A DNA stretch of 64,000 nt from an uncultured Acidimicrobiia bacterium (GCA_963786955.1 CAWBAT010000006.1:512001-576000); one strand, 5' to 3'; numbered from the stretch's first letter, positions 1 to 64,000 are shown. The notes: a model not told the origin generated them from the letters alone. A program made the numbers and translations.

Positions 1-766
1 AAGCTACCGGCTACAGGCAATGGCTGGAGAGCGATGACACGGAAGAAGCCCGATCGCGAATCGAGAACATTGAAGAACTCATCAACGCCGCTCGTGACGC
101 CGAGTCCCGTGGAGAGACGATTCGCGATTTTCTCGATCATGCCGCGCTTGTTTCGGACACGGATAGGCTGGATGAAAAAGCAAGAGTCGTCTTGTTGACG
201 ACACACAGCGCCAAGGGCCTCGAATTTCCTCTCGTGTGCCTTGTGGGGCTAGAGGAAGGACTTTTCCCCCACAGCCGCTCGTTATCCAGCCAGAAGGAAC
301 TCGAAGAGGAACGGCGTATTTGCTACGTCGGGATGACCCGAGCCCAAAAGAAACTCGTTTTGACTCGCGCCAAATTCCGACGTTTCCTGGGGACAGGAAG
401 TATGGAACCTACCCAACCTTCTCGTTTCCTCCGGGAGATTCCAGCAGAACTTATTGAAAGCCATCTTCGTCACAAGACCGAAGAAAGACTTCCTCGTATG
501 ATGGGCCCGTCATTAACACAAAGGAAGGGATTCAGCAATTCTATCAACAGCGTGGCCGGCAGATTGATTTGGCTCCCGTGACTCGGGGATCGGCATCGAA
601 GGGAACATTCTTAAGCAGGGGAAGTACGGTTCGTCATCCCAAGTTTGGAGTCGGCACCATCGTGCGCTGTGAAGGCGAAGGGGAAGATGCCAAAGTGACC
701 GTCAGTTTCCCAGGCTACGGACTTAAAAAAATGGTCCAAAAATACGCAGGACTCGAAAGAGTTTAA
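1..766 (+). CDS. pcrA: ATP-dependent DNA helicase PcrA/UvrD, C-terminal part (5'-truncated by window edge; frameshift near 520-570)
   Basis: Motifs TTHSAKGLEF, GLEEGLFPH, EEERRICYVGMTRA and PSRFL; C-terminal Tudor-like tail VRHPKFGVGTI...VSFPGYGLKK in ORF 569..766. Confidence 0.9.
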
Positions 767-820
767 AGAGCAATTCAGTTCCCTTTTTCCGTGGTCATTT
801 GGGTTGAATGAGGCGTTTAG

Positions 821-2474
821 ATGACACATCGACTGTTCATCACGCAGAGTCCCGATCAATTAATTGCAGAGTCCGAAGTACCAGAGCGCCGTCTCAAGCG
901 GACTCTGACCTCCTTTGATCTCACCATGCTCGGAATCGGCGCTGTGATTGGCGCTGGAATTTTCGCACTTACCGGAACTGCGGCAGCCGGGCAAAGCTAT
1001 CAGAGCCCCATCGATACACCGGTCGTCAATTTTATCGTGTCCTGGATATCGGGTGCGCCCTTGCACCTAGGACGATCCGGCGCAGGCCCGGCGATAGTCT
1101 TATCTTTCGTGTTGGCCGGCACGGCCTGTGCCTTTGCCGCCCTTTGCTACGCGGAGATGGCTTCTATGATCCCCGTATCGGGGAGCGCCTATACCTATTC
1201 CTATGCAACTTTGGGTGAATTCATTGCCTGGATCATTGGATGGGATCTCATCTTGGAATATGCCGTGGGGAACATAGCAGTCGCCGTAAGCTGGTCGGAT
1301 TTCTTCGTCAAACTTGCTTTACAGTTTGACGCAGATCAAGTTGCCGCTCTGGCTGGTCAAAGACTACGGGACCGCACACCAGTGGGTTGAGAAGGCTCAT
1401 CAACTGAGTTTGGCTCAGCAAGGTCAAATTTCACTCTCCCCGAGTGAACTGTCGGACTGCGCACAAGCGGCCGCTAACCTCGGAAACTATTCGAATGCCA
1501 CTCTCCCGCAACTTTTCGGGCATAGTATCGCGCTAAACCTTCCGGCATTATCGATCGTGGGTTTACTGACGGTACTCTTGGTTATTGGCATTCGAGAAAG
1601 CGCCCGTTTTAACAGTGCGGCCGTTGTGTTGAAGACATCGATTGTCGTTTTCTTCATTGCTTTTGGCGCCTTTTACGTGAATCCCGCCGCCAACTGGCAC
1701 CCTTTCATGCCCAATGGAATTACGGGGGTCATGGGAGGGGCTGCCATCGTTTTTTTTGCTTTTATTGGATTTGACGCCGTGTCCACCACAGCCGAAGAGA
1801 CCCGCAATCCTCAACGAGATCTTCCGATCGGCATGATCACATCGTTGATCGTTTGCACTATCCTTTATGTGGGTGTCGCCGCCGTTCTTACGGGAATGAA
1901 AAAATACACCACATTCGTTGACGACGCGGCCGCCATCGCGACTGCCGTCGAGGTCACTCGAAAACCTTGGGTCCAAGCGTTGATCGGGGCCGGAGCGCTG
2001 GCTGGATTGACATCTGTGTTACTCGTCTTTCAACTCGGGCAACCACGAATCTTCATGTCAATGGCTCGCGACGGTCTTCTCCCTAAATACTTCTCAAAAA
2101 TTCACCCGCGTTTTCGGACCCCTCACATCACGACCATCTGGACGGGCATTTTCGTCGGTTTTTCCGCGCTCATTATCGATATTGGATCGGCTGCAGAGCT
2201 CACCAACATCGGCACACTCTTTGCTTTCATTCTCGTTTCGGCTGGCGTCATTGTCCTGAGGCATACGGCCCCTGAGCGAAAGAGACCTTTCAAAATCCCC
2301 TGGGTACCCTTTCTACCCATATGCGGAATCTTTTTTTGTCTTCTTTTGATGATGAGCTTACCTGTCTTAACCTGGATTCGTTTTTTTGTCTGGTTGGGAA
2401 TAGGTTTTGGAGTTTACTTTCTGTACGGATATCGCCACAGCTGCCTGGCAAGAAGCAACGAGAGGTTGACGTGA
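821..2474 (+). CDS. Amino acid permease, APC/cationic amino acid transporter family (frameshift ~1315)
   Basis: GIGAVIGAGIF, CYAEMASMIPVSGSAYTYSY, FFAFIGFDAVSTTAEE and MARDGLLP across ORFs 821..1390 and 1314..2474. Confidence 0.9.
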
Positions 2475-2689
2475 TCGAGGAACACGGGATGAAATTAACC
2501 AACTACAAGAGGATATGCCCGCAGATGAACGGAGACGAACTCGGATTGGGGTTAATTTTCAACCATCGGGGACCAGAAAGAAAGCCGGGAGTTCTATCGG
2601 TAGAAAAAACTCTAGAGGTAATGATTGGCTAGCAGAATCCAGCCTTTAGTGTAGTCTGGCTAAGAATTATCGGTGAAACAGGCCCCCTC

Positions 2690-4797
2690 TTACTCTTTTT
2701 CGTGGACAAACTCATGGAGCATTGCAAGAAAAGCTCCATCTCCCGTTCGCTCCCCTGGTTGACTTCCGTCATTAATGACTCCATATACAATGAATGGATT
2801 GTTCCCTGATCTGAGCGTGATGTGGGCATATCCCTGGCTGGTCCCCGGTGCATATTGCGCCAGGATCGTTCCGATCTGTGTCCAGCTTCCCGGCGCTCAA
2901 AGGGGTCGCTATTTGTGATGCTTCCTACCTGCCCTCCAGTATTACCGTCAAATAGATCGATTTGAAAGGTGCTGCTACTCCCGTCTTGCTCGCCTGTGTT
3001 GACCAAGGCGAGATTAGACCGACTTTCTGAATCCTGTTGCAGATCGTAAATCCAGGCCGAGCTTGTTGAGGCAAAGCCGTTTGGCACACTGGAATAAAAG
3101 AGGCCATAGCGACCTCCTCCGCCCGGCGTGGAGGTTCGGGCTGCAAGTGAGACACCGCTCAAATTACCGCTCCCGATAGACACAAACAAAGAGCCGGCAA
3201 AAGCGGCTCCTTTGGCCCAATTCCAGCGACGTTTTGAGTTCTCAAATACTGGACAAACTCTGGAATGATCAACTGCTCTCCAGGGTTGAGGCTGATCTGA
3301 AAATGAGCAGTCGCATCGCGTTGTTTGAATGCCATTACCAACAAACCGGCAATCGAGAGTTTTTTGCTGGATGACCAATTTGTCGCCACGATCTCACTAC
3401 TAAAAGCACTGTTCTCAACGAGTACCGGCAAGGTCAACTGGGTCTTCCCCGCCAAGGAGCTATCCAAAATGGGCAGGAATGAAAGAGCCGTCTGAGTTGG
3501 ACTGATCATTGATTACTCCATACGCAAAATAGGGGGCCGGTCCAGTTATCCTTTCCACCCGGACATAGCCGTTGACTAGGGAAACACTTCCCAGAATTCC
3601 GGAAATTTGCTGAAAATCTCCCGGATGCAACACAATATCGGAAAGCTGACTGACTTTAGGATTTGCCACATCCCCAGAAAATACTGTCACCTGCAGAGTA
3701 ATATCTCCGTCCGAGGAACTCCCAACATTTTGAACGGCGACATTGGAACGGTCCGTACTGTTTTGGCGGAGGCCAGAAATATAGGCCGGGGTTGTCAAGC
3801 CTTGGCTAATTGGAATACCGGCATAAGCGAGACCGGCTCTTCCGCCAGGCGCAATGGTCGTAGTTCTAACGGAGACCGCACCGTCAGATGCAGCCGAAAG
3901 ACCAGTGAAATTCACCCTCAACGTTCCACCCTGGCTTCCGGAAGTGGGAATCGCCAGCCCTAGGGTTCTCAGGTAAGCAATGGTGTCTTTGACAATGCGC
4001 TGTTGTCCCGTACCGAGAGAATCCGTTACGGTGCCACTGCCCTGGCCAAAAGCCGCGGTGTACACAAATTCCACAGTCGCACTGAAGGTCCCCCTATTCG
4101 TCACAGACATCTCCGAACTAAAGAACGAACCATTGAGCCCTGCAACTGACAAAACGATGGGGACAAAAATGGATTCTGAAATGCTTCCGGAGACACCATA
4201 GATGGCCTGGACCCCATTGATATCATCCGTCTGTGGATCAATAATCGTCGATCCAGGGGTTACGGCCGTTCCCATGATAGCGGGCACATCATCTTCGTGG
4301 TCAAGGCCCAGGCAATGCCCCAATTCGTGCAGAGCGACCCGCTGAAAATCAGCTTTATCCGCAAAGCTATCGCTATTCCAAGGGTCATCATAAACGGCCC
4401 AAGTGTACTTGGTATTAAAAAGAACCCCGGCTTGCGTAAGAATCTTGTTACTCGTGAACCACCTCCTTGCGATGCCCAAGGTCGTGGCTCCCCACGCGTC
4501 CCCACAAACAGTGTCACTAAACTTAGTGCCATTCTTGGCTCCGCTACCTGGATTAGAGCAAGGGTCCCAAGCGGTGGTTCCAGCAACGCTGTACTTAAAA
4601 ATAGTATTATTGGTCCATTTGGCCATGGCGTTGGTGAATGGCGTATCCCAATCCCCGCTGGGGCCGTCAGCGACATGTACATAGAAAGAGGCAGAAGGGC
4701 CAGGCCATTTTTTCCCACTAAGAACATAGCCATGGCTAGTCCCCACCATAAAACAAATCGAAAGGGCGGCGGTGAAGCCCCAAGTGAACTTTTTCAT
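2690..4797 (-). CDS. Secreted matrixin-like (metzincin) metalloprotease with repeated C-terminal beta-rich domains (several frameshifts 3' of 3480)
   Basis: Signal peptide, HELGHCLGLDH zinc motif and PAIM Met-turn; RSNVAVQN/RSNLALVN and YGVIND...DG repeated modules continue in ORFs 3159..3509, 2925..3155 and 2629..3378. Confidence 0.75.
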
Positions 4798-5525
4798 GGT
4801 TGCCCCTTGTTGATCTCAAGCAGTCTCAACTTAAATTCCTTCAGACTCATTCCCTTATCTCTGGAGTCTTCCGAGATTACGACTCCCTTGGCAACGCCTT
4901 CTCTTAAAGCCTGAATTCTCTTGGGCCCAGCGGAATCGATTCCGACAATTCGCAATTGATTTCGAGTTCTGACTCGCTGCACTCCGTCCCCATCGGCCGT
5001 GATGACAAAGTGCCCTTGGTCCCAACCATAAAAGGGATGCACTTGCCTGTGCTGCAAGGTCTCCACAAAATAGACCCCTTTCTCTCCGAAGACGGGCAGA
5101 TGCATGTCTGAAATTTCCAAGGTAAGGCCGCCAGCAGTGCCTCCAAGAAAACTCAATTCGATCTTCGATTGGGGGTACTTCCCTTTGATTAGATCGAGAA
5201 TCTGGAAGGTCACGAAAGTATGAATACCGCTGTTATCCGGATCGAGCTTTGAGATGACTTCGACTACCTGGCCTTCAAAGACCAGTTCGGACGCAGCCAT
5301 CATTTCATTGATTGTCGTCTGTCGAACGCTTGCAGCGAAACTGCCCGTGCAGTAGAAAATTATGAAGAAGAGAATGGCCAGACAGGCTCGTTGAGATCCA
5401 GGCGAACAGGCGCTTTTCCCATGACGAGGAAATTGCGTTTTGATCCATGAGGGTGGGTTCATAGCTCCAATCTCCCTTTGAGGCCGATCGCGTCGGCTTT
5501 CAAAGAAACCGCATGAAATGATCAC
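4794..5525 (-). CDS. Exported hypothetical protein resembling the N-terminal pro-domain of acidobacterial metalloproteases
   Basis: Hydrophobic leader, then SVRQTTINEMMAASELVFEGQV...TFVTF...KG...GG...GEKGVYF...GWDQGHF; ATGA overlap with the matrixin gene; true start probably downstream of 5525. Confidence 0.6.
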   Translation of the reverse strand: MIISCGFFESRRDRPQREIGAMNPPSWIKTQFPRHGKSACSPGSQRACLAILFFIIFYCTGSFAASVRQTTINEMMAASELVFEGQVVEVISKLDPDNSGIHTFVTFQILDLIKGKYPQSKIELSFLGGTAGGLTLEISDMHLPVFGEKGVYFVETLQHRQVHPFYGWDQGHFVITADGDGVQRVRTRNQLRIVGIDSAGPKRIQALREGVAKGVVISEDSRDKGMSLKEFKLRLLEINKGQP

Positions 5526-5756
5526 GCAGTCTGCTTCTCAATTGAAAATGGTAGGGTTCAATGGTTCTCTAGGAATGCTTCTACTCATTTCCCAGGAAAA
5601 ATCAACAATTTCCAAAAATATTATTGAGAGGAACGAGGTGTTTCGTCTTTTTATGGAGGCCGTTTGCATTCTAGTCTATCTTATAAAAACTGGGTGGGAG
5701 AACCGCATGGGGGGAACGATTGGGATAACGGTCGAGCGATTCAGAGGATGCCATGC

Positions 5757-7874
5757 CTATCGTTGCGGTCTGAAGGGAATCCCAAACATGGCCTGGACTT
5801 CGACAGGGTTTTCTCCCTGCATAGCAGGTTTAAACTTCCACTGTTTCAAGGCTTCTAGGGCACGCTGATCGAGAACGGGGTTCAGACTACGAATCACGCG
5901 AATCTTATCAACCCCTCCATCCTTGCGAATCACCGCATAAAGAACGACCAATCCTCTTAGTTTCGAAAGTTCTTCGTCTTCCGATCGTCCCGGATCGACT
6001 TTTCGAAGCGGTCTGGGTTGAATCAGAGCGTCTCCAGCAGCGAGTAAGACTTGTGAGCCCATCGTCTTCGAATTGGCTGAGACCTTGGCAGTCGCTGAAT
6101 TATTCTCAGCCATTTCCGAAAACTGCATGGTCCAGCGTCCCGCAGGCATGGGGATGAAAACGGTATAATTACGTTTCCCAGAAAGGACTCCATAGACTCC
6201 AAGGCCTGCCCCTCCCGTGCGCCCTTCGAGGACTGTGATGTTATAGGATTCTCCGGGATCTTCAATTGTTTCCATCTCGGTAAAACCACCTGGCGCGCGG
6301 GGCCGTTTGCCCGGGCCGGCTATCCCTGCCCCTCCCGTATTTGAGCCACCCTTGATCGAAAGTCCGGGAACCTGGATTGAGGCGATATTTCCTCCTCCGC
6401 CGTATCCACTGCCTGTTCCGCCCGTTCCCCCTCCACCCGGTACACCGCCCCCAAGAGTTCCGCCCTCCTCCCCATCCGGGGACCCCTCCCGATTGCCTTC
6501 AGGAGAAATGGAAAAACCACCCGTCTTGTTTCCTGGTGGGACTTTCAGCCCTCCCGGACCCGGAAGCCCGGGGTTCGCACTGAGCACGACTAAGTTGTGC
6601 AGTTGATCGGAATCTCCCCCGATCGGAGCATTTACCAGCGGGCCTGGATTTCCCGCATCTGAAGCAATGGCCCACTCCGCCGAAGATCCGACGGGAACAA
6701 CAAGCTTCGCCTGCATATTGACAACTTCTGTCTTGGCAATACGCAGCTCTGAAAGATTCTGATCAATATTCTTAAGTTCCGCATCTGGAGGCCGTAGCTG
6801 TGGTACAGCAGCTTGCGGATTAGGAGTTAGAAGAGGGTTCAGCTTCTTGTGGGCAATTTCAATCGATTCCAGCTTGCTTTCCGGGACATTCCAAACCACC
6901 ATATTCGGCACTTTGACTTCCTGTTTGATCTGAACTTTCGGTGTACTCGGCTGGACGATTGTCTGGGTTTTGTTGTCCGCTTCTCGAGGTGAAGATTGGA
7001 TCGTTTGAGTCGGGTGGAAGGAAGTGCTTCCTTTTGGAGGCCTGAGTTTTGGCTTAGTGCCTGCCGGGTCCTTAGGACCGTCACTCGACGACTTCATGGC
7101 CGGGAGCATGTCCGACGGTTTGTAGTAGGTTATCTGGTAATGGCGTTCCAAATCGCTTTTGGTCAACCGCAGTGGTTGGCTGAAGGAGACTCCGGAAAGA
7201 CCCCATATCAGGTAAACTACCATGACGTGGAGAAACACTGATGCCATCACGGGCCGAGTCGGATAACCACCTGGAGCCCAAACGTCAGCGAGGATCTCAT
7301 CTGGGTCGAATCCTTCTTTAATTCTGATGGAAGTTAACAGGTTGTCAAGATCGTAATACTCACCATTGGGTGCATTTTGCTCCAAATTCACGTCTTCGGA
7401 GACGGCCATCCTTTCCTCGTCTTCGAAGAGGACCCTCTCATTCTCCCCTTCGGGAAGGGCCATCTTATTCTCCCCTTCAGAAAGGGCCAAAATGTTCTCG
7501 CCTTCAGAAAGGGCCAAAATATTCTCGCCTTCGGAAAGGGCCAAAACATTCTCGCCTTCGGAAAGGGCCAAAACATTCTCGCCTTCGGAAAGGGCCAAAA
7601 TGTTCTCGCCTTCGGAAAGGGCCAAAATATTCTCGCCTTCGGAGAGGGCTAAAACATTCTCGCCTTCGGGAAGGGCCATCCGGTTCTCGTCCTCGGAGAT
7701 GGCCAACTTATTCTCGTCTTCAGCGACGGCTATCGTATTGTCGTCCTCATCTTCGAAGGAGGCCGCTTTTTTTGAGGCCAGTACATTATTCCAATGTTTG
7801 GCACAATCTGGACAAATTTCTCGCCTAAATTGGTACCACTTCAGGTTACGGCTACAACTTTGACAGATGGCCAT
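5757..7874 (-). CDS. TonB-family energy transducer with N-terminal zinc ribbon and acidic nonapeptide repeats
   Basis: TM segment ASVFLHVMVV (SxxxH), Pro/Gly-rich linker and TonB_C domain (GLVVLYAVIRKDG...LDQRALEALKQWKFKPA); N-terminal CxxC...CxxC. Confidence 0.85.
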   Translation of the reverse strand: MAICQSCSRNLKWYQFRREICPDCAKHWNNVLASKKAASFEDEDDNTIAVAEDENKLAISEDENRMALPEGENVLALSEGENILALSEGENILALSEGENVLALSEGENVLALSEGENILALSEGENILALSEGENKMALPEGENERVLFEDEERMAVSEDVNLEQNAPNGEYYDLDNLLTSIRIKEGFDPDEILADVWAPGGYPTRPVMASVFLHVMVVYLIWGLSGVSFSQPLRLTKSDLERHYQITYYKPSDMLPAMKSSSDGPKDPAGTKPKLRPPKGSTSFHPTQTIQSSPREADNKTQTIVQPSTPKVQIKQEVKVPNMVVWNVPESKLESIEIAHKKLNPLLTPNPQAAVPQLRPPDAELKNIDQNLSELRIAKTEVVNMQAKLVVPVGSSAEWAIASDAGNPGPLVNAPIGGDSDQLHNLVVLSANPGLPGPGGLKVPPGNKTGGFSISPEGNREGSPDGEEGGTLGGGVPGGGGTGGTGSGYGGGGNIASIQVPGLSIKGGSNTGGAGIAGPGKRPRAPGGFTEMETIEDPGESYNITVLEGRTGGAGLGVYGVLSGKRNYTVFIPMPAGRWTMQFSEMAENNSATAKVSANSKTMGSQVLLAAGDALIQPRPLRKVDPGRSEDEELSKLRGLVVLYAVIRKDGGVDKIRVIRSLNPVLDQRALEALKQWKFKPAMQGENPVEVQAMFGIPFRPQR
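7395..7750 (-). repeat. 27-bp coding tandem repeat (EGEN[VI]LALS), about 7 near-perfect plus about 6 degenerate copies
   Basis: Unit ttctcgccttcggaaagggccaaaa(c/t)(a/g) is visible on the + strand. Confidence 0.95.
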
Positions 7875-8749
7875 CGTTTAATAATCCCGTTCGTTTTAGA
7901 AGGGAAAGGTCTCCCCTCTTATTCTTTCATTCCATTAACTTGCAATTAAATTCAAAGAAAAAACACGTTGTATTCTTCGGCGCGTGAGTGGTTTTCCCTT
8001 ATTGAAAAGTTTCTTTGGTAACATAGCGGCAAATTGACAATGCAAGTATTGTTCCTCAACAAGGCTTTCTATCGATTTTCATTAGCATTTTGTGGGGACA
8101 ATCTGAATTTTAGGCCCAAATGAATCAATTTGTCAACGCTTTAGGGCTAGAACATGTCTTGAATTTTCAGTAAAATAGCTCCCAAACTCTAGAAAGTGGC
8201 TGGATTCTTCATGGATCTTAGATATTTTGTTATGGATGCCGCGACTCTCACCTTTGGCAGTTCAGCAATTGTGCCCGAACGTGCCTGGAACTCTATTTAT
8301 TGCTTTGAGTTACGATTTTATCACTTGCAGGACAATTATAGAGCAGAATTCTCTCAAAAGGTTTATTGAAGAGTACCGGCCTCCTTCGGGTAAGAATTCA
8401 TGGATCAATCCATGTGGATGTAACAATGTAAACAAGAAATGAAAAATTTACACACTTTTGCTGTTAACCACTTTCCTCCTTCTCGATGCAAAAGGGAAAA
8501 ATATTGGGATATTTCTGGAAAAGATATACCATTTTGGGTAATCGTGTCTCTAATTTGATTTTTCTGCTCTCTTTATCAGTTTTGGAAACCAGAAAAGAAG
8601 CCTGACGGTATATTATCTGCCATACAGGCTGGATAAAACTCGGGGATAGGATTAAGATTGCGGGCAGTTGAATCGTTTCGTATATTTAGAATTGCTTCCT
8701 TCGAGCAAAAACCTAATTGGAAACATCCATTTAAAAAGAGGCTATCACA

Positions 8750-9181
8750 ATGCAAACTCTAGACTTGTTCATGCGCTGGCTCCATATATTTTCGGTTATT
8801 ACCGCCGTTGGATCGGCTATTTTCATGCTATTTGTCCTACTCCCTTCCCTGGCCAGTCTCCGCAACGAGGATAAAGCAACTATCTCAAAAAACATCACAG
8901 ATCGGGCACGCATTTGGATTCACATCGCTATCACGGGAATCCTCATTTCTGGACTCTACAACCTGCACAAGGTTTGGTCCAAGACTGTTTTTCCCTACGG
9001 ATTCATTTTCATGCTTAAGCTCGTCTTGGCCTTGGTTGTCTTTATGGTGGCCATTCTGCTCACCTCCTCTTCTCCGCAAAGAGCCGCTTTTCAGGCAAAC
9101 CGGAAGACATGGCTGACCCTGAATGTCGGGCTGGCAGCGATCATCGTGGCATTATCTGCTTTCCTTCGCTTTTTACACTAA
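8750..9181 (+). CDS. Four-TM membrane protein, CopD/DUF2269-like
   Basis: RWLHIFS...VGSAIF; ISGLYN; KLVLALVVF; four hydrophobic helices. Confidence 0.6.
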   Translation: MQTLDLFMRWLHIFSVITAVGSAIFMLFVLLPSLASLRNEDKATISKNITDRARIWIHIAITGILISGLYNLHKVWSKTVFPYGFIFMLKLVLALVVFMVAILLTSSSPQRAAFQANRKTWLTLNVGLAAIIVALSAFLRFLH

Positions 9182-9293
9182 AGCGAATTGCCTCTAAAGT
9201 TTGGCAACCGCACGAACGAAACAAGGGAGTAGGACTAGAGGCCTGGGGCTAATATTTCATCGGACTATTCTCCATCCAACACTCAGGACGACA

Positions 9294-10055
9294 ATGAGTT
9301 TCATCGATTTCGAAAAAGAAAAACATGTTGCCAGGATTACCTTGAACCGTCCTCCCCTCAATGCGATGAACATTGAGATGATGAAAGAGATCGGGGATGC
9401 TCTCGATTCCCTTTATAACGAGGACCACATCAAGATCATCATTATCGCTTCCGCTTGCAAGGTGTTCAGCGCTGGAGTCGACATGACCGATCATGCTCCT
9501 CAAAAAGTTTTTCAGTTATTAGAAGCGTTTCATCGCATTTTTCTGACACTGGGAGATATTGGAAAACCGACAATTGCCGCCGTCAATGGCCCGGCCCTCG
9601 GAGCGGGGTGCGAGCTAGCCACTTTCTGTGACCTCGTCGTGGCCTCTGAAACTGCAAAATTTGGGCAACCTGAACTGAAAGTGGGAGTTTTCCCCTCTGT
9701 TGCCACAGTTCTTTTTCCCTACCTAGTTGGGAAGAAGAAAGCCATGGAATTGATACTCACGTCAGACACCATAGGCGCCCAGGAGGCACTGTCTTTGGGA
9801 CTTGTGAATAGCGTCGTCCCACCAGAAAAGCTCAATGCCACTGTCGAAGAACTGGCTTCAAAAATCACAACGAGTAGCGCGGCCGTGCTTCAAATCATGA
9901 AGAGAGCTATGCTGTCCGGGGAAGGGCTTAATTTCTCAAAAGCCCTAAAGATCTCAGAGGACTTCTACCTGAACCAACTTATGGCCCTGGAAGATACTAA
10001 CGAAGGCCTTCAGGCTTTCATCGAACGTCGTACCCCTATCTGGAAAGACAAATAG
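9294..10055 (+). CDS. Enoyl-CoA hydratase/isomerase (crotonase) family protein
   Basis: LNRPPLNA, FSAGVD, AVNGPALGAGCELATFCD, FGQPE and EGLQAFIERRTP. Confidence 0.9.
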   Translation: MSFIDFEKEKHVARITLNRPPLNAMNIEMMKEIGDALDSLYNEDHIKIIIIASACKVFSAGVDMTDHAPQKVFQLLEAFHRIFLTLGDIGKPTIAAVNGPALGAGCELATFCDLVVASETAKFGQPELKVGVFPSVATVLFPYLVGKKKAMELILTSDTIGAQEALSLGLVNSVVPPEKLNATVEELASKITTSSAAVLQIMKRAMLSGEGLNFSKALKISEDFYLNQLMALEDTNEGLQAFIERRTPIWKDK

Positions 10056-10076
10056 TTAAAGACTCCAAGCCCGTGT

Positions 10077-10131
10077 TGTAGCCGGCCTCGCTGAGACCGG
10101 TACTTTTCCGGGGCCAGCGGCCCCGGCGACA
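10077..10131 (+). repeat. REP family A copy (TGTAGCCGGCCTCGCTGAG...CCCCGGCTACA type)
   Basis: Near match to the repeats flanking the RAYT at 61.7-62.4 kb. Confidence 0.8.
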
Positions 10132-10736
10132 ATGATTAGGCTACTTCAGGCCATAACAATAAACCTGGATGCGCCTGTCGCCATCTAGTAGGCGTTGTCT
10201 GCCCTCCAGCCTTGTCCTATCCCATCGTTGGTAGCCACGATTGACCGACGTATTTTGCCGGTCAATCGTGGATCCTAAGTACTGCTTTTCATAAATACGG
10301 TAACGTTAACGCCGGGTCGGTGACCAGGCCTACAACTTTGTAGGCCGTTGAGGCTTTCTCAAAGCCTCAACCCCACGCGGCGCCTATCTTAAGATATGTC
10401 ACCGCAATTACGAATAGCAGTACTAAGTTTTCCTTTGACAGAGTACCTGCACTGTTCTGAGGACCTACGCCTGGAGCCTAACGGCTCCGTCCCCTCCGGC
10501 GGAGGGGAATAAAGAAAAGTCCCCCTTGGAAGGGGCATGAAGGCTTGAGAAGCCTTCATGCCACAGGCTGTGGGGGGATGTCTTGGTCGCGGCAATCGAG
10601 GCTACCAGATTGAGAGGAGAATTCAGACATTCAGCGTTGTTTTGCCACCAGTTTCGAGAGGATTTTTTCTATTCTTTTGACTTAAGATTTCGGATTGAAT
10701 AAGAATGCTGCTATTAACGAGCAAGGTGGAGATGAA

Positions 10737-11942
10737 ATGATCGATTTCGAATTAACCGAAGATCATTGCAGTGTTGAGAGCCTGGTCAAGAATTTCGTCA
10801 CAAACGAAATATCCCCCACCATCGCAGAAAATGATATCAACCATTATTTCGATCGTTCGATTCTCAAAAAAATGGCCGATCTTGGTTTACTTGGGATCTC
10901 CATCCCTTCCACCTATGGCGGGGCCGGATTTGACTACATCAGCCTTGGTCTGGCCTGTGAGGAGCTGGAATTCGGAGACACGTCCCTGAGAGTGATCCTG
11001 TCAGTCCATCTTGGCTTGAACGGTTTAACGCTGCTGAGCTGGGGAACCGAAGACCAGAAACGGCGTTTTCTTATCCCTCAGTCAAAAGGACTGGAAATCG
11101 CCTCTTTCGGAATGACCGAACCCGACGCAGGCAGTGATGTTGTCGGGCTACAATCCACTGCCCGACGTGACGGGCAAGAATACATTCTCAACGGAGAAAA
11201 GACCTGGATTTCTCTGGCCGACGTTGCTGATAACTTCCTGGTCATCGCCTGGACTGATCTGGATAAGAAGAAAGACCGGGACCATTCCGGCTTGAGCGCA
11301 TTCATCGTGGAGAGAAGCAGGCCTGGCTTTGCCAGTGGAACGCTGAAACAGAAATGGGGAATTCGAGCCGGCAACACGGGTTTTTTCTCGATGAATGATG
11401 TCCGCATTCCGGCCTCTAACCGCGTCGGTGAAGAAGGGGAGGGATTCAAGATTGCCATGTTTGCCCTGGAGCAAGGCCGGTATACCGTGGCGGCGGGCGC
11501 TACCGGACTCATTAAGGCGTGCCTGGAAGCCAGTAAGAAATACGCACTGGAGAGAAAGGCTTTTGGCAAATCTATTTCCGAACATCAACTCGTTAAAGAG
11601 ATGATTGCCCAGATGGTTTTGGACTATGAGGCCTCCCGGCTCCTCTGGCTTCGTAGCGGGTGGATGAAAAACCTTGGACGGCAGAACAATCGGGAAACCT
11701 CCCTCGCTAAGTGGTATGCGACCGTTGCCTCTGAGCGCGCAGCCTCCGATGCAGTGCAAATTCATGGAGCCTATGGTTACTCTGATGAGTACCCTGTGGG
11801 ACGCTTTTATCGAAACTGCAAAGGCGCCGTGATTTACGAAGGAACACGGGAAATTCATAAACTATTACAGGCGGACTATGCCCTCGGCTACCGAAAGGAC
11901 AAACCACGACGTTGCGGCTTGCCGCCATTTGTGGAATCCTAA
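10737..11942 (+). CDS. Acyl-CoA dehydrogenase
   Basis: FGMTEPDAGSD, LNGEKTWIS, GEEGEGFKIAM, AVQIHGAYGY and IYEGTREI. Confidence 0.92.
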   Translation: MIDFELTEDHCSVESLVKNFVTNEISPTIAENDINHYFDRSILKKMADLGLLGISIPSTYGGAGFDYISLGLACEELEFGDTSLRVILSVHLGLNGLTLLSWGTEDQKRRFLIPQSKGLEIASFGMTEPDAGSDVVGLQSTARRDGQEYILNGEKTWISLADVADNFLVIAWTDLDKKKDRDHSGLSAFIVERSRPGFASGTLKQKWGIRAGNTGFFSMNDVRIPASNRVGEEGEGFKIAMFALEQGRYTVAAGATGLIKACLEASKKYALERKAFGKSISEHQLVKEMIAQMVLDYEASRLLWLRSGWMKNLGRQNNRETSLAKWYATVASERAASDAVQIHGAYGYSDEYPVGRFYRNCKGAVIYEGTREIHKLLQADYALGYRKDKPRRCGLPPFVES

Positions 11943-12080
11943 AACGTTCCGCCCGGCTGAAGGGGGGATTGTACTGTAATCCTGAGGGAGTCCTGCTGCA
12001 ACAAGAGAATCTGAATGGATTGAGGGTGCTCAATCGAAAGCCTCATCTTGTCAGCATTTGACGATCCTGGAATAACAACC

Positions 12081-12518
12081 ATGCGTTGGGGACGGTATTT
12101 GATCTTACTGATAACTGCACTGACCTGGTGCTTTGCTATTATTTTCTTTCCCTGGCTCCTTCGCTCCGGATATCCAAAAGTTGCCGTGGCTATTTCGCTA
12201 TTTTTTTCTAAGCTTTGCCACCAGTTCGCCGCTCGATCATTCGAAATCGGGGGTTTGACCTTTCCAGTTTGTTCCCGTTGCTTCGCCTTATATACAGGAG
12301 CTTTAGCCGGGATTTTGGTCTCCCCAATTTTCAGGCAGATTAGCAGGCCACAGGCAATCCGTTTGCTGCTCTTCACCGGAATCAGTTTCACAGCATTGGA
12401 CATTGGCTTGGATGGGCTACACATCGTTTCAAACACGTTTTTCACCAGGGCCATTTCAGGGTCGATTCTCGGTTTGTCTATCGGGATTAGTCTTGGCATT
12501 GGCAATCCAAGGTTGTGA
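12081..12518 (+). CDS. DUF2085-like membrane protein
   Basis: LCHQFAARSF...PVCSRCFALYTG signature. Confidence 0.75.
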   Translation: MRWGRYLILLITALTWCFAIIFFPWLLRSGYPKVAVAISLFFSKLCHQFAARSFEIGGLTFPVCSRCFALYTGALAGILVSPIFRQISRPQAIRLLLFTGISFTALDIGLDGLHIVSNTFFTRAISGSILGLSIGISLGIGNPRL

Positions 12519-12547
12519 ATTTGAGTGGAAAGCAGGAAAACCTCTCG

Positions 12548-13383
12548 ATGCCCACTGACAAGAGAATGCTTCCCTCCACGTCTTTACTCCGACTCGGAAC
12601 ATCAGCCTGGAGCAATCCGAGCTGGGAGGGGGTGTTCTACCCTGTTGGTGCAAAGGCATCAGACTATCTTGGATTCTATGCTCAGAAATTCGATTGCGTT
12701 GAGATCGACAATAGCTTTTATCGTGTGCCCTCTGCTGCAATGGTCCAAAAATGGGCAGCCGATACGCCTCCTCATTTTTTGTTTACTGCCAAGGTGCCTC
12801 GAATCATCACCCACGATAAGGTGATGCAGGATTGTGGGGAGGATGTCCGTCAATTCCTCAAATCAATCTCCGGGCTCGGAAACAAATTGGGGCCCCTGTT
12901 GCTTCAATTTCCCTATTTCAATAAGCAGGCCTTTAGCAGCCGGCAAGGGTTCTTTAGGAAGCTGAAGGAGTTTCTTCCTCAACTCTCGGAAGAATTTCGC
13001 TGGGCCCTTGAGATCCGAAATAAGGCATGGATCTGCGCAGAATTTTTGGACCTTCTCAGGGAAAACAGGGTTTCTTTCACTTTAATCGACCAGTCCTGGA
13101 TGCCTCCAATTCAGCAGCTCTTTGGAAAGCAACAGCTGGAGACAGCAGACTTCGTTTACATTCGCTGGTTAGGGGACCGGAAAGGGATCGAAGAAATCAC
13201 GACTTCTTGGGATCGAGTGGTCGTGGACCGTAAAGTGGATCTAGAAATTGGGTAAGACCGGTACAAAGCTTCCTTGGAAAAGGGTTGCATGTCTACGGAT
13301 TCTTCAATAACCACTATGCCGGACATGCTCCCGCCAGCCTGGAAATGTTTCGAAGTCTATTACAGGATAGCGATCAGAGCTGA
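12548..13383 (+). CDS. DUF72 family protein (frameshift ~13250)
   Basis: LGTSAWS...W.GVFYP, VEIDNSFY, KVPRIITH, LGPLLLQFP, YIRWLG; the tail VYGFFNNHYAGHA lies in another frame. Confidence 0.85.
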
Positions 13384-15520
13384 CGGTGCTGGGATCGGCT
13401 GGGATTTGCGGGTTCGCGGCGGTTTCTTTTGAACCTGGTTAGACTCTTGGGCTAACAATTCCAGAGTGGCTTGGCTGTTTATGGGCCTAGAAAAATAATA
13501 TCCCTGACCGAATTCACAGCCCTGCAAACGAAGTTGATCCGCCTGCAGGGCTTCTTCAACCCCTTCTGCAACAACGTTGAGATTGAGGTGATGCGCCAGA
13601 GACACGATCGTGCGTACGAATTCCAGTTTTTTGGTTTCGGGGCCCATCTCGTGAATAAAACTCCGATCGATCTTGAGCGTCCCAACCGGGAAGCGGTGAA
13701 GATAGCTCAAAGAAGAATAGCCCGTTCCAAAGTCGTCAATGCTCAAATGAACTCCCATTTCTTTCAGGTGGGAAAGTTTTATGAGTCGAAGAATCGGTAT
13801 TCTCCATGAGAATGCTCTCGGTAATTTCGAGGTTCAACAAGTCCGGCGGTAATCCGGAATCCAAAAGGGTACGTTTCACCATTTCCACCAAATCAGCCCT
13901 CTGTATCTGCCGTCCTGAAAGATTGACACTCATATTGAGCGGAAAGCATTCCGGAAATTGCTTGCGCCAGCTGCTCATTTGCAGGCAAGCCTCTCGCAAT
14001 ACCCATTCGCCTAAAGGAATGATCAATCCTGTTTCCTCGGCAAGCGAAATGAAATCTGCTGGAAAAACTAAGCCTTGGGTTGGATGATTCCAACGGACCA
14101 GTGCCTCGAACCCTTTGGTTCGACCGGTCTTGAGGCATACAACCGGCTGGTAAAAGTTCTCGAATTCCCCGCGTTCTACGGCATGGCGAAGATCCGCTTC
14201 CAGCCTCAGCCGCTCTAACGCTCGAGCCCGCATTTTCGTATCGAACATCTCATAACCTCCCCGACAAGCGGCCTTGGCCCGATTCATGGCCATTTCCGCA
14301 TCCCGGAGTAGGTCTTCCGGCCGATCATAACCGGTCACACTCAGTGCAATTCCGATGCTCGCAGAGCCAAAAATCTCCTGTCCATTGATCTGAAAGGGAC
14401 ATTTTAGACTCTCTAAGATCCGATCTGCCACTAACGTGGCATCGCCAAAATACTTGATGTCTTCCAGATGGACCGTAAATTCGTCTCCCCCCATCCGAGC
14501 CACAGTGTCCCCAGGACGCAGGCACGACTGGATCCGCGCGGACAATTCGATCAGAAATTGATCTCCAATCGCGTGCCCCATTCCATCATTGACCGCTTTA
14601 AACCGATCGATATCGAGAAAGAGGATGGCAAACAGATAATCGCTGTGGCGCTTGGCTCGCACCAGTGAACGTCCCAGGCGGTCCATGAAAAGGAGCGATT
14701 GGGTAAGCCTGTCAGGGCATCGGCCATCTTGTTGTGCGTAAAGTCAGACAGAGAACCCGCCACACGTGTCGGATTCCCATCCTTTTCCCGGGCAGCCAGC
14801 CCCTGCGCATAGACCCATCGATAGAATCCATCGCTATGTAGCAGCCGATGCTCACTTTCCCAAAAAGGGGTTTGTCCTGATAGATGAGCGTCGAGTTCGC
14901 CTTTTACTCTGTCCTGATCCAGGGGATGAATTCGCCCGAACCAGGCCTCCGGATCGTTCCCAATGCCTTCCGGTTTGTATCCTAAAATGCCCGCCCATCG
15001 CGGAGAGAAATTGACTTTTCCTGTCTTCAAATTCCAGTCCCAGATGCCGTCTTTGGAACCGGCTACAGCCAGAGTGAAACGTTCCCGGGTTTCTTTCAGG
15101 GCTTCTACGGATTGCCTGCGTTTGATCTGAGCCTGAATTCTGAACAGGGCGAGCGGGACATCGACTGGTGTCTCTATGACCTCATTGGCTCCCCATTGGA
15201 AAATTTCTAGACGCTGCTTCCCTTGTTGATGGTAAAGAACAATGACAGGAAGGCTCATGGAGTCAAAATGTTGGCGGATCTCCTGTAACAAGGCATGCAC
15301 ACTTTCCTGGACTGCGCTGGAGAGACAAATAGGACAAGATCGAATCTTGTCCCGATCGATAATTCAAGGGCCCGGCCTATTTCGCTAGCAAACGTCAGCG
15401 TAAAACCTTCCAGTGCCAGGCGTCCGCCAATTCAGTTTTTTTCAGATCGTCGCCATTGATAACCAGGATCGAGTTTCCGCGGGTTTGCTTTAAACCTAAA
15501 TTTATCGCTGAATGATCCAT
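13360..15520 (-). CDS. REC-like/PAS/GGDEF/EAL c-di-GMP signalling protein (several frameshifts)
   Basis: DGIWDWNL PAS region, DALTGLPNR, GGDEF, YQP...GFEALVRW, LEITES, IDDFGTGYSSL and AEGVE across ORFs 14551..15300, 13736..14686 and 13360..13758. Confidence 0.88.
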
Positions 15521-15755
15521 CTTTATTCGAATGTATACGGCTATTAAATTTTGGCTGGCTCGGGCTCTGAATTCGCTATCCGAGTGAAAGGCACAACACT
15601 TACAACTTCATCCGATCGACCGTTGTTCCGGCCTAACATTAAGTAATTGTGCAGGATGTAAGCCGGGATGACACATCATTCCTGGAGGGCGGAGTTCCAC
15701 GACGCCGCAGCGCCCGCTCCACCTCTGCAGGAAGCTCCAAGTTGCCTCAATGAAT

Positions 15756-18531
15756 TTAGCTTTTGGAATACTTAGGAGGAGAATCCGAAGTTGAACCCGA
15801 TGGAGAGAGCCTGTATACTTCAGGATATTTCATGGGATCGCGTCTTAAGTCTGGAAATTCCCCAAACGCATCGACAATGATGACTTCTCCCAAATTCAAG
15901 TCACGAATCGACTTTTCGATCTGAGTCAAGTCACCTACAAGCACGGCGATCGCCTTGTCGCGATTGATGTATTTACTGGCCGCTTCGTTGACTTCATCCA
16001 GGGTAATAGCTTCAATGAACTCGGGGTATTTCTGGATCTCCTCTAACGGCAAGTCAAACGAAACCGGGTCAACAGCTTGATCCACAATTCGGCCTAACGT
16101 CTCAAATCGTTGAGAAAATCCGCGGATCAGGTTAGTTTTGGCCATGTCGAGCTCTTCAGAGGTGACGGGTCTGGAACTATTGATGTCACTGAATTCCTTT
16201 ACCAATTCCCTCAGAGTCTCTCCCGTAAACCGAGTTTGCACCCCCGTAGCCGCTACCCAGAACCCGAGATCGCGCCCAAACGCAAAAGCTGAAGAAGCCC
16301 CATAGGTATACCCTTTGTCTTCACGTAGGTTCAGGTTCAGCCGGCTGGAAAAGGAACCGCCCATCACGGTATTCAATAACTCAATGGCATGATGATCAGT
16401 CGTCTTGCGTTTTGGGCCGACCGAGCCGAGGCGAATCTGAGATTGAGGCGCGTCCTGTCTGTCGACCAGATAGATACGCAGGTTTTTAGGAGGGCTCACG
16501 ATGGGAATCTCAATCTTGGGCACCTCAATCGGAGACCATTTCCCGAGCCAGTCTTCGGACAGCCTGACCGCCTCTTCCAAACGAATATCGCCAGCAAAAA
16601 TAAGCGCAGCATGATTCGGCTTCCAAAACCGCTGATAATATTTTAACAAATGCTCTCGCGAAATTGCCTGAATCGAAGCTTCATTCCCGGCGACTTCTTT
16701 TCCATACGGATGATGAGCTCCAAATAACAATGAACGAAAGAGCTTTCTGGCAATGGAGGCGGGGTTGTTTCGCTCTTGGAGAATATCGTCCAGACGCAAT
16801 TTCTTCTGCCTTTCCAATTCAGAGTCGGGAAAAGAAGGGTTGAGCACAATGTCAGCCATCAGTTCCATGGCTGGCGCCAGATGCTTTTGAAGAGTGTCGA
16901 GACTGACTTCCGAGTTTTCCAATTCTCCGGAGGTCCCGAGAACCGCGCCCATTCGATCCAAAGCCGCCTGGATTTCCAACGCGGAGCGACTTTCGTGCCT
17001 TCGTCAAGCATCTCGGCCGTCATCCAGGCTTCTCCGGGAAACCCCGTCTCATCTCCTGTTCCTCCCGCCTTTACCAGGAGGCCTACCGCTACTTTCGGCA
17101 ACTCATGCCTTTCGGAGACGATGACCCTAAGCCCATTCGGGTAGCTTATGGGTTTTGAAGGTCGGCGGATGAAACTGCTTTTTCTCCCCTATCGACGGGT
17201 GGCAAAGTCCTGTCAATTTCCGCGGCGGCTGGACGCTGTGAATATTCCGGGACAAAAGTCACGACCAACCGCTGGGCTGTATCAAGGTACTGACCCACGG
17301 CCTGCCGAATCGCATCAGCCGAAACACCCTGGTACCGGGCATAGTCCTCTTCAAAATAATTTGGCGCGCCCAGGAATGTATTGTACTGGTTCAGCAGATC
17401 TGACTTGCCTCCAAAACCTCCAATCCGTTCCAACCCGCTGATAAATTCATATTCCTGCTTGGCCTGCTCTCTTAAGAGTTCCTCTTCAGAAGGCCCTTCC
17501 ACAGCAAACCGGCCAATTTCTTCCCTGATGCTTCTCTTTAGTTCTTCCGGGCTTTCCCCTGGCCTTGCCGTAGCAACTACTCCAAACAATCCGGCGATTT
17601 CCAGAGAATAATTGAAGGCGGAAACATCCGAAGCAATTTGCCGGTCATAGACTAACGATTTATAAAGTCGAGAGTTTTTTCCCTGAGAAAGAATTCTCGA
17701 CGCCAGATCCAATTCCGCATCGCCAGCCTGAAAATACCCGGGTGTAGGCCAGACAATGTAGATCCGCTCTTGGGGGACTCGATCAAACACTTCGATTCTT
17801 TTTTCCCCATCCAACCGTGGCACCCAATTTCTGGGTCTCTCCAATGCAGGTCCAGGGGAAAGAGGACCAAAATAGCGATCCACCAAGCGCTTCACCTCAT
17901 CGACCTCAAAATCTCCCGCCACCACCAGACTGCAGTTGTTAGGGGTATAGTACGTGTTGAAGAATTCCTTCACATCTTCCACCGATGCGGCATCCAGATC
18001 CTCCTGAGACCCGATCACGAGCCAGGAATACGGGTGCCCCTTGGGAAACAGATTCTCAAAAACCATTTGTAGCGCGCGCCCGTAAGGAACATTCTCATAA
18101 CTTTGACGCCGTTCGTTCTTGACCACGTCTCTTTGGTTATTGAATTTCTCCTGAGTAAGGGCGTCGGTCAGAAATCCCATCCGATCCGATTCCAACCACA
18201 AAACATATTCCAACCCTTCACGGGGCACGGTTTCGAAATAATTCGTGCGATCGAAACTGGTTGTGCCGTTGACCCCGCCCTCTCGTAAGTTGGCGCCGGC
18301 CTCCTCAACATAAGTGATGTACGCGGCGTCGGCATTCTTTGACCCCTGAAACATCATGTGCTCAAACAGATGGGCAAACCCTGTCCGGCCAGGTTTTTCA
18401 TTTTTCGATCCGACGTGATACCAGAGATTGACGTGAACCACCGGGAGCTTTCGATCCTGATGCAGAATGACTTGTAAGCCATTATCAAGGCGATATTTTT
18501 CAAACGGAATATGAAGTTTTAGTTGAGACAA
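15756..18531 (-). CDS. M16 (pitrilysin-family) zinc protease with four M16 subdomains (frameshifts ~16980 and ~17150)
   Basis: GFAHLFEHMMF inverted HxxEH motif and NGTTSFDRTNY; second half GGSFSSRLNLNLREDKGYTYG. Confidence 0.9.
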
Positions 18532-18546
18532 AATGAAACCTCCGAA

Positions 18547-20185
18547 TTATGGATATACCTTCCCCTTAAGCCCTTTCACAAACCCGCGCAGTATAGGTGA
18601 AATGTCTCCCTTCTCCAAACGAACATCGAGCAGAGTAAAGCCGGACTCCTCCCAGGCGGAAGCGAGGCTCACTTGTAATTCTTTCGGCGTTTTCACTTCA
18701 AAACCCCTTCCCTCCCCATAGTTCGGCCAATTTTCGCAAAGGGCCAAGCGACCGTTTCATTATATTGAGCATGGGGAAAGAAAGACTGAAGCATCTCCCA
18801 GCGACTGTTATTAAAAAGGATGATGATGGGGTTAAGGCCGTATTGGACAGAATGTGAGATTTCGCAGCCAGTCATCTGAAATGCCCCATCTCCCACGAGG
18901 ACCAGCGGCCTCTGCCCGCTGGTAATCTGTAGCCCCATCGCCCCTGGAATCGCGAACCCCATCGTCGCATAAAATGCCGGCGCAATACATTGGTTCGAGC
19001 GGATGTCCACAGCGGCGAAAAGGCAGTCTCCTACGTCGGAGACAACCGGCATTTCTGGATGAAGGTCCAGAAAATCATTTAAGATGTGAATCAGGTGGTT
19101 CACCCGAATCGGCTCGTCCGGAAGGAAAGGCCCAAAAACTTCAGGCGAGAGACTCATTTTCCATTCCGGCAGAAAGCGCTTTTTGGTGGGAAGCACGGAT
19201 GACTCGAGGAGTCGATCGACCAGCAAATCAAGGGGAACATCATGGTAGACATTTTCGTTGATGGTGACATTGCGAGAAACACAAAGGATCGTTTTTGCGG
19301 GGTTAATGGAGTCCGGCGGAATCCCGAGACTGACGTCGGTCATCAAGACACCGAGCATGAGGAGACAGTCTGAGTTTTCGACGATCTGTCGCATGGGCTC
19401 TGGACTGACCGTTCCCAAATAGGTTCCGATGAATTGCTCATGGCGAATCGGGAATGCCCCTCGTCCCAGAAAAGAAGAGGCGACAGGGATCTTGAGCTTT
19501 TCAGCCAGTCGAAGGATCTTATCTTGCAGCTTGAAGCGATGCGCTTCAACACCAACCAGCAGCACCGGCTGCTGACTTGCTTGAAATCGCAGGACAATCT
19601 CATGGCTTGCCTGCTCGAGAGCGCCCTCATTGACCTTCAGTTCCACGTCTCCGAAATCCCCGCCGCACTCAATCTCTGCAAATACCATATCGCGAGGGAC
19701 TTCCAGATAAACAGGGCGTTTAAATTCAGGGCGCAGGCGATCGCCCGGCGGATATGAAGCGAAGCCGTCTGGGGATCGTCCAGGATGGCTCCATATTCGA
19801 CAACCTCCCGGTAGACGTTCAACGGAGTTTCAAATGATTTCACTTGGTGATGAACTAAGATCCCGGAATGTTTCTCCTTCTTCCCTGGCCCGCCGGAAAT
19901 GACAACTAAAGGAGACAATTCCGCGTAGGCGCAAGCGACGGCATTCAGCATATTCAAGCTCCCTGCCCCATAAGTCACGCAGCACACCCCTAATCCATTG
20001 GAAATCCGCGCGGAAGCATCGGCGGCAAAACCGACGGCAGGTTCATGGCTGAGAGTTACCAGCTGAAACCTTCCATAAAGACTCAGCGCTTCGTATAAGT
20101 AGAGCGCAAAATCGCCCGGAATGCCGAAAATCTGCCGGACGCCATTGCCATGAAGTTCATTGAAGAGGAATTCGTAGAGCTTCAT
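18547..20185 (-). CDS. ipdC: Thiamine-diphosphate-dependent indolepyruvate/phenylpyruvate decarboxylase (frameshifted)
   Basis: FGIPGDFAL, HEPAVGFAADA, VTYGAG and the TPP motif GDGAFQMTG...NN.RWEML. Confidence 0.8.
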
Positions 20186-20327
20186 TTGTTTTTTCCAGAT
20201 CAGAATATAGAAGGGAATCCGAGGAATCTCAAGTGATTGAGATCGATCTTGTATCGAAAGAACAAGGGCAGTTTAACACACAGAGAGGCGGGCTTTTAGT
20301 GTCTGTAAATATCCCGTGATGAATGCT

Positions 20328-20475
20328 GCGGGTGGCACAGACATGCGCTTTTTGCATGTCTGTGTGAAATGAGATTAGCAATGTCAGAATCAAGGGGGCG
20401 AACATCCACTCGGTTCCTCAAGCCACTTTCCTGTCCAAATCGAAGACATCACACTATGATGTCTTCGACACCCGC
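20328..20475. repeat. Palindromic element family B (GCGGGTGGCACAGACATGC...GCATGTCTGTG ... GAAGACATC...GATGTCTTC..CACCCGC)
   Basis: Two internal hairpins and inverted GCGGGTG/CACCCGC ends; recurs at 22426-22686. Confidence 0.8.
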
Positions 20476-20486
20476 GGTAACCTCTA

Positions 20487-22379
20487 TCAATGAAAAGCGC
20501 GGCTGTCGAGTTTCAGAAAAACTGCATCAAGGTGGGATCGAGCTTCTTTCATTTCGGGTGCTAACCGTATGGCCTCTTGATAGGCTCTTGACGCTCCGGT
20601 GAAATCACGTTTATCTTCCAAGATACGTCCAATCCAGAAGCTAGCCGCGGCTGACGGCGCAATCTGCGCCGCGCGAGAGAAATCGCTCAACGCAGCATCG
20701 AGATTGCCTTGCTGGTACTCTACAGAACCTCTTCCTAAGAAACTGCTCTGCTTATTGGGATTGATTCGGATCGCGGCATCAAACTGAGAGATCGCCTCGG
20801 CTGCTTGATTAAGCTGCATGAGGAGTGCCCCGAGGTTGTTGTGGGCCTGGGCGAGTTCGGTAGGGTCGGAACCGTAGGATAAGGCTGTTTCATATTCATG
20901 TTTGGCTTCATCCAACCGGTTCTGGGAGTGGAGCAGAGTGGCAAGATTGTAGTGCGCGATCGACATCCGGGGTGCGATTTGGATGGCCGCTCTGAAATGC
21001 GGATCTGCTAGCTCGGGGTTCCCCATTTCCATAAGGGCAACCCCGAGATTATCTTCAGCGATAGCGCTCCTGCTCGTTATTTGCACAGCATGGGAGAAAA
21101 GGGTGTAGCTATTCCGCCAGTAGGTTATTTGACGATAGGAAACAGTTGCATAGCCAAAGAGAACGGCAAAGACGAAGCCTAGCGAAATGGCACGACCGAG
21201 CTTCATTCTCGCGGCCAGACTAGCAGCCGACCAAACTACCATGACAAATAACCCAAGGGAAGGAATATAGGCATAGCGATCTGCCATGGCCTGACGGCCC
21301 ACTTGCACAATGCCGATCACCGGCACTAACGTACCAAGATACCAAAGCCATCCCACTAGGAGTTCACGTTCTCTGCGGTAATGCCACACTAAGGCAGTGA
21401 CTCCTATCAGTATCGCTGTCGACAACGCGACTACCCACCAGGCGAGAGAATTTTCCGGATGGGGGTAGAACACAGCCAGGTTGGAAGGAAAGATTTCTTT
21501 AAGGATATAATCTAGATACGAATAGAGTGCATTCTCAATTCTCCAATTCAGGGGGAGTAAAACTGTGCTGCCAATAGCTCCATCTTTATGTTGGGCATAT
21601 ACTGTAATCCATGCACTGGCCACGGACATGGCAAACAACGGACTTTTTTCCAGGATCAGCCCGAAGAGCGGGATACCCGATTGAGATTCTGCCATGGAAT
21701 CCGGATCACCCAAACCGAACCGCCTCAAGGGCCAATAGTCCAATAAGAGAAGCATGAAGGGGAAGGTCACAATCATGGGCTTGGACATAAGGCCCAATCC
21801 AAAAAACAAGATCACGCCGAGATAACTAGCGGCTCCCTTCCGCCGCGTATATGAACCATAAGCCCAAAATGCAAGAAGCATAAACAATGTGCAGAGCAGG
21901 GTCTTGCGGTCGGAGACCCACGCGACCGACTCCACGTTCAACGGATGAAGGGCGAAGAGTGCGGCGACCACAGCACTTTGAGGAAGGCAACCGGTTGCTT
22001 TGTGCAGTAGCAAGAATAAGAGAACCACGTTGCACAGATGCAATATCACATTTGTTAAATGATGGCCGGACGGATTCATCCCGAAAAATTCCACGTCAGC
22101 CATGTGAGAGATCCACGTGACAGGATGCCAGTTGGCTTCCATAGTGGTGCTGAAAGCCCAGGAAAGATTGGCCCAGGAAAGGCCCTGGCGAACGTGAAGG
22201 TTTGAAGTTACGTACGCGGGATCATCGTAATTGATAAAGCCGTTTCGTAGAGAGGATTGATAGAGGATCAGGACAGCCAATGCAAGCGCAACCCCGACCA
22301 GAAATTGTGTTGTGTGCGGGGATCGTATGATGAGCGCAAAAGTGCGTGAGTTAGAGCGCTCAGGCCGGGTTTGTAACAT
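20487..22379 (-). CDS. TMTC-like multi-TM (GT-C fold) protein with C-terminal TPR repeats
   Basis: YDD..YV, NWHPVTWISH, FALHPLNVESVAW, QVG.QAMADRYAY, followed by TPRs. Confidence 0.8.
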   Translation of the reverse strand: MLQTRPERSNSRTFALIIRSPHTTQFLVGVALALAVLILYQSSLRNGFINYDDPAYVTSNLHVRQGLSWANLSWAFSTTMEANWHPVTWISHMADVEFFGMNPSGHHLTNVILHLCNVVLLFLLLHKATGCLPQSAVVAALFALHPLNVESVAWVSDRKTLLCTLFMLLAFWAYGSYTRRKGAASYLGVILFFGLGLMSKPMIVTFPFMLLLLDYWPLRRFGLGDPDSMAESQSGIPLFGLILEKSPLFAMSVASAWITVYAQHKDGAIGSTVLLPLNWRIENALYSYLDYILKEIFPSNLAVFYPHPENSLAWWVVALSTAILIGVTALVWHYRRERELLVGWLWYLGTLVPVIGIVQVGRQAMADRYAYIPSLGLFVMVVWSAASLAARMKLGRAISLGFVFAVLFGYATVSYRQITYWRNSYTLFSHAVQITSRSAIAEDNLGVALMEMGNPELADPHFRAAIQIAPRMSIAHYNLATLLHSQNRLDEAKHEYETALSYGSDPTELAQAHNNLGALLMQLNQAAEAISQFDAAIRINPNKQSSFLGRGSVEYQQGNLDAALSDFSRAAQIAPSAAASFWIGRILEDKRDFTGASRAYQEAIRLAPEMKEARSHLDAVFLKLDSRAFH

Positions 22380-22425
22380 ACTTAATCACCCATTTTAGAA
22401 ATGAAGACGACCGAGGCCCCGTTCC

Positions 22426-22686
22426 GCAGGTGGCACCGATAGGTGTTTTCTGCATGTCTGTGTGAAATGGCATTCTGAATGACCAAATAGGTTCATCAAC
22501 AATGTAATAGGGTCATCGAAGACATCACAAAGCGATGTCTCCACCACCCGCACTCCCCAAGGGTGGCACAGACATGTGCTTTCTGCATGTCTGTGGGAAA
22601 TGGCATTCTGAATGACCAAATAGGTTCATCAATAATGTAATAGGGTCATCGAAGACATCACAAAGCGATGTCTTCACCACCCGCAC
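22426..22686. repeat. Tandem duplication (~132-bp period) of palindromic element family B
   Basis: Two near-identical copies at about 22426-22551 and 22561-22686. Confidence 0.9.
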
Positions 22687-22801
22687 TTGTCGTCGACAAC
22701 TAATTCATAATTGGCATTTTCATTCAGCCAGAATTTGGACCCCTGTTCCATCGATGTTATACTTCTACCGCGTTAGAAACCAATCATGAAAGGGAATCTA
22801 G

Positions 22802-23520
22802 ATGGACCTTACCGCTATTTCCAAACAGCTTACCGACGCGATTGGACTTTCGTCTGCACCGATCGCTCTTTCTTTTCTGGATGAGGTTCCTCGAGGAATC
22901 ACTGGTATTCGACTCGAAGGTCCCATCCGCCTGTACCTTTTGGACTCGTGCCGAAAAGGGTTTATTCTTCGCCGGCGCTGAAGACCATGAGAATTGTCCA
23001 GTCGGAACTCTAACTATGGGTTTTCCGCTCCACGAAAAAGTGATGTCCTCCCTCCAAGAGTTCGTCGCAAAAATGTGTCATGCCTGCCTATATTGGAGCC
23101 AAGGAACCCGAATCAATTCCCAGATACAAGAACGAGAAGAAAGGCATTTTGTATGGCCCACTCGGCATTTTTCCCCAAATACCGGACCTTTGTCTAATAT
23201 GGGTGAACGGCCGCCAAGCCATGCTCCTGGAAGAAGCCTTGGGGACGGTCTGCTGGGATGCCATTCAACGCTCTGAAGCGTTTGGCAGACCCGCCTGCGC
23301 AGCACTGGCAGTTACGCTGAACGAAAACAGAACAACACTCTCGTTTGGCTGTTCCGGAATGAGGACTTTCACCGACATCGGAGATGACATGTTACTTCTC
23401 TCAATTCCGGGAGCAATGCTCGAAACTCTTTCTGAACGGCTTCGGGCAACGATGAGCGCCAACGAGGAAATGCTCTCATTTTACCGGCAACATCGCCAAC
23501 AATTCCCAGCCTCGATATGA
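22802..23520 (+). CDS. DUF169 family protein (frameshifted)
   Basis: ACTFW..A, D..CPVG...G, YGPL, RPACA and SFGC.G.R.FT.I. Confidence 0.75.
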
Positions 23521-23735
23521 ATTTCGGGGTTATCGTAGACCGTGACGGTGAGACGAACTGCCAACCGTTGCTGCGGTCTACTTCGCTGCATCTGTTAAAG
23601 AATGGTAACTTTGACCACGGGAAAATTCGGTTGAAACCCGACGATCAGAATAGGCGCTTGTGATGGGAGTCATTACAAGGGCACAGGCGCATAATTTGAT
23701 TTGAAATGATCAATAATACTTTCTAACAATGGAGA

Positions 23736-24023
23736 ATGAAGATGGCTGAACGAATGGTTAAATGTGTCAAGCTGCAGCGTGAATTGCCCGGCCTGGAGAA
23801 GCCTCCCTTTAATGACGAACTGGGCCAGCGAATCTATGAGAATGTCTCAAAAGAAGCCTGGATCATGTTTCGTGAGCATTTGAAAATGGTCATCAATGAG
23901 TACCGGTTGGCCTTAGGGACTGAAGAAGCCAATCGGATCGTCGAAGAACAAACAGTGAATTATTTTTTTGGCCCAGGTTCTGCTCTCCCGCCCGGTTATG
24001 TTCCGCCAAAGACCAAGAGTTAG
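23736..24023 (+). CDS. Fe(II)-trafficking / oxidative damage protection protein (YggX family)
   Basis: MVKCVKL.RE.PGL..PP...LGQRIYENVSKEAW...MVINEYRL. Confidence 0.9.
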   Translation: MKMAERMVKCVKLQRELPGLEKPPFNDELGQRIYENVSKEAWIMFREHLKMVINEYRLALGTEEANRIVEEQTVNYFFGPGSALPPGYVPPKTKS

Positions 24024-25437
24024 ATGAAGATTGTCTTCCTTTCCACTTATGATCTAGGCCGTCAGCCTTTCGGTTTGGCTTCCCCAGCTGGCTGGCTCCG
24101 CAGATGCCGGCTTCGAGGTCGAATGCATTGACCTCTCACGGCAACAATTTCCGCAAGCAGCCTTGGATCGGTAGACGTCATCGGGTTTTACCTCCCCATG
24201 CATACGGCTACTCGCCTGGCGATTCCTCACCTGAAACAGGCCCGGAAAATCAGTCCGGAGGCAGTCATCTGCTGTTATGGCCTGTATGCTCCAATGAACG
24301 AAACGTTTCTTAGAAGCCTTGGTGTTGAGGTCATCTTGGGGGGCGAATTTGAGGAGGACTTGCTGAAACTGGCTCAGCAAGTCGGGCAGCACAGCAGACT
24401 TTCTCCAACGAGGCTTCTCCGTCGGGATCTCCAATTCGATCGCGCGACAGCGCTTTCAAGTCCCGGATCGAAGCGATCTCCCTGATTTGAGCCGATATGC
24501 TCAATTGATCTTACCTGGGGGTGAGCGCCGGGGCGTTGGGTCTACCGAAGCCAGCCGAGGCTGTAAGCACTTGTGCGGCATTGCCCTATCGTTCCAATCT
24601 ACAATGGACAATTCCGGATCGTGCAGGCGGAGATTGTGCTGGCTGATATCGCCCAGCAGGTAGAGGCCGGGGCGACGCACATCTCTTTTGGAGATCCGGA
24701 TTTTTTTAACGGCCCTGGGCATTCTTTAAAGATCATTCGAACCCTTCATGAGCATTATCCAGCAGTTAACCTACGATGTCACCATCAAGATCGAACATCT
24801 CTTGAAGCACTCGTCCCATCTTGAAGATCTCAAGGAAACCGGCTGTCTTTGGGTGACCAGCGCCGTTGAATCGATCGACGATCGCGTCCTCAAGTTGCTG
24901 GATAAAGGCCACACAAAAGAAGATTTTCTTAAGGTCCTCTAATGCTTTAGAGAGATTGGGACTCAATTTGTCCCCGACATTTGTGCCCTTCACTCCGTGG
25001 ACAACCCGGGAAGGGTATCTCGAACTATTACAATTGCTGGCCGAGGAGAAACTTGATCGAGCAGGTTGCTCCGATTCAGTTGGCCATTCGCCTTCTGATT
25101 CCTTCTGGATCTAAGCTGCTCGAATTGCCGGAGATTCAACAAGTTATTCATAGGGTTCGACGAGGCCTCTCTCTGTCATCGGTGGGACCACGAAGATTCC
25201 AGCATGGATGAACTCCCGAATCAGATCCGCCATTTAATCAGGAGATCTGAATTCAGTCCATGGACCGCAGACAAATCTTCAGCGCAATTGGGCAGCTCAG
25301 CCAATCAATCGAAAGTCGAAAGCGAGCCATCTTTCCCGGATCTAAACTCGCCACTACCCCGTGCCGCTATTCCCTATCTCAGCGAAGCCTGGTATTGCTG
25401 TGCCGAACCCAATGAAGACCAGCTGGCTCATGTGTAG
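24024..25437 (+). CDS. CUAEP/CCAEP-tail radical SAM protein, Cys-Cys form (multiple frameshifts)
   Basis: N-terminus STYDLGRQPFGLASP, EASRGCKHLCRHCP, HISFGDPDFFNGP, DVTIKIEH and C-terminus YLSEAWYCCAEP. Confidence 0.85.
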
Positions 25438-25461
25438 ACATTTCGTGAAAGCGCGTCTCGG

Positions 25462-26726
25462 ATGAAAACCAAACGGCTCTTGCTCCTTTTCACGACAACC
25501 GGGTATAACGCAGAGGATTTTGCCAGGGCTGCCCAAAAACTCGAGGTAGAGGTAGTTTTCGGAACGGACCGTTGCCGTGTTCTCAATGATCCATGGAGAG
25601 ATGCTGCCATCGCACTGCGATTTCACCGCCCTGTTGAAGCGGTCCGTCTTATCCGAAAATATGCGAAAACCCGACCGATCGACGCAGTGATAGCTGTTGG
25701 CGATAAACCCACTGTCACTGCTTCGCTGATTTGCGAGGCTCTCGATCTTCCCGTCAATTCACCCCAAGCGGTTCAACAATGTCGCAACAAATTTGAATTC
25801 CGGAATGCGTTACGAAACTCTGGATTACTCGTACCCGGGTTTCACAGGTTTGCCCTTGATCGAGATCCGCAGACACTCTTGCGTCATGTTCAGTTTCCCT
25901 GCGTTTTGAAACCGCTGGCACTCTCGGCGAGTCAGGGGGTTATTCGTGCCGATAACGAGATTCAATTTCGGGAAGCTTTTCATCGCATTCGCTGCTTGCT
26001 CGAAACCCCTGCAATCCGGATCTTAAAAGATCCCAGCAATCAGTACCTCATGGTTGAAGACTATATCGAAGGAAAAGAAGTTGCTCTTGAGGGACTGCTC
26101 TCCAAAGGTCGTCTCCGCGTCTTGGCACTCTTTGATAAGCCGGATCCCCTGGAAGGTCCTTTCTTTGAAGAGACCATCTACGTGACCCCCTCCAGAAATA
26201 GCAAACGAATGCAACGCCGGATCGCCGATTGTGCCTCAGCAGCAGCTCAGGCTCTCGGACTTCGCGACGGCCCAGTGCATGCGGAATTCAGGATCAACAA
26301 ACGCGGAGTCTGGATCTTGGAATTGGCCGCGCGCTCTATTGGCGGACTCTGCTCCAGAACACTCCGCTTCGGAACAGGCATGTCCTTGGAAGAGGTGATT
26401 ATCCGTCACGCCCTCGGAATGAAGACTCATTCCACTCAACGAGAGTCAGAAGCTGCCGGAGTCCTAATGCTTCCCATCCCTGGAAAGGGCTATCTCCGAT
26501 CGGTTGAAGGAATGGTAGAGCCAAGCAGGTGAAAGGAATACAGGAAGTCACCATCACTGCTAAGCTCGGCCAGAAGCTGGTTCCCTGGCCGGAAGGTTCC
26601 AGTTATCTGGGATTCATTTTTCCCGCAACACTTCGCCTGATCAGGTCGAGCAGGCTCTGCGAGCCGCTCATTCCAAAATTGTTTTTGAGCTATCACCTGA
26701 ACTGCCTGTTCTTAATAGTCGGCTGA
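25462..26726 (+). CDS. ATP-grasp domain protein (frameshifts near the 3' end)
   Basis: PCVLKPLALSASQGVIRAD, VEDYIEG.E..LEG, FDKPDPLEGPFFEETIYVTPS and ELAARSIGGLC. Confidence 0.85.
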
Positions 26727-27117
26727 GGATGGAGTCTGCTGTTTGCCTTGGCGGTTCGCGTGCTTTCAAACCAGGAAAGTAATACGGATTTTCTCCTGGC
26801 CGAAAATATTTAAATAAATCACTGGAATGCTTTGTCGCCCTGAGCTAAAGTGTAGCCAGTTTGATATAACCACTATTTTTTTTGAGAGCGCTTGAATCAA
26901 CAGGGAATCTAGATGATTCTTGGGGCCATCCGAAACCTTTATCTCGAGTTGGGTTTCGTCTCTTAATTGGCTCTACGGTTGCCGCAGCGGTTTATTTCTA
27001 CAACGGGATCGTATTCGCTGCTGTCCAACTACTGAGGACCACGCCCGGCTATCTCCCATGACGCCTGGCGACAGCTCATCTTTCATGGCCGTGTCTCGGA
27101 GTACTCGAGGAGGTTCA

Positions 27118-27324
27118 TTGGACAACGAAAACTCTATGCTCACAGAAGAAACAGAACTGACCGATGCAGAAATGCTGTATCAACTCATTGCCCTGCGCGC
27201 CTATTTGATTTACGAAGCCCGGGGCTGTGTAGATGGTTTTCACGAGCAGGACTGGCTGCAAGCAGAAAGCGAGATCATCGCTGAAATAGTTCAACCCGAG
27301 AGAACTGCCGCCGCCAGCGCTTGA
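27118..27324 (+). CDS. DUF2934 domain small protein
   Basis: IALRAYLIYEARG...G..EQDWLQAESEI; GAGGAGG RBS before TTG. Confidence 0.8.
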   Translation: MDNENSMLTEETELTDAEMLYQLIALRAYLIYEARGCVDGFHEQDWLQAESEIIAEIVQPERTAAASA

Positions 27325-27841
27325 ATCGTTCGACCAACATCACAAATGCAGGATGGTGATCCACTTCAATATGGGACCAGTTTTTTTGCGTCTGGGATTC
27401 GTCAGAGTTTGAAAAGATCATTGTGGCAAGACTTTTCTCATCAAGGACCGAATAGAGCAAATCCTCTATAACTTAAAGAATTTCAGCCCGCTTGAAGCTA
27501 GGCAAAATCAAATATATATTCCTCAGGACTAGCCTTCTACATTGCCACTGCCTCCACTCTGGGTCTCTCTCTCGCGAAGACGGAAGCCCAATTCCCTTCC
27601 GCAATGGCAATACGTCTGCAGCCCTCATAGAAACAACCTTAAGCTCATTTCTCCCCAACGATAACTTTCCTTCTCCGTCGTAAAATCATTATTCATTCGT
27701 AGGACATTCATCAGCCTTGACCGCTAGTCCGGGATCAGGTAAGAGAAGCAGTAAAAGATTATTTGGCTCTGAAAGAAGTCTGTACATTCAGTTATCATCT
27801 ATTGTAATCTAGGACAAGTTGCACAAATTCGCGGTAATTGT

Positions 27842-27890
27842 TGTAGCCGGGGTCGTTGCCCCCGGGCCTAAACAACGGGGCCAGCTACAA
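27842..27890. repeat. Degenerate REP family A-like palindrome
   Basis: tgtagccggggtcgttgcccccgg...gctaca. Confidence 0.6.
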
Positions 27891-27962
27891 GAGAAATTTC
27901 TGCAAGTTAGTACTAGGACCTTATGTTGGCTTGATCACGCGATAAAAAACAAGGGAGGAATC

Positions 27963-29333
27963 ATGAATCGCAGGCAATTTATTAAGCAAGGATCTGTTTT
28001 AAGTGCTGCGGCAGGAATTTCCAGCCTTACTTCCCAGACGAAAGTGGTGGCAGCCAACGACCGCATTGGCGTTGGGTTGATCGGGTGTGGCGGGATGGGC
28101 CGCATGAACTTGACCGACTTCATGAAAAATCCGGAAGTCGAGGCGGTCGCCGTATGCGATGTCTTTCAAGGAAATCTGGAAAAGGCTTTGGCCGTAACGC
28201 AAGGAAAGGCCAAAACTTATCATGACTTCCGAAAGGTACTCGAGAATAAAGATATCGACGCCGTCATCATCGCCACTCCAGATCACTGGCACCCGCTGAT
28301 CATGATCAGCGCCTGCGAAGCCGGCAAAGACGTCTATGTTGAGAAACCGGTGTCCAATCGCATTCGGGAAGGGCGCTTAATGGTGGAAGCGGCTCGTCGT
28401 ACAAATCGGGTGGTGCAGGTTGGACTGCAGCAGAGGTCTGGGACACACTTCCAGCGCGCCGTCAAGATGATCCAGGAAGGTCAGATCGGAAAGGTTTACT
28501 ACGCTCAATGTTGGAATCATGAATTCTCCAAACAAGAAGGGATGGGGAATCCCCCGGACAGCGATCCGCCTCCGGGGCTGGATTGGGATTTCTGGTTGGG
28601 ACCCGCCCCCAAAGTGCCGTTCAACAAAAACCGCTTTGGCGGGACGTTTCGGTGGTTCTTCGATTATGGAGGGGGAAAGCTCGCCGACTGGGGAACCCAT
28701 TTGATCGATATCGTCCACTGGGCTATGAAAGTGGAAGCTCCCCTGAGCGCGACCTCATCTGGAGGGAAACTTTATTTGACGGACAACCGCGAGACTCCTG
28801 ACACGCAGTGCGTGATTTATGAGTATCCCGGATTCTTGCTTCAATATTCTATCCTGAATCACAATACCTATGGCCATACTGGAAATTGGGGGGCCAAACC
28901 CTTTGGCAGCTATGGGATTCTCTTCCACGGAACCTTGGGAACCCTATTTATTGACCGGGCTGGCTACGAGGTGACCTCCCAGCCAGAGATGAATTCTGAC
29001 CCCACGGGTACATCGGTTCGTGACATCGACGATCTGACCGGAACGAGCCTTTATTACACAACCAAGTTGACGCCCTCGCGAGGAACCACCTCAGTACAAC
29101 ACCTTCCGCACGTTCAAAATTTCCTGGCGTGCATGAAGACTCGCCAAAGACCCAACGCCGATATTGAAGTGGGACATCGGACAACAACTGCCTGTCACTT
29201 AGGGAACATCTCGCTCCGCGTAGGCCAAAAGATTCACTGGGATGCGAAAACAGAACAGATTATCGATAACGCCAAGGCAAATGAGATGGTCACCAAGCAG
29301 TACCGAGCTCCTTGGAACCTGCCCGGGATGTAG
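27963..29333 (+). CDS. Tat-exported Gfo/Idh/MocA family oxidoreductase
   Basis: MNRRQFIK Tat motif, IGCGGMG, ATPDHWH, DVYVEKP and LDWDFWLGPAP. Confidence 0.9.
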   Translation: MNRRQFIKQGSVLSAAAGISSLTSQTKVVAANDRIGVGLIGCGGMGRMNLTDFMKNPEVEAVAVCDVFQGNLEKALAVTQGKAKTYHDFRKVLENKDIDAVIIATPDHWHPLIMISACEAGKDVYVEKPVSNRIREGRLMVEAARRTNRVVQVGLQQRSGTHFQRAVKMIQEGQIGKVYYAQCWNHEFSKQEGMGNPPDSDPPPGLDWDFWLGPAPKVPFNKNRFGGTFRWFFDYGGGKLADWGTHLIDIVHWAMKVEAPLSATSSGGKLYLTDNRETPDTQCVIYEYPGFLLQYSILNHNTYGHTGNWGAKPFGSYGILFHGTLGTLFIDRAGYEVTSQPEMNSDPTGTSVRDIDDLTGTSLYYTTKLTPSRGTTSVQHLPHVQNFLACMKTRQRPNADIEVGHRTTTACHLGNISLRVGQKIHWDAKTEQIIDNAKANEMVTKQYRAPWNLPGM

Positions 29334-29660
29334 ACCTGTTGAGGATTGCGTTACCCTCACAGCTAGAAGTTGGAAACGCAAAGATCGCTAAGTGAAGCCC
29401 AAATTTCTCACCGCCAGCCGGAGCATTAGGTCATGTGGCCTACAACCATTGTAGGCCGGCTGACTTCACCCAATGCACACGACAATTTTGAAATTCAGAT
29501 TGTTCCTGTTCTACTTGGTGGCCAGAGATACGGGTTTGAAGCGCGAGTGATCGTCGACGAACTAGCTAACGACATGCTCACTCTGCGGCTAACTGTACCG
29601 TGTATTTTTTCTTGGCGTTCTTGGCGTTTCGTTCTTCAGGCAGCAGGCTGGCAAAAGATC

Positions 29661-30189
29661 TTATTTTTTCAGTTTTTCCAGAAACTGCTTGCGAAACTTG
29701 GCTACTTTGGGGGCGACTACAAAACGGCAGTAAGGCTGGTCAACATTGTTCAGGAAGTATTCCTGGTGATAGTCCTCAGCCCGATAGAACTCCTGGAGTG
29801 GGGTCACCTGGGTGACAATCGGAGTCATCCCATACTTTTTTTTATTGAAGTCATCGATTACCTGTTCTGCGACCACCGCTGCTCCGGGTTGTGACAAAAG
29901 ATCACCGAACGATATTGGGTTCCGACGTCAGCTCCTTGCTGGTTCAATGTGGTCGGGTCATGAATGGAAAAAATACTTCCAGGATTTCCTTGAAGGAAAT
30001 GACTTGGGGGTCAAACGTCAGTTGTACAACCTCGGCATGGCCAGTCGTGCCGTTACAGACCTGCCGGTAGGTCGGATTGGGGGTACTGCCTCCCGAGTAG
30101 CCTGATTCCACTTTGACCACACCCTTCAAATCAAGGAATACCGCTTCCAAACACCAGAAGCAGCCACCGCCAAGAGTAGCTAATTCCAA
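29661..30189 (-). CDS. msrA: Peptide-methionine (S)-S-oxide reductase (frameshifted)
   Basis: GGCFWC, SGYSGG, TGHAEVV and [11 protein letters not shown]. Confidence 0.92.
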
Positions 30190-30339
30190 TAAAGGGTTCG
30201 TGCTTTTTTTAAACTCTCAGAAGACTTCCATCGGGACTGAAATCCTTTCTTCAATTCGGAATACAGCTAAGTATATCCTGAGTGCCATTGTCCATCGAAA
30301 ACAATTCATTAATGAATCATCGGCTCCCCTCGCACCGGA

Positions 30340-30560
30340 CGATTGGATGGAGGGCGGAGTCCGCCTTATGGCGGGGAACGCATGTTTAGTGGAGCGGGCG
30401 CGTGGGAACGCCGTCCCCCGGCGCACGCGTGAACGCGCGCGGAGCTCGCGTTCCACCCTAGATTACATCGGCCTTTCGGGAGTTTAGCCTTGAGGCGATT
30501 GGATGGAGGGCGAAGTCCGCGCATGGCGGCCGACGCCTGTTTGGTAGCGACGAACACCCT
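30340..30560. repeat. Cluster of GC-rich palindromic repeats, family C (GGATGGAGGGCG(G/A)AGTCCG...; ...GCGCG...TTCCACC)
   Basis: ggatggagggcg-agtccg at ~30344 and ~30501; related sequence at 15683-15725, 45785-45858 and 48600-48660. Confidence 0.55.
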
Positions 30561-30590
30561 AATTGTTGTTATGCTGAAGATTCGCGCCGT

Positions 30591-30644
30591 TGTAGCCGGG
30601 GCCGTTGGCCCCGGACAAGACCGGCCTCAGCGAGGCCGGTTACA
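30591..30644 (-). repeat. REP family A copy
   Basis: Reverse complement of the RAYT-flanking unit. Confidence 0.9.
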
Positions 30645-30694
30645 ATCTCATACAACAGGGGTGGACGCCTGTCACATCTTGTGGGGCCTCGCAT

Positions 30695-31033
30695 ATGACT
30701 GAAGAAGATATCCACCAACTCATCGAACAGGAGCTAGGCGAGTCGTCGAACTGGGCGGCCCCAACGAAACCAGAGATTCTTTCACGGCTAGTTCGTCCAC
30801 GAAAAATGCCATTTCTGGTCGACATGGACTGGAACCAAGCACTCGACCTCTGGCTCGTTTATGAGAACACAGATGATGGTTTCGAGTTTAAGATCGTGTA
30901 CGACGAAACAACAGGCAAGTTTGGTTTGGCCATCTCTCTGGGGGGGGTTAATCAGGAACTCGTACTTGGTTTCTATCCGAGTTTTCAGGACACTCTAAAG
31001 GAATTCGATCCATCAGAGATTGATCCTCTCTAG
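30695..31033 (+). CDS. Hypothetical acidic protein
   Basis: ORF with LWLVYE...FKIVYDE..GKFGLA...LGFYPSF pattern; no family recognised. Confidence 0.5.
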   Translation: MTEEDIHQLIEQELGESSNWAAPTKPEILSRLVRPRKMPFLVDMDWNQALDLWLVYENTDDGFEFKIVYDETTGKFGLAISLGGVNQELVLGFYPSFQDTLKEFDPSEIDPL

Positions 31034-31445
31034 CTCCTTCACCAAACGGATTACGCGATGAAGCGAATAATTGAATGAATAAGATTACGCGGCACATTGG
31101 GACTTCTCAATCACAACTAGATCAGCAGTTTCTACGATAGATTTTCTTCCACGGAAGCGAATCATCGAATAATTGTCCATTTTGTAGATCATTTCAATCA
31201 CTAACCCAAAATAGTTAGACAGGTTTTGTTTTTGTTGTTCGGGTTTCATCGGATTGCCTCCTCTTTTTGGTTAGGACAATTTATGGTTCCGTTCGATCCA
31301 TTCGCATGAGAGGTTCGTAGAGCATCGACTGTAAAAGAGCAACCCGAGGTTTGGAACCCCGGGTTGCCAATTTCTGAAACGGCTGCGAACCAAGTGAGAT
31401 GAAAGCAACCGTAATTCCGCGAAGGGGTTACTTCTTTCTTTGCAA

Positions 31446-31850
31446 TCAGAATAGTCTTTTCAGTTCGTTCAGTTCCTGCAGCCACTTCTTTCTCGGCACT
31501 GGACTGGACAATTTGCGACCGATCTCTTCTCCAGGGGTCCAAACCTGAGACAAAAAGTAGAATTCGCCATAACGGTTAAAAACCAATTTCCCGTCAACCG
31601 AGATCCGGTTAGCCTGAACAGCATTTTCATGACTACGCAGACCGATGACCATCTGTGCTTCGGATGACGACCATCACCGGGCTCTTAGTTACAACGGAAT
31701 ATTCTCCCGCTGGAAGGGACTGACCTCCAACACGAAACTCAAAAGGAATATTTGTCTTTACCGCGTGGACGACTGGCCATAGACATTCGGTCCAGCCAGC
31801 ACGGCAAACAATGAAACGGCTACTAACAACCAACTAATTTTCTTACTCAT
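31446..31850 (-). CDS. Small secreted beta-rich protein of a family common in Acidobacteria (frameshifted)
   Basis: RBS and signal peptide MSKKISWLLVAVSLFAVLAG; NIPFEFRVGGQSLPAGEY...KLVFNRYGEFYFLSQVW. Confidence 0.65.
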
Positions 31851-32219
31851 TTGACCTCTCCTTTTTTGTTGAGGCTACGACCGAAGCTAGCCGTTTACCG
31901 GTTAAATAGGAGTGGCGTTGGTTGCGCCTCCAACGGCTTCCCATCCTCTGATTCAGACCCAATCTGCTTAAGAGTTTCAACTGGATTGATTAACCAATTG
32001 GTTCATCTGCTCGTATATGGCAAGAAGCCTGAAAACATTTCAGAAGGGCGAGTCAATTTATTTGCAGCAATGGTTTTATTAGACTCCCAAGACGCAAATA
32101 ATGCGTTGAAACCTCCACCGGGTCCCCTTTTTCATTCATTGGTTATTGTGCGAAGTGGGAGGATTTCTTTCATCGATGAGATTGCGAATTCTACCCGCTC
32201 CCGAAAAGAGTTTGAGTTA

Positions 32220-32470
32220 TTCCCCTCCGGCGGAGGGGTGTAGGGGTGGGTCGCCTTTTCTGATCCGTGGACTTGCTCAGACTAAGACACCCCCCCGCAA
32301 CCTGCGCCTGCTGCCCCCTTCAAAGCGGGCCTTTTTCAATTCCCCTCCGCCGGTGGAAAGCTGTGAAGTAATTCAATTTTGGTTCCCCTCCTTGGATAAG
32401 GAGGGGGCTAGGGGGTGGTCGTAAGTGTTGCTGGATTAGCCCCCTGTAGTCCCCCTTAACCAAGGGGGAC
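32220..32470. repeat. Cluster of CCCCTCC...GGAGGGG palindromes (family D)
   Basis: cccctccggcggagggg and cccctccttggataaggagggg; similar at ~10490, ~35865-35975, ~41545 and ~50420. Confidence 0.6.
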
Positions 32471-32703
32471 ACTTGCAGAGAAACATCGAACCAATTCATT
32501 CACACCTCAGGGATGCAATTAGAAATTCGTTTTTGTGCAAGGGAATGGACGCAGATCCGCCTTTTGGTGATTGGAGGGAAAGCTTCTTTTTACTGCAGGG
32601 GCTTTATCAAAGCCCCTGCCATATCCGGCTTGTCATACTTTTTTCACGCATTCCTTCGACAACGGGGCGCTTAGATCTCTTTGTGATATCTTTAAGAAAG
32701 ATA

Positions 32704-32794
32704 CTTTACTGGCTCACTTTTTGTGTGCTAATTTGCTCTCATTATTTTTCCAGAAAAATCATGCCTGCCTCATTTGTGATTCACTGAGTTCGCG
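32704..32794 (+). promoter_or_regulatory. Conserved ~90-bp upstream element, copy 1
   Basis: Aligns nearly ungapped with 36474-36563 (ctttactggctcactttt...tttccagaa.aatcat..ctgcct...ctgagttcg). Confidence 0.6.
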
Positions 32795-32883
32795 ACTCCA
32801 GGCCAGGTGACTCTTACTTTCGATTGACTGAACGTGGTCTTCCCTCGGGAAGCGGATTGTGCCCAATAAGAAGGAGATGGAAC

Positions 32884-35782
32884 GTGCCGGATATTGTATT
32901 CACAAAGTCTGACATCCCATTTTGGGCGGCCGGGGACGGCGTACTGCGCCTTCACGCAACTATCCCTGATCTGACAAAGCAGCTTGTGCCGTCCAATAAA
33001 GATCTGTTTAGCCTGGATTTCAACTTTGGAGGAACCCAACTGTTTTCCATTGGTGCTTTCGATACCATGAAGCTGGGCATTAAGGCTGGCACGGATGTGA
33101 GCATCATCCCTTTGTGGCCATCAACATCTGCAGACCGCCTCAAGATAATTGATAACTACGGCCTCACAGGCTACTTCGCTCCCAACGTTCACGGTGATCG
33201 CCTGCTTCTCGTCTTAACAGTCGGTGCTAATGCTAATGTAAATCTAAGTACACGTTTTCAATACTCGATTTTAACTGCCAGTGCCTCGCTGGAGGCGGGG
33301 GCAGATGCAAGCTATGCATTGATCCGTTCCTATCCATCCACTACACCGGCAGTTAATCTGCTTACTGATTTTTTCAGGGCTTTTCGCCTGCCTGCAAATG
33401 TGACAGCGCCTCTCGACCAAGATGAGGTAATCGTCTTCGAATACGGTGGCTACCTCAACTTTAATGCGGGTCTTGCCATGGGCTATCGAATCAACGGCGC
33501 ACCTTCATTTGAAATCGGCCAACTGCAGCTTGCCGAAAGATATGCCTTCAGTGTGATGGGCTCGCTTAGACTCGGAGCCAGCGTTGCCGGACGGTTCAGA
33601 ATTGAAACACGAAACGGGTCGGGGGATGGCTGGGTACGGGTGATTGTTCGCAAGAGCCGTGCAGATGCAATCCGGGTGGCTGCACATGTATCGGCTTCAG
33701 TTAAATTCCAAAAGGAAGGGCTGCCAGAATCTGCCGACGATTTCCTCGGCGCGGTGATTGGGCTGAATGCAAAAAACTGGCTCAACATGTTCGCCCAGAT
33801 TCGTAAACTCACGGACTTCAACAACCTTGAGGGCTATTTGGACAATCTGGCCAAGTCATTCATCGAGGAATATACGGGGAAAACATTTCAGGCATTGGAA
33901 GACAAGACCCAATTGGATGAAGTGATTAATAAAATCGGCAGAGTGGTAGACGAATACAACAACCTCGGCGACCATGCTGTGGCGCTTTTTGACCGGTACT
34001 TACAACGTGGTGACGAAAGCAGTCGACAGCAAGCTAGACCAAGCACTTCGTACCATCAAGAATGCCGCTTCTTGGGACAACCTGAAGGGACGAATTGACG
34101 ATACCCTCTGGGATGTCGTCCAGCAATTGACAGATGGTGATCCACTCGGGTGGATGCTGGGCCATATCAATATCAACGGTCAAGAGATGAATTCGCTGGA
34201 CGAGCTCAAGAGTCGTGCCGACAAGGCCCTCGACCTCGTAAGAAATCTGGCGCATAAGGAGATAAAGGATCTCATTGCGCTGGCAAAATCAAAGTTTCCC
34301 TTGGACCATTTCATCCAAAAACTGGGGCATATCGACTGGCTTCAGCTAAAGAATATGACCGATCTGCGACTCACCGGCTTCGTTGAACGCCTGATTGGAC
34401 AATCCATTCAGAAACTCAGTAACTCAGAGTTAGGCGACGCGGTACGGAAATTTCATCAGGTGCTCGATTTAATCGACCAGTTCAAAAATACCTTCTACGA
34501 CAAACTCAAAGACACGTTCAATCAATCGTTTCAATTCCAGTTACATGCGGAGTATAGCCGGGCTAGTGAAAGAGATGCTCTCATCGACTTCGAGCTCGAT
34601 CTCACCACTGCGAAAGGCAAAGAACTGATGAAGCGTGCTGGTCACGGGGACTTTGCGGATGTGCTCGCGGGCTACGACACTGGCGTCGTCAAGCTCAAAC
34701 AGGGTATTTTGACGCACAAAGTCACGAGACAGAGTCAATTCGCGGTCAATATTGTGGGCTGGCACATGAACTGGCATTATCAAGGTCTCGACCGCTTGAT
34801 TATTGAAGCCGAGCAACGCATCCAAGCCGAGGCCGGCGGCCAGTTGACCATTAACACGAAGATGGACCTACAGAAGGAACGCGAACGGAAACGAAACGGA
34901 GAGCGTGTATATACCAACTTTCTCCTCCGATTCATGGGAGAATCGCGGGGCAAGCTCGAGTTTGACAAGGATAATCAGGCCTACCTGATCGATGTGATCA
35001 CACGAATGGGAGCCCGTTATAACCTTGTCTTTCAGGACCCAAACACAACAGCTCAGGAGCTATACCAGTACCTCAGCTTCGCCGATGACTTCGGCCTAGC
35101 CACTTCAGACGAGGCGGTTGAGGCCGCTCTCAAGCCCCTTCTACCGACTGACGCACAGGGCAATTTCGGAGAAGTCTCTATCTTTTACGATGTCCGCTTC
35201 ACCGAGGAGGGTCTGCGGTCGCTCTTCACTTCACCCTTCACTCAAGACGATGAGAGAAATCTTCGCCGCGTAATGCGTTTAATCGTGTTGGCTAACTACC
35301 TCAATGAAGGACCATTTATGGCTAGGCGCGGTTGGTGCTATTGGACACCAGGCATCCAGTCCATTTGGCAGACAGAGGGTGCAAACTTCACGAATCATTC
35401 CAATTTAGAATTCAAGCCAATTGCACCGTCTCCGCTCAGGAATCTAACGGCTCCGCTGAGCGTCACGCTCGATCGAGCTGGGCTCCAGCAGCTGGACACG
35501 CTTTACAGGATTGAGGAAAGCATGGTGAAAGGCGTGCGTAATCTCTCGAATCTCTTACAATCACCAGGTAAGTTGAACCCCCACGATCTGGAAAAAGCGC
35601 TCGGAGATTTCGGCAAGGCACTGACAATATATGATAATTTTGACGAAGGAGAGAATTCGATCTTCGGCATACTGGACAAGCTTATTCATCGAGATGCCGG
35701 TGACAAACCATACCGGAACTCCAGCCTCACTCTCACCTCAAGAGTGAACAATCAGAAGGTCACGAAGATGCTGATTGCTTAG
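32884..35782 (+). CDS. Large (~965 aa) hypothetical protein with beta-rich N-terminus and helical middle (frameshift ~34000)
   Basis: AAGGAG RBS and GTG start; ORFs 32824..34098 and 33974..35782 join at DRY/YNVVTKA; no recognisable family. Confidence 0.7.
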
Positions 35783-36473
35783 ACCTGACCTAGCCTGAGT
35801 GCTTAACTCCATCAGCTCGCAGCAATCACCGTAGCCGGGCACGTTCCCACTTGGTGGACTTAATCTCCCTCTCCCCAACGCGGGAGAGGGCGGTCCGTCT
35901 TTCGGCGGACCGGGTGAGGGAATTTCAATCTTCATAGCTCCCCTCCTGTGTTTAAGGAGGGGATACAGGGGTGGTAAGTTTTGCCTTTGGGAGGCAGGCA
36001 TCCTACCGGCTTATTATTACTAACACCCCCTAAAACCGATTCACACAATTCAATCCCTGGTCTTATTCCATCCCTCAGCAACTCCATCCATCCCACCAGA
36101 AAAAATAGCGATGAAATGTTTCGGCAGGAAATGTCATACATCAATGTAATGGGTAAGCACCTAGGCAAATGACTATTGGATTTGACCCCGGTGTTCTATC
36201 CGTGCCATCCCATTAAACCGAGAGCCTTGAAAGCAATTCGGTTGCCGTAAACTGCACAAAATGAAGGAGGGAATATGCCCACTTGGCCAATAGTACTCAT
36301 AATTTTCACTGCCGAAACCCTCTTCCAGGTCTTGTTTTTTCAATGGAATCTTCTTCATTCAGTAAGTCGGCCCGAGGTTGTACGTCTTAGCTATGTACAC
36401 AATGTCAAGAAACCGGGCAGGATTGTCTCAAAAGCTGAGATCAAAAACTATTTGCGATGTCAATAAAAAAGTT

Positions 36474-36563
36474 CTTTACTGGCTCACTTTTCATGTGATA
36501 GCTTACACACATAATATTTCCAGAATAATCATATCTGCCTTTCCCTTATTTGCTGAGTTCGTG
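36474..36563 (+). promoter_or_regulatory. Conserved ~90-bp upstream element, copy 2
   Basis: Homologous to 32704-32794. Confidence 0.6.
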
Positions 36564-36844
36564 TTTTACGGCTAGGGTGCCCACACAACGATGAAATGAA
36601 TTCGCCCGACCAGCGGCGATTCCGCATTGCTCTAAGTGCACAACCTCAGCCTGCTTACAGGACCACTCTCTCAAGTGGAGAGCGAGCAATGAGGCACCTT
36701 TTCGGCTGACGAGGCATTAGCAAGGCTTTCCTCGCAAAGTACTTGGATTCGGTCACCATCACCTGTTTGGCTTTACTTTCAAAAAGTGCTCATTCATCAG
36801 AATGGGCATTATCTAACATCTATTGACATGAAGGAGTTAAAAAC

Positions 36845-38521
36845 ATGAGTAACGGCAAGAAAGAAAAAAAAGACTGGTTGGTCATGGTTTACTTGGCGGG
36901 TGGAAGGGACGTCAGTGATGAAGCTCTTGAAAGCCTGCTGCGGATGAAGCACGTTGGATCGACAAAGAACGTCGACGTTATCGCGCAGTTCGATTCAGGA
37001 AGCGAAGGCACATTTACTAAGCGATATGAGCTCAAACCTATCGAGAATGCCCTGGATACCAAAACCGTCTTGCTACAGGCCTGCTCAGAACTTCACGATT
37101 CTACCGATCCCTCCGACTACACACTGGCTACATTTTACTTTGAACGCTTGATGAATATTTTACCTGACGGACTGAGGAAGAACTTTCAGAGCAAGCATCA
37201 AGCAAAAGAAATGATCGAATTACTGAAGCATTATCCTTACGGGTTTAAGAATTTAATCCTTGACTTCATCTTGGATGCGGATGTAGTCGGTAACATCGGA
37301 GACACAAATGCCGGCGACCCGAACATTTTCGGGGAATTTGTTCAATGGGCAAAGGAGAACTATCCTTCTCATTACACCCTGGTCATTATTTGGGGCCACG
37401 GCAGCGGCCTTTCTGTTGCATGGGATTTTCCCGCTCCGCAATCCTCTGCTTCCCCGGAAGCTCTAACTATTAGAGATCTTTCAACTGCCCTTAGCAGGAT
37501 CAAAACCCACTACGACCCCCGTGAGAGACCCAAAATTGCAAAGGGCAAAAAGGAGAACGATACCAATGGGATGCCCATAGTTGATATTTTGGGATTCAAT
37601 TCGTGCTCGTTAGGAATGATCGAGGTTTACCGTCAGCTACAGAAGTTCGTGACTTACGGTGTGGCATCCGAAGGATTTACTCCCAAAACCAGTTGGCCTT
37701 ATGAAAAGATCCTGAAAGCACTTAACGATGAACCTGAAATGGTACCAGATGCTTTCGCCATGAAAATTGTCGACGAATACATCAACTTCTACGAAGAATC
37801 GGTGGAAGCGACTGAACGACGTCAATCAGCACTACGCAAAATTGGGATACGAGACTTGAATGCGGGTTTAGACTTGAATAAGAGGCCCGCTCTGTCCAAG
37901 GGACCTGGTTTGTCAAAGGGACCCGGCTTGTCCAAAGGACCTGGCTTGTCCAAGGGACCCGGCTTGTCCAAGGGACCTGGCTTGGGTCCAGAGGGGGAAC
38001 CAGAACTGAGAGGCATTGATCTTTCCGTGTGCAAATTAGTGGAAAGCATAAAAGTTGAAGAAAAAATGACAAAACTGGTGGAATTGCTGCTCAAAAAGCT
38101 GCAACCGAAATTGGATCACGGCGTCTTTGGCGCCATTCTGGCCGCACATGCTATCAGCCAATCGTATTTCAACAAGGACTTTACAGATTTATATGATTTT
38201 TGCCGAGTTCTGAAAAGTTTCGGTGTTAATCAGGATATTGAGAAAGCTTGTGAAGACGTCATGGGAGCAATAACCAAAATGCGCATAAAAAATAAGAAAA
38301 ATTATGTTGGCGATGATGTCCAGAATTCAAACGGGGTTTCAATCTATTTCCCCTGGGACGATTGGGAAAGAAAAGATGTGCTTAGCAAGTATAATGAGAA
38401 TAATCTAGAATTTCTTAAGAATACAAATTGGCATACTTTCCTCGAAACTTACCGAGATTTGGTGCACAAGCTCGAGGAAAAAAAAGACCCCTTCTTGCTC
38501 TCTCTTGCGCAACATCCCTAA
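36845..38521 (+). CDS. Clostripain-related cysteine peptidase (C11, clan CD)
   Basis: WLVMVYLAG, VIAQFD, NAGDP..F..FVQWA..NYP, IIWGHGSG (His), DILGFNSC (Cys)..IEV, VASE, SWPY and GVSIYFP; AAGGAG RBS; no signal peptide. Confidence 0.85.
   Translation: MSNGKKEKKDWLVMVYLAGGRDVSDEALESLLRMKHVGSTKNVDVIAQFDSGSEGTFTKRYELKPIENALDTKTVLLQACSELHDSTDPSDYTLATFYFERLMNILPDGLRKNFQSKHQAKEMIELLKHYPYGFKNLILDFILDADVVGNIGDTNAGDPNIFGEFVQWAKENYPSHYTLVIIWGHGSGLSVAWDFPAPQSSASPEALTIRDLSTALSRIKTHYDPRERPKIAKGKKENDTNGMPIVDILGFNSCSLGMIEVYRQLQKFVTYGVASEGFTPKTSWPYEKILKALNDEPEMVPDAFAMKIVDEYINFYEESVEATERRQSALRKIGIRDLNAGLDLNKRPALSKGPGLSKGPGLSKGPGLSKGPGLSKGPGLGPEGEPELRGIDLSVCKLVESIKVEEKMTKLVELLLKKLQPKLDHGVFGAILAAHAISQSYFNKDFTDLYDFCRVLKSFGVNQDIEKACEDVMGAITKMRIKNKKNYVGDDVQNSNGVSIYFPWDDWERKDVLSKYNENNLEFLKNTNWHTFLETYRDLVHKLEEKKDPFLLSLAQHP
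37892..37981 (+). repeat. 18-bp coding tandem repeat, 5 x LSKGPG
   Basis: ctgtccaagggacctggt / ttgtcaaagggacccggc / ttgtccaaaggacctggc / ttgtccaagggacccggc / ttgtccaagggacctggc. Confidence 0.95.
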
Positions 38522-38733
38522 AAGGGTAGAAACCCTTAACTAGGTTAATGGTTGAACTCGAATTGTCAGTTGGCTAACTCTCGTTGACAGTCATTTTGCT
38601 AAGGGCCGGTTGGAGAAGTGTGTTGCATCTGTCTTCAGCTGTAAATCGATGCCTTACTTTAAACGAATTGCAGGCAAGACGCCTACAACATAAACTAAAA
38701 AAGGATGATTTCTTCAAACAGCCTCCTATCCCT

Positions 38734-41700
38734 ATGGGACGCCCTCCATGGGTCAGTTGGAGCAAACAGTTGCCTAAACTTGAACAGAGGTACAGAAAAG
38801 CGCTGGGGTGGCTGGTCACATCTGCGGCCTATTTTTTTTTGTTGGTACCCGCCTCCGTCTTTTCATTCTCCCGAAGTGAAGCCTCATCACGCCCTGAACC
38901 GAACTTAGGACGTCATGTAGATTCTCCAATTGAAAAAGATCATCAAACTTCTCGGGCGTTATTCCTTGGAACAACGATAGAGAAGGTCCTGCTAGAAAAC
39001 GATAGCCAAAGCTATCCTTTGGAACTTTTGCAGGGAGTATTCTGTCGCACGGATATGTATTCTACCAATCACAATTTAATTGTATCCGTCGCTTGGCCTA
39101 ACCATCAAAAATCGATGGAATGGAACGTTCCGAGACGCGTTCTTACACCCGTTTCATGGATTGCCGATGATCCAGGAATCTACCTGTTGGAGGTTCGTCC
39201 CTCCGGGGTAGGACGAGCCTCCGGTGACTATCGCTTAGAAATAACGGGGTTCAGGAAAGCTTCCGAACAAGACCAAAAGCAAGTGATTGCGTCTCGAATG
39301 CTTTCTGAAGCGGAACAGCTCCGTCAACAGTGGAATAAAGAGTCTCTCCTAAACGCCATTCGCAAGTACGAAGCGGCATTTGGAGTCTGGCAAGCTATTG
39401 CAGACCAGCAGCTACAAGCTGCAACGCTTAGAAGCATCGGCGAAGTATGGGAAATCTTCTCCGAAGAAGAAAAGGCTCTCAATTGCTTTACCAGTGCCCA
39501 GAAATTGTACAAAGGCCTGAATGACAAAAAGGAGGAAATCGCTACTCTGAACACCATTGCTGGTTCATATATTTATAGAGGAGAAAATCAAAAGGCTCTC
39601 GATATTTCCAAGCTGACCTTGGATATGATGAGGACAGTCAGTGATAGCTTGGAAAATGCCCAGGCGTTTCACAACCTAGGTGCTGCTTACTATGGTATGA
39701 ATGACATGCGAAAAGCGAAGGAGGCTCTAAATGAGGCCTTGCGACTCCGCCAGGAAATGTCAGATCCTTCCGGGCAAGCCGAAACTATTTTATACTTGGG
39801 TTACATTCAACATGCTCTTAAGAATACCGTTGAGGCCGAGGAATATTATCAACAATCTCTCAGTATCTGGCGTGAATTAAGGAACCCGAGAGGAGAAGCT
39901 CTCGTACTAGTCGCGCTTGGACACCTTTCCAACATACTTGGAGACAGCCAAAAGGCCCTCGGCTTTTACAATCAGTCTATTGGAATTTTCCAATGTATTG
40001 GGGAAAAAACGGGTCAGGGCACTGCCCTTGTGGGGGTCGCATGGCTTTATACTGCTTTGGGCGAAAAAGAAAGGGGTCTTGTTTTTTATTTGCAGGCTCT
40101 GGATCTGATACGGCACGTAAAAGATGTGGCATTGGAAGGACAAACTCTTGACTTCATCAGTAGCATCTATGCGGATATGGGAGATTATAAGACCGCGTTG
40201 ACATATTCCCAGCAGTCTGTTCAAGTCAACCGGAAAATATCTTCAGCCTTGGGGGAATCCTATGCGCTGGCAGACATGGGCAAGATTTATGAATCTTTAG
40301 GGATGAAAACCGAAGCGATAAGAAATTATCGTCATGGCCTTGAGTTGTCCCAAAAGGGAGGAGATCGCCACTTGGAAGGACTTTTGCTCAACGCAATTGG
40401 TCACAACTTTCACGACTCGGGACAGATAACGAAGGCGCTGCCTTACTACCAGCAGGCTCTCAGATTACAGCAAGATTCTAAGGATGCGGTTCGCCAACCT
40501 TCCACACTTTACAACCTAGCTCGGGCGGAGCGTGATATTGGGAACCTTGAGCAGGCCATTCGCTATGCTGAACAGGCATTGGAAATCACCGAGTCTTTGC
40601 GAGGCAAAGTCGCAAGCCGCGATTTACGCTCCTCGTTTGTCGCCTCCGTACATCAACAATACGAATTAACCATTGATCTTCTCATGCAAATGCATCGGCT
40701 GCATCCGTCAGAGGGTTACGCAGCCAGGGCATTTGGTATCAGCGAACGAGCACGCGCCCGTTCGCTGCTGGAGAGCCTTGCTGAGACCGGCAGCGATATT
40801 CGAACTGCTGCCAGCCCCTGCCCTCCTGGAACGACGCGGGCAATTGCAAATTTATTGAACACCAAAGCGGAACAACAGATGCAATCCTCAGAAAAAAAGT
40901 CCAATGGGACCAAAGATGCAGCCCTTACTCTCGAGATTGACAAACTCACTACCCAATACCAACAAGTCCAAGGCCAGATCCGCTCTGAGAGTCCCCACTA
41001 TTCCAGCTCTGGCTCAATTGCAGCCTTTAAGCTTAAAGAAGTCCAGGAGCTAATCCTCGATGACGGCAGTCTCTCTTGCTGGAATTCGCTCTGGGAGACG
41101 ATCAGAGTTATCTATGGGCGGTAACAAAGACAGGGATGACTTGTCATCAATTGCCAAAGCGTACAGTAATCGATCAAACAGCTCGGCTTCTCTATGGCCT
41201 GCTCACTGCTCGCCATCCTACGCCAGATGAAACACCCAAACAGTATCAGGCCAGAGTCAAAGATTCTGATGTTCAATACTAGGACGCAGGCGGCTGCATT
41301 GAGCCAGCTGTTGTTGGGACCTGTGGCCGACCAATTAGGAAGCCGCAGATTACTCATCGTTGCTGAAGGTGCTTTGCAATATGTGCCGTTTGGAGCGTTG
41401 CCGTGTCCGAAGGAACAAGGAACAGGGAGCATGGAGCAAGGGGGAACGGGCCCAGAGGACCAAGGGACAAGCGGTAGAATAAAGGGTCAAGATTCAAGGG
41501 AGAAGGGTCAGGCCAAAGAACTGAAACTGCAGGGCGACAATTACCCCTCACCCCACCCCTCTCCTCCTGTTTGGGACGAGGGAGGAAGGCCTCTAGTTAT
41601 TGACCACGAAATTGTCAATCTGCCGTCGGCTTCGGCACTAGCTATGTTGCGCAAGGAGACTGTCAACCGCCAGCCAGCCAGCAGGTCAGTGGCCGTATTG

Positions 41701-42444
41701 GCTGATCCAGTCTTCGAAGCAGATGACCCACGGGTCTCGGGCCGCGGAGTGCCTAGGCAAAGTCCAAAGCCGACCATAGTGTCTCATCGCAAGTCTACGG
41801 CAGCAACTCTCAGTGATCTTCAACTTTCTCTGCGGGACGTCGGGATGCTCCAGGGTGGCTTGGGCATCCCTCGGCTACTTTCCACTCGCCAGGAAGCTGA
41901 AGGTATTCTGTCTGTAAGTCTCTCAGGGACTTGCCTGAAGGCAGTCGATTTCAAAGCCAGCCGTGAGACCGCCGTAAGTCTTGAATTAAGCCAATTCCGA
42001 ATCGTTCATTTCGCCACTCATGGCCTTTTGAACAACCAGCATCCGGAACTCTCCGGCCTGGTCTTATCGCTAGTAGACGAACAGGGGAAACCCCAAAACG
42101 GTTTCCTTCGACTGCATGATATTTACAATCTAAATCTACCAGCCGATCTGGTCGTGCTGAGCGCGTGCAACACGGGCCTGGGCAAGGATATTAAAGGGGA
42201 AGGGTTAGTCGGCATTGTCCGTGGCTTCATGTACGCCGGCGCAGCCCGGGTAGTCGCCAGTCTATGGAAGGTGGATGATGAAGCCACGGCGGAATTAATG
42301 AAAAGATTTTATCAGCAGATGTTTCAGGAACGCCTTTCGCCTGCCGCGGCTCTGCGAGTTGCTCAGGTCGAGTTATCGCAACAGAAAAAGTGGCGCTCGC
42401 CTTATTATTGGGCAGGTTTTGTGCTCCAAGGGGAATGGAAGTGA
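38734..42444 (+). CDS. TPR-CHAT caspase-like protease with N-terminal hydrophobic segment and PPC-like domain (frameshifts ~41075 and ~41280)
   Basis: About 10 TPRs, ERARARSLLE, LLIVAEGALQYVPF, HFATHG (His), LVVLSACNTG (Cys), SLWKVDD and PYYWAGF. Confidence 0.9.
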
Positions 42445-42711
42445 TTGTAATGTGTCAGCTTGTTTCCTTTTTGAAAGTCACCACCCGCTCATCCCCCCAG
42501 TTCAACAACTTCTCGTACGCTTAAGAATTAGTCCAATCAATGAGAGTTAGCGCTGGTCGGTATTCCTGCTTGCTTCCCTTTACCCACCTCCTTTATCCAG
42601 TTTTCTTGAATACTTGTGAAATGTTTTGCTGCCGCGACTCATTACCAAATGAAGAAGGTAATACGCCGATAGCTGATCAGAAGCTATCGGATAAGATCAG
42701 AGGTAAGAGCC

Positions 42712-43851
42712 ATGGAATACGAGAGAATCTCTCATTACGAAATTATCCGGCCACTGGGAGCTGGTGGCATGGGCGCCGTTTTCCTGGCAGAAGATACCCA
42801 GCTCAATCGCCGCGTAGCCATTAAATTGCTGTCAAAAGATTTCACAAAAGATGAGAGAGCAAAAGACCGGCTCTTCTCAGAGGCACGAGCTGCAGCGCAG
42901 CTGGAACACCCCAACATCTGTTGCATTCATGAAGCCATTGAAGAAGAGCCGTCGTGCATCGTGATGGAATATGTAGAAGGCGAGACCCTCTCAGACAAAA
43001 TTAATGGGCATCCTTTGAAGATAAAAATGGCCTTAGATTTTGTTATTCAGCTGGCTGACGCGTTGGAAGAGGTGCACTCCTGCGGGATGATTCACCGGGA
43101 CATAAAGCCCAGCAACGTTATCGTCACTCCTCGCGGACGGGTTAAACTGCTCGATTTCGGTTTAGCCAAGACGGTTCGTAACATTAACGCGGACAGAGAG
43201 AAAACGGTTACTCAAAACTCCGTGACAAAGTTTGGCTCGATCGTGGGTACTGTGGCTTATATGTCTCCCGAGCAAGCAACAGGCCATCCCGTGGATTCAC
43301 GCAGCGACATCTTCTCCCTCGGCGCGCTACTTTATGAATGCCTTACGGGTAAACGCCCATTCTCCGGGACAACGACGATGGAAGAAGGGGCCAATGTGAT
43401 CTATGCCAATCCGGTGCCACCGTCGCATTTCAATCGAGCAGTGCCTTCTGAATTGGACCGGATAACTCTTAAGCTGCTGGCAAAAAAGTCTGAGTCACGC
43501 TACCAGTCAGCTGGCAAACTCATCCAGGACCTTCGCAAAGTCCATGATAGTTTGCCTGAGGAAGAATTTTGCCACGGTCCCAGTATCTGCGAAGAATCAG
43601 CGGATAAGATTACAAGAATCTCGACCATTTTGGGAAAAGGGTTAGCGGGCGCATGCTATTCCCAGACTACTTTTTCTCTCGCGCATGTAGTCGCGTGGGA
43701 CACGCTCTCAGTCTGCTTCTCTAGCAGAGCGTTCAAGGTGATATATGAGTGGTATCCTGCGGCTTCAGGAAGAACCGCGATGGCATTTCTCCATGGCCCG
43801 GATATGAGTTCCTATGCAGGAAATAGACTTCACAAGCTGAAGCTAATATGA
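42712..43851 (+). CDS. Hanks-type Ser/Thr protein kinase
   Basis: GAGGMG, VAIK, HRDIKPSN, DFGLAK, YMSPEQ and SDIFSLG; the C-terminal tail is uncertain. Confidence 0.92.
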   Translation: MEYERISHYEIIRPLGAGGMGAVFLAEDTQLNRRVAIKLLSKDFTKDERAKDRLFSEARAAAQLEHPNICCIHEAIEEEPSCIVMEYVEGETLSDKINGHPLKIKMALDFVIQLADALEEVHSCGMIHRDIKPSNVIVTPRGRVKLLDFGLAKTVRNINADREKTVTQNSVTKFGSIVGTVAYMSPEQATGHPVDSRSDIFSLGALLYECLTGKRPFSGTTTMEEGANVIYANPVPPSHFNRAVPSELDRITLKLLAKKSESRYQSAGKLIQDLRKVHDSLPEEEFCHGPSICEESADKITRISTILGKGLAGACYSQTTFSLAHVVAWDTLSVCFSSRAFKVIYEWYPAASGRTAMAFLHGPDMSSYAGNRLHKLKLI

Positions 43852-44109
43852 TCTAATTTGGTCATTATTTTTTCCGCTCAAATGTCTTCTTACTCTGGGA
43901 TTATCCTGCAGACATTTACTCAAGCTGATTCAAACATTGCTCCTCTTGCCCTAAAAAAGAGTGGGATCCGCGGCTTGGAAATTGTGCCGGACGCCGAACG
44001 CAGCGCGAAACACATACTCTTTTTCCGATCCCAAGAGCCAGCAACTAGCACTTTAATTTTTCGCGGGAGACCGAGCTAAATTTCAAAATCAAATAAGGGG
44101 TATTAAACT

Positions 44110-44676
44110 TTGAGTAGCACTCCCTTTACGAAGAAAGAGTTCACTCAAGAAGCCTTCGATCAGTTGCTCGCCTGGCTCAATTCGGACCGGGAACAGGCCG
44201 GAAAAAAATACGAAGAAATTCGCAAGCGCTTAATCACGATTTTCACGTGTCGAGGCTGTTTGATCCCGGAAGACTTGACTGACGAAACGATTGACCGTGT
44301 CGTCATGAAGATACCGGATCTTGCAGGAAGCTATGTTGGAGATCCAGCCCTCTATTTTTATGGCGTGGCAAATATGTCTTTCATGAATACATCCGAAGAA
44401 TTCCCACTCCGGTCCCACCGCCCGTCCTTCATCCCACAGTAGAAGTGGAGCAAGCAATACTCTTGTTTGGAACAGTGCGTGCAGCAGTTGAATTTTAAGA
44501 CTCGCAGTCTGATTCTCGACTACTATTCGGATGAGGGTGGGAAAATCGATCACAGGAAACAACTCGCCGGCAAACTCGGCATGGAACTTAATGCCTTGAG
44601 AATTCAAGCCTGCCGAATTCGGGCTGTTTTATTTCAATGTGTTCAGGAGTGTTTGAAAAGCCACGAGATAGCATGA
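44110..44676 (+). CDS. ECF-type RNA polymerase sigma factor (frameshifted ~44375-44460)
   Basis: FDQLLAWL...AGKKYEEIR.RL..F..RGC...EDL.DETIDRV; CVQQL....R.LI.DYY...R..LA..LG...NALRI.A.RIR..L..CV..CL. Confidence 0.75.
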
Positions 44677-44808
44677 AATAGAATGTGTTTTTTTCGCATA
44701 TACAAGTGAAGGGAGTATACGGGGGCTGCGAGTACAAGTCAGGTGAATTCGAATCGGTTTCTTCAAGAATGATAAAAACCTTAGACGATTCCTTAAAGGG
44801 AATAACTA

Positions 44809-45762
44809 ATGGAAATCGATATGAACTTGGAAGAAGCAATAAGAGAATACTTGCTTGGGAAAACTTATCTCAAGGAGAACAGGAGAAACTTGAAGAGCAA
44901 TTGATGACTCAGGATGACGCTTCACTCAGTGCTTATTCATGAGGACGAGCTGATTGACGAGTATTTCGGGGGAGCCTGCCGGCGTCAAGAGAGAGAAGCC
45001 TTTGAAAGGCATTTTTTGACAGCCCCGGAGCGGCGTCAAAAGCTTGGGTTTGCACGTTCACTCACGAAGTACGTTGAAGCTTCCCGCCAACAAAAGAGCC
45101 CCCTTACTCAGCCCTCGTTCGTGAAAGCCTTAATGGCTTTGTTGCGCGTACAACAACCAGCCGTTCAGTACTCTTTCGCGGCGATAGCGCTGGTGTTGAC
45201 CGTTGGTATTTCCTGGCCAATTGTAGAAGTCCGAAGATTGCAGACTGAGGTTGGCGCAAATGCGGGACCACCAGACTACGTCTCTGATTGCGTTAATGGT
45301 CTAAGCCAACAAATAAGCGAAGCACAGAAGCGGAGCCAGGACCTGATGGAACAGTTAGGGCAACAACAGCAGAGCCGGTCCGCCTTGGAAGAGCAGCTGG
45401 CATCAATGCAGCGACCCGCCATTGTTTCGTTCCCTCTGACTCCCGGGCTGGTACGGGATTTCGGGTCAATGAAAAAGCTGATTATTCCTCCTGCAGCCAA
45501 GCTGGTGGAGCTAAGCCTCGCGGTTGACGGCGAGAATTACGATAATTATCGTGCGGCCCTACAGGGGGCCAGTGGCGAGGAGGTTCTCAGCCTGAACAGG
45601 TTGAGCATTCACGAGGAAAAATGGGATCGGCATTGATTGTGATGCCGATTCCCGTTGGACTTTTGGGTCCGGGAGATTACATTGTCAAATTAAGCGGCAC
45701 TGAAATCTGGTAACTCTTTCGAGGATATTGGCAAATACTATTTTCGTGTTTCAAAAAAGTAA
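44809..45762 (+). CDS. Membrane-anchored anti-sigma-like protein (frameshifted)
   Basis: IREYLLG.LSQGEQEKLEEQL...EDELIDEY...FERHFL..PERRQKL.FA; TM segment, coiled coil and C-terminal beta domain (LTPGLVR...GDYIVKLSG...YYFRV); directly follows the sigma gene. Confidence 0.6.
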
Positions 45763-45946
45763 GAACTCTGTAGTAGGCATTTTCGGACTGCGCGCGGGAG
45801 CGTTGACCCCCTGCGCACGCTCAATGAACGCGCGGCGAAGCGCGCATTCCACCTTTAGACGGCCAAACCACCAAAAATACGTTGCCGGATTTATGAAGCG
45901 CAGGATTTAGCCTACAAGCTAATCCAATCAGAAATCCGCAATCCAA

Positions 45947-48380
45947 TCACCAATCCAAAATCAGACTGCTATCTTTTTCCCCCTCGTTGTCCCGACGAAT
46001 GAGATGGCGAAGCGACGAATTACTTCCCCCTCCTCTTTGAGGGGCAGGAGCTTGCCGCTGCTCAACTTGGCTTCCTCGATACCCGCCACTATCATAACTA
46101 CGAGGCGCGCGCTCAGTCACGATTGGTTTGCTCATTTGGAGCGGAGGTCGTTGAGGCTGATAGGTCGGCAAGTACTGCCGTGCCGGGGTTGGTGTATATT
46201 GACGAACCGGGGGTTGAGACGTCTCCGGTCTGGAATACCGATTCATTTGATTAGAACCCTGGCTCTGAGAGGTTGTTCCCGAAGCGGAAGGGAATCGATT
46301 CCAATTTCGGTTCTCGACTGGCGATTGGTAAAGTGTCCCACGCCCATTTCCTTGAACCGATTGGGTCGAAGGGGAGTTTGAGGGAGAATACACTCTAGTC
46401 GAAGATGGAAAGTTTGAGGGAACTGAAGCGGATGGTATCCGTTGTCCCTCCACATTGGACGGTCCATTGAATCGCCTCCAATCCGTTCGTGATGGGGAAG
46501 CGTCGGGAACCCTTGTGGCTGCTGTGTTCCGGTCCGCCCAGAACCATACGTCCCTCGAGATGGGGTCGGGGGACCGGCGGCACCTGAACCGGGGCCACGC
46601 TGTTGCGAATTTTCGGTCGACGTGCTCCTTGAATTCATCTGCCCATTTCCAAAGCGATTCCAACTCCCGGTGGACGCCGATTGAGCCGAAGAACTGCCCA
46701 TCGAGGAGTAGTTTCCAGACTACGGCTTGGAGCTTGTCGATTTTGGATTCCTTGCGTGACGGCCTCTCTCGTTGCGGTGCTACCAGCCGCAGACGATGCA
46801 GGAGCTATGACAGTGGAACGATTCGAATGCACTATATTCTGCCCGGTTGGAGATTGCGGGTTATACCGCTGCACCATTTGCCGGATCTCAGCCGCATGTT
46901 GATCAAAAGATTGAGGCGCCGCAGCCGGTTGGTTGCGAGAGAAAAACTTTTCCGAACTTGTCGACCGATTGGGCAACGAGGCTGGATTTACAGCCCGATT
47001 TACCGTCCTCAAGCTGTCGCGAGTTGGGACTGCTGGAACGGTTCCAGCCACCAGTTGTGCCTGCCGTAATGTTCTCGCATCCACGGCAGACCGATTGGGG
47101 TTCGCCATTCCTCCTTTTACAAATTCCTCCGTGTTCATTGAATTGACCGATCTCCGCACTTTCTCATTATCCAAAGCCGATTGAACATTTGAGTAGTACG
47201 GACGCGATGCCCGATCCGCCAGTGGAGGAACACCGGAAACGTTATTAATATTCGTGATGTTATGGATATTCGTCACGTTCGTAATGTTGACGGCATCATA
47301 ACCATGGCCGTGACGCGTGCCGTACCAAGGGTAGTAATGATCACACGGGCCGGTGGGTAACCATCCAATCGAGTTGTAGCCGTACCCAAAGCCAAAGCTC
47401 CAGTTTTGCCCTCCAAAACCAAATCCCAGGAACGAGACATAGGCAGGAGCCCAAACGGGATGATAGGAGGGATACACAGGGCCAGGCCACCAACGCCAGT
47501 TCCCACCATGAACGAACCATCGTCCATAGTGGTAAGGAGCCCATCCCCAAGGCTCGCTGGAAACCCAGGTCCAACCCCAATAAGGCTGCCAGTTCCAACT
47601 TCCAAGAGTGTAGGGGGACCAGGAACTATCCACATAATTTGGCGCCCACGTCGAGCCGTATCCGGGGAATTCGTCCCAGCTTCCGTAACGATCGAGATCA
47701 GACGCACCCGTATAATAGCGATTCGCATATTGCCAGCTTTGAGCGTCACTGATGGCATGATCGCGCTCTTGGTTCCAGCGATCCCAGTCGTCATTTCCGG
47801 GCGCCTTGGCAATTCGATACTGCGCGTTTTCCGTTCCTCGGACAATGATTTGACCGTTCTTGCCAATACGCGTGCTTCCTTCAGGCGTCTGGATTTCGGC
47901 CTTGCCTTTGCGACAAATGATTTCGGTTTCAGAATCCGAGTTCACCTGTACTCGGTAGATACCCTCTTCCAATGGACGAAGCGCGGCGTTGGGAGTGTCG
48001 ATCTCTACGTCGGCTTCATTGCCCTTAAACAGCGTGAAATTCAAACGTCCTTGGGCAACCTGGATTTGAATGCGATTGTTTGAGAGTGTGGCGATCCTGG
48101 CTTCAGTTCTTTGATCTAGGCGAATGATGTTCGAATGATCGAGTTGTATTTCAGCGCGAGAATTTGGGCCTGTAGAGATCTTGTCTCCCTGGACCAGCGG
48201 AGCATTTACCGTTGTGGCCATCCAGTCGCCGCTATCGCCCCGCATGGTGGAGACTTCCCCATTAATGAGACTCACACGTGCAACTCCGCTTTCCTGCTCG
48301 TCGCCTGCCAGCACCTTTGACACTGTGAAACAGCTGATCGATAAAACCAGCATTGCTATCCACAACATTCGCGTTTTCAT
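45947..48380 (-). CDS. Secreted FecR-domain/DUF6600 protein with long low-complexity tail (3' frameshifts)
   Basis: Signal peptide, ARVSLINGEV...N.PLVQGD, DLDRYGSW, W.PY..G.W, EPWGWAPYHYGRW and WAPAYV. Confidence 0.8.
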
Positions 48381-48437
48381 GGTGCCCTCCCGCTGAAACG
48401 ATTTCACGATGTCCTGCCACTACTCACTAATAGGCTG

Positions 48438-48452
48438 GCAAGTTTCATGCCA
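48438..48452 (-). promoter_or_regulatory. Sigma-54 (-24/-12) promoter of the DUF6600 gene
   Basis: Minus strand reads TGGCATGAAACTTGC with exact GG-N10-GC spacing, about 60 nt upstream of the ATG. Confidence 0.65.
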
Positions 48453-48715
48453 GACCGTGGGTTAAGGTGTCATCATGTATCCCTATATTTTTCTTTGGCT
48501 TAGAGATTACTTTAAATGGGACTCTCGTCACGAAATTAGCTGGATGGCTGTAGCCGGCCAAAACTGGTTGTTTTCGGCCAGGCAAACAACATTCTCGGCC
48601 GCGCCCGCCATGCGGCGGACTCGACCAAGAGGAAGGTTGGTTGGGGGCGGAGCTCTACGAGCCTCCTTATCAGCAATAAGTACCCACTGTTGTTTTGGCG
48701 GAAGGGACCAGTCGT

Positions 48716-48770
48716 TGTAGCCGGGGCCGTTGGCCCCGGACAAGGACCGGCCTCAGCGAGGCCGGCTACA
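48716..48770 (-). repeat. REP family A copy
   Basis: Reverse complement of the RAYT-flanking unit. Confidence 0.9.
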
Positions 48771-48997
48771 ACTTCAGAATCTAGGAATGCAGCCGGTTTC
48801 GGTTTCCTTGAGGAAAAGATTGGCGTAAAGTTGCTGAGACATTCGCAGCTCTTTGTCGAGATTGGAATTTACATGGGCAAAGCATTCTTTAGCGGGGTGA
48901 GACCGAGGGCTACACTCTTCATCGAATGCTTTGCCCCTACGCATGCTATTTCCGCGCTAATTCCCTCGATGAGAGCAGCTAAGAGGGTCCAGTCCCC

Positions 48998-50285
48998 GTG
49001 CTGAATCAAAAGCCAATGGAGTTAAGCTGGGTAGACCTGCTTTGGGTCGTGCTACTAGGAGTGTTGGCAGTACTGCCTCCTATCTTCGAGGTCCATAAAG
49101 ATCTCATCCTACTGGCCATTGGCGCCACCCAGCTTCTTGAGCAGCGGATTTTTGGCCAGATCCGACCGGCCAGAGCTAGGGTCTACAGTATATTGATCAA
49201 GATACTGCTAGCAACTTTGTTACTCGGACATACTGGCAGTATTCCGATTAATAGCAGTTACTACTTGATTTTCTACTTGCCGGTTGTTTCGGCAGCCATG
49301 ATTTATGATATCTGGAGAACGCTCTTTTGGACCTTTTTGTCCTCTGCAGCTTATTGTTCTTATCTCATCCCGGCTCTCGAAGATTATGAATTGACGGCCA
49401 GCGGTGCCACCGAGTTAGCAATCCGAATTCTCTTTTTCTTTCTAGCGGCCATCGTGGTCAATCGTTTTGTCGAAGAAACCCGCCGACAGTCCAAGCGTTA
49501 CCAGCTTCTGGCGGAAGCTCAGGCTGAAACCAACCGGCGTCTGGAGCAAGCTCAGGTTGAAATGAGGCGTTCCGAGCGCCTGGCTGCGCTCGGACAGCTC
49601 TCCGCGGGACTTGCTCATGAAATTAGAAACCCTCTTGGCGTCATCAAAGGTTCAGCGGAGATGCTGAGCCAAAAAATTGCGAAGTCGGATCCGTTAGTCT
49701 CGGAATTGGCCGGCTATATCTCAAGCGAAGTGAATCGACTGAATGCTCTGGTCAATCGCTTTTTGGACTTCGCGCGCCCGTCTGCAACCTGATTTTTCTC
49801 TTGAGAAGGTCCCTTCCCTGCTCGATCAGAGTCTCAAGGTAGCGCAAGAGCGTTGGCCGGAGTCAAAAGTTGAGCTGGAGAAAACACTATGCCACCGATT
49901 TGCCGAGCCTATCCCTGGATGCCGGGCTTTGTGAGCAAGTGTTCACGAATCTTTTTTTCAATGCCTATGAAGTCAATGCCCAACGGAGGAAAACTCAAAG
50001 TCAGCCGCTTCACGTGCGAATTTAGATGGTCAGGAAGCCGTTGTGATTGAGATCGAAGATACTGGCCCTGGAATTCCCCGTGAGATCCAGGATCAAATCT
50101 TCAACCCCTTTTTCACTACCAAAAAGGGAGGCGTGGGGCTGGGGTTGTCGATTGTATCGAAGATCATCGATAATCATAATGGTGAGATCAAGGTCCAATC
50201 TGAACCCGGGAAAGGGACTTGCTTTCGAATCTTGTTTCCGGTGGATACGCCACTTACCCAAGGAGCAACACCAGAAGAGCGTTAG
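48998..50285 (+). CDS. Membrane sensor histidine kinase (frameshifted)
   Basis: TM domain, H-box LAHEIRNPLG and G-boxes DTGPGI...FNPFFTTK..G.GLGL. Confidence 0.88.
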
Positions 50286-50528
50286 TGTTTTGTTTCATCA
50301 ATGCAATCAAGAATCTCAACCACCCGTGAAGGCGTGAAAGAATTGGTTGTGGTGTCACTCTGCGCTGTTCACACCTGTGTTAAGGCGGGACTAGGGCGGT
50401 TGGAAAATCAGCTGACGACCGCCCCTTGGAGTCCTTTTAACCAAGGAGGGGCACGCCAAAATTCATTTTTTCCCACCCTTTCAGAGGCGGAGGGAAATGG
50501 TTAATTAGGTAAAAGGGGAGAATCACCT

Positions 50529-51921
50529 ATGCCTGGCGTTTTGATAGTTGAAGATGAATCTAAGTTGTTACGCCTGCTTGAACTCAGTCTTACCGAAGAC
50601 GGATTTACGGTGTGTTCCGCAGCCCTCGGCCGAAGATGGGCTTTCACGCCTAAGCCATAACTCCGTAGACTTGGTGATCACTGACTTGAAGCTGCCAGGA
50701 ATGAACGGCTTGGAATTTCTGCAAGCCATCAAACGAGTGAACGCTACTCTCCCGGTCATTGTGATGACGGCATATGGAACGGTAGAGACCGCTGTAGAAG
50801 CCATGAAATCCGGCGCCAGCGATTATGTTTTAAAGCCCTTTTCTCTTGAAGAGATGAAACTCATTGTTCACAAGGAGTTGGACATTCATCGGCTTCGTGA
50901 AGAAAACCGCTCTCTGCGAGAGGCTCTTGGCCAACGCTATACTTTTCGTAACATCATCGCCATGAGCAGCCGGATGCAGGAAGTTTTAGCGACGGTAAGT
51001 CGGGTGGCGCCGTCCAACTCTACGGTTCTGCTCGGGGGAGAAAGCGGCGTCGGGAAAGACTTGATTGCTCGCGCTATCCACGAACATTCGCGTCGTGCTT
51101 CAGGACCTTTTGTTAAGATCAATTGTACGGCCATCCCTGAAAATCTGCTGGAAAGCGAGCTCTTTGGATATGAGAAAGGCGCATTCACGGGCGCCAACAC
51201 CTCAAAACCAGGCAAATTTGAATTGGCGGACAAAGGAACGATTTTTCTAGATGAAATCGGAGATGTCCCGCCCGCAATCCAAGTGAAGCTGCTCGGCGTG
51301 CTTCAAGAACGGCAGTTTGATCGTTTGGGAGGAACAAAGACACTTAAGGTCGATGTCCGCCTGATCGCAGCCACCAACCGGGATCTGCGCGCTGCGCTGG
51401 AGCAAGGGACATTCCGCGAAGACCTTTACTATCGTCTGAACGTCGTCCCGATCAATATTCCGCCGCTCCGGGAGCGTAAAGAGGACATTCCTTATTTGGT
51501 GGATCATTTTATCAAACGCTTTGCCAAAGAATCCGGCAAGCCGATCAAAGGGATTACGCCTGCCGGGCTGAGTGTGCTCACTTCTTTCCATTGGCCGGGA
51601 AACGTTCGTGAACTGGAGAATATCATTGAGCGCACCATCGCTCTGTCGACTGGAGAAATCATCGACGCTGAGGATATCACCCTGGATATCTCACGCCCAA
51701 AAGCCACGACGGGAACAGTCCCATTCCTGCCCGAAGGAATCTCTCTCGAACAATGGGAAGACGAAATGATTAAGGAAGCTTTGCGCCGTACCAATGGCAA
51801 CAAGAGCCAGGCGGCTCGATTACTCGGGCTCTCCAGAAATGCATTACGCTACCGTCTTTCCAAGATGGGGTTATCCGATGAGGACAACCGGAATAAGCCG
51901 CCAATTTTGAGTTTGAACTAA
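50529..51921 (+). CDS. NtrC/AtoC-family sigma-54 response regulator (frameshift ~50610)
   Basis: VLIVEDE, DLKLPG, GESGVGK, ESELFG.EKGAFTGA, FLDEIG, WPGNVREL and a Fis-type HTH. Confidence 0.92.
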
Positions 51922-52703
51922 TGACCCCCTCAAGTGAAAAACGATATTGGGACCTGAATTGTGAAATTGTTTATGGCCCAATTTCCTCACGCCGGTTTGG
52001 TCTGTCGCTGGGAATCAATTTGCTGCCAAGCGGTCTGAAGGTTTGTGATTTCGATTGTCTCTATTGCCAATGCGGTTGGACTTTCCGCCCTCTCGTGGAG
52101 AGTTCTTTTGCAGGAGTCCCCTTCCCCTCATTGATCGAGATCGAACGCGCGGTCACCGCGCGATTCGGAGAAATTTCCAGGTCCAGTTCCACTATCGACG
52201 TCATCATGTTTTCAGGAAACGGGGAACCCACCCTCCATCCGGAATTTCCAAAAGCCGTGGAGCTTGGGCGCAGGCGAGAAACCGTTGTCTGCCGAGTCAC
52301 GACTCGGTCTGCTGACCAACGGTAGCCATTTGTTCAACCGAACCATCTTTGACGCGTTGTCTCCGATTGAACTCAAGTCGATCAAGTTCGATGCCGGGAG
52401 AGAATGGTTGGATCGACCCTTAGTGGCGCAAGTCTGGCGAATTTATTGCAAGTTTGGGGAACTCCCGGATCTGACCATTCAATCTTTTTTCTGCGAGGGA
52501 CAGTTTGCGAATACGGGAGAAGAGCATATCCATCCCTGGCTAGGACATCTTGTCCAAGTCCGGCGAATCCGTCTCCAACTCTACACCTTGGATCGAGTGC
52601 CTCCTGTTTCAACCATGACAAAGGCCTCGTTGGAAACGCTGGAGAGCATGCCGAGCAAGCTCGTCAGGCTATGACGCAGTGCAAAGTAGAAGTGTTTGCT
52701 TGA
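51921..52703 (+). CDS. Radical SAM protein, TYW1-like/COG0731 type (frameshifted)
   Basis: YGPISSRRFG.SLGINL...CDFDCLYCQCG and FSGNGEPTLHP. Confidence 0.75.
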
Positions 52704-52808
52704 ACTGCAGCCAAATGGTTGAAGGGATCGAGAGTTTCTCGACAAAGCTCGGAAATAGGGTGATTTCGAGACAGCTTCTACTTTAAGAAACACCGCCACA
52801 CGGCGGGA

Positions 52809-54080
52809 TCACCAAATCACCATTGACTCCTCAAACAATTTCGTCAACTCTTCCTCTCCTGCAGAGCGAGGAGACAGTTTCGTCACCCGGTGCTGTGGAA
52901 GCGTTCCATTGACCAGCGCAGGAATGTCCTTACCTGTGTAACCGAGGGCTGCCAGACCGTTTGGGACTTTAGGCGCTGCATGAGCTGAATAATCTGATTG
53001 CCAGAACTCGCCCGTATCTTCGGATTTGGCGTGCGAAGCGTTGGCTCCAAGAATATCTGCGGCTAGCATGTGACGCTCCGGACATTCACTGGCCGTAAAC
53101 CTGAAAACCGCCGGCGCATTGAGGATGACCGAAATTCCGTGTGGTACCATGGGATGATGAACCGGGTAGCCTTCCGGCTGGTACGTTCGAATCATCCCGG
53201 AAACAGGATAGGACATTCCGTGAGGGAGATGAACTCCTGCGTTTCCGAATCCGATCCCGGCATAGCATGCTGCCAGCAGCATTTTCGACTTCGACTCCAT
53301 GATCCAACGGGTCCTCCACGGCCCGGATCAAATGTTGTGACACAATCCGGAGCGCTTCTAAAGACCACACATCACTGATTGGATTAGCTCCTTGATATGC
53401 AGGACGGAACGGGGTCTCTCAGGATATTGACGACTGACCGTAATGGAATAGCCGTATAAGATTCCAGGGCATGACTTAAGACATCCAATCCGGCTGAAGC
53501 ACTGACCTGCGCAGGTAGGGTGAGAGTATTATCCGGATCAACAAGCGCAAGGTAGGCTTTAAGCGACGGTGCGCAATCCCCGTTTTCGCGTGCAATTTCA
53601 CGAGATCAAAAATGGCGACTCCCGTTGTTTCACTCCCAGTCCCTGCAGTCGTGGGAATTGCGATGAGGGGCTTGAGCGGGCCTGGTACAGGTAAGCCTTT
53701 GCCAACGGTGGATTAACATAGTCTAGGAAATCAGCCGGATGGGTCGAGTAGAGATTGGCAGCTTTCGCCGTATCAATTGTGGATCCTCCACCAATCGCGA
53801 CAAAAGCATCAAATCGTCCTTTCGTTGCAAACCGAATGGCTCTTGAAACGACTCATCCGTCGGCTCAATCCGAACCTGATCAAACAATTCGTAATTGATT
53901 TTTTGCTGGTCCAGAGAATTCAGGCGTTGGACACCGGTGAGAGAGAACTCAAGTTCGGATCCGTCAGTACCATGACTCGCTTCAGGTTGCTGTCTGCCAG
54001 ATCCATGCCGACTTCGCACGTCACCCCGAACCGAAGCGAATCGTGGAACTCACCATTTCGAAGGCAATTTCAGAAGACAT
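52809..54080 (-). CDS. Hydroxyacid-oxoacid transhydrogenase (Fe-ADH family; many frameshifts)
   Basis: [47 protein letters not shown] and [13 protein letters not shown]. Confidence 0.8.
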
Positions 54081-54349
54081 CCAGTGGTCTCCGAGTGATG
54101 CGCTCCAAAGACCATTTGATGAGAGTTCCCCTGAACTTGTACCCAATCGTTATGTGGACTCTGAAGGCGCGAAAAAATAGAGCGGCACACGCTAAGCCCG
54201 GCCCAGACGCTCAAAAAAGGTTTGGGCACAGCGGCTCGCAGAACCTCCCTGCAACCTAATTCCAATGCTCTTTTGAGAAACGAATGAAGTGGCTTGCATC
54301 GACAGTCGCGTGTTCCGGTGACTGAGGAACGGAACCAGTCAACAGAATA

Positions 54350-55363
54350 TTATCCACCCAGGCTGATCATCTCAATCTTCTTCCGATTCGAGGCGTCATA
54401 TCCTTGGGGAGAGTTCATTGCCTCAATCGTTCGTCCGAATAACGGTCGAAGCGATTTCCCCCACACGCCCGAATGGAGTCGAGAATCTCATTGTCGGTCG
54501 CGCCAATTCTCAGCAGCCTTTTCAGATCATGCCCCTTTTCGGAGAAGAGACAAGTGACTAATTTCCCGTCCGCAGTTATGCGAACTCGTGTGCAACTGGA
54601 GCAGAAAGGTTCGGTAACTGAGGCAATGACGCCGATATCGCCTTTCCCATCAAGATAGGCAGATAATCCACTGCGGGCGCCGTCCCTTGATCCCGGCCAA
54701 TTTCCTTGAGGGGATACCGCCTGTGGATGATACTCAAGATTTCTTGCTTCGAAACCATCTTTTCTGATTTCCAATGATTGGAATTTCCCACATCCATGTA
54801 CTCGATAAAGCGCAATGCAAATTCGTTTTCCCTGCAGAACTCCACAATGTCGAGAATGTCGACATCATTAACGCCGCGCTCGATCACCGCATTGACCTTA
54901 ATAGGCTGGAATCCCAGCCGTTTGGCAGCAAACAAGCCATCCACAACTTTATTGAGGTCTCCACGCTTTGTGATCCTGTGATACCGCTCCGGATTCAATG
55001 TATCCAGACTCACATTGATTCTCTTTAGCCCGGCCTTTGCCAGTTTTTCAACCTGATCCGCCAGGTAGATCCCGTTGGTCGTAAGACTGAGATCCCTGAG
55101 GCCGCTAAGGACAGAAAGTTTGCGACCAGGACATCGAGATCCTGACGTACAAGGGGCTCTCCGCCGGTCAACCGAATGTCGTCAATCCAAGCTGGATAAA
55201 GAGGGAGGTCAATCGAGTGATTTCCTCAAAGGAGAGGATTTCCTTTCTTCTCGATCCAGACATATTTGTCGAGGGGCATACAGTACGTACATCGGAAATT
55301 GCACCGATCTGTCACTGAAATCCTGAGATCTTTTGCCTGCCGATGATAGAGATCTGTAATCAT
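54350..55363 (-). CDS. moaA: GTP 3',8-cyclase (frameshifted)
   Basis: [50 protein letters not shown] and C-terminal EMISLGG. Confidence 0.9.
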
Positions 55364-55401
55364 GTTTTCCGTTTCCAAATCAGCGTTTTAAAGAAATCGA
55401 C

Positions 55402-55455
55402 TGTTGCCGGCCTCGCTTAGGCGGCACTTTGCCGGTGCCAACTGCCCCGGCTACA
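55402..55455 (+). repeat. Degenerate REP family A copy
   Basis: tgttgccggcctcgcttagg...gccccggctaca. Confidence 0.7.
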
Positions 55456-55469
55456 ACTTCAAAGGAATG

Positions 55470-55507
55470 AAAAAAAAGGCCAATCCTCCAGCTGGAGAAA
55501 TTGGCCT
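55470..55507 (-). terminator. Probable intrinsic terminator downstream of the Fe-S carrier gene
   Basis: aggccaat...attggcct stem next to an A-run (U-tract on the minus strand). Confidence 0.6.
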
Positions 55508-55561
55508 GAATCTGATTGCGTTGCTTTTCCGGGAAGAGAATCCCCTTAGGATTTTGGTTAA

Positions 55562-55885
55562 TTACACATGAAACGACTCACCACAACCGCAGGTGCTTTT
55601 GACGTTGGGATTGTTAAACTTAAACCAGATCCCGTCAGATGCCTCAACAAAGTCGATTTCCGTGCCATCCAGGTAGATGGAACTCCCTTTATCCACAAAA
55701 ACCTGAACGCCATTCATGTCAAGGACTTCGTCACCATTGTTCGCCTGTTTCTCAAAGCCCATCTGGTATTGAAATCCCGAGCATCCTCCCCCAACGATTT
55801 GAACCCGCAGCCCGGCATAATTTTCTGGCTGTGCATCAAGGATTTCTTTGACTTTGCCCAGGGCTTTTTCGGTCAGTGTTAGCAT
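55562..55885 (-). CDS. A-type Fe-S cluster carrier (HesB/IscA/ErpA family)
   Basis: GGGCSGFQY and F.NPN...CGCGESF. Confidence 0.92.
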   Translation of the reverse strand: MLTLTEKALGKVKEILDAQPENYAGLRVQIVGGGCSGFQYQMGFEKQANNGDEVLDMNGVQVFVDKGSSIYLDGTEIDFVEASDGIWFKFNNPNVKSTCGCGESFHV

Positions 55886-55989
55886 GAATTTTCTTCTCCT
55901 TTCAAATCCGAATCTTTTACACACTCAGCATACGTCTTCTCGAAGTCGCACAACTGAGTCATTTTAACCGGTTCCTCTAAAAATCAACT

Positions 55990-57034
55990 CTAGCTGTCTT
56001 TCTCGTCCGGCCGAATTTGCGCTTTAGCTTGAATCGACGGTGTTTGCAATCGCGATCTCCGGCTATTCAAGACTCCATTCCAAGGAGGAATGACAATTGT
56101 CACATCGCCATGGCATTTGGCCTGGCAGGAAAGGCGAATATGCGGATGAGATCCAACTTCGGCATCTTTTTCGAGATAACCAAAATGGGCCAGACGTTTC
56201 TTTTCAAACGCCGCGAGTTCAGAAAGTTGTCCTTCCCGTTGAGTGACTCCGATCCAACAATAGCCACAGGCCCCACTGCGACATTCAGCGGGAATGGGTC
56301 CGTAAACTCGGCGATGATCCTGATTTCGGAAGTCCCGTTTGTCTTTGGAGGAGGCCATAGAAAGGTCTTGCCCATGCATGGCAATGAACGACCCGTCGCG
56401 ATTCTTTTCCTCATAAGTAACCTGATACTTCCCGTTTTCAATCCCGAAGAAACGCAATATTCCGCCCTTCTTCCCTTTTCATTCCTGGCACGCAAGACCT
56501 GTTCGACTGAGGGCGCTGGTTTCACGATTGGGCCCTGGTTCAGATTCTTTATCAAAGGCACTGACTCCGACTTGCTCAACATCATGAGACCTGCTGCCGT
56601 GATTCCCAAGACGACAGACTCGTCAATCTGACAAGAAGTCCGCAACTTGGGAGGCAATGGAACGAATCACGGTCAGAAGATTCATTTCCGCAGAAACGGT
56701 TTTGGATTCTGAAACCTCGAGGATAGCCTGCTTAACAATCCCCCAGTAACGGAAGGCATAAAAGAATGTCGACTGAAGAGTCCATTTGCAGTTCCAGCCG
56801 ATACTTGCCATCCAGCTCCAGCGCTTTGACTGTTACGGCGGGATCCGCCGAATCTTGCAAGGATCGAGCCAATTTCAATGGCCAAAAAGAAAACCAGATC
56901 TGAGTGGCATCTTGATCGACCGGGTGAACCAGCGGCAGTAATTCTTTGAGGATATGATCCCACTGGTTTTCATCATGATTCGACAAGAAATGATGAAAGG
57001 TACTCTGATCGATCAAAAGCCTATTGAGCTCCAT
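55990..57034 (-). CDS. Hypothetical protein with C-terminal 2Fe-2S ferredoxin domain (frameshifted)
   Basis: C-terminal CRSGACGYC...RLSCQ; N-terminal VH.VD..AT.IWF.FWPL domain of unknown function. Confidence 0.65.
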
Positions 57035-57115
57035 AAGATTTCAGCGACTTGCTAAGATTCGAGCCATAGGGAATTGTTCGAATCTTCGATGCTCCAAATC
57101 CTTACTGGTAATACA

Positions 57116-57146
57116 CAAAAAAAAGGCCGCCCTCAAAGACGGCCCA
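57116..57146 (-). terminator. Probable intrinsic terminator after the Tes-like gene
   Basis: ggccg...cggcc hairpin adjacent to an A8 run. Confidence 0.55.
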
Positions 57147-57189
57147 ATATGAAGCAAATCCATTCCAAACACTTTCGCGACACCGCCAA

Positions 57190-59229
57190 TTACTTTACAG
57201 GTTCTCCGATTTGAACAAGCTGCTCCTCGGCAGGTTTCTTCAAAACCATTTCCTCGTAGATCTTGCGGACTTCTGCGGCTTCTTTCAAGGCTTTCCTGCG
57301 TTGTCGTTCTTCTTCAGCAGCCGTTTGAGGTCCGTCGCCCTTCGATCTCACTCTCGCTGCATCGACGGCGTCAATCTTTAGGCCATGTTCATACGTTTCA
57401 AGGCCCACTTTCTTTCCCTTGGCAAAGACTTCATGCTTGCCATTCTTCTTATACCAATCTGCCACGGTAGCGTTCTTGTGCATGTTCTCTATGATTTTTC
57501 TCCATCCGACGCCAGTGTTGTAGGCACAGAAGGAAATCTCACCTTCCTGGGTCGCATAAGGAATAATGCACATTTCCGTGCGCCGGAAATCGTAATTAAA
57601 CAAATCCTGGAACCACATGCCGGCAATAAAGAGGAAGTTCCAAGGATCCTCACGACGTTTCTTGATATCGTCGAAAGTCCGATCAGGGGTCGACTTTCCA
57701 TAGTCCTTGCCCGTTATCCCCCACGTCTTATCAAACTTCTTGAGGATGTCGAACAGGGAAAGGCTCTTGGGAGCCTCGAAAGGTTTGAAATTCTTAAGCA
57801 GCGCCAAAGCCATCATGAAACCAGAGAATTTCTTGTTTCTGGCGGCATCCGTAACTTTCTGGGTATCTCGAACAAGACCTGGGACATCGATAAATTGGGG
57901 AACCGCGGCCATCTCTTTCGTGTCTTTGTGAATCATGATTGCCGTCCCCACACCACAATTAGGATGACAACCGCAATTGAAGGAACCCCACTCGGAGGTG
58001 GGCCCATGAGCAAGATCAGCAAAATCGGCAAACACCGCCATCAGTGAAATCGGGAACCAGTCACGAGTAGGCTCAGTGATACCAGCCTGCTCCTTGACGT
58101 CACTTGCCATATGAGAGAGGGTGTAGCGCTGACGCAGCCGACGTTCAGGTGTGATATCTTCATCGCGTCCGGTGAAGGAAACTGGCTGGAATGCGATGAA
58201 TGCGATCTTTTTGGGATTCTCACGAGCAAATTTCACGATGGGGCCAACTTGATCATTATTGACGCCATTAACGAGCGTCGTAACCAGGACAATCTCGATC
58301 CCAGCCTCATGCATATTATTAATGGCGCGCAACTTAACGTCAAACAAATTCCCCACCTGACGATGGCCATTCGCATCATTTCCAATTCCATCGAATTGTA
58401 AGTAGGCATAACGCATACCAGCCTCGAAGGCTTGTTTGCAGAATTCCTTACTCTTGGCAAATTCAATCCCATTCGTGGCGGCCTGAACACTGTTATATCC
58501 TAGTTCTCGGGACAGGCGGACTGCTTTCAGAAAATAAGGGGACATTGTCGGTTCGCCTCCGGAAAACTGGACCGACATCTGCCGCCTGGGCTTAATCTCC
58601 AAGGCATTGCGCATGATCTCTTCGATTTCTTCCCAGCTCAGTTCATGCACATAACCAACCTGGTTGGCATCCATGAAGCAGGGATCGCACATCATGTTAC
58701 AGCGATTGGTTAAGTCAACCGTTAAGACGGATCCGCGGCCATATTTGACTGTGCTCGTTCCGTGGTTATGGAGGCGTTCATCATTGTGGGCACGGATGTC
58801 GCGGCCTGGGAAATTCTGTTCAATCCAATCCAGGAACTTCACATCCTTGGCCATTAGGTCCTCATACTTCCCATGTTTCGGGCACTCCTTCACCATCCAC
58901 ACCTGACCATTCTTTTCCAGAATGGTGGCCTTGATTTCTCCGACATTGTCATAAATCAACGTCCGGTAATCTTGCTCCCCGTTGATAATCTTTTCTCTTG
59001 CTTCCTTAATGCAATCCGGACAAAGAGAATCCGTGACACGAGGCCAGCCCAATGTCGGCTTGGATTTCTCCCATGATTTCAGCATGGGCTTGTCAGACCA
59101 TTTTGGCGTGAAAGAAGGGTTCGGTCTATATTGATTAAAGAACTGAATGGAATTAAAGACAACTCCTGCCGTAGCGCAGAGTGCTCCATCGACATACTTA
59201 AAAACGCTCGTTGCTGTCGTTCTGGGCAT
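57190..59229 (-). CDS. Radical SAM protein of the Tes / GDGT-MAS (MJ0619) tetraether lipid synthase family
   Basis: N-terminal SLCPDC...KECPKHG metal site, DLTNRCNMMCDPCF, FSGGEPT, YLQFDG, FQPVSFTGR, CGCHPNCG and C-terminal D.RR...CII...SFCAYN. Confidence 0.75.
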   Translation of the reverse strand: MPRTTATSVFKYVDGALCATAGVVFNSIQFFNQYRPNPSFTPKWSDKPMLKSWEKSKPTLGWPRVTDSLCPDCIKEAREKIINGEQDYRTLIYDNVGEIKATILEKNGQVWMVKECPKHGKYEDLMAKDVKFLDWIEQNFPGRDIRAHNDERLHNHGTSTVKYGRGSVLTVDLTNRCNMMCDPCFMDANQVGYVHELSWEEIEEIMRNALEIKPRRQMSVQFSGGEPTMSPYFLKAVRLSRELGYNSVQAATNGIEFAKSKEFCKQAFEAGMRYAYLQFDGIGNDANGHRQVGNLFDVKLRAINNMHEAGIEIVLVTTLVNGVNNDQVGPIVKFARENPKKIAFIAFQPVSFTGRDEDITPERRLRQRYTLSHMASDVKEQAGITEPTRDWFPISLMAVFADFADLAHGPTSEWGSFNCGCHPNCGVGTAIMIHKDTKEMAAVPQFIDVPGLVRDTQKVTDAARNKKFSGFMMALALLKNFKPFEAPKSLSLFDILKKFDKTWGITGKDYGKSTPDRTFDDIKKRREDPWNFLFIAGMWFQDLFNYDFRRTEMCIIPYATQEGEISFCAYNTGVGWRKIIENMHKNATVADWYKKNGKHEVFAKGKKVGLETYEHGLKIDAVDAARVRSKGDGPQTAAEEERQRRKALKEAAEVRKIYEEMVLKKPAEEQLVQIGEPVK

Positions 59230-59536
59230 AATTCAATCTCTCCTCTTTACTAAATATCGTCCGTTCGGTGGAATCCTACTAGTGGCTACCCGATTGGCTT
59301 AGGATCATGAGCAAGTCAAATGTTGTTCAAAATAAAAGACTTACATTATAATTGGCCCATCGTTCAGCAGAGCTTATCCTTGCCTCTTTTTTCAAATTAG
59401 TCACTTTATTAGGTCTTATCGGAAAAAAGAAGAATTATTCAGTGAATTGCCCCAAATGATAGTTGAACTGCCATAAGGGTTTACTTAAGAAAAACTGACT
59501 TGACTGAGCATAGAATTGAAGCCTACCATTCGCGCA

Positions 59537-60160
59537 ATGGAAAAATACTTGCCGCTTTTCCCCTTAAACGTGGTGCTGTTCCCTAAAATGTTGCTCCCTC
59601 TTCACATCTTTGAAGAGAAATACAAACAGATGATTGGGGAATGCCTCGGACAATCTCTACCTTTCGGAATTCTCTATTCGAAAGATGATGTCATTGAACC
59701 CATAGGGTGCAGCGCCTCAATTCACCAGGTCTTAAAGAACTACCCTGATGGCCGTATGGATATTGTTGCCATCGGAACTAATCGTTTTCGAGTTCTCTAT
59801 TTCAATTCTGAAAAAGCCTATTTGAGAGGAGTCATCGAGCCATTCAATGACGATGGCACGGCGCCTCGGCCGGGTAAAGAGGACCTCGATATCCTTGCGG
59901 ACCTTTACCAGCGGGCCTTCCAAATGATTCGTCGCGAGTCCGCCGAAGAGCCGTCCACATTGCCTTCGGAAGCCGATGCTTTCCATATTGCGCAAAGACT
60001 TAACTTGGACAATGATCTCAAACAGCAATTGCTCAACTTGCAATCAGAAGCGGAAAGAGTGAAGCATCTTGTCCGCTACCTTTCTGAGGTCGTCATCTTC
60101 CTTTCAAAAACTGACAAAGCATCGAATAAAGCCGGTGGTAATGGAAATCTGCGGCTGTAG
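59537..60160 (+). CDS. LON peptidase substrate-binding domain protein
   Basis: LPLFPLNVVLFP...LPLHIFEEKY..MI and DGRMDIV..G..RF. Confidence 0.85.
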   Translation: MEKYLPLFPLNVVLFPKMLLPLHIFEEKYKQMIGECLGQSLPFGILYSKDDVIEPIGCSASIHQVLKNYPDGRMDIVAIGTNRFRVLYFNSEKAYLRGVIEPFNDDGTAPRPGKEDLDILADLYQRAFQMIRRESAEEPSTLPSEADAFHIAQRLNLDNDLKQQLLNLQSEAERVKHLVRYLSEVVIFLSKTDKASNKAGGNGNLRL

Positions 60161-60209
60161 CCAGCCTCGCTGAGGCCGGTCCTGGTCCGGGGCAGCGGCC
60201 CCGGCTACA
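60156..60209 (+). repeat. REP family A copy between convergent genes
   Basis: tgtagccagcctcgctgaggccgg...ccccggctaca. Confidence 0.9.
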
Positions 60210-60366
60210 ATTCCAAGCCACAAGCTCGACACTGCTTCCGCCTTCTTGCATTGAGAGTCCCACATTGCGCACACCGATTGTACATCCTGCCGCTGAACCA
60301 CTGAGTAATCAGGGCACTTGCCCCCAGAATTCCAAGTAGTAACGCAACATTGATAAGGAACTCCAT
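60205..60366 (-). CDS. Small membrane protein with zinc ribbon (53 aa)
   Basis: TM helix followed by CAQC...CRAC; starts 2 nt after the permease stop. Confidence 0.55.
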   Translation of the reverse strand: MEFLINVALLLGILGASALITQWFSGRMYNRCAQCGTLNARRRKQCRACGLEL

Positions 60367-60368
60367 AC

Positions 60369-61580
60369 TTAAGCCGACTCCGTTTGGGGGCGGAAGAAGA
60401 GAGCAAATAAGAAAAAAACTCCCAAGGCTCCCAGCGCGGGAATGAGCCAAATTTGATGCCAGTTGTGTCCCAAGATCTCTCCTGGCCCAGCCAGAGTGCC
60501 ATTGTTCTGCACAATCTGCCCTGAGGCCCACGCTCCAATAAACATTCCAATTCCGAGTGTGACGAAGGCGATAAATCCTTGAGCGGCACCCCGGATTGCC
60601 ACGGGTGCTTTCTGGTCCACGAAGATCTGGCCCGTCACAAAGAAGAAATCATAGCAAACCCCGTGCAGGAGAATCCCGAGATAGAACATCCAGATCAGAG
60701 AACCGTTGTTCCCAAAGGAAAACAATAGATAGCGTGCCACCCAACATCCCATCCCGATGAGAATCATTTTTTTGACACCCAGCCGCTTGAAGAGATACGG
60801 CATGACCAGCAAGAAGAAGATCTCGGAAACCTGTCCTAGAGTCATCTTGCTGGCGGGTTCCGCCACTCCGCTCTCGTTTAGAAATAGATTGGTAAAGGTG
60901 TAATAAAACTGAAGGGGAATGCAAACCAGGAAAGATCCCAGTACAAAGACCGTAAAGGACCAATCTTTCATCAGACGCAGGGCTTCAAGCCCAAGAACAG
61001 CGCCCACGGTAATTCTTGAACCGCGGTGCTTGGGCGGCGTGTGAGGGAGTGCCAGACAAAAAAGGCCCAGAAAAAGTGAAGAGCCTGCGGCAATTTTCAA
61101 TGGGATGGCAGTAGATTCCAGCCCTAACCTCCCCACGATGAGACCGGCGACGATCCAACCGAGAGTCCCCAAGACCCGGACCCGGGGGAATTCCCGAGCT
61201 GGGTCGTTCATATGATGAAAGGAGAGTGAATTGGTCAACGCCAGCGTCGGCATATAGCACAACGTATAGCCCAGCAAAACGGGATAAAAACTGGAGAAGG
61301 CTTTAAGTTGCGAAGCAAAATACATCAACACGGCGCCTATCAGATGAAGGACGGCCAGTATCCTTTCGGTCGCAAAAAACCGATCTGCCACCATCCCAAC
61401 AAAGAAGGGAGAGATCATTGCAGCCAAAGCGGCAGTACCGTATGCCATTCCGATCTGGCTTCCTTCGAATCGTAAAGTTTGCCCGAGATAGGTAGCCAAG
61501 GTGACATACCATGATCCCCAAACAAAATACTGGATAAACATCATGGCGGAGAGTTTCAATCGGGGGATTGTCATAAACAC
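60369..61580 (-). CDS. Nucleoside:H+ symporter (MFS, NupG/XapB/YegT family)
   Basis: MMFIQYFVWGSW, ADRFF..ER, YMPTLAL.N, FP.VRV.GT.GW and LHGVCYDFFFV.GQI. Confidence 0.88.
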   Translation of the reverse strand: MFMTIPRLKLSAMMFIQYFVWGSWYVTLATYLGQTLRFEGSQIGMAYGTAALAAMISPFFVGMVADRFFATERILAVLHLIGAVLMYFASQLKAFSSFYPVLLGYTLCYMPTLALTNSLSFHHMNDPAREFPRVRVLGTLGWIVAGLIVGRLGLESTAIPLKIAAGSSLFLGLFCLALPHTPPKHRGSRITVGAVLGLEALRLMKDWSFTVFVLGSFLVCIPLQFYYTFTNLFLNESGVAEPASKMTLGQVSEIFFLLVMPYLFKRLGVKKMILIGMGCWVARYLLFSFGNNGSLIWMFYLGILLHGVCYDFFFVTGQIFVDQKAPVAIRGAAQGFIAFVTLGIGMFIGAWASGQIVQNNGTLAGPGEILGHNWHQIWLIPALGALGVFFLFALFFRPQTESA

Positions 61581-61665
61581 TCCTGCTATGCCTGACCTAA
61601 TTGAGGCCGGCTCTGGCTCCTATGTCCAGGGCCGCCGGCCTTAGCTGCGACATGCCAGCGCCCGC

Positions 61666-61720
61666 TGTAGCCGGCCTCGCTGAGGCCGGTCCTTGTCCGG
61701 GGCCAACGGCCCCGGCTACA
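61666..61720 (+). repeat. REP family A copy at the 3' end of the RAYT
   Basis: tgtagccggcctcgctgaggccggtccttgtccggggccaacggccccggctaca. Confidence 0.95.
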
Positions 61721-61724
61721 ATTT

Positions 61725-62201
61725 CTATAGAGTTAGTTCTTCCACCTCGCCTTGCCAAGGCCAATCCTCCGGTTTGCTAACCAGACCAACTCGAACTGGA
61801 TTGTGCCTTACATAAGCCCACTTTGCGCCATAGTTCTCATCCGAACGGAGAACGCGGTCAAAAAATTCCGCTTGCCAAACTGGATTATTAAAGTCGCATT
61901 CGCGAATGAGTCGTTTAGAGGTCCATTCCTTCCACAAGCGTAAGAAATCAGATAGAGGTTTGGCCTTGTCAGATGGACGAGCAAAGAAGTGAATATGATC
62001 CGGCATGATGACATAACGACCGACGGACCATCCATGACGCGTCAGTGCATTTGACCATTCAGCCCTGAGGATTTCAGCGGCTGAACTACAATCGAGTATA
62101 GGTCTCCGTTGGAAGGTGGCAAGTGTCAAGAAATAGATCGGGTGATCAATCCAGACCCTGTCGAGTCGTTTCAGGTGGTGTTTTCCGATCGCGTTTTTCA
62201 T
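61725..62201 (-). mobile_element. REP-associated tyrosine transposase (RAYT, IS200-like HUH)
   Basis: YFLT, YVIMPDHIH (HUH), WQ..FFDRVLR and Y..HNPVR.GL...DW.W; flanked by REPs. Confidence 0.88.
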
Positions 62202-62222
62202 TTAAAGATTCAGCTTAAAGAA

Positions 62223-62418
62223 GTAGCCGGCCTCGCTGAGGCCGGTCCTTGTCCGGGGCCAACGGCCCCGGCTACAACTTCTCAGCACTCGCTGTAGCCG
62301 GCCTCGCTGAGGCCGGTCCTTGTCCGGGGCCAACGGCCCCGGCTACAACTTCTCAGCGCTTGCTATAGCTGGCCTAAATGAGGCCGGTCCTTGGCCGGGG
62401 CCAACGGCCCCGGCTACA
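62223..62418 (+). repeat. Three tandem REP family A copies (~71-bp period)
   Basis: Units at 62223, 62293 and 62364, separated by short near-identical linkers. Confidence 0.95.
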
Positions 62419-63841
62419 GTATAGACTTGTGTAATCTATTCACTGTCCGCTCGCGTCCAAGAATCGTCATAACCTCGAAAATCCCTGGAGCTACGGCCTT
62501 CCCTGTGAGAAGGACTCGGGCAGCGTTGATCAGAAGTCCCGCTTTGACCTGTTTTTCATTAGCAAAACCTCTCAGGCAATCCTCGAGGCCCGGTAACTCA
62601 AAGGCACTCAGCTTATCCAATTGGGTTGCCAGTTCCGGCATGAGACGGACCAATGTTGGGTCTTTCAGGAACTTTTCTTTTGCCGAGGTTTCGATTTCAT
62701 AATCATCGCTCAGAAAAGGTCGGCCGTTATGAACAAAATCAGTAAGCAGCCGGGCTCTGGTTTTGAGCAAATCGATGAGGAAGAGGAACCAGGTTTTCCG
62801 CTCCGAATCATATAGAGTATCCCAAAGGCTTGCCCTTTCGAGTTCCGTTTTGACAAAAGGGAAAAGTGCTTCTGCCGAACTGGCCCGGATATACTCTCCA
62901 TTCAACCAAGACAGTTTTTCCAAATTGAAAACAGCATTGCTCTTGTTAATGCCGTCCAGCGAGAATCGCTCAATCAATTCGGAAGGACTCATCTGCTCTT
63001 GCTCAGTGCCCGGGGCCCATCCCAGAAGCGCCAGGAAGTTTCGAAAGGCTTCGGGCAGATAGCCTTGCTCCCGATAAGCGGTTACGGAAGTAGCCCCATG
63101 ACGCTTGCTGAGTCGGCTCTTATCCGGTCCTAAAATTAAGGGGACGTGAGCAAATTGTGGAAGAGGGTTTCCCAGAGCCTGGTAGAGCAGAACTTGCTTA
63201 GGGGTATTGGAAATGTGATCCGCCCCCCGGATAACATGAGAGATCCGCATGTCAATATCGTCAACGACCACGCTCAAGTGATAAGTCGGCATCCCGTCGG
63301 AGCGCAGCAAGACGAAATCTTCGATGCTCCCGATCGGGTGCTCGATGCGGCCAAACACTTGGTCCAGAAAATCAATCTTTTCTGCGGAGGCTACTTTGAA
63401 GCGCACGACGCCGGAAATACCCGCAATCTCTTTGGCTCGGATTTCCTGTTCTGAGAGCTCCCGGCAGGTCCCCTCATATTTCCAGGCCTGTTTCGCCTGG
63501 GTGGCCGCTTCCCGCCTGGCTGCGAGAGACTCTACCGAACAAAAACAGCGATACGCCTTCTTCCTGTCCAAAAGCAACTGGGCGGCAGACCGGTATTGGT
63601 CAAGACGCTGCGATTGAAAGTAAGGCCCTTCATCCCAGCTGAGCCCGAGCCAGCGTAATCCCTCGAGAATTCCATCCACCATTTCCGAGGAAGATCGCTC
63701 CACATCCGTATCCTCGATGCGTAAGATGAATTTCCCGTGCTCATGTTTCGCAAAGAGCCAGTTAAATAGCGCTGTCCTGGCGCCCCCTACGTGGAGAAAA
63801 CCCGTGGGCGAAGGTGCGAAACGAACCCGAACATCAGACAA
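62414..63841 (-). CDS. gltX: Glutamate--tRNA ligase
   Basis: RFAPSPTGFLHVGG (HIGH), RIEDTD, HVIRG.DH and LSKRHG (KMSKS). Confidence 0.97.
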   Translation of the reverse strand: MSDVRVRFAPSPTGFLHVGGARTALFNWLFAKHEHGKFILRIEDTDVERSSSEMVDGILEGLRWLGLSWDEGPYFQSQRLDQYRSAAQLLLDRKKAYRCFCSVESLAARREAATQAKQAWKYEGTCRELSEQEIRAKEIAGISGVVRFKVASAEKIDFLDQVFGRIEHPIGSIEDFVLLRSDGMPTYHLSVVVDDIDMRISHVIRGADHISNTPKQVLLYQALGNPLPQFAHVPLILGPDKSRLSKRHGATSVTAYREQGYLPEAFRNFLALLGWAPGTEQEQMSPSELIERFSLDGINKSNAVFNLEKLSWLNGEYIRASSAEALFPFVKTELERASLWDTLYDSERKTWFLFLIDLLKTRARLLTDFVHNGRPFLSDDYEIETSAKEKFLKDPTLVRLMPELATQLDKLSAFELPGLEDCLRGFANEKQVKAGLLINAARVLLTGKAVAPGIFEVMTILGRERTVNRLHKSIL

Positions 63842-64000
63842 TTATGAAACCTCCTCAAGAACAGAGAAAAGCAGGGAAACGGCAGGCAACGGGAAACTTA
63901 GCAATAAAAGAACGTAAATCGACTGAATGGGAAAAGAGGCAGAGCCAGAATAGATGGGAAGTTTACCGACATTCACGCTCTTCTTGAGTCAGGCGCTTCA

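Follow-up and report, generated by a model that had tools for sequence, protein, structure and literature searches.

A recurrent acidobacterial cassette of C11 peptidase, TPR-CHAT protease, ECF-like sigma factor and anti-sigma, probably a split relative of the DdvA/DdvS switch

The closest described counterparts of the locus presented here couple TPR-CHAT proteases to sigma factors. In Myxococcus xanthus, the transmembrane anti-sigma DdvA has its TPR-CHAT domain in the periplasm, and DdvS is its ECF sigma factor; in the model put forward for DdvA, autoproteolysis by the CHAT domain is followed by RseP cleavage, and anti-sigmas of the DdvA kind are reported there from Myxococcota and one Comamonas only (PMC11506125). 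The type III-E Craspase module combines Cas7-11 with the TPR-CHAT protein Csx29, Csx30, Csx31 and an RpoE-like sigma factor (PMC10028731). Further afield, CHAT, subtilase and carboxypeptidase genes are reported from the context of the ECF54 group (PMC8999054), and there is precedent for the activation of a toxin by a C11-type protease (PMC9308784).

The locus comprises six genes, all on the plus strand, which span positions 32884-45762 of a 64-kb window (the whole stretch of DNA that was analysed) from an Acidobacteriota genome. They are consecutive and co-oriented and carry the catalytic motifs quoted in the first-pass annotation, though at least 10 frame breaks interrupt them. At its core are four genes that form a recurrent cassette in Acidobacteriota and encode a C11 peptidase, a TPR-CHAT protease, an ECF-like sigma factor and an anti-sigma; a search of the literature returned no published description of such a cassette. 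It is independent of CRISPR, as had been proposed: no CRISPR array is present anywhere in the window, no Cas or defence families were found among the scanned neighbours, and PADLOC matched the cassette proteins to zero defence families. The neighbours in the window and around nine C11-type cassettes are housekeeping genes or genes of unknown function.

Members of the sigma family were found in 52 of the 401 genomes sampled from the phylum, often in multiple copies. Among 40 fetched loci, a TPR-CHAT gene adjoins 29 of the central sigma genes, and a recognisable anti-sigma is present in 35 of 44 sigma cassettes; since the top sigma matches determined which loci were chosen, and many of these are from related genomes, the counts are not independent. 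The core of TPR-CHAT, sigma and anti-sigma is hence recurrent in Acidobacteriota, as anticipated, while the 11 central sigma genes (of 40) with no TPR-CHAT nearby indicate that the protease is not obligatory for the sigma family. At nine of the 40 loci (10 genes) C11 is the immediate neighbour of TPR-CHAT, regardless of how sigma and anti-sigma are arranged, and in a quick tree the sigma subclade holding the orthologs of the window (SH-aLRT 84) has C11 in 9 of its 11 rows. A scan of the phylum put its best 14 C11 places all within 6 kb of a sigma place; at 15 C11 loci unlinked to sigma, a CHAT gene lies next door in six. C11 is thus not the unusual addition it had been taken for: it marks a conserved sigma subtype or subclade, where it always adjoins TPR-CHAT, and pairs with CHAT away from sigma as well.

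The C11 (clostripain-family) cysteine peptidase is encoded at 36845..38521 (plus strand) by an intact frame of 558 aa. Its Peptidase_C11 domain (PF03415) scores 85.9 bits against a cut-off of 25.8, its translation shows the motifs IIWGHGSG and GFNSCSLG, and all 12 cassette C11 proteins compared have the same G184, H185 and C254. It has no signal peptide; only six codons are open upstream of its ATG, and a hydrophobic segment is absent from nine of ten cassette C11 proteins of other genomes. Within the gene, an 18-nt tandem repeat (5.1 copies, 37893-37984) encodes (GPGLSK)n. The protein thus resembles the clostripain/PmC11-type enzymes in its Pfam domain, well above cut-off, and its conserved His/Cys dyad, but departs from them in having neither signal peptide nor lipobox, in carrying the (GPGLSK)n insert and in its fixed place beside a TPR-CHAT gene. 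The NCBIfam clostripain model scores it at 23.9 bits against a cut-off of 550, and a sequence search of the Protein Data Bank gave no match at E 0.01 or better.

The TPR-CHAT protease (38584..42444, plus strand) is caspase/separase-like and comes from a single gene. The two frame breaks in it, near 41070 and 41300, compensate each other: intact orthologs, used as tblastn queries, align in frame 1, then frame 3, then frame 1 again, and the ortholog in a congener (G001) is open for at least 1092 aa. CHAT (PF12770) is matched at 220.2 bits against a cut-off of 24, alongside TPR families, and the motifs VHFATHG and VLSACNTG contain a His and a Cys that are invariant or nearly so across 24 TPR-CHAT proteins. 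The N-terminal hydrophobic signal or anchor segment, noticed earlier, proved to be conserved, a signal-like segment being present in 22 of 28 unfused TPR-CHAT proteins; the C-terminal anchor of most C11-paired relatives is missing from the protein of the window. The protease is accordingly predicted to be exported and sometimes membrane-tethered, and with its signal peptide it should act outside the cytoplasm, beyond the reach of an RNA-guided partner. The predicted locations of C11 and TPR-CHAT are on opposite faces of the membrane; a partnership between the two would therefore have no obvious point of contact. With a model of a TPR-CHAT ortholog (pLDDT 80.9, pTM 0.74), Foldseek recovered Csx29 (8eey_B, 3.4e-15), human separase (4.3e-14) and DdvA (8rw5, 8.1e-14), a ranking that does not set DdvA apart from Csx29 or separase; at the sequence level, a Protein Data Bank search with the CHAT domain found neither DdvA nor Csx29.

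The sigma factor (44110..44676, plus strand; frame breaks near 44340 and 44455) is a divergent ECF-like protein with 75% identity to the intact 201-aa ortholog of another congener, G002. The copy in the window gave no sigma match in a Pfam search. Its orthologs match the NCBIfam sigma70-ECF model below the curated cut-off (the best reaches 41.2 bits on TIGR02937 against 42.9) and score 17-19 bits on Sigma70_r4_2 against a cut-off of 25.7. In the Protein Data Bank, a profile of 30 sequences finds ECF sigma factors as its top matches, at E 1.4e-4 (2q1z) to 9e-3. The anti-sigma gene (44806..45762, plus strand) is pieced together across at least four frame breaks. Its single-pass product has an N-domain predicted to be cytoplasmic, followed by one membrane helix and by ~120 aa of conserved periplasmic domain. 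The G002 ortholog matches zf-HC2 at 25.8 against a cut-off of 22.2, and 31 of 33 relatives have a single hydrophobic segment; in an alignment of 22 anti-sigmas both the N-terminal and the C-terminal domains are conserved, and no Cys is invariant, or nearly so, in the N-domain. In three of the 40 loci (L082, L087 and L100), anti-sigma N-domain, membrane helix, TPR and CHAT are fused in one protein of 1174-1222 aa, which is the DdvA architecture within the same sigma family. Such fused forms support the idea that TPR-CHAT and the anti-sigma are functionally linked.

The remaining two genes differ in standing from this core. The Hanks-type Ser/Thr kinase (42712..43851, plus strand) has an intact kinase domain (Pkinase, PF00069; 167.3 bits against a cut-off of 31.7) with the motifs GAGGMGAV, VAIK, HRDIKPSN, DFG and SPE. 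It lies inside the cassette only in this genome (G000) and G002, and is a local insertion between CHAT and sigma in this genus; in two loci of the same sigma family (L107 and L109), large kinase-TPR proteins occupy the place of TPR-CHAT. At the upstream end, 32884..35782 (plus strand) encodes a 965-aa protein that belongs to a large family of uncharacterised proteins; one frame break, near 34001, interrupts the gene, and residues 1-965 align in two frames with the intact 965-aa homolog P0002. The protein has neither a signal peptide nor any match in Pfam or NCBIfam, and none of the 120 listed among its 187 homologs has a Pfam domain. Its AlphaFold model (mean pLDDT 70.1) shows long beta-hairpin sheets, and nothing but membrane beta-barrels matches it structurally (best Z 14.1, rmsd 10.7 Å), in every case at high rmsd (5-13 Å). 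The gene is adjacent to the cassette in all three genomes of the genus, 1,062 nt ahead of C11 in the window; the copy in G001 is frame-broken, and its first ~320 residues are missing. tblastn with the protein found no match in the 40 sigma loci or in G007, and C11, CHAT and sigma are absent from the fetched DNA at 29 of 31 loci of its family, of which 14 only have the full 10 kb on both sides. The 965-aa protein is thus a local neighbour outside the cassette core. The six genes, put forward as one signalling system in the first-pass annotation, are therefore not a single conserved system: C11 does co-occur with TPR-CHAT and sigma elsewhere, but homologs of the 965-aa protein mostly do not.

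The upstream element ascribed to both the 965-aa and the C11 genes does exist. Its copies at 32677..32770 (plus strand, ~110-200 nt upstream of the 965-aa start) and 36448..36540 (plus strand, ~300-400 nt upstream of that of C11) align by blastn over 94 nt with 77.7% identity (E about 1e-12) and are the only two in the genome; the alignment holds an 18-nt exact core, CTTTACTGGCTCACTTTT, which is also found at both equivalent places in G002. With its copy of the C11 upstream element, the 965-aa gene may have come under the control that acts on C11.

Read against the observed gene content, synteny, catalytic residues, fold and fused forms and the predicted topology, the locus is probably, if by no means certainly, a split relative of the Myxococcus DdvA/DdvS proteolytic sigma switch with a cytoplasmic partner protease, C11. 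We infer the signal, cleavage steps and regulon of such a switch as follows. The TPR-CHAT protease would sense a periplasmic cue and cut or unmask the periplasmic domain of the anti-sigma; an RseP-type site-2 protease (an RseP-like M50 protease is encoded in the genome) and cytoplasmic proteolysis would then release the sigma factor. Once freed, the latter would activate its own operon and other targets, the autoregulation being an assumption, since the upstream regions of 44 cassettes yielded no common promoter motif. C11 would be the dedicated cytoplasmic-side partner of TPR-CHAT and may degrade the remaining anti-sigma fragment or serve as an output protease.

The proteases could instead both be outputs, with an ordinary ECF sigma/anti-sigma pair sensing envelope stress by its own means and driving a secreted TPR-CHAT and a C11 peptidase with some other role (protein turnover, matrix processing or antagonism, for example). 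Target genes often lie within ECF operons, which would suit such an arrangement, as would the central sigma genes without TPR-CHAT (11 of 40) and the C11-CHAT pairs without sigma (6 of 15 loci). The ECF54 context, with its CHAT, subtilase and carboxypeptidase genes, points the same way (PMC8999054). However, the fusions in the same sigma family place the protease on the anti-sigma, as in DdvA, and a regulatory part therefore fits better than that of cargo; we regard this alternative as unlikely. Quite improbable, in our estimate, is a cascade of all six genes, in which CHAT would free sigma to drive C11 and the 965-aa protein, and C11 would process the latter into a gasdermin-like effector, perhaps pore-forming, for defence or cell death. 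It would account for the element before both genes, kept in G000 and G002 and confined to two copies in the genome, for the adjacency of the 965-aa gene in three of three genomes of the genus, and for large beta-sheets that match only membrane beta-barrels in a protein that yet has no signal peptide; a C11-type protease activating a toxin also has its precedent (PMC9308784). Set against it are the family loci and sigma loci in which the respective partners are absent, the truncated copy in G001, the lack of PADLOC hits and the high rmsd of barrel-like matches to a model of pLDDT 70.

The frame breaks (one in the 965-aa gene, two each in the TPR-CHAT and sigma genes, at least four in the anti-sigma and at least one in the kinase) raise the further question of whether the cluster is a decaying pseudogene remnant, a copy without present function. 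This would agree with the contrast between at least 10 breaks in 13 kb here and none in ~8.5 kb of rpoB and rpoC, with the truncated 965-aa gene of G001 and with the dispersed repeats that flank the locus. However, intact rpoB and rpoC, taken together with public short-read contigs that differ by single-base indels at 12 listed places and agree perfectly with further stretches of the region, indicate that the breaks are mostly consensus errors. For instance, base 44455 is missing from an independent contig, and without it the sigma frame is open over 44295-44672; this is the one break of the at least 10 that such a contig is shown to correct. The C-terminal end of the kinase stays uncertain: a public contig has five single-base indels across 43631-43800, and applying them gives a 337-aa frame without fixing the true end. 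Moreover, the breaks occur as pairs that compensate each other at a spacing of 70-230 nt, and non-coding DNA (44686-44751) contains them too; the C11 frame is fully open, every catalytic motif is retained, and G002, also a few-contig assembly, has its breaks at other places. Hence, we give little credence to the pseudogene explanation.

The reading of the locus as a split DdvA/DdvS-like switch can be set beside each of the described systems. With the type III-E Craspase it shares the genetic linkage of a TPR-CHAT protease to an ECF-like sigma factor, Csx29 (8eey_B, E 3.4e-15) being the best structural match of the TPR-CHAT model, and the III-E sigma model NF041236 faintly matches a sigma ortholog (20.4 bits; cut-off 100). 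It differs in that the window has no CRISPR array and the scanned neighbours no Cas domain, in the signal peptide of its TPR-CHAT protein and in having a membrane anti-sigma, not Csx30, as the sigma inhibitor. The kinase gene directly before sigma in the window recalls the ECF sigma factors that are under neighbouring Ser/Thr kinases; however, the kinase-linked ECF groups and ECF54 are described as having no anti-sigma (PMC8999054), whereas the cassette has one. The likeness to DdvA/DdvS extends to an ECF-type sigma gene adjoining that of a single-pass transmembrane anti-sigma, a predicted periplasmic TPR-CHAT protein with a separase/craspase-type fold and His-Cys dyad, the fold matches to the DdvA chains 8rw5 and 8rot (E about 1e-13), the fusion of anti-sigma and TPR-CHAT at 3 of 40 loci of the same sigma family and an RseP-type protease in the same genome. 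At the sequence level there is no match to DdvA, and DdvS is absent among the matches of the sigma profile. The N-domain of the cassette anti-sigma is without the conserved Cys of the CHCC zinc site that the cited account gives for DdvA (PMC11506125), and no CBASS or CRISPR island adjoins the cassette. Unlike in DdvA, the window and most relatives encode TPR-CHAT separately and with a signal segment of its own, the anti-sigma bears a small conserved periplasmic domain in its place, and a C11 peptidase has been added.

Six consecutive genes on the + strand between positions 32884 and 45762 had been read, from sequence alone, as one dual clan-CD protease signalling system, and these coordinates proved right. 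The genes encode a 965-aa protein without a family assignment (32884-35782), a C11 peptidase (36845-38521; Pfam, 85.9 bits), a TPR-CHAT protease (38584-42444; Pfam TPR matches and a CHAT match of 220.2 bits), a Hanks kinase (42712-43851; Pkinase, 167.3 bits), a divergent sigma factor (44110-44676) and a membrane anti-sigma factor (44806-45762), with a gap of 1,062 nt between the 965-aa gene and the C11 gene. The His/Cys and kinase motifs quoted in the first-pass annotation are all found in the translations, and its observation is confirmed as a whole; its interpretation is partly supported, with the kinase and the 965-aa protein falling outside the conserved cassette. The window copy of the sigma factor has no Pfam sigma match, and TIGR02937 gives 41.2 bits for an ortholog, slightly less than its cut-off of 42.9. 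A profile of 30 sequences searched against the Protein Data Bank retrieved ECF sigmas as its top matches, namely Rhodobacter sphaeroides RpoE (2q1z, E 1.4e-4) followed by Mycobacterium tuberculosis SigL. The anti-sigma ortholog from a congener (G002) exceeds the zf-HC2 cut-off (25.8 vs 22.2 bits).

At least ten frame breaks interrupt the six genes: one near 34001 in the 965-aa gene, a compensating pair near 41070 and 41300 in the TPR-CHAT gene, two in the sigma gene, at least four in the anti-sigma gene and at least one at the end of the kinase gene. An alternative genetic code was ruled out as their cause because the in-frame stops are of mixed types. In the same genome, rpoB and rpoC have uninterrupted frames of 1439 and 1401 aa, respectively, which points to an error rate that is uneven along the genome. 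Contigs from four public runs were used for the indel comparison alone, the runs themselves containing only 0.05-0.14 of the sampled words. Over several stretches of the locus these contigs are identical to the window; elsewhere single-base indels set them apart from it at 12 listed places, of which four lie in non-coding DNA. Removal of base 44455, as in one of these contigs, leaves the sigma frame open from 44295 to its normal stop. Given these indels in otherwise identical contigs and the reopened sigma frame, we read most of the breaks, only one of which was thus checked against an independent contig, as consensus errors in a few-contig assembly; real decay of the cluster, which would make the breaks genuine lesions, appears very improbable. 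If the C-terminus of the kinase is read with the five indels seen in a public contig, its frame would shorten to 337 aa and have no membrane segment.

Using the intact sigma factor of G002 as a query, we detected relatives in 52 of the 401 genomes sampled across the phylum, with up to seven matches per genome, and retrieved 20-kb regions around 40 of the best-matching places. A TPR-CHAT gene adjoins 29 of the 40 central sigma genes and a recognizable anti-sigma is present in 35 of the 44 sigma cassettes that these loci contain, in variable order (TPR-CHAT-sigma-anti-sigma, sigma-anti-sigma-TPR-CHAT and others). At three loci (L082, L087 and L100) the two are fused in a single protein of 1174-1222 aa that combines the anti-sigma N-terminal domain, one membrane helix, TPR repeats and the CHAT domain, the architecture of the Myxococcus xanthus anti-sigma DdvA. 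The coexistence of fused and split forms in one sigma family is, among the genomic patterns seen here, the strongest evidence that TPR-CHAT and anti-sigma cooperate. An N-terminal signal-like segment, with an AxA-type end in some cases, is found in 22 of 28 unfused TPR-CHAT proteins, and in 31 of 33 anti-sigmas a single membrane helix precedes a conserved domain of about 120 aa. The genome also encodes an M50 site-2 protease. A model of an intact TPR-CHAT protein (pLDDT 80.9, pTM 0.74) matched Csx29, separase and DdvA with E-values of 1e-13 to 1e-15; none of the three was found by sequence searches with TPR-CHAT. A complex prediction for TPR-CHAT (residues 62-930 of the protein from locus L078) and the anti-sigma periplasmic domain (150-276), run without controls, scored 0.00 against a mark of 0.32, a value that counts neither for nor against such a complex. 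Across the regions upstream of 44 cassettes, no bipartite promoter motif (a 5-mer, a spacer of 15-18 nt and a 4-mer) stood out: the best occurred in 5 sequences, and 30 shuffles reached maxima of 4-6. A scan for sigma-70-like promoters gave 4 sites vs 4.3 expected.

The C11 peptidase had been regarded as an unusual addition to such a core, a view that its recurrence beside TPR-CHAT across relatives contradicts. In 9 of the 40 loci it is the immediate, co-oriented neighbour of TPR-CHAT (10 genes), wherever the sigma and anti-sigma genes stand. The sigma subclade that holds the window orthologs has 11 rows, and C11 is present in 9 of them (quick tree, SH-aLRT 84). A profile built from 12 cassette C11 proteins, all of which retain the catalytic His and Cys, found relatives in 36 of the 401 genomes; each of the best 14 places is no more than 6 kb from a sigma place. 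Among 15 fetched C11 loci unlinked to sigma, CHAT is adjacent in six and 2.5 kb away in one, two are at a contig edge and six have none. Since the association is seen with or without sigma, C11 and TPR-CHAT, two clan-CD proteases, are by their gene neighbourhoods a recurrent pair in their own right. A hydrophobic N-terminus is absent from 9 of 10 cassette C11 proteins and from the window's own, which has only 6 open codons upstream of its ATG; hence the C11 peptidase should be cytoplasmic and TPR-CHAT outside. A membrane helix at the C-terminus, with a short tail rich in Arg, is found in 10 of 15 C11-paired TPR-CHAT proteins, the window's being among the five without, and in one of 21 unpaired rows, two of which are not intact TPR-CHAT; as the genomes are related, this contrast overstates the independence of its cases. 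It is possible that the helix and tail link TPR-CHAT to C11 across the membrane. Within the window's C11 gene, an 18-nt tandem repeat of 5.1 copies (37893-37984) encodes (GPGLSK)n between the catalytic and C-terminal domains, and the C11 protein of another fetched locus (L077) carries an analogous repeat insert.

The two remaining genes do not share this conservation. The kinase stands between CHAT and sigma only in the window's own genome and G002, and the same place in G007, a genome of a sister genus, is occupied by a primase-polymerase gene and glycosyltransferase genes; judged by its distribution, the kinase is a lineage-specific insertion rather than part of one system. At L107 (10413-13817), L109 (6035-9742) and L101, all fetched from related genomes, the same sigma family adjoins kinase-TPR proteins of 1100-1500 aa, with no anti-sigma or CHAT. 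At the first two, this large protein takes the place of TPR-CHAT beside sigma, so this sigma family may receive kinase control as an alternative or additional input.

The 965-aa protein belongs to a large, conserved and entirely uncharacterised family of 187 homologs, mostly of 955-1010 aa, with no Pfam domain in any of the 120 listed. Of 31 family loci fetched from Acidobacteriota species genomes, with the full 10 kb on both sides in only 14, cassette genes are absent from the fetched DNA of 29; C11, TPR-CHAT, sigma or anti-sigma lie near it in just two, both of the window's genus. The 40 sigma loci gave no tblastn match to the protein, and G007 is without the gene. Clustering of all ORFs of 32 loci revealed no conserved neighbour, only shadow frames of the gene itself and a kinase in 5 of 32. 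From this distribution, the 965-aa protein is a lineage-specific neighbour outside the module, contrary to its earlier inclusion. In a second congener (G001; L009, 7208-9008) a copy lacking about 320 N-terminal residues and split over two frames adjoins folB and a creatininase gene. The structural model (pLDDT 70.1) comprises two blocks of very long beta-hairpins plus helical domains. Foldseek returned zero matches at E <=0.001. All matches from a wider aligner are membrane beta-barrels, led by CymA (Z 14.1; rmsd 10.7 A across 254 residues), yet the protein lacks a signal peptide; the ESM Atlas gave unnamed clusters only, from Acidobacteriota and Myxococcota. The element said to be common to the upstream regions of this gene and C11 does exist: it spans 94 nt (32677-32770 vs 36448-36540, 77.7% identity) and has only these two copies in the genome. 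Its 18-nt exact core lies at both equivalent places in G002, while no alignment was obtained in G001. Its retention in G002 makes co-regulation of the two genes possible in this sub-lineage. No Rfam match was found in 30000-47000 at E 0.1.

The locus is flanked by dispersed short repeats (32355-32510 and 45714-46000) that look like MITE/REP-type elements: the unit upstream of the 965-aa gene, some 150 nt long, recurs in about 40 partial copies across contigs C2-C9 of the assembly (78-93% identity), and the stretch after the anti-sigma gene has 30 genome matches. In the gap before C11, contigs from three public runs diverge from the window at the same few places within 35862-35971, a segment that short stretches of contig C8 match as well; either a small repeat or a variable junction lies here. 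Further tandem repeats include 27-nt units (7421-7749) inside an ORF on the - strand (5757..7874), a 133-nt unit of 1.9 copies (22429-22687) and a 71-nt unit of 2.8 copies (62223-62418). Downstream lie genes for a FecR and DUF6600 protein (46635-48407, - strand), a HisKA histidine kinase fragment (48998-49792) and a sigma-54 activator (50548-51921), with no link to the cassette seen in other genomes.

We consider it reasonably probable that the locus encodes a split proteolytic sigma switch, resembling DdvA and its ECF sigma DdvS, with a cytoplasmic C11 partner; the proteolytic steps are proposed. A more elaborate and rather doubtful version is a two-protease relay across the inner membrane. 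Here periplasmic TPR-CHAT, tethered in most C11-paired relatives by its C-terminal helix and Arg-rich tail, would sense a cue and hand the signal to the cytoplasmic C11 encoded immediately upstream, which would in turn cleave the cytoplasmic domain of the anti-sigma or other targets; in this genus the relay may also control the 965-aa beta-sheet protein via the shared upstream element. Were it true, it would constitute a bacterial caspase-like initiator/executioner pair controlling transcription. More broadly, the locus and its relatives show that the DdvA-like logic is common in Acidobacteriota, mainly with protease and anti-sigma as separate proteins, that a single sigma family has both fused and split forms, and that a further clan-CD protease, predicted to act on the other side of the membrane, has joined one subtype. 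They thereby offer a natural test bed for caspase-like proteases gating sigma factors without CRISPR, and a first genomic context for cytoplasmic C11 peptidases.

In the open-access main texts searched, neither the split cassette nor a C11 peptidase within it is described; CHAT proteins are mentioned in the ECF54 context in a review (PMC8999054). The window has no CRISPR array, and the neighbours of the window cassette and of nine C11-type cassettes include no defence gene, being housekeeping or unknown (thymidine kinase, hydantoinase, permeases, ARPP-1). PADLOC left C11, sigma, anti-sigma, the fused protein and the 965-aa protein unmatched, with hits only to generic kinase (PD-T4-6 and similar) and TPR models. 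Hence, the likeness to Craspase is limited to the fold and the protease-sigma pairing. For DdvA, the authors propose that the periplasmic TPR-CHAT clips itself, after which RseP frees DdvS (PMC11506125); the fused acidobacterial proteins lie beyond the range that this study gives, Myxococcota and one Comamonas. The window locus is not a member of DdvA/DdvS, since its TPR-CHAT is unfused, no Cys is conserved in the anti-sigma and a defence island is absent; in logic, DdvA/DdvS is nonetheless the closest system.
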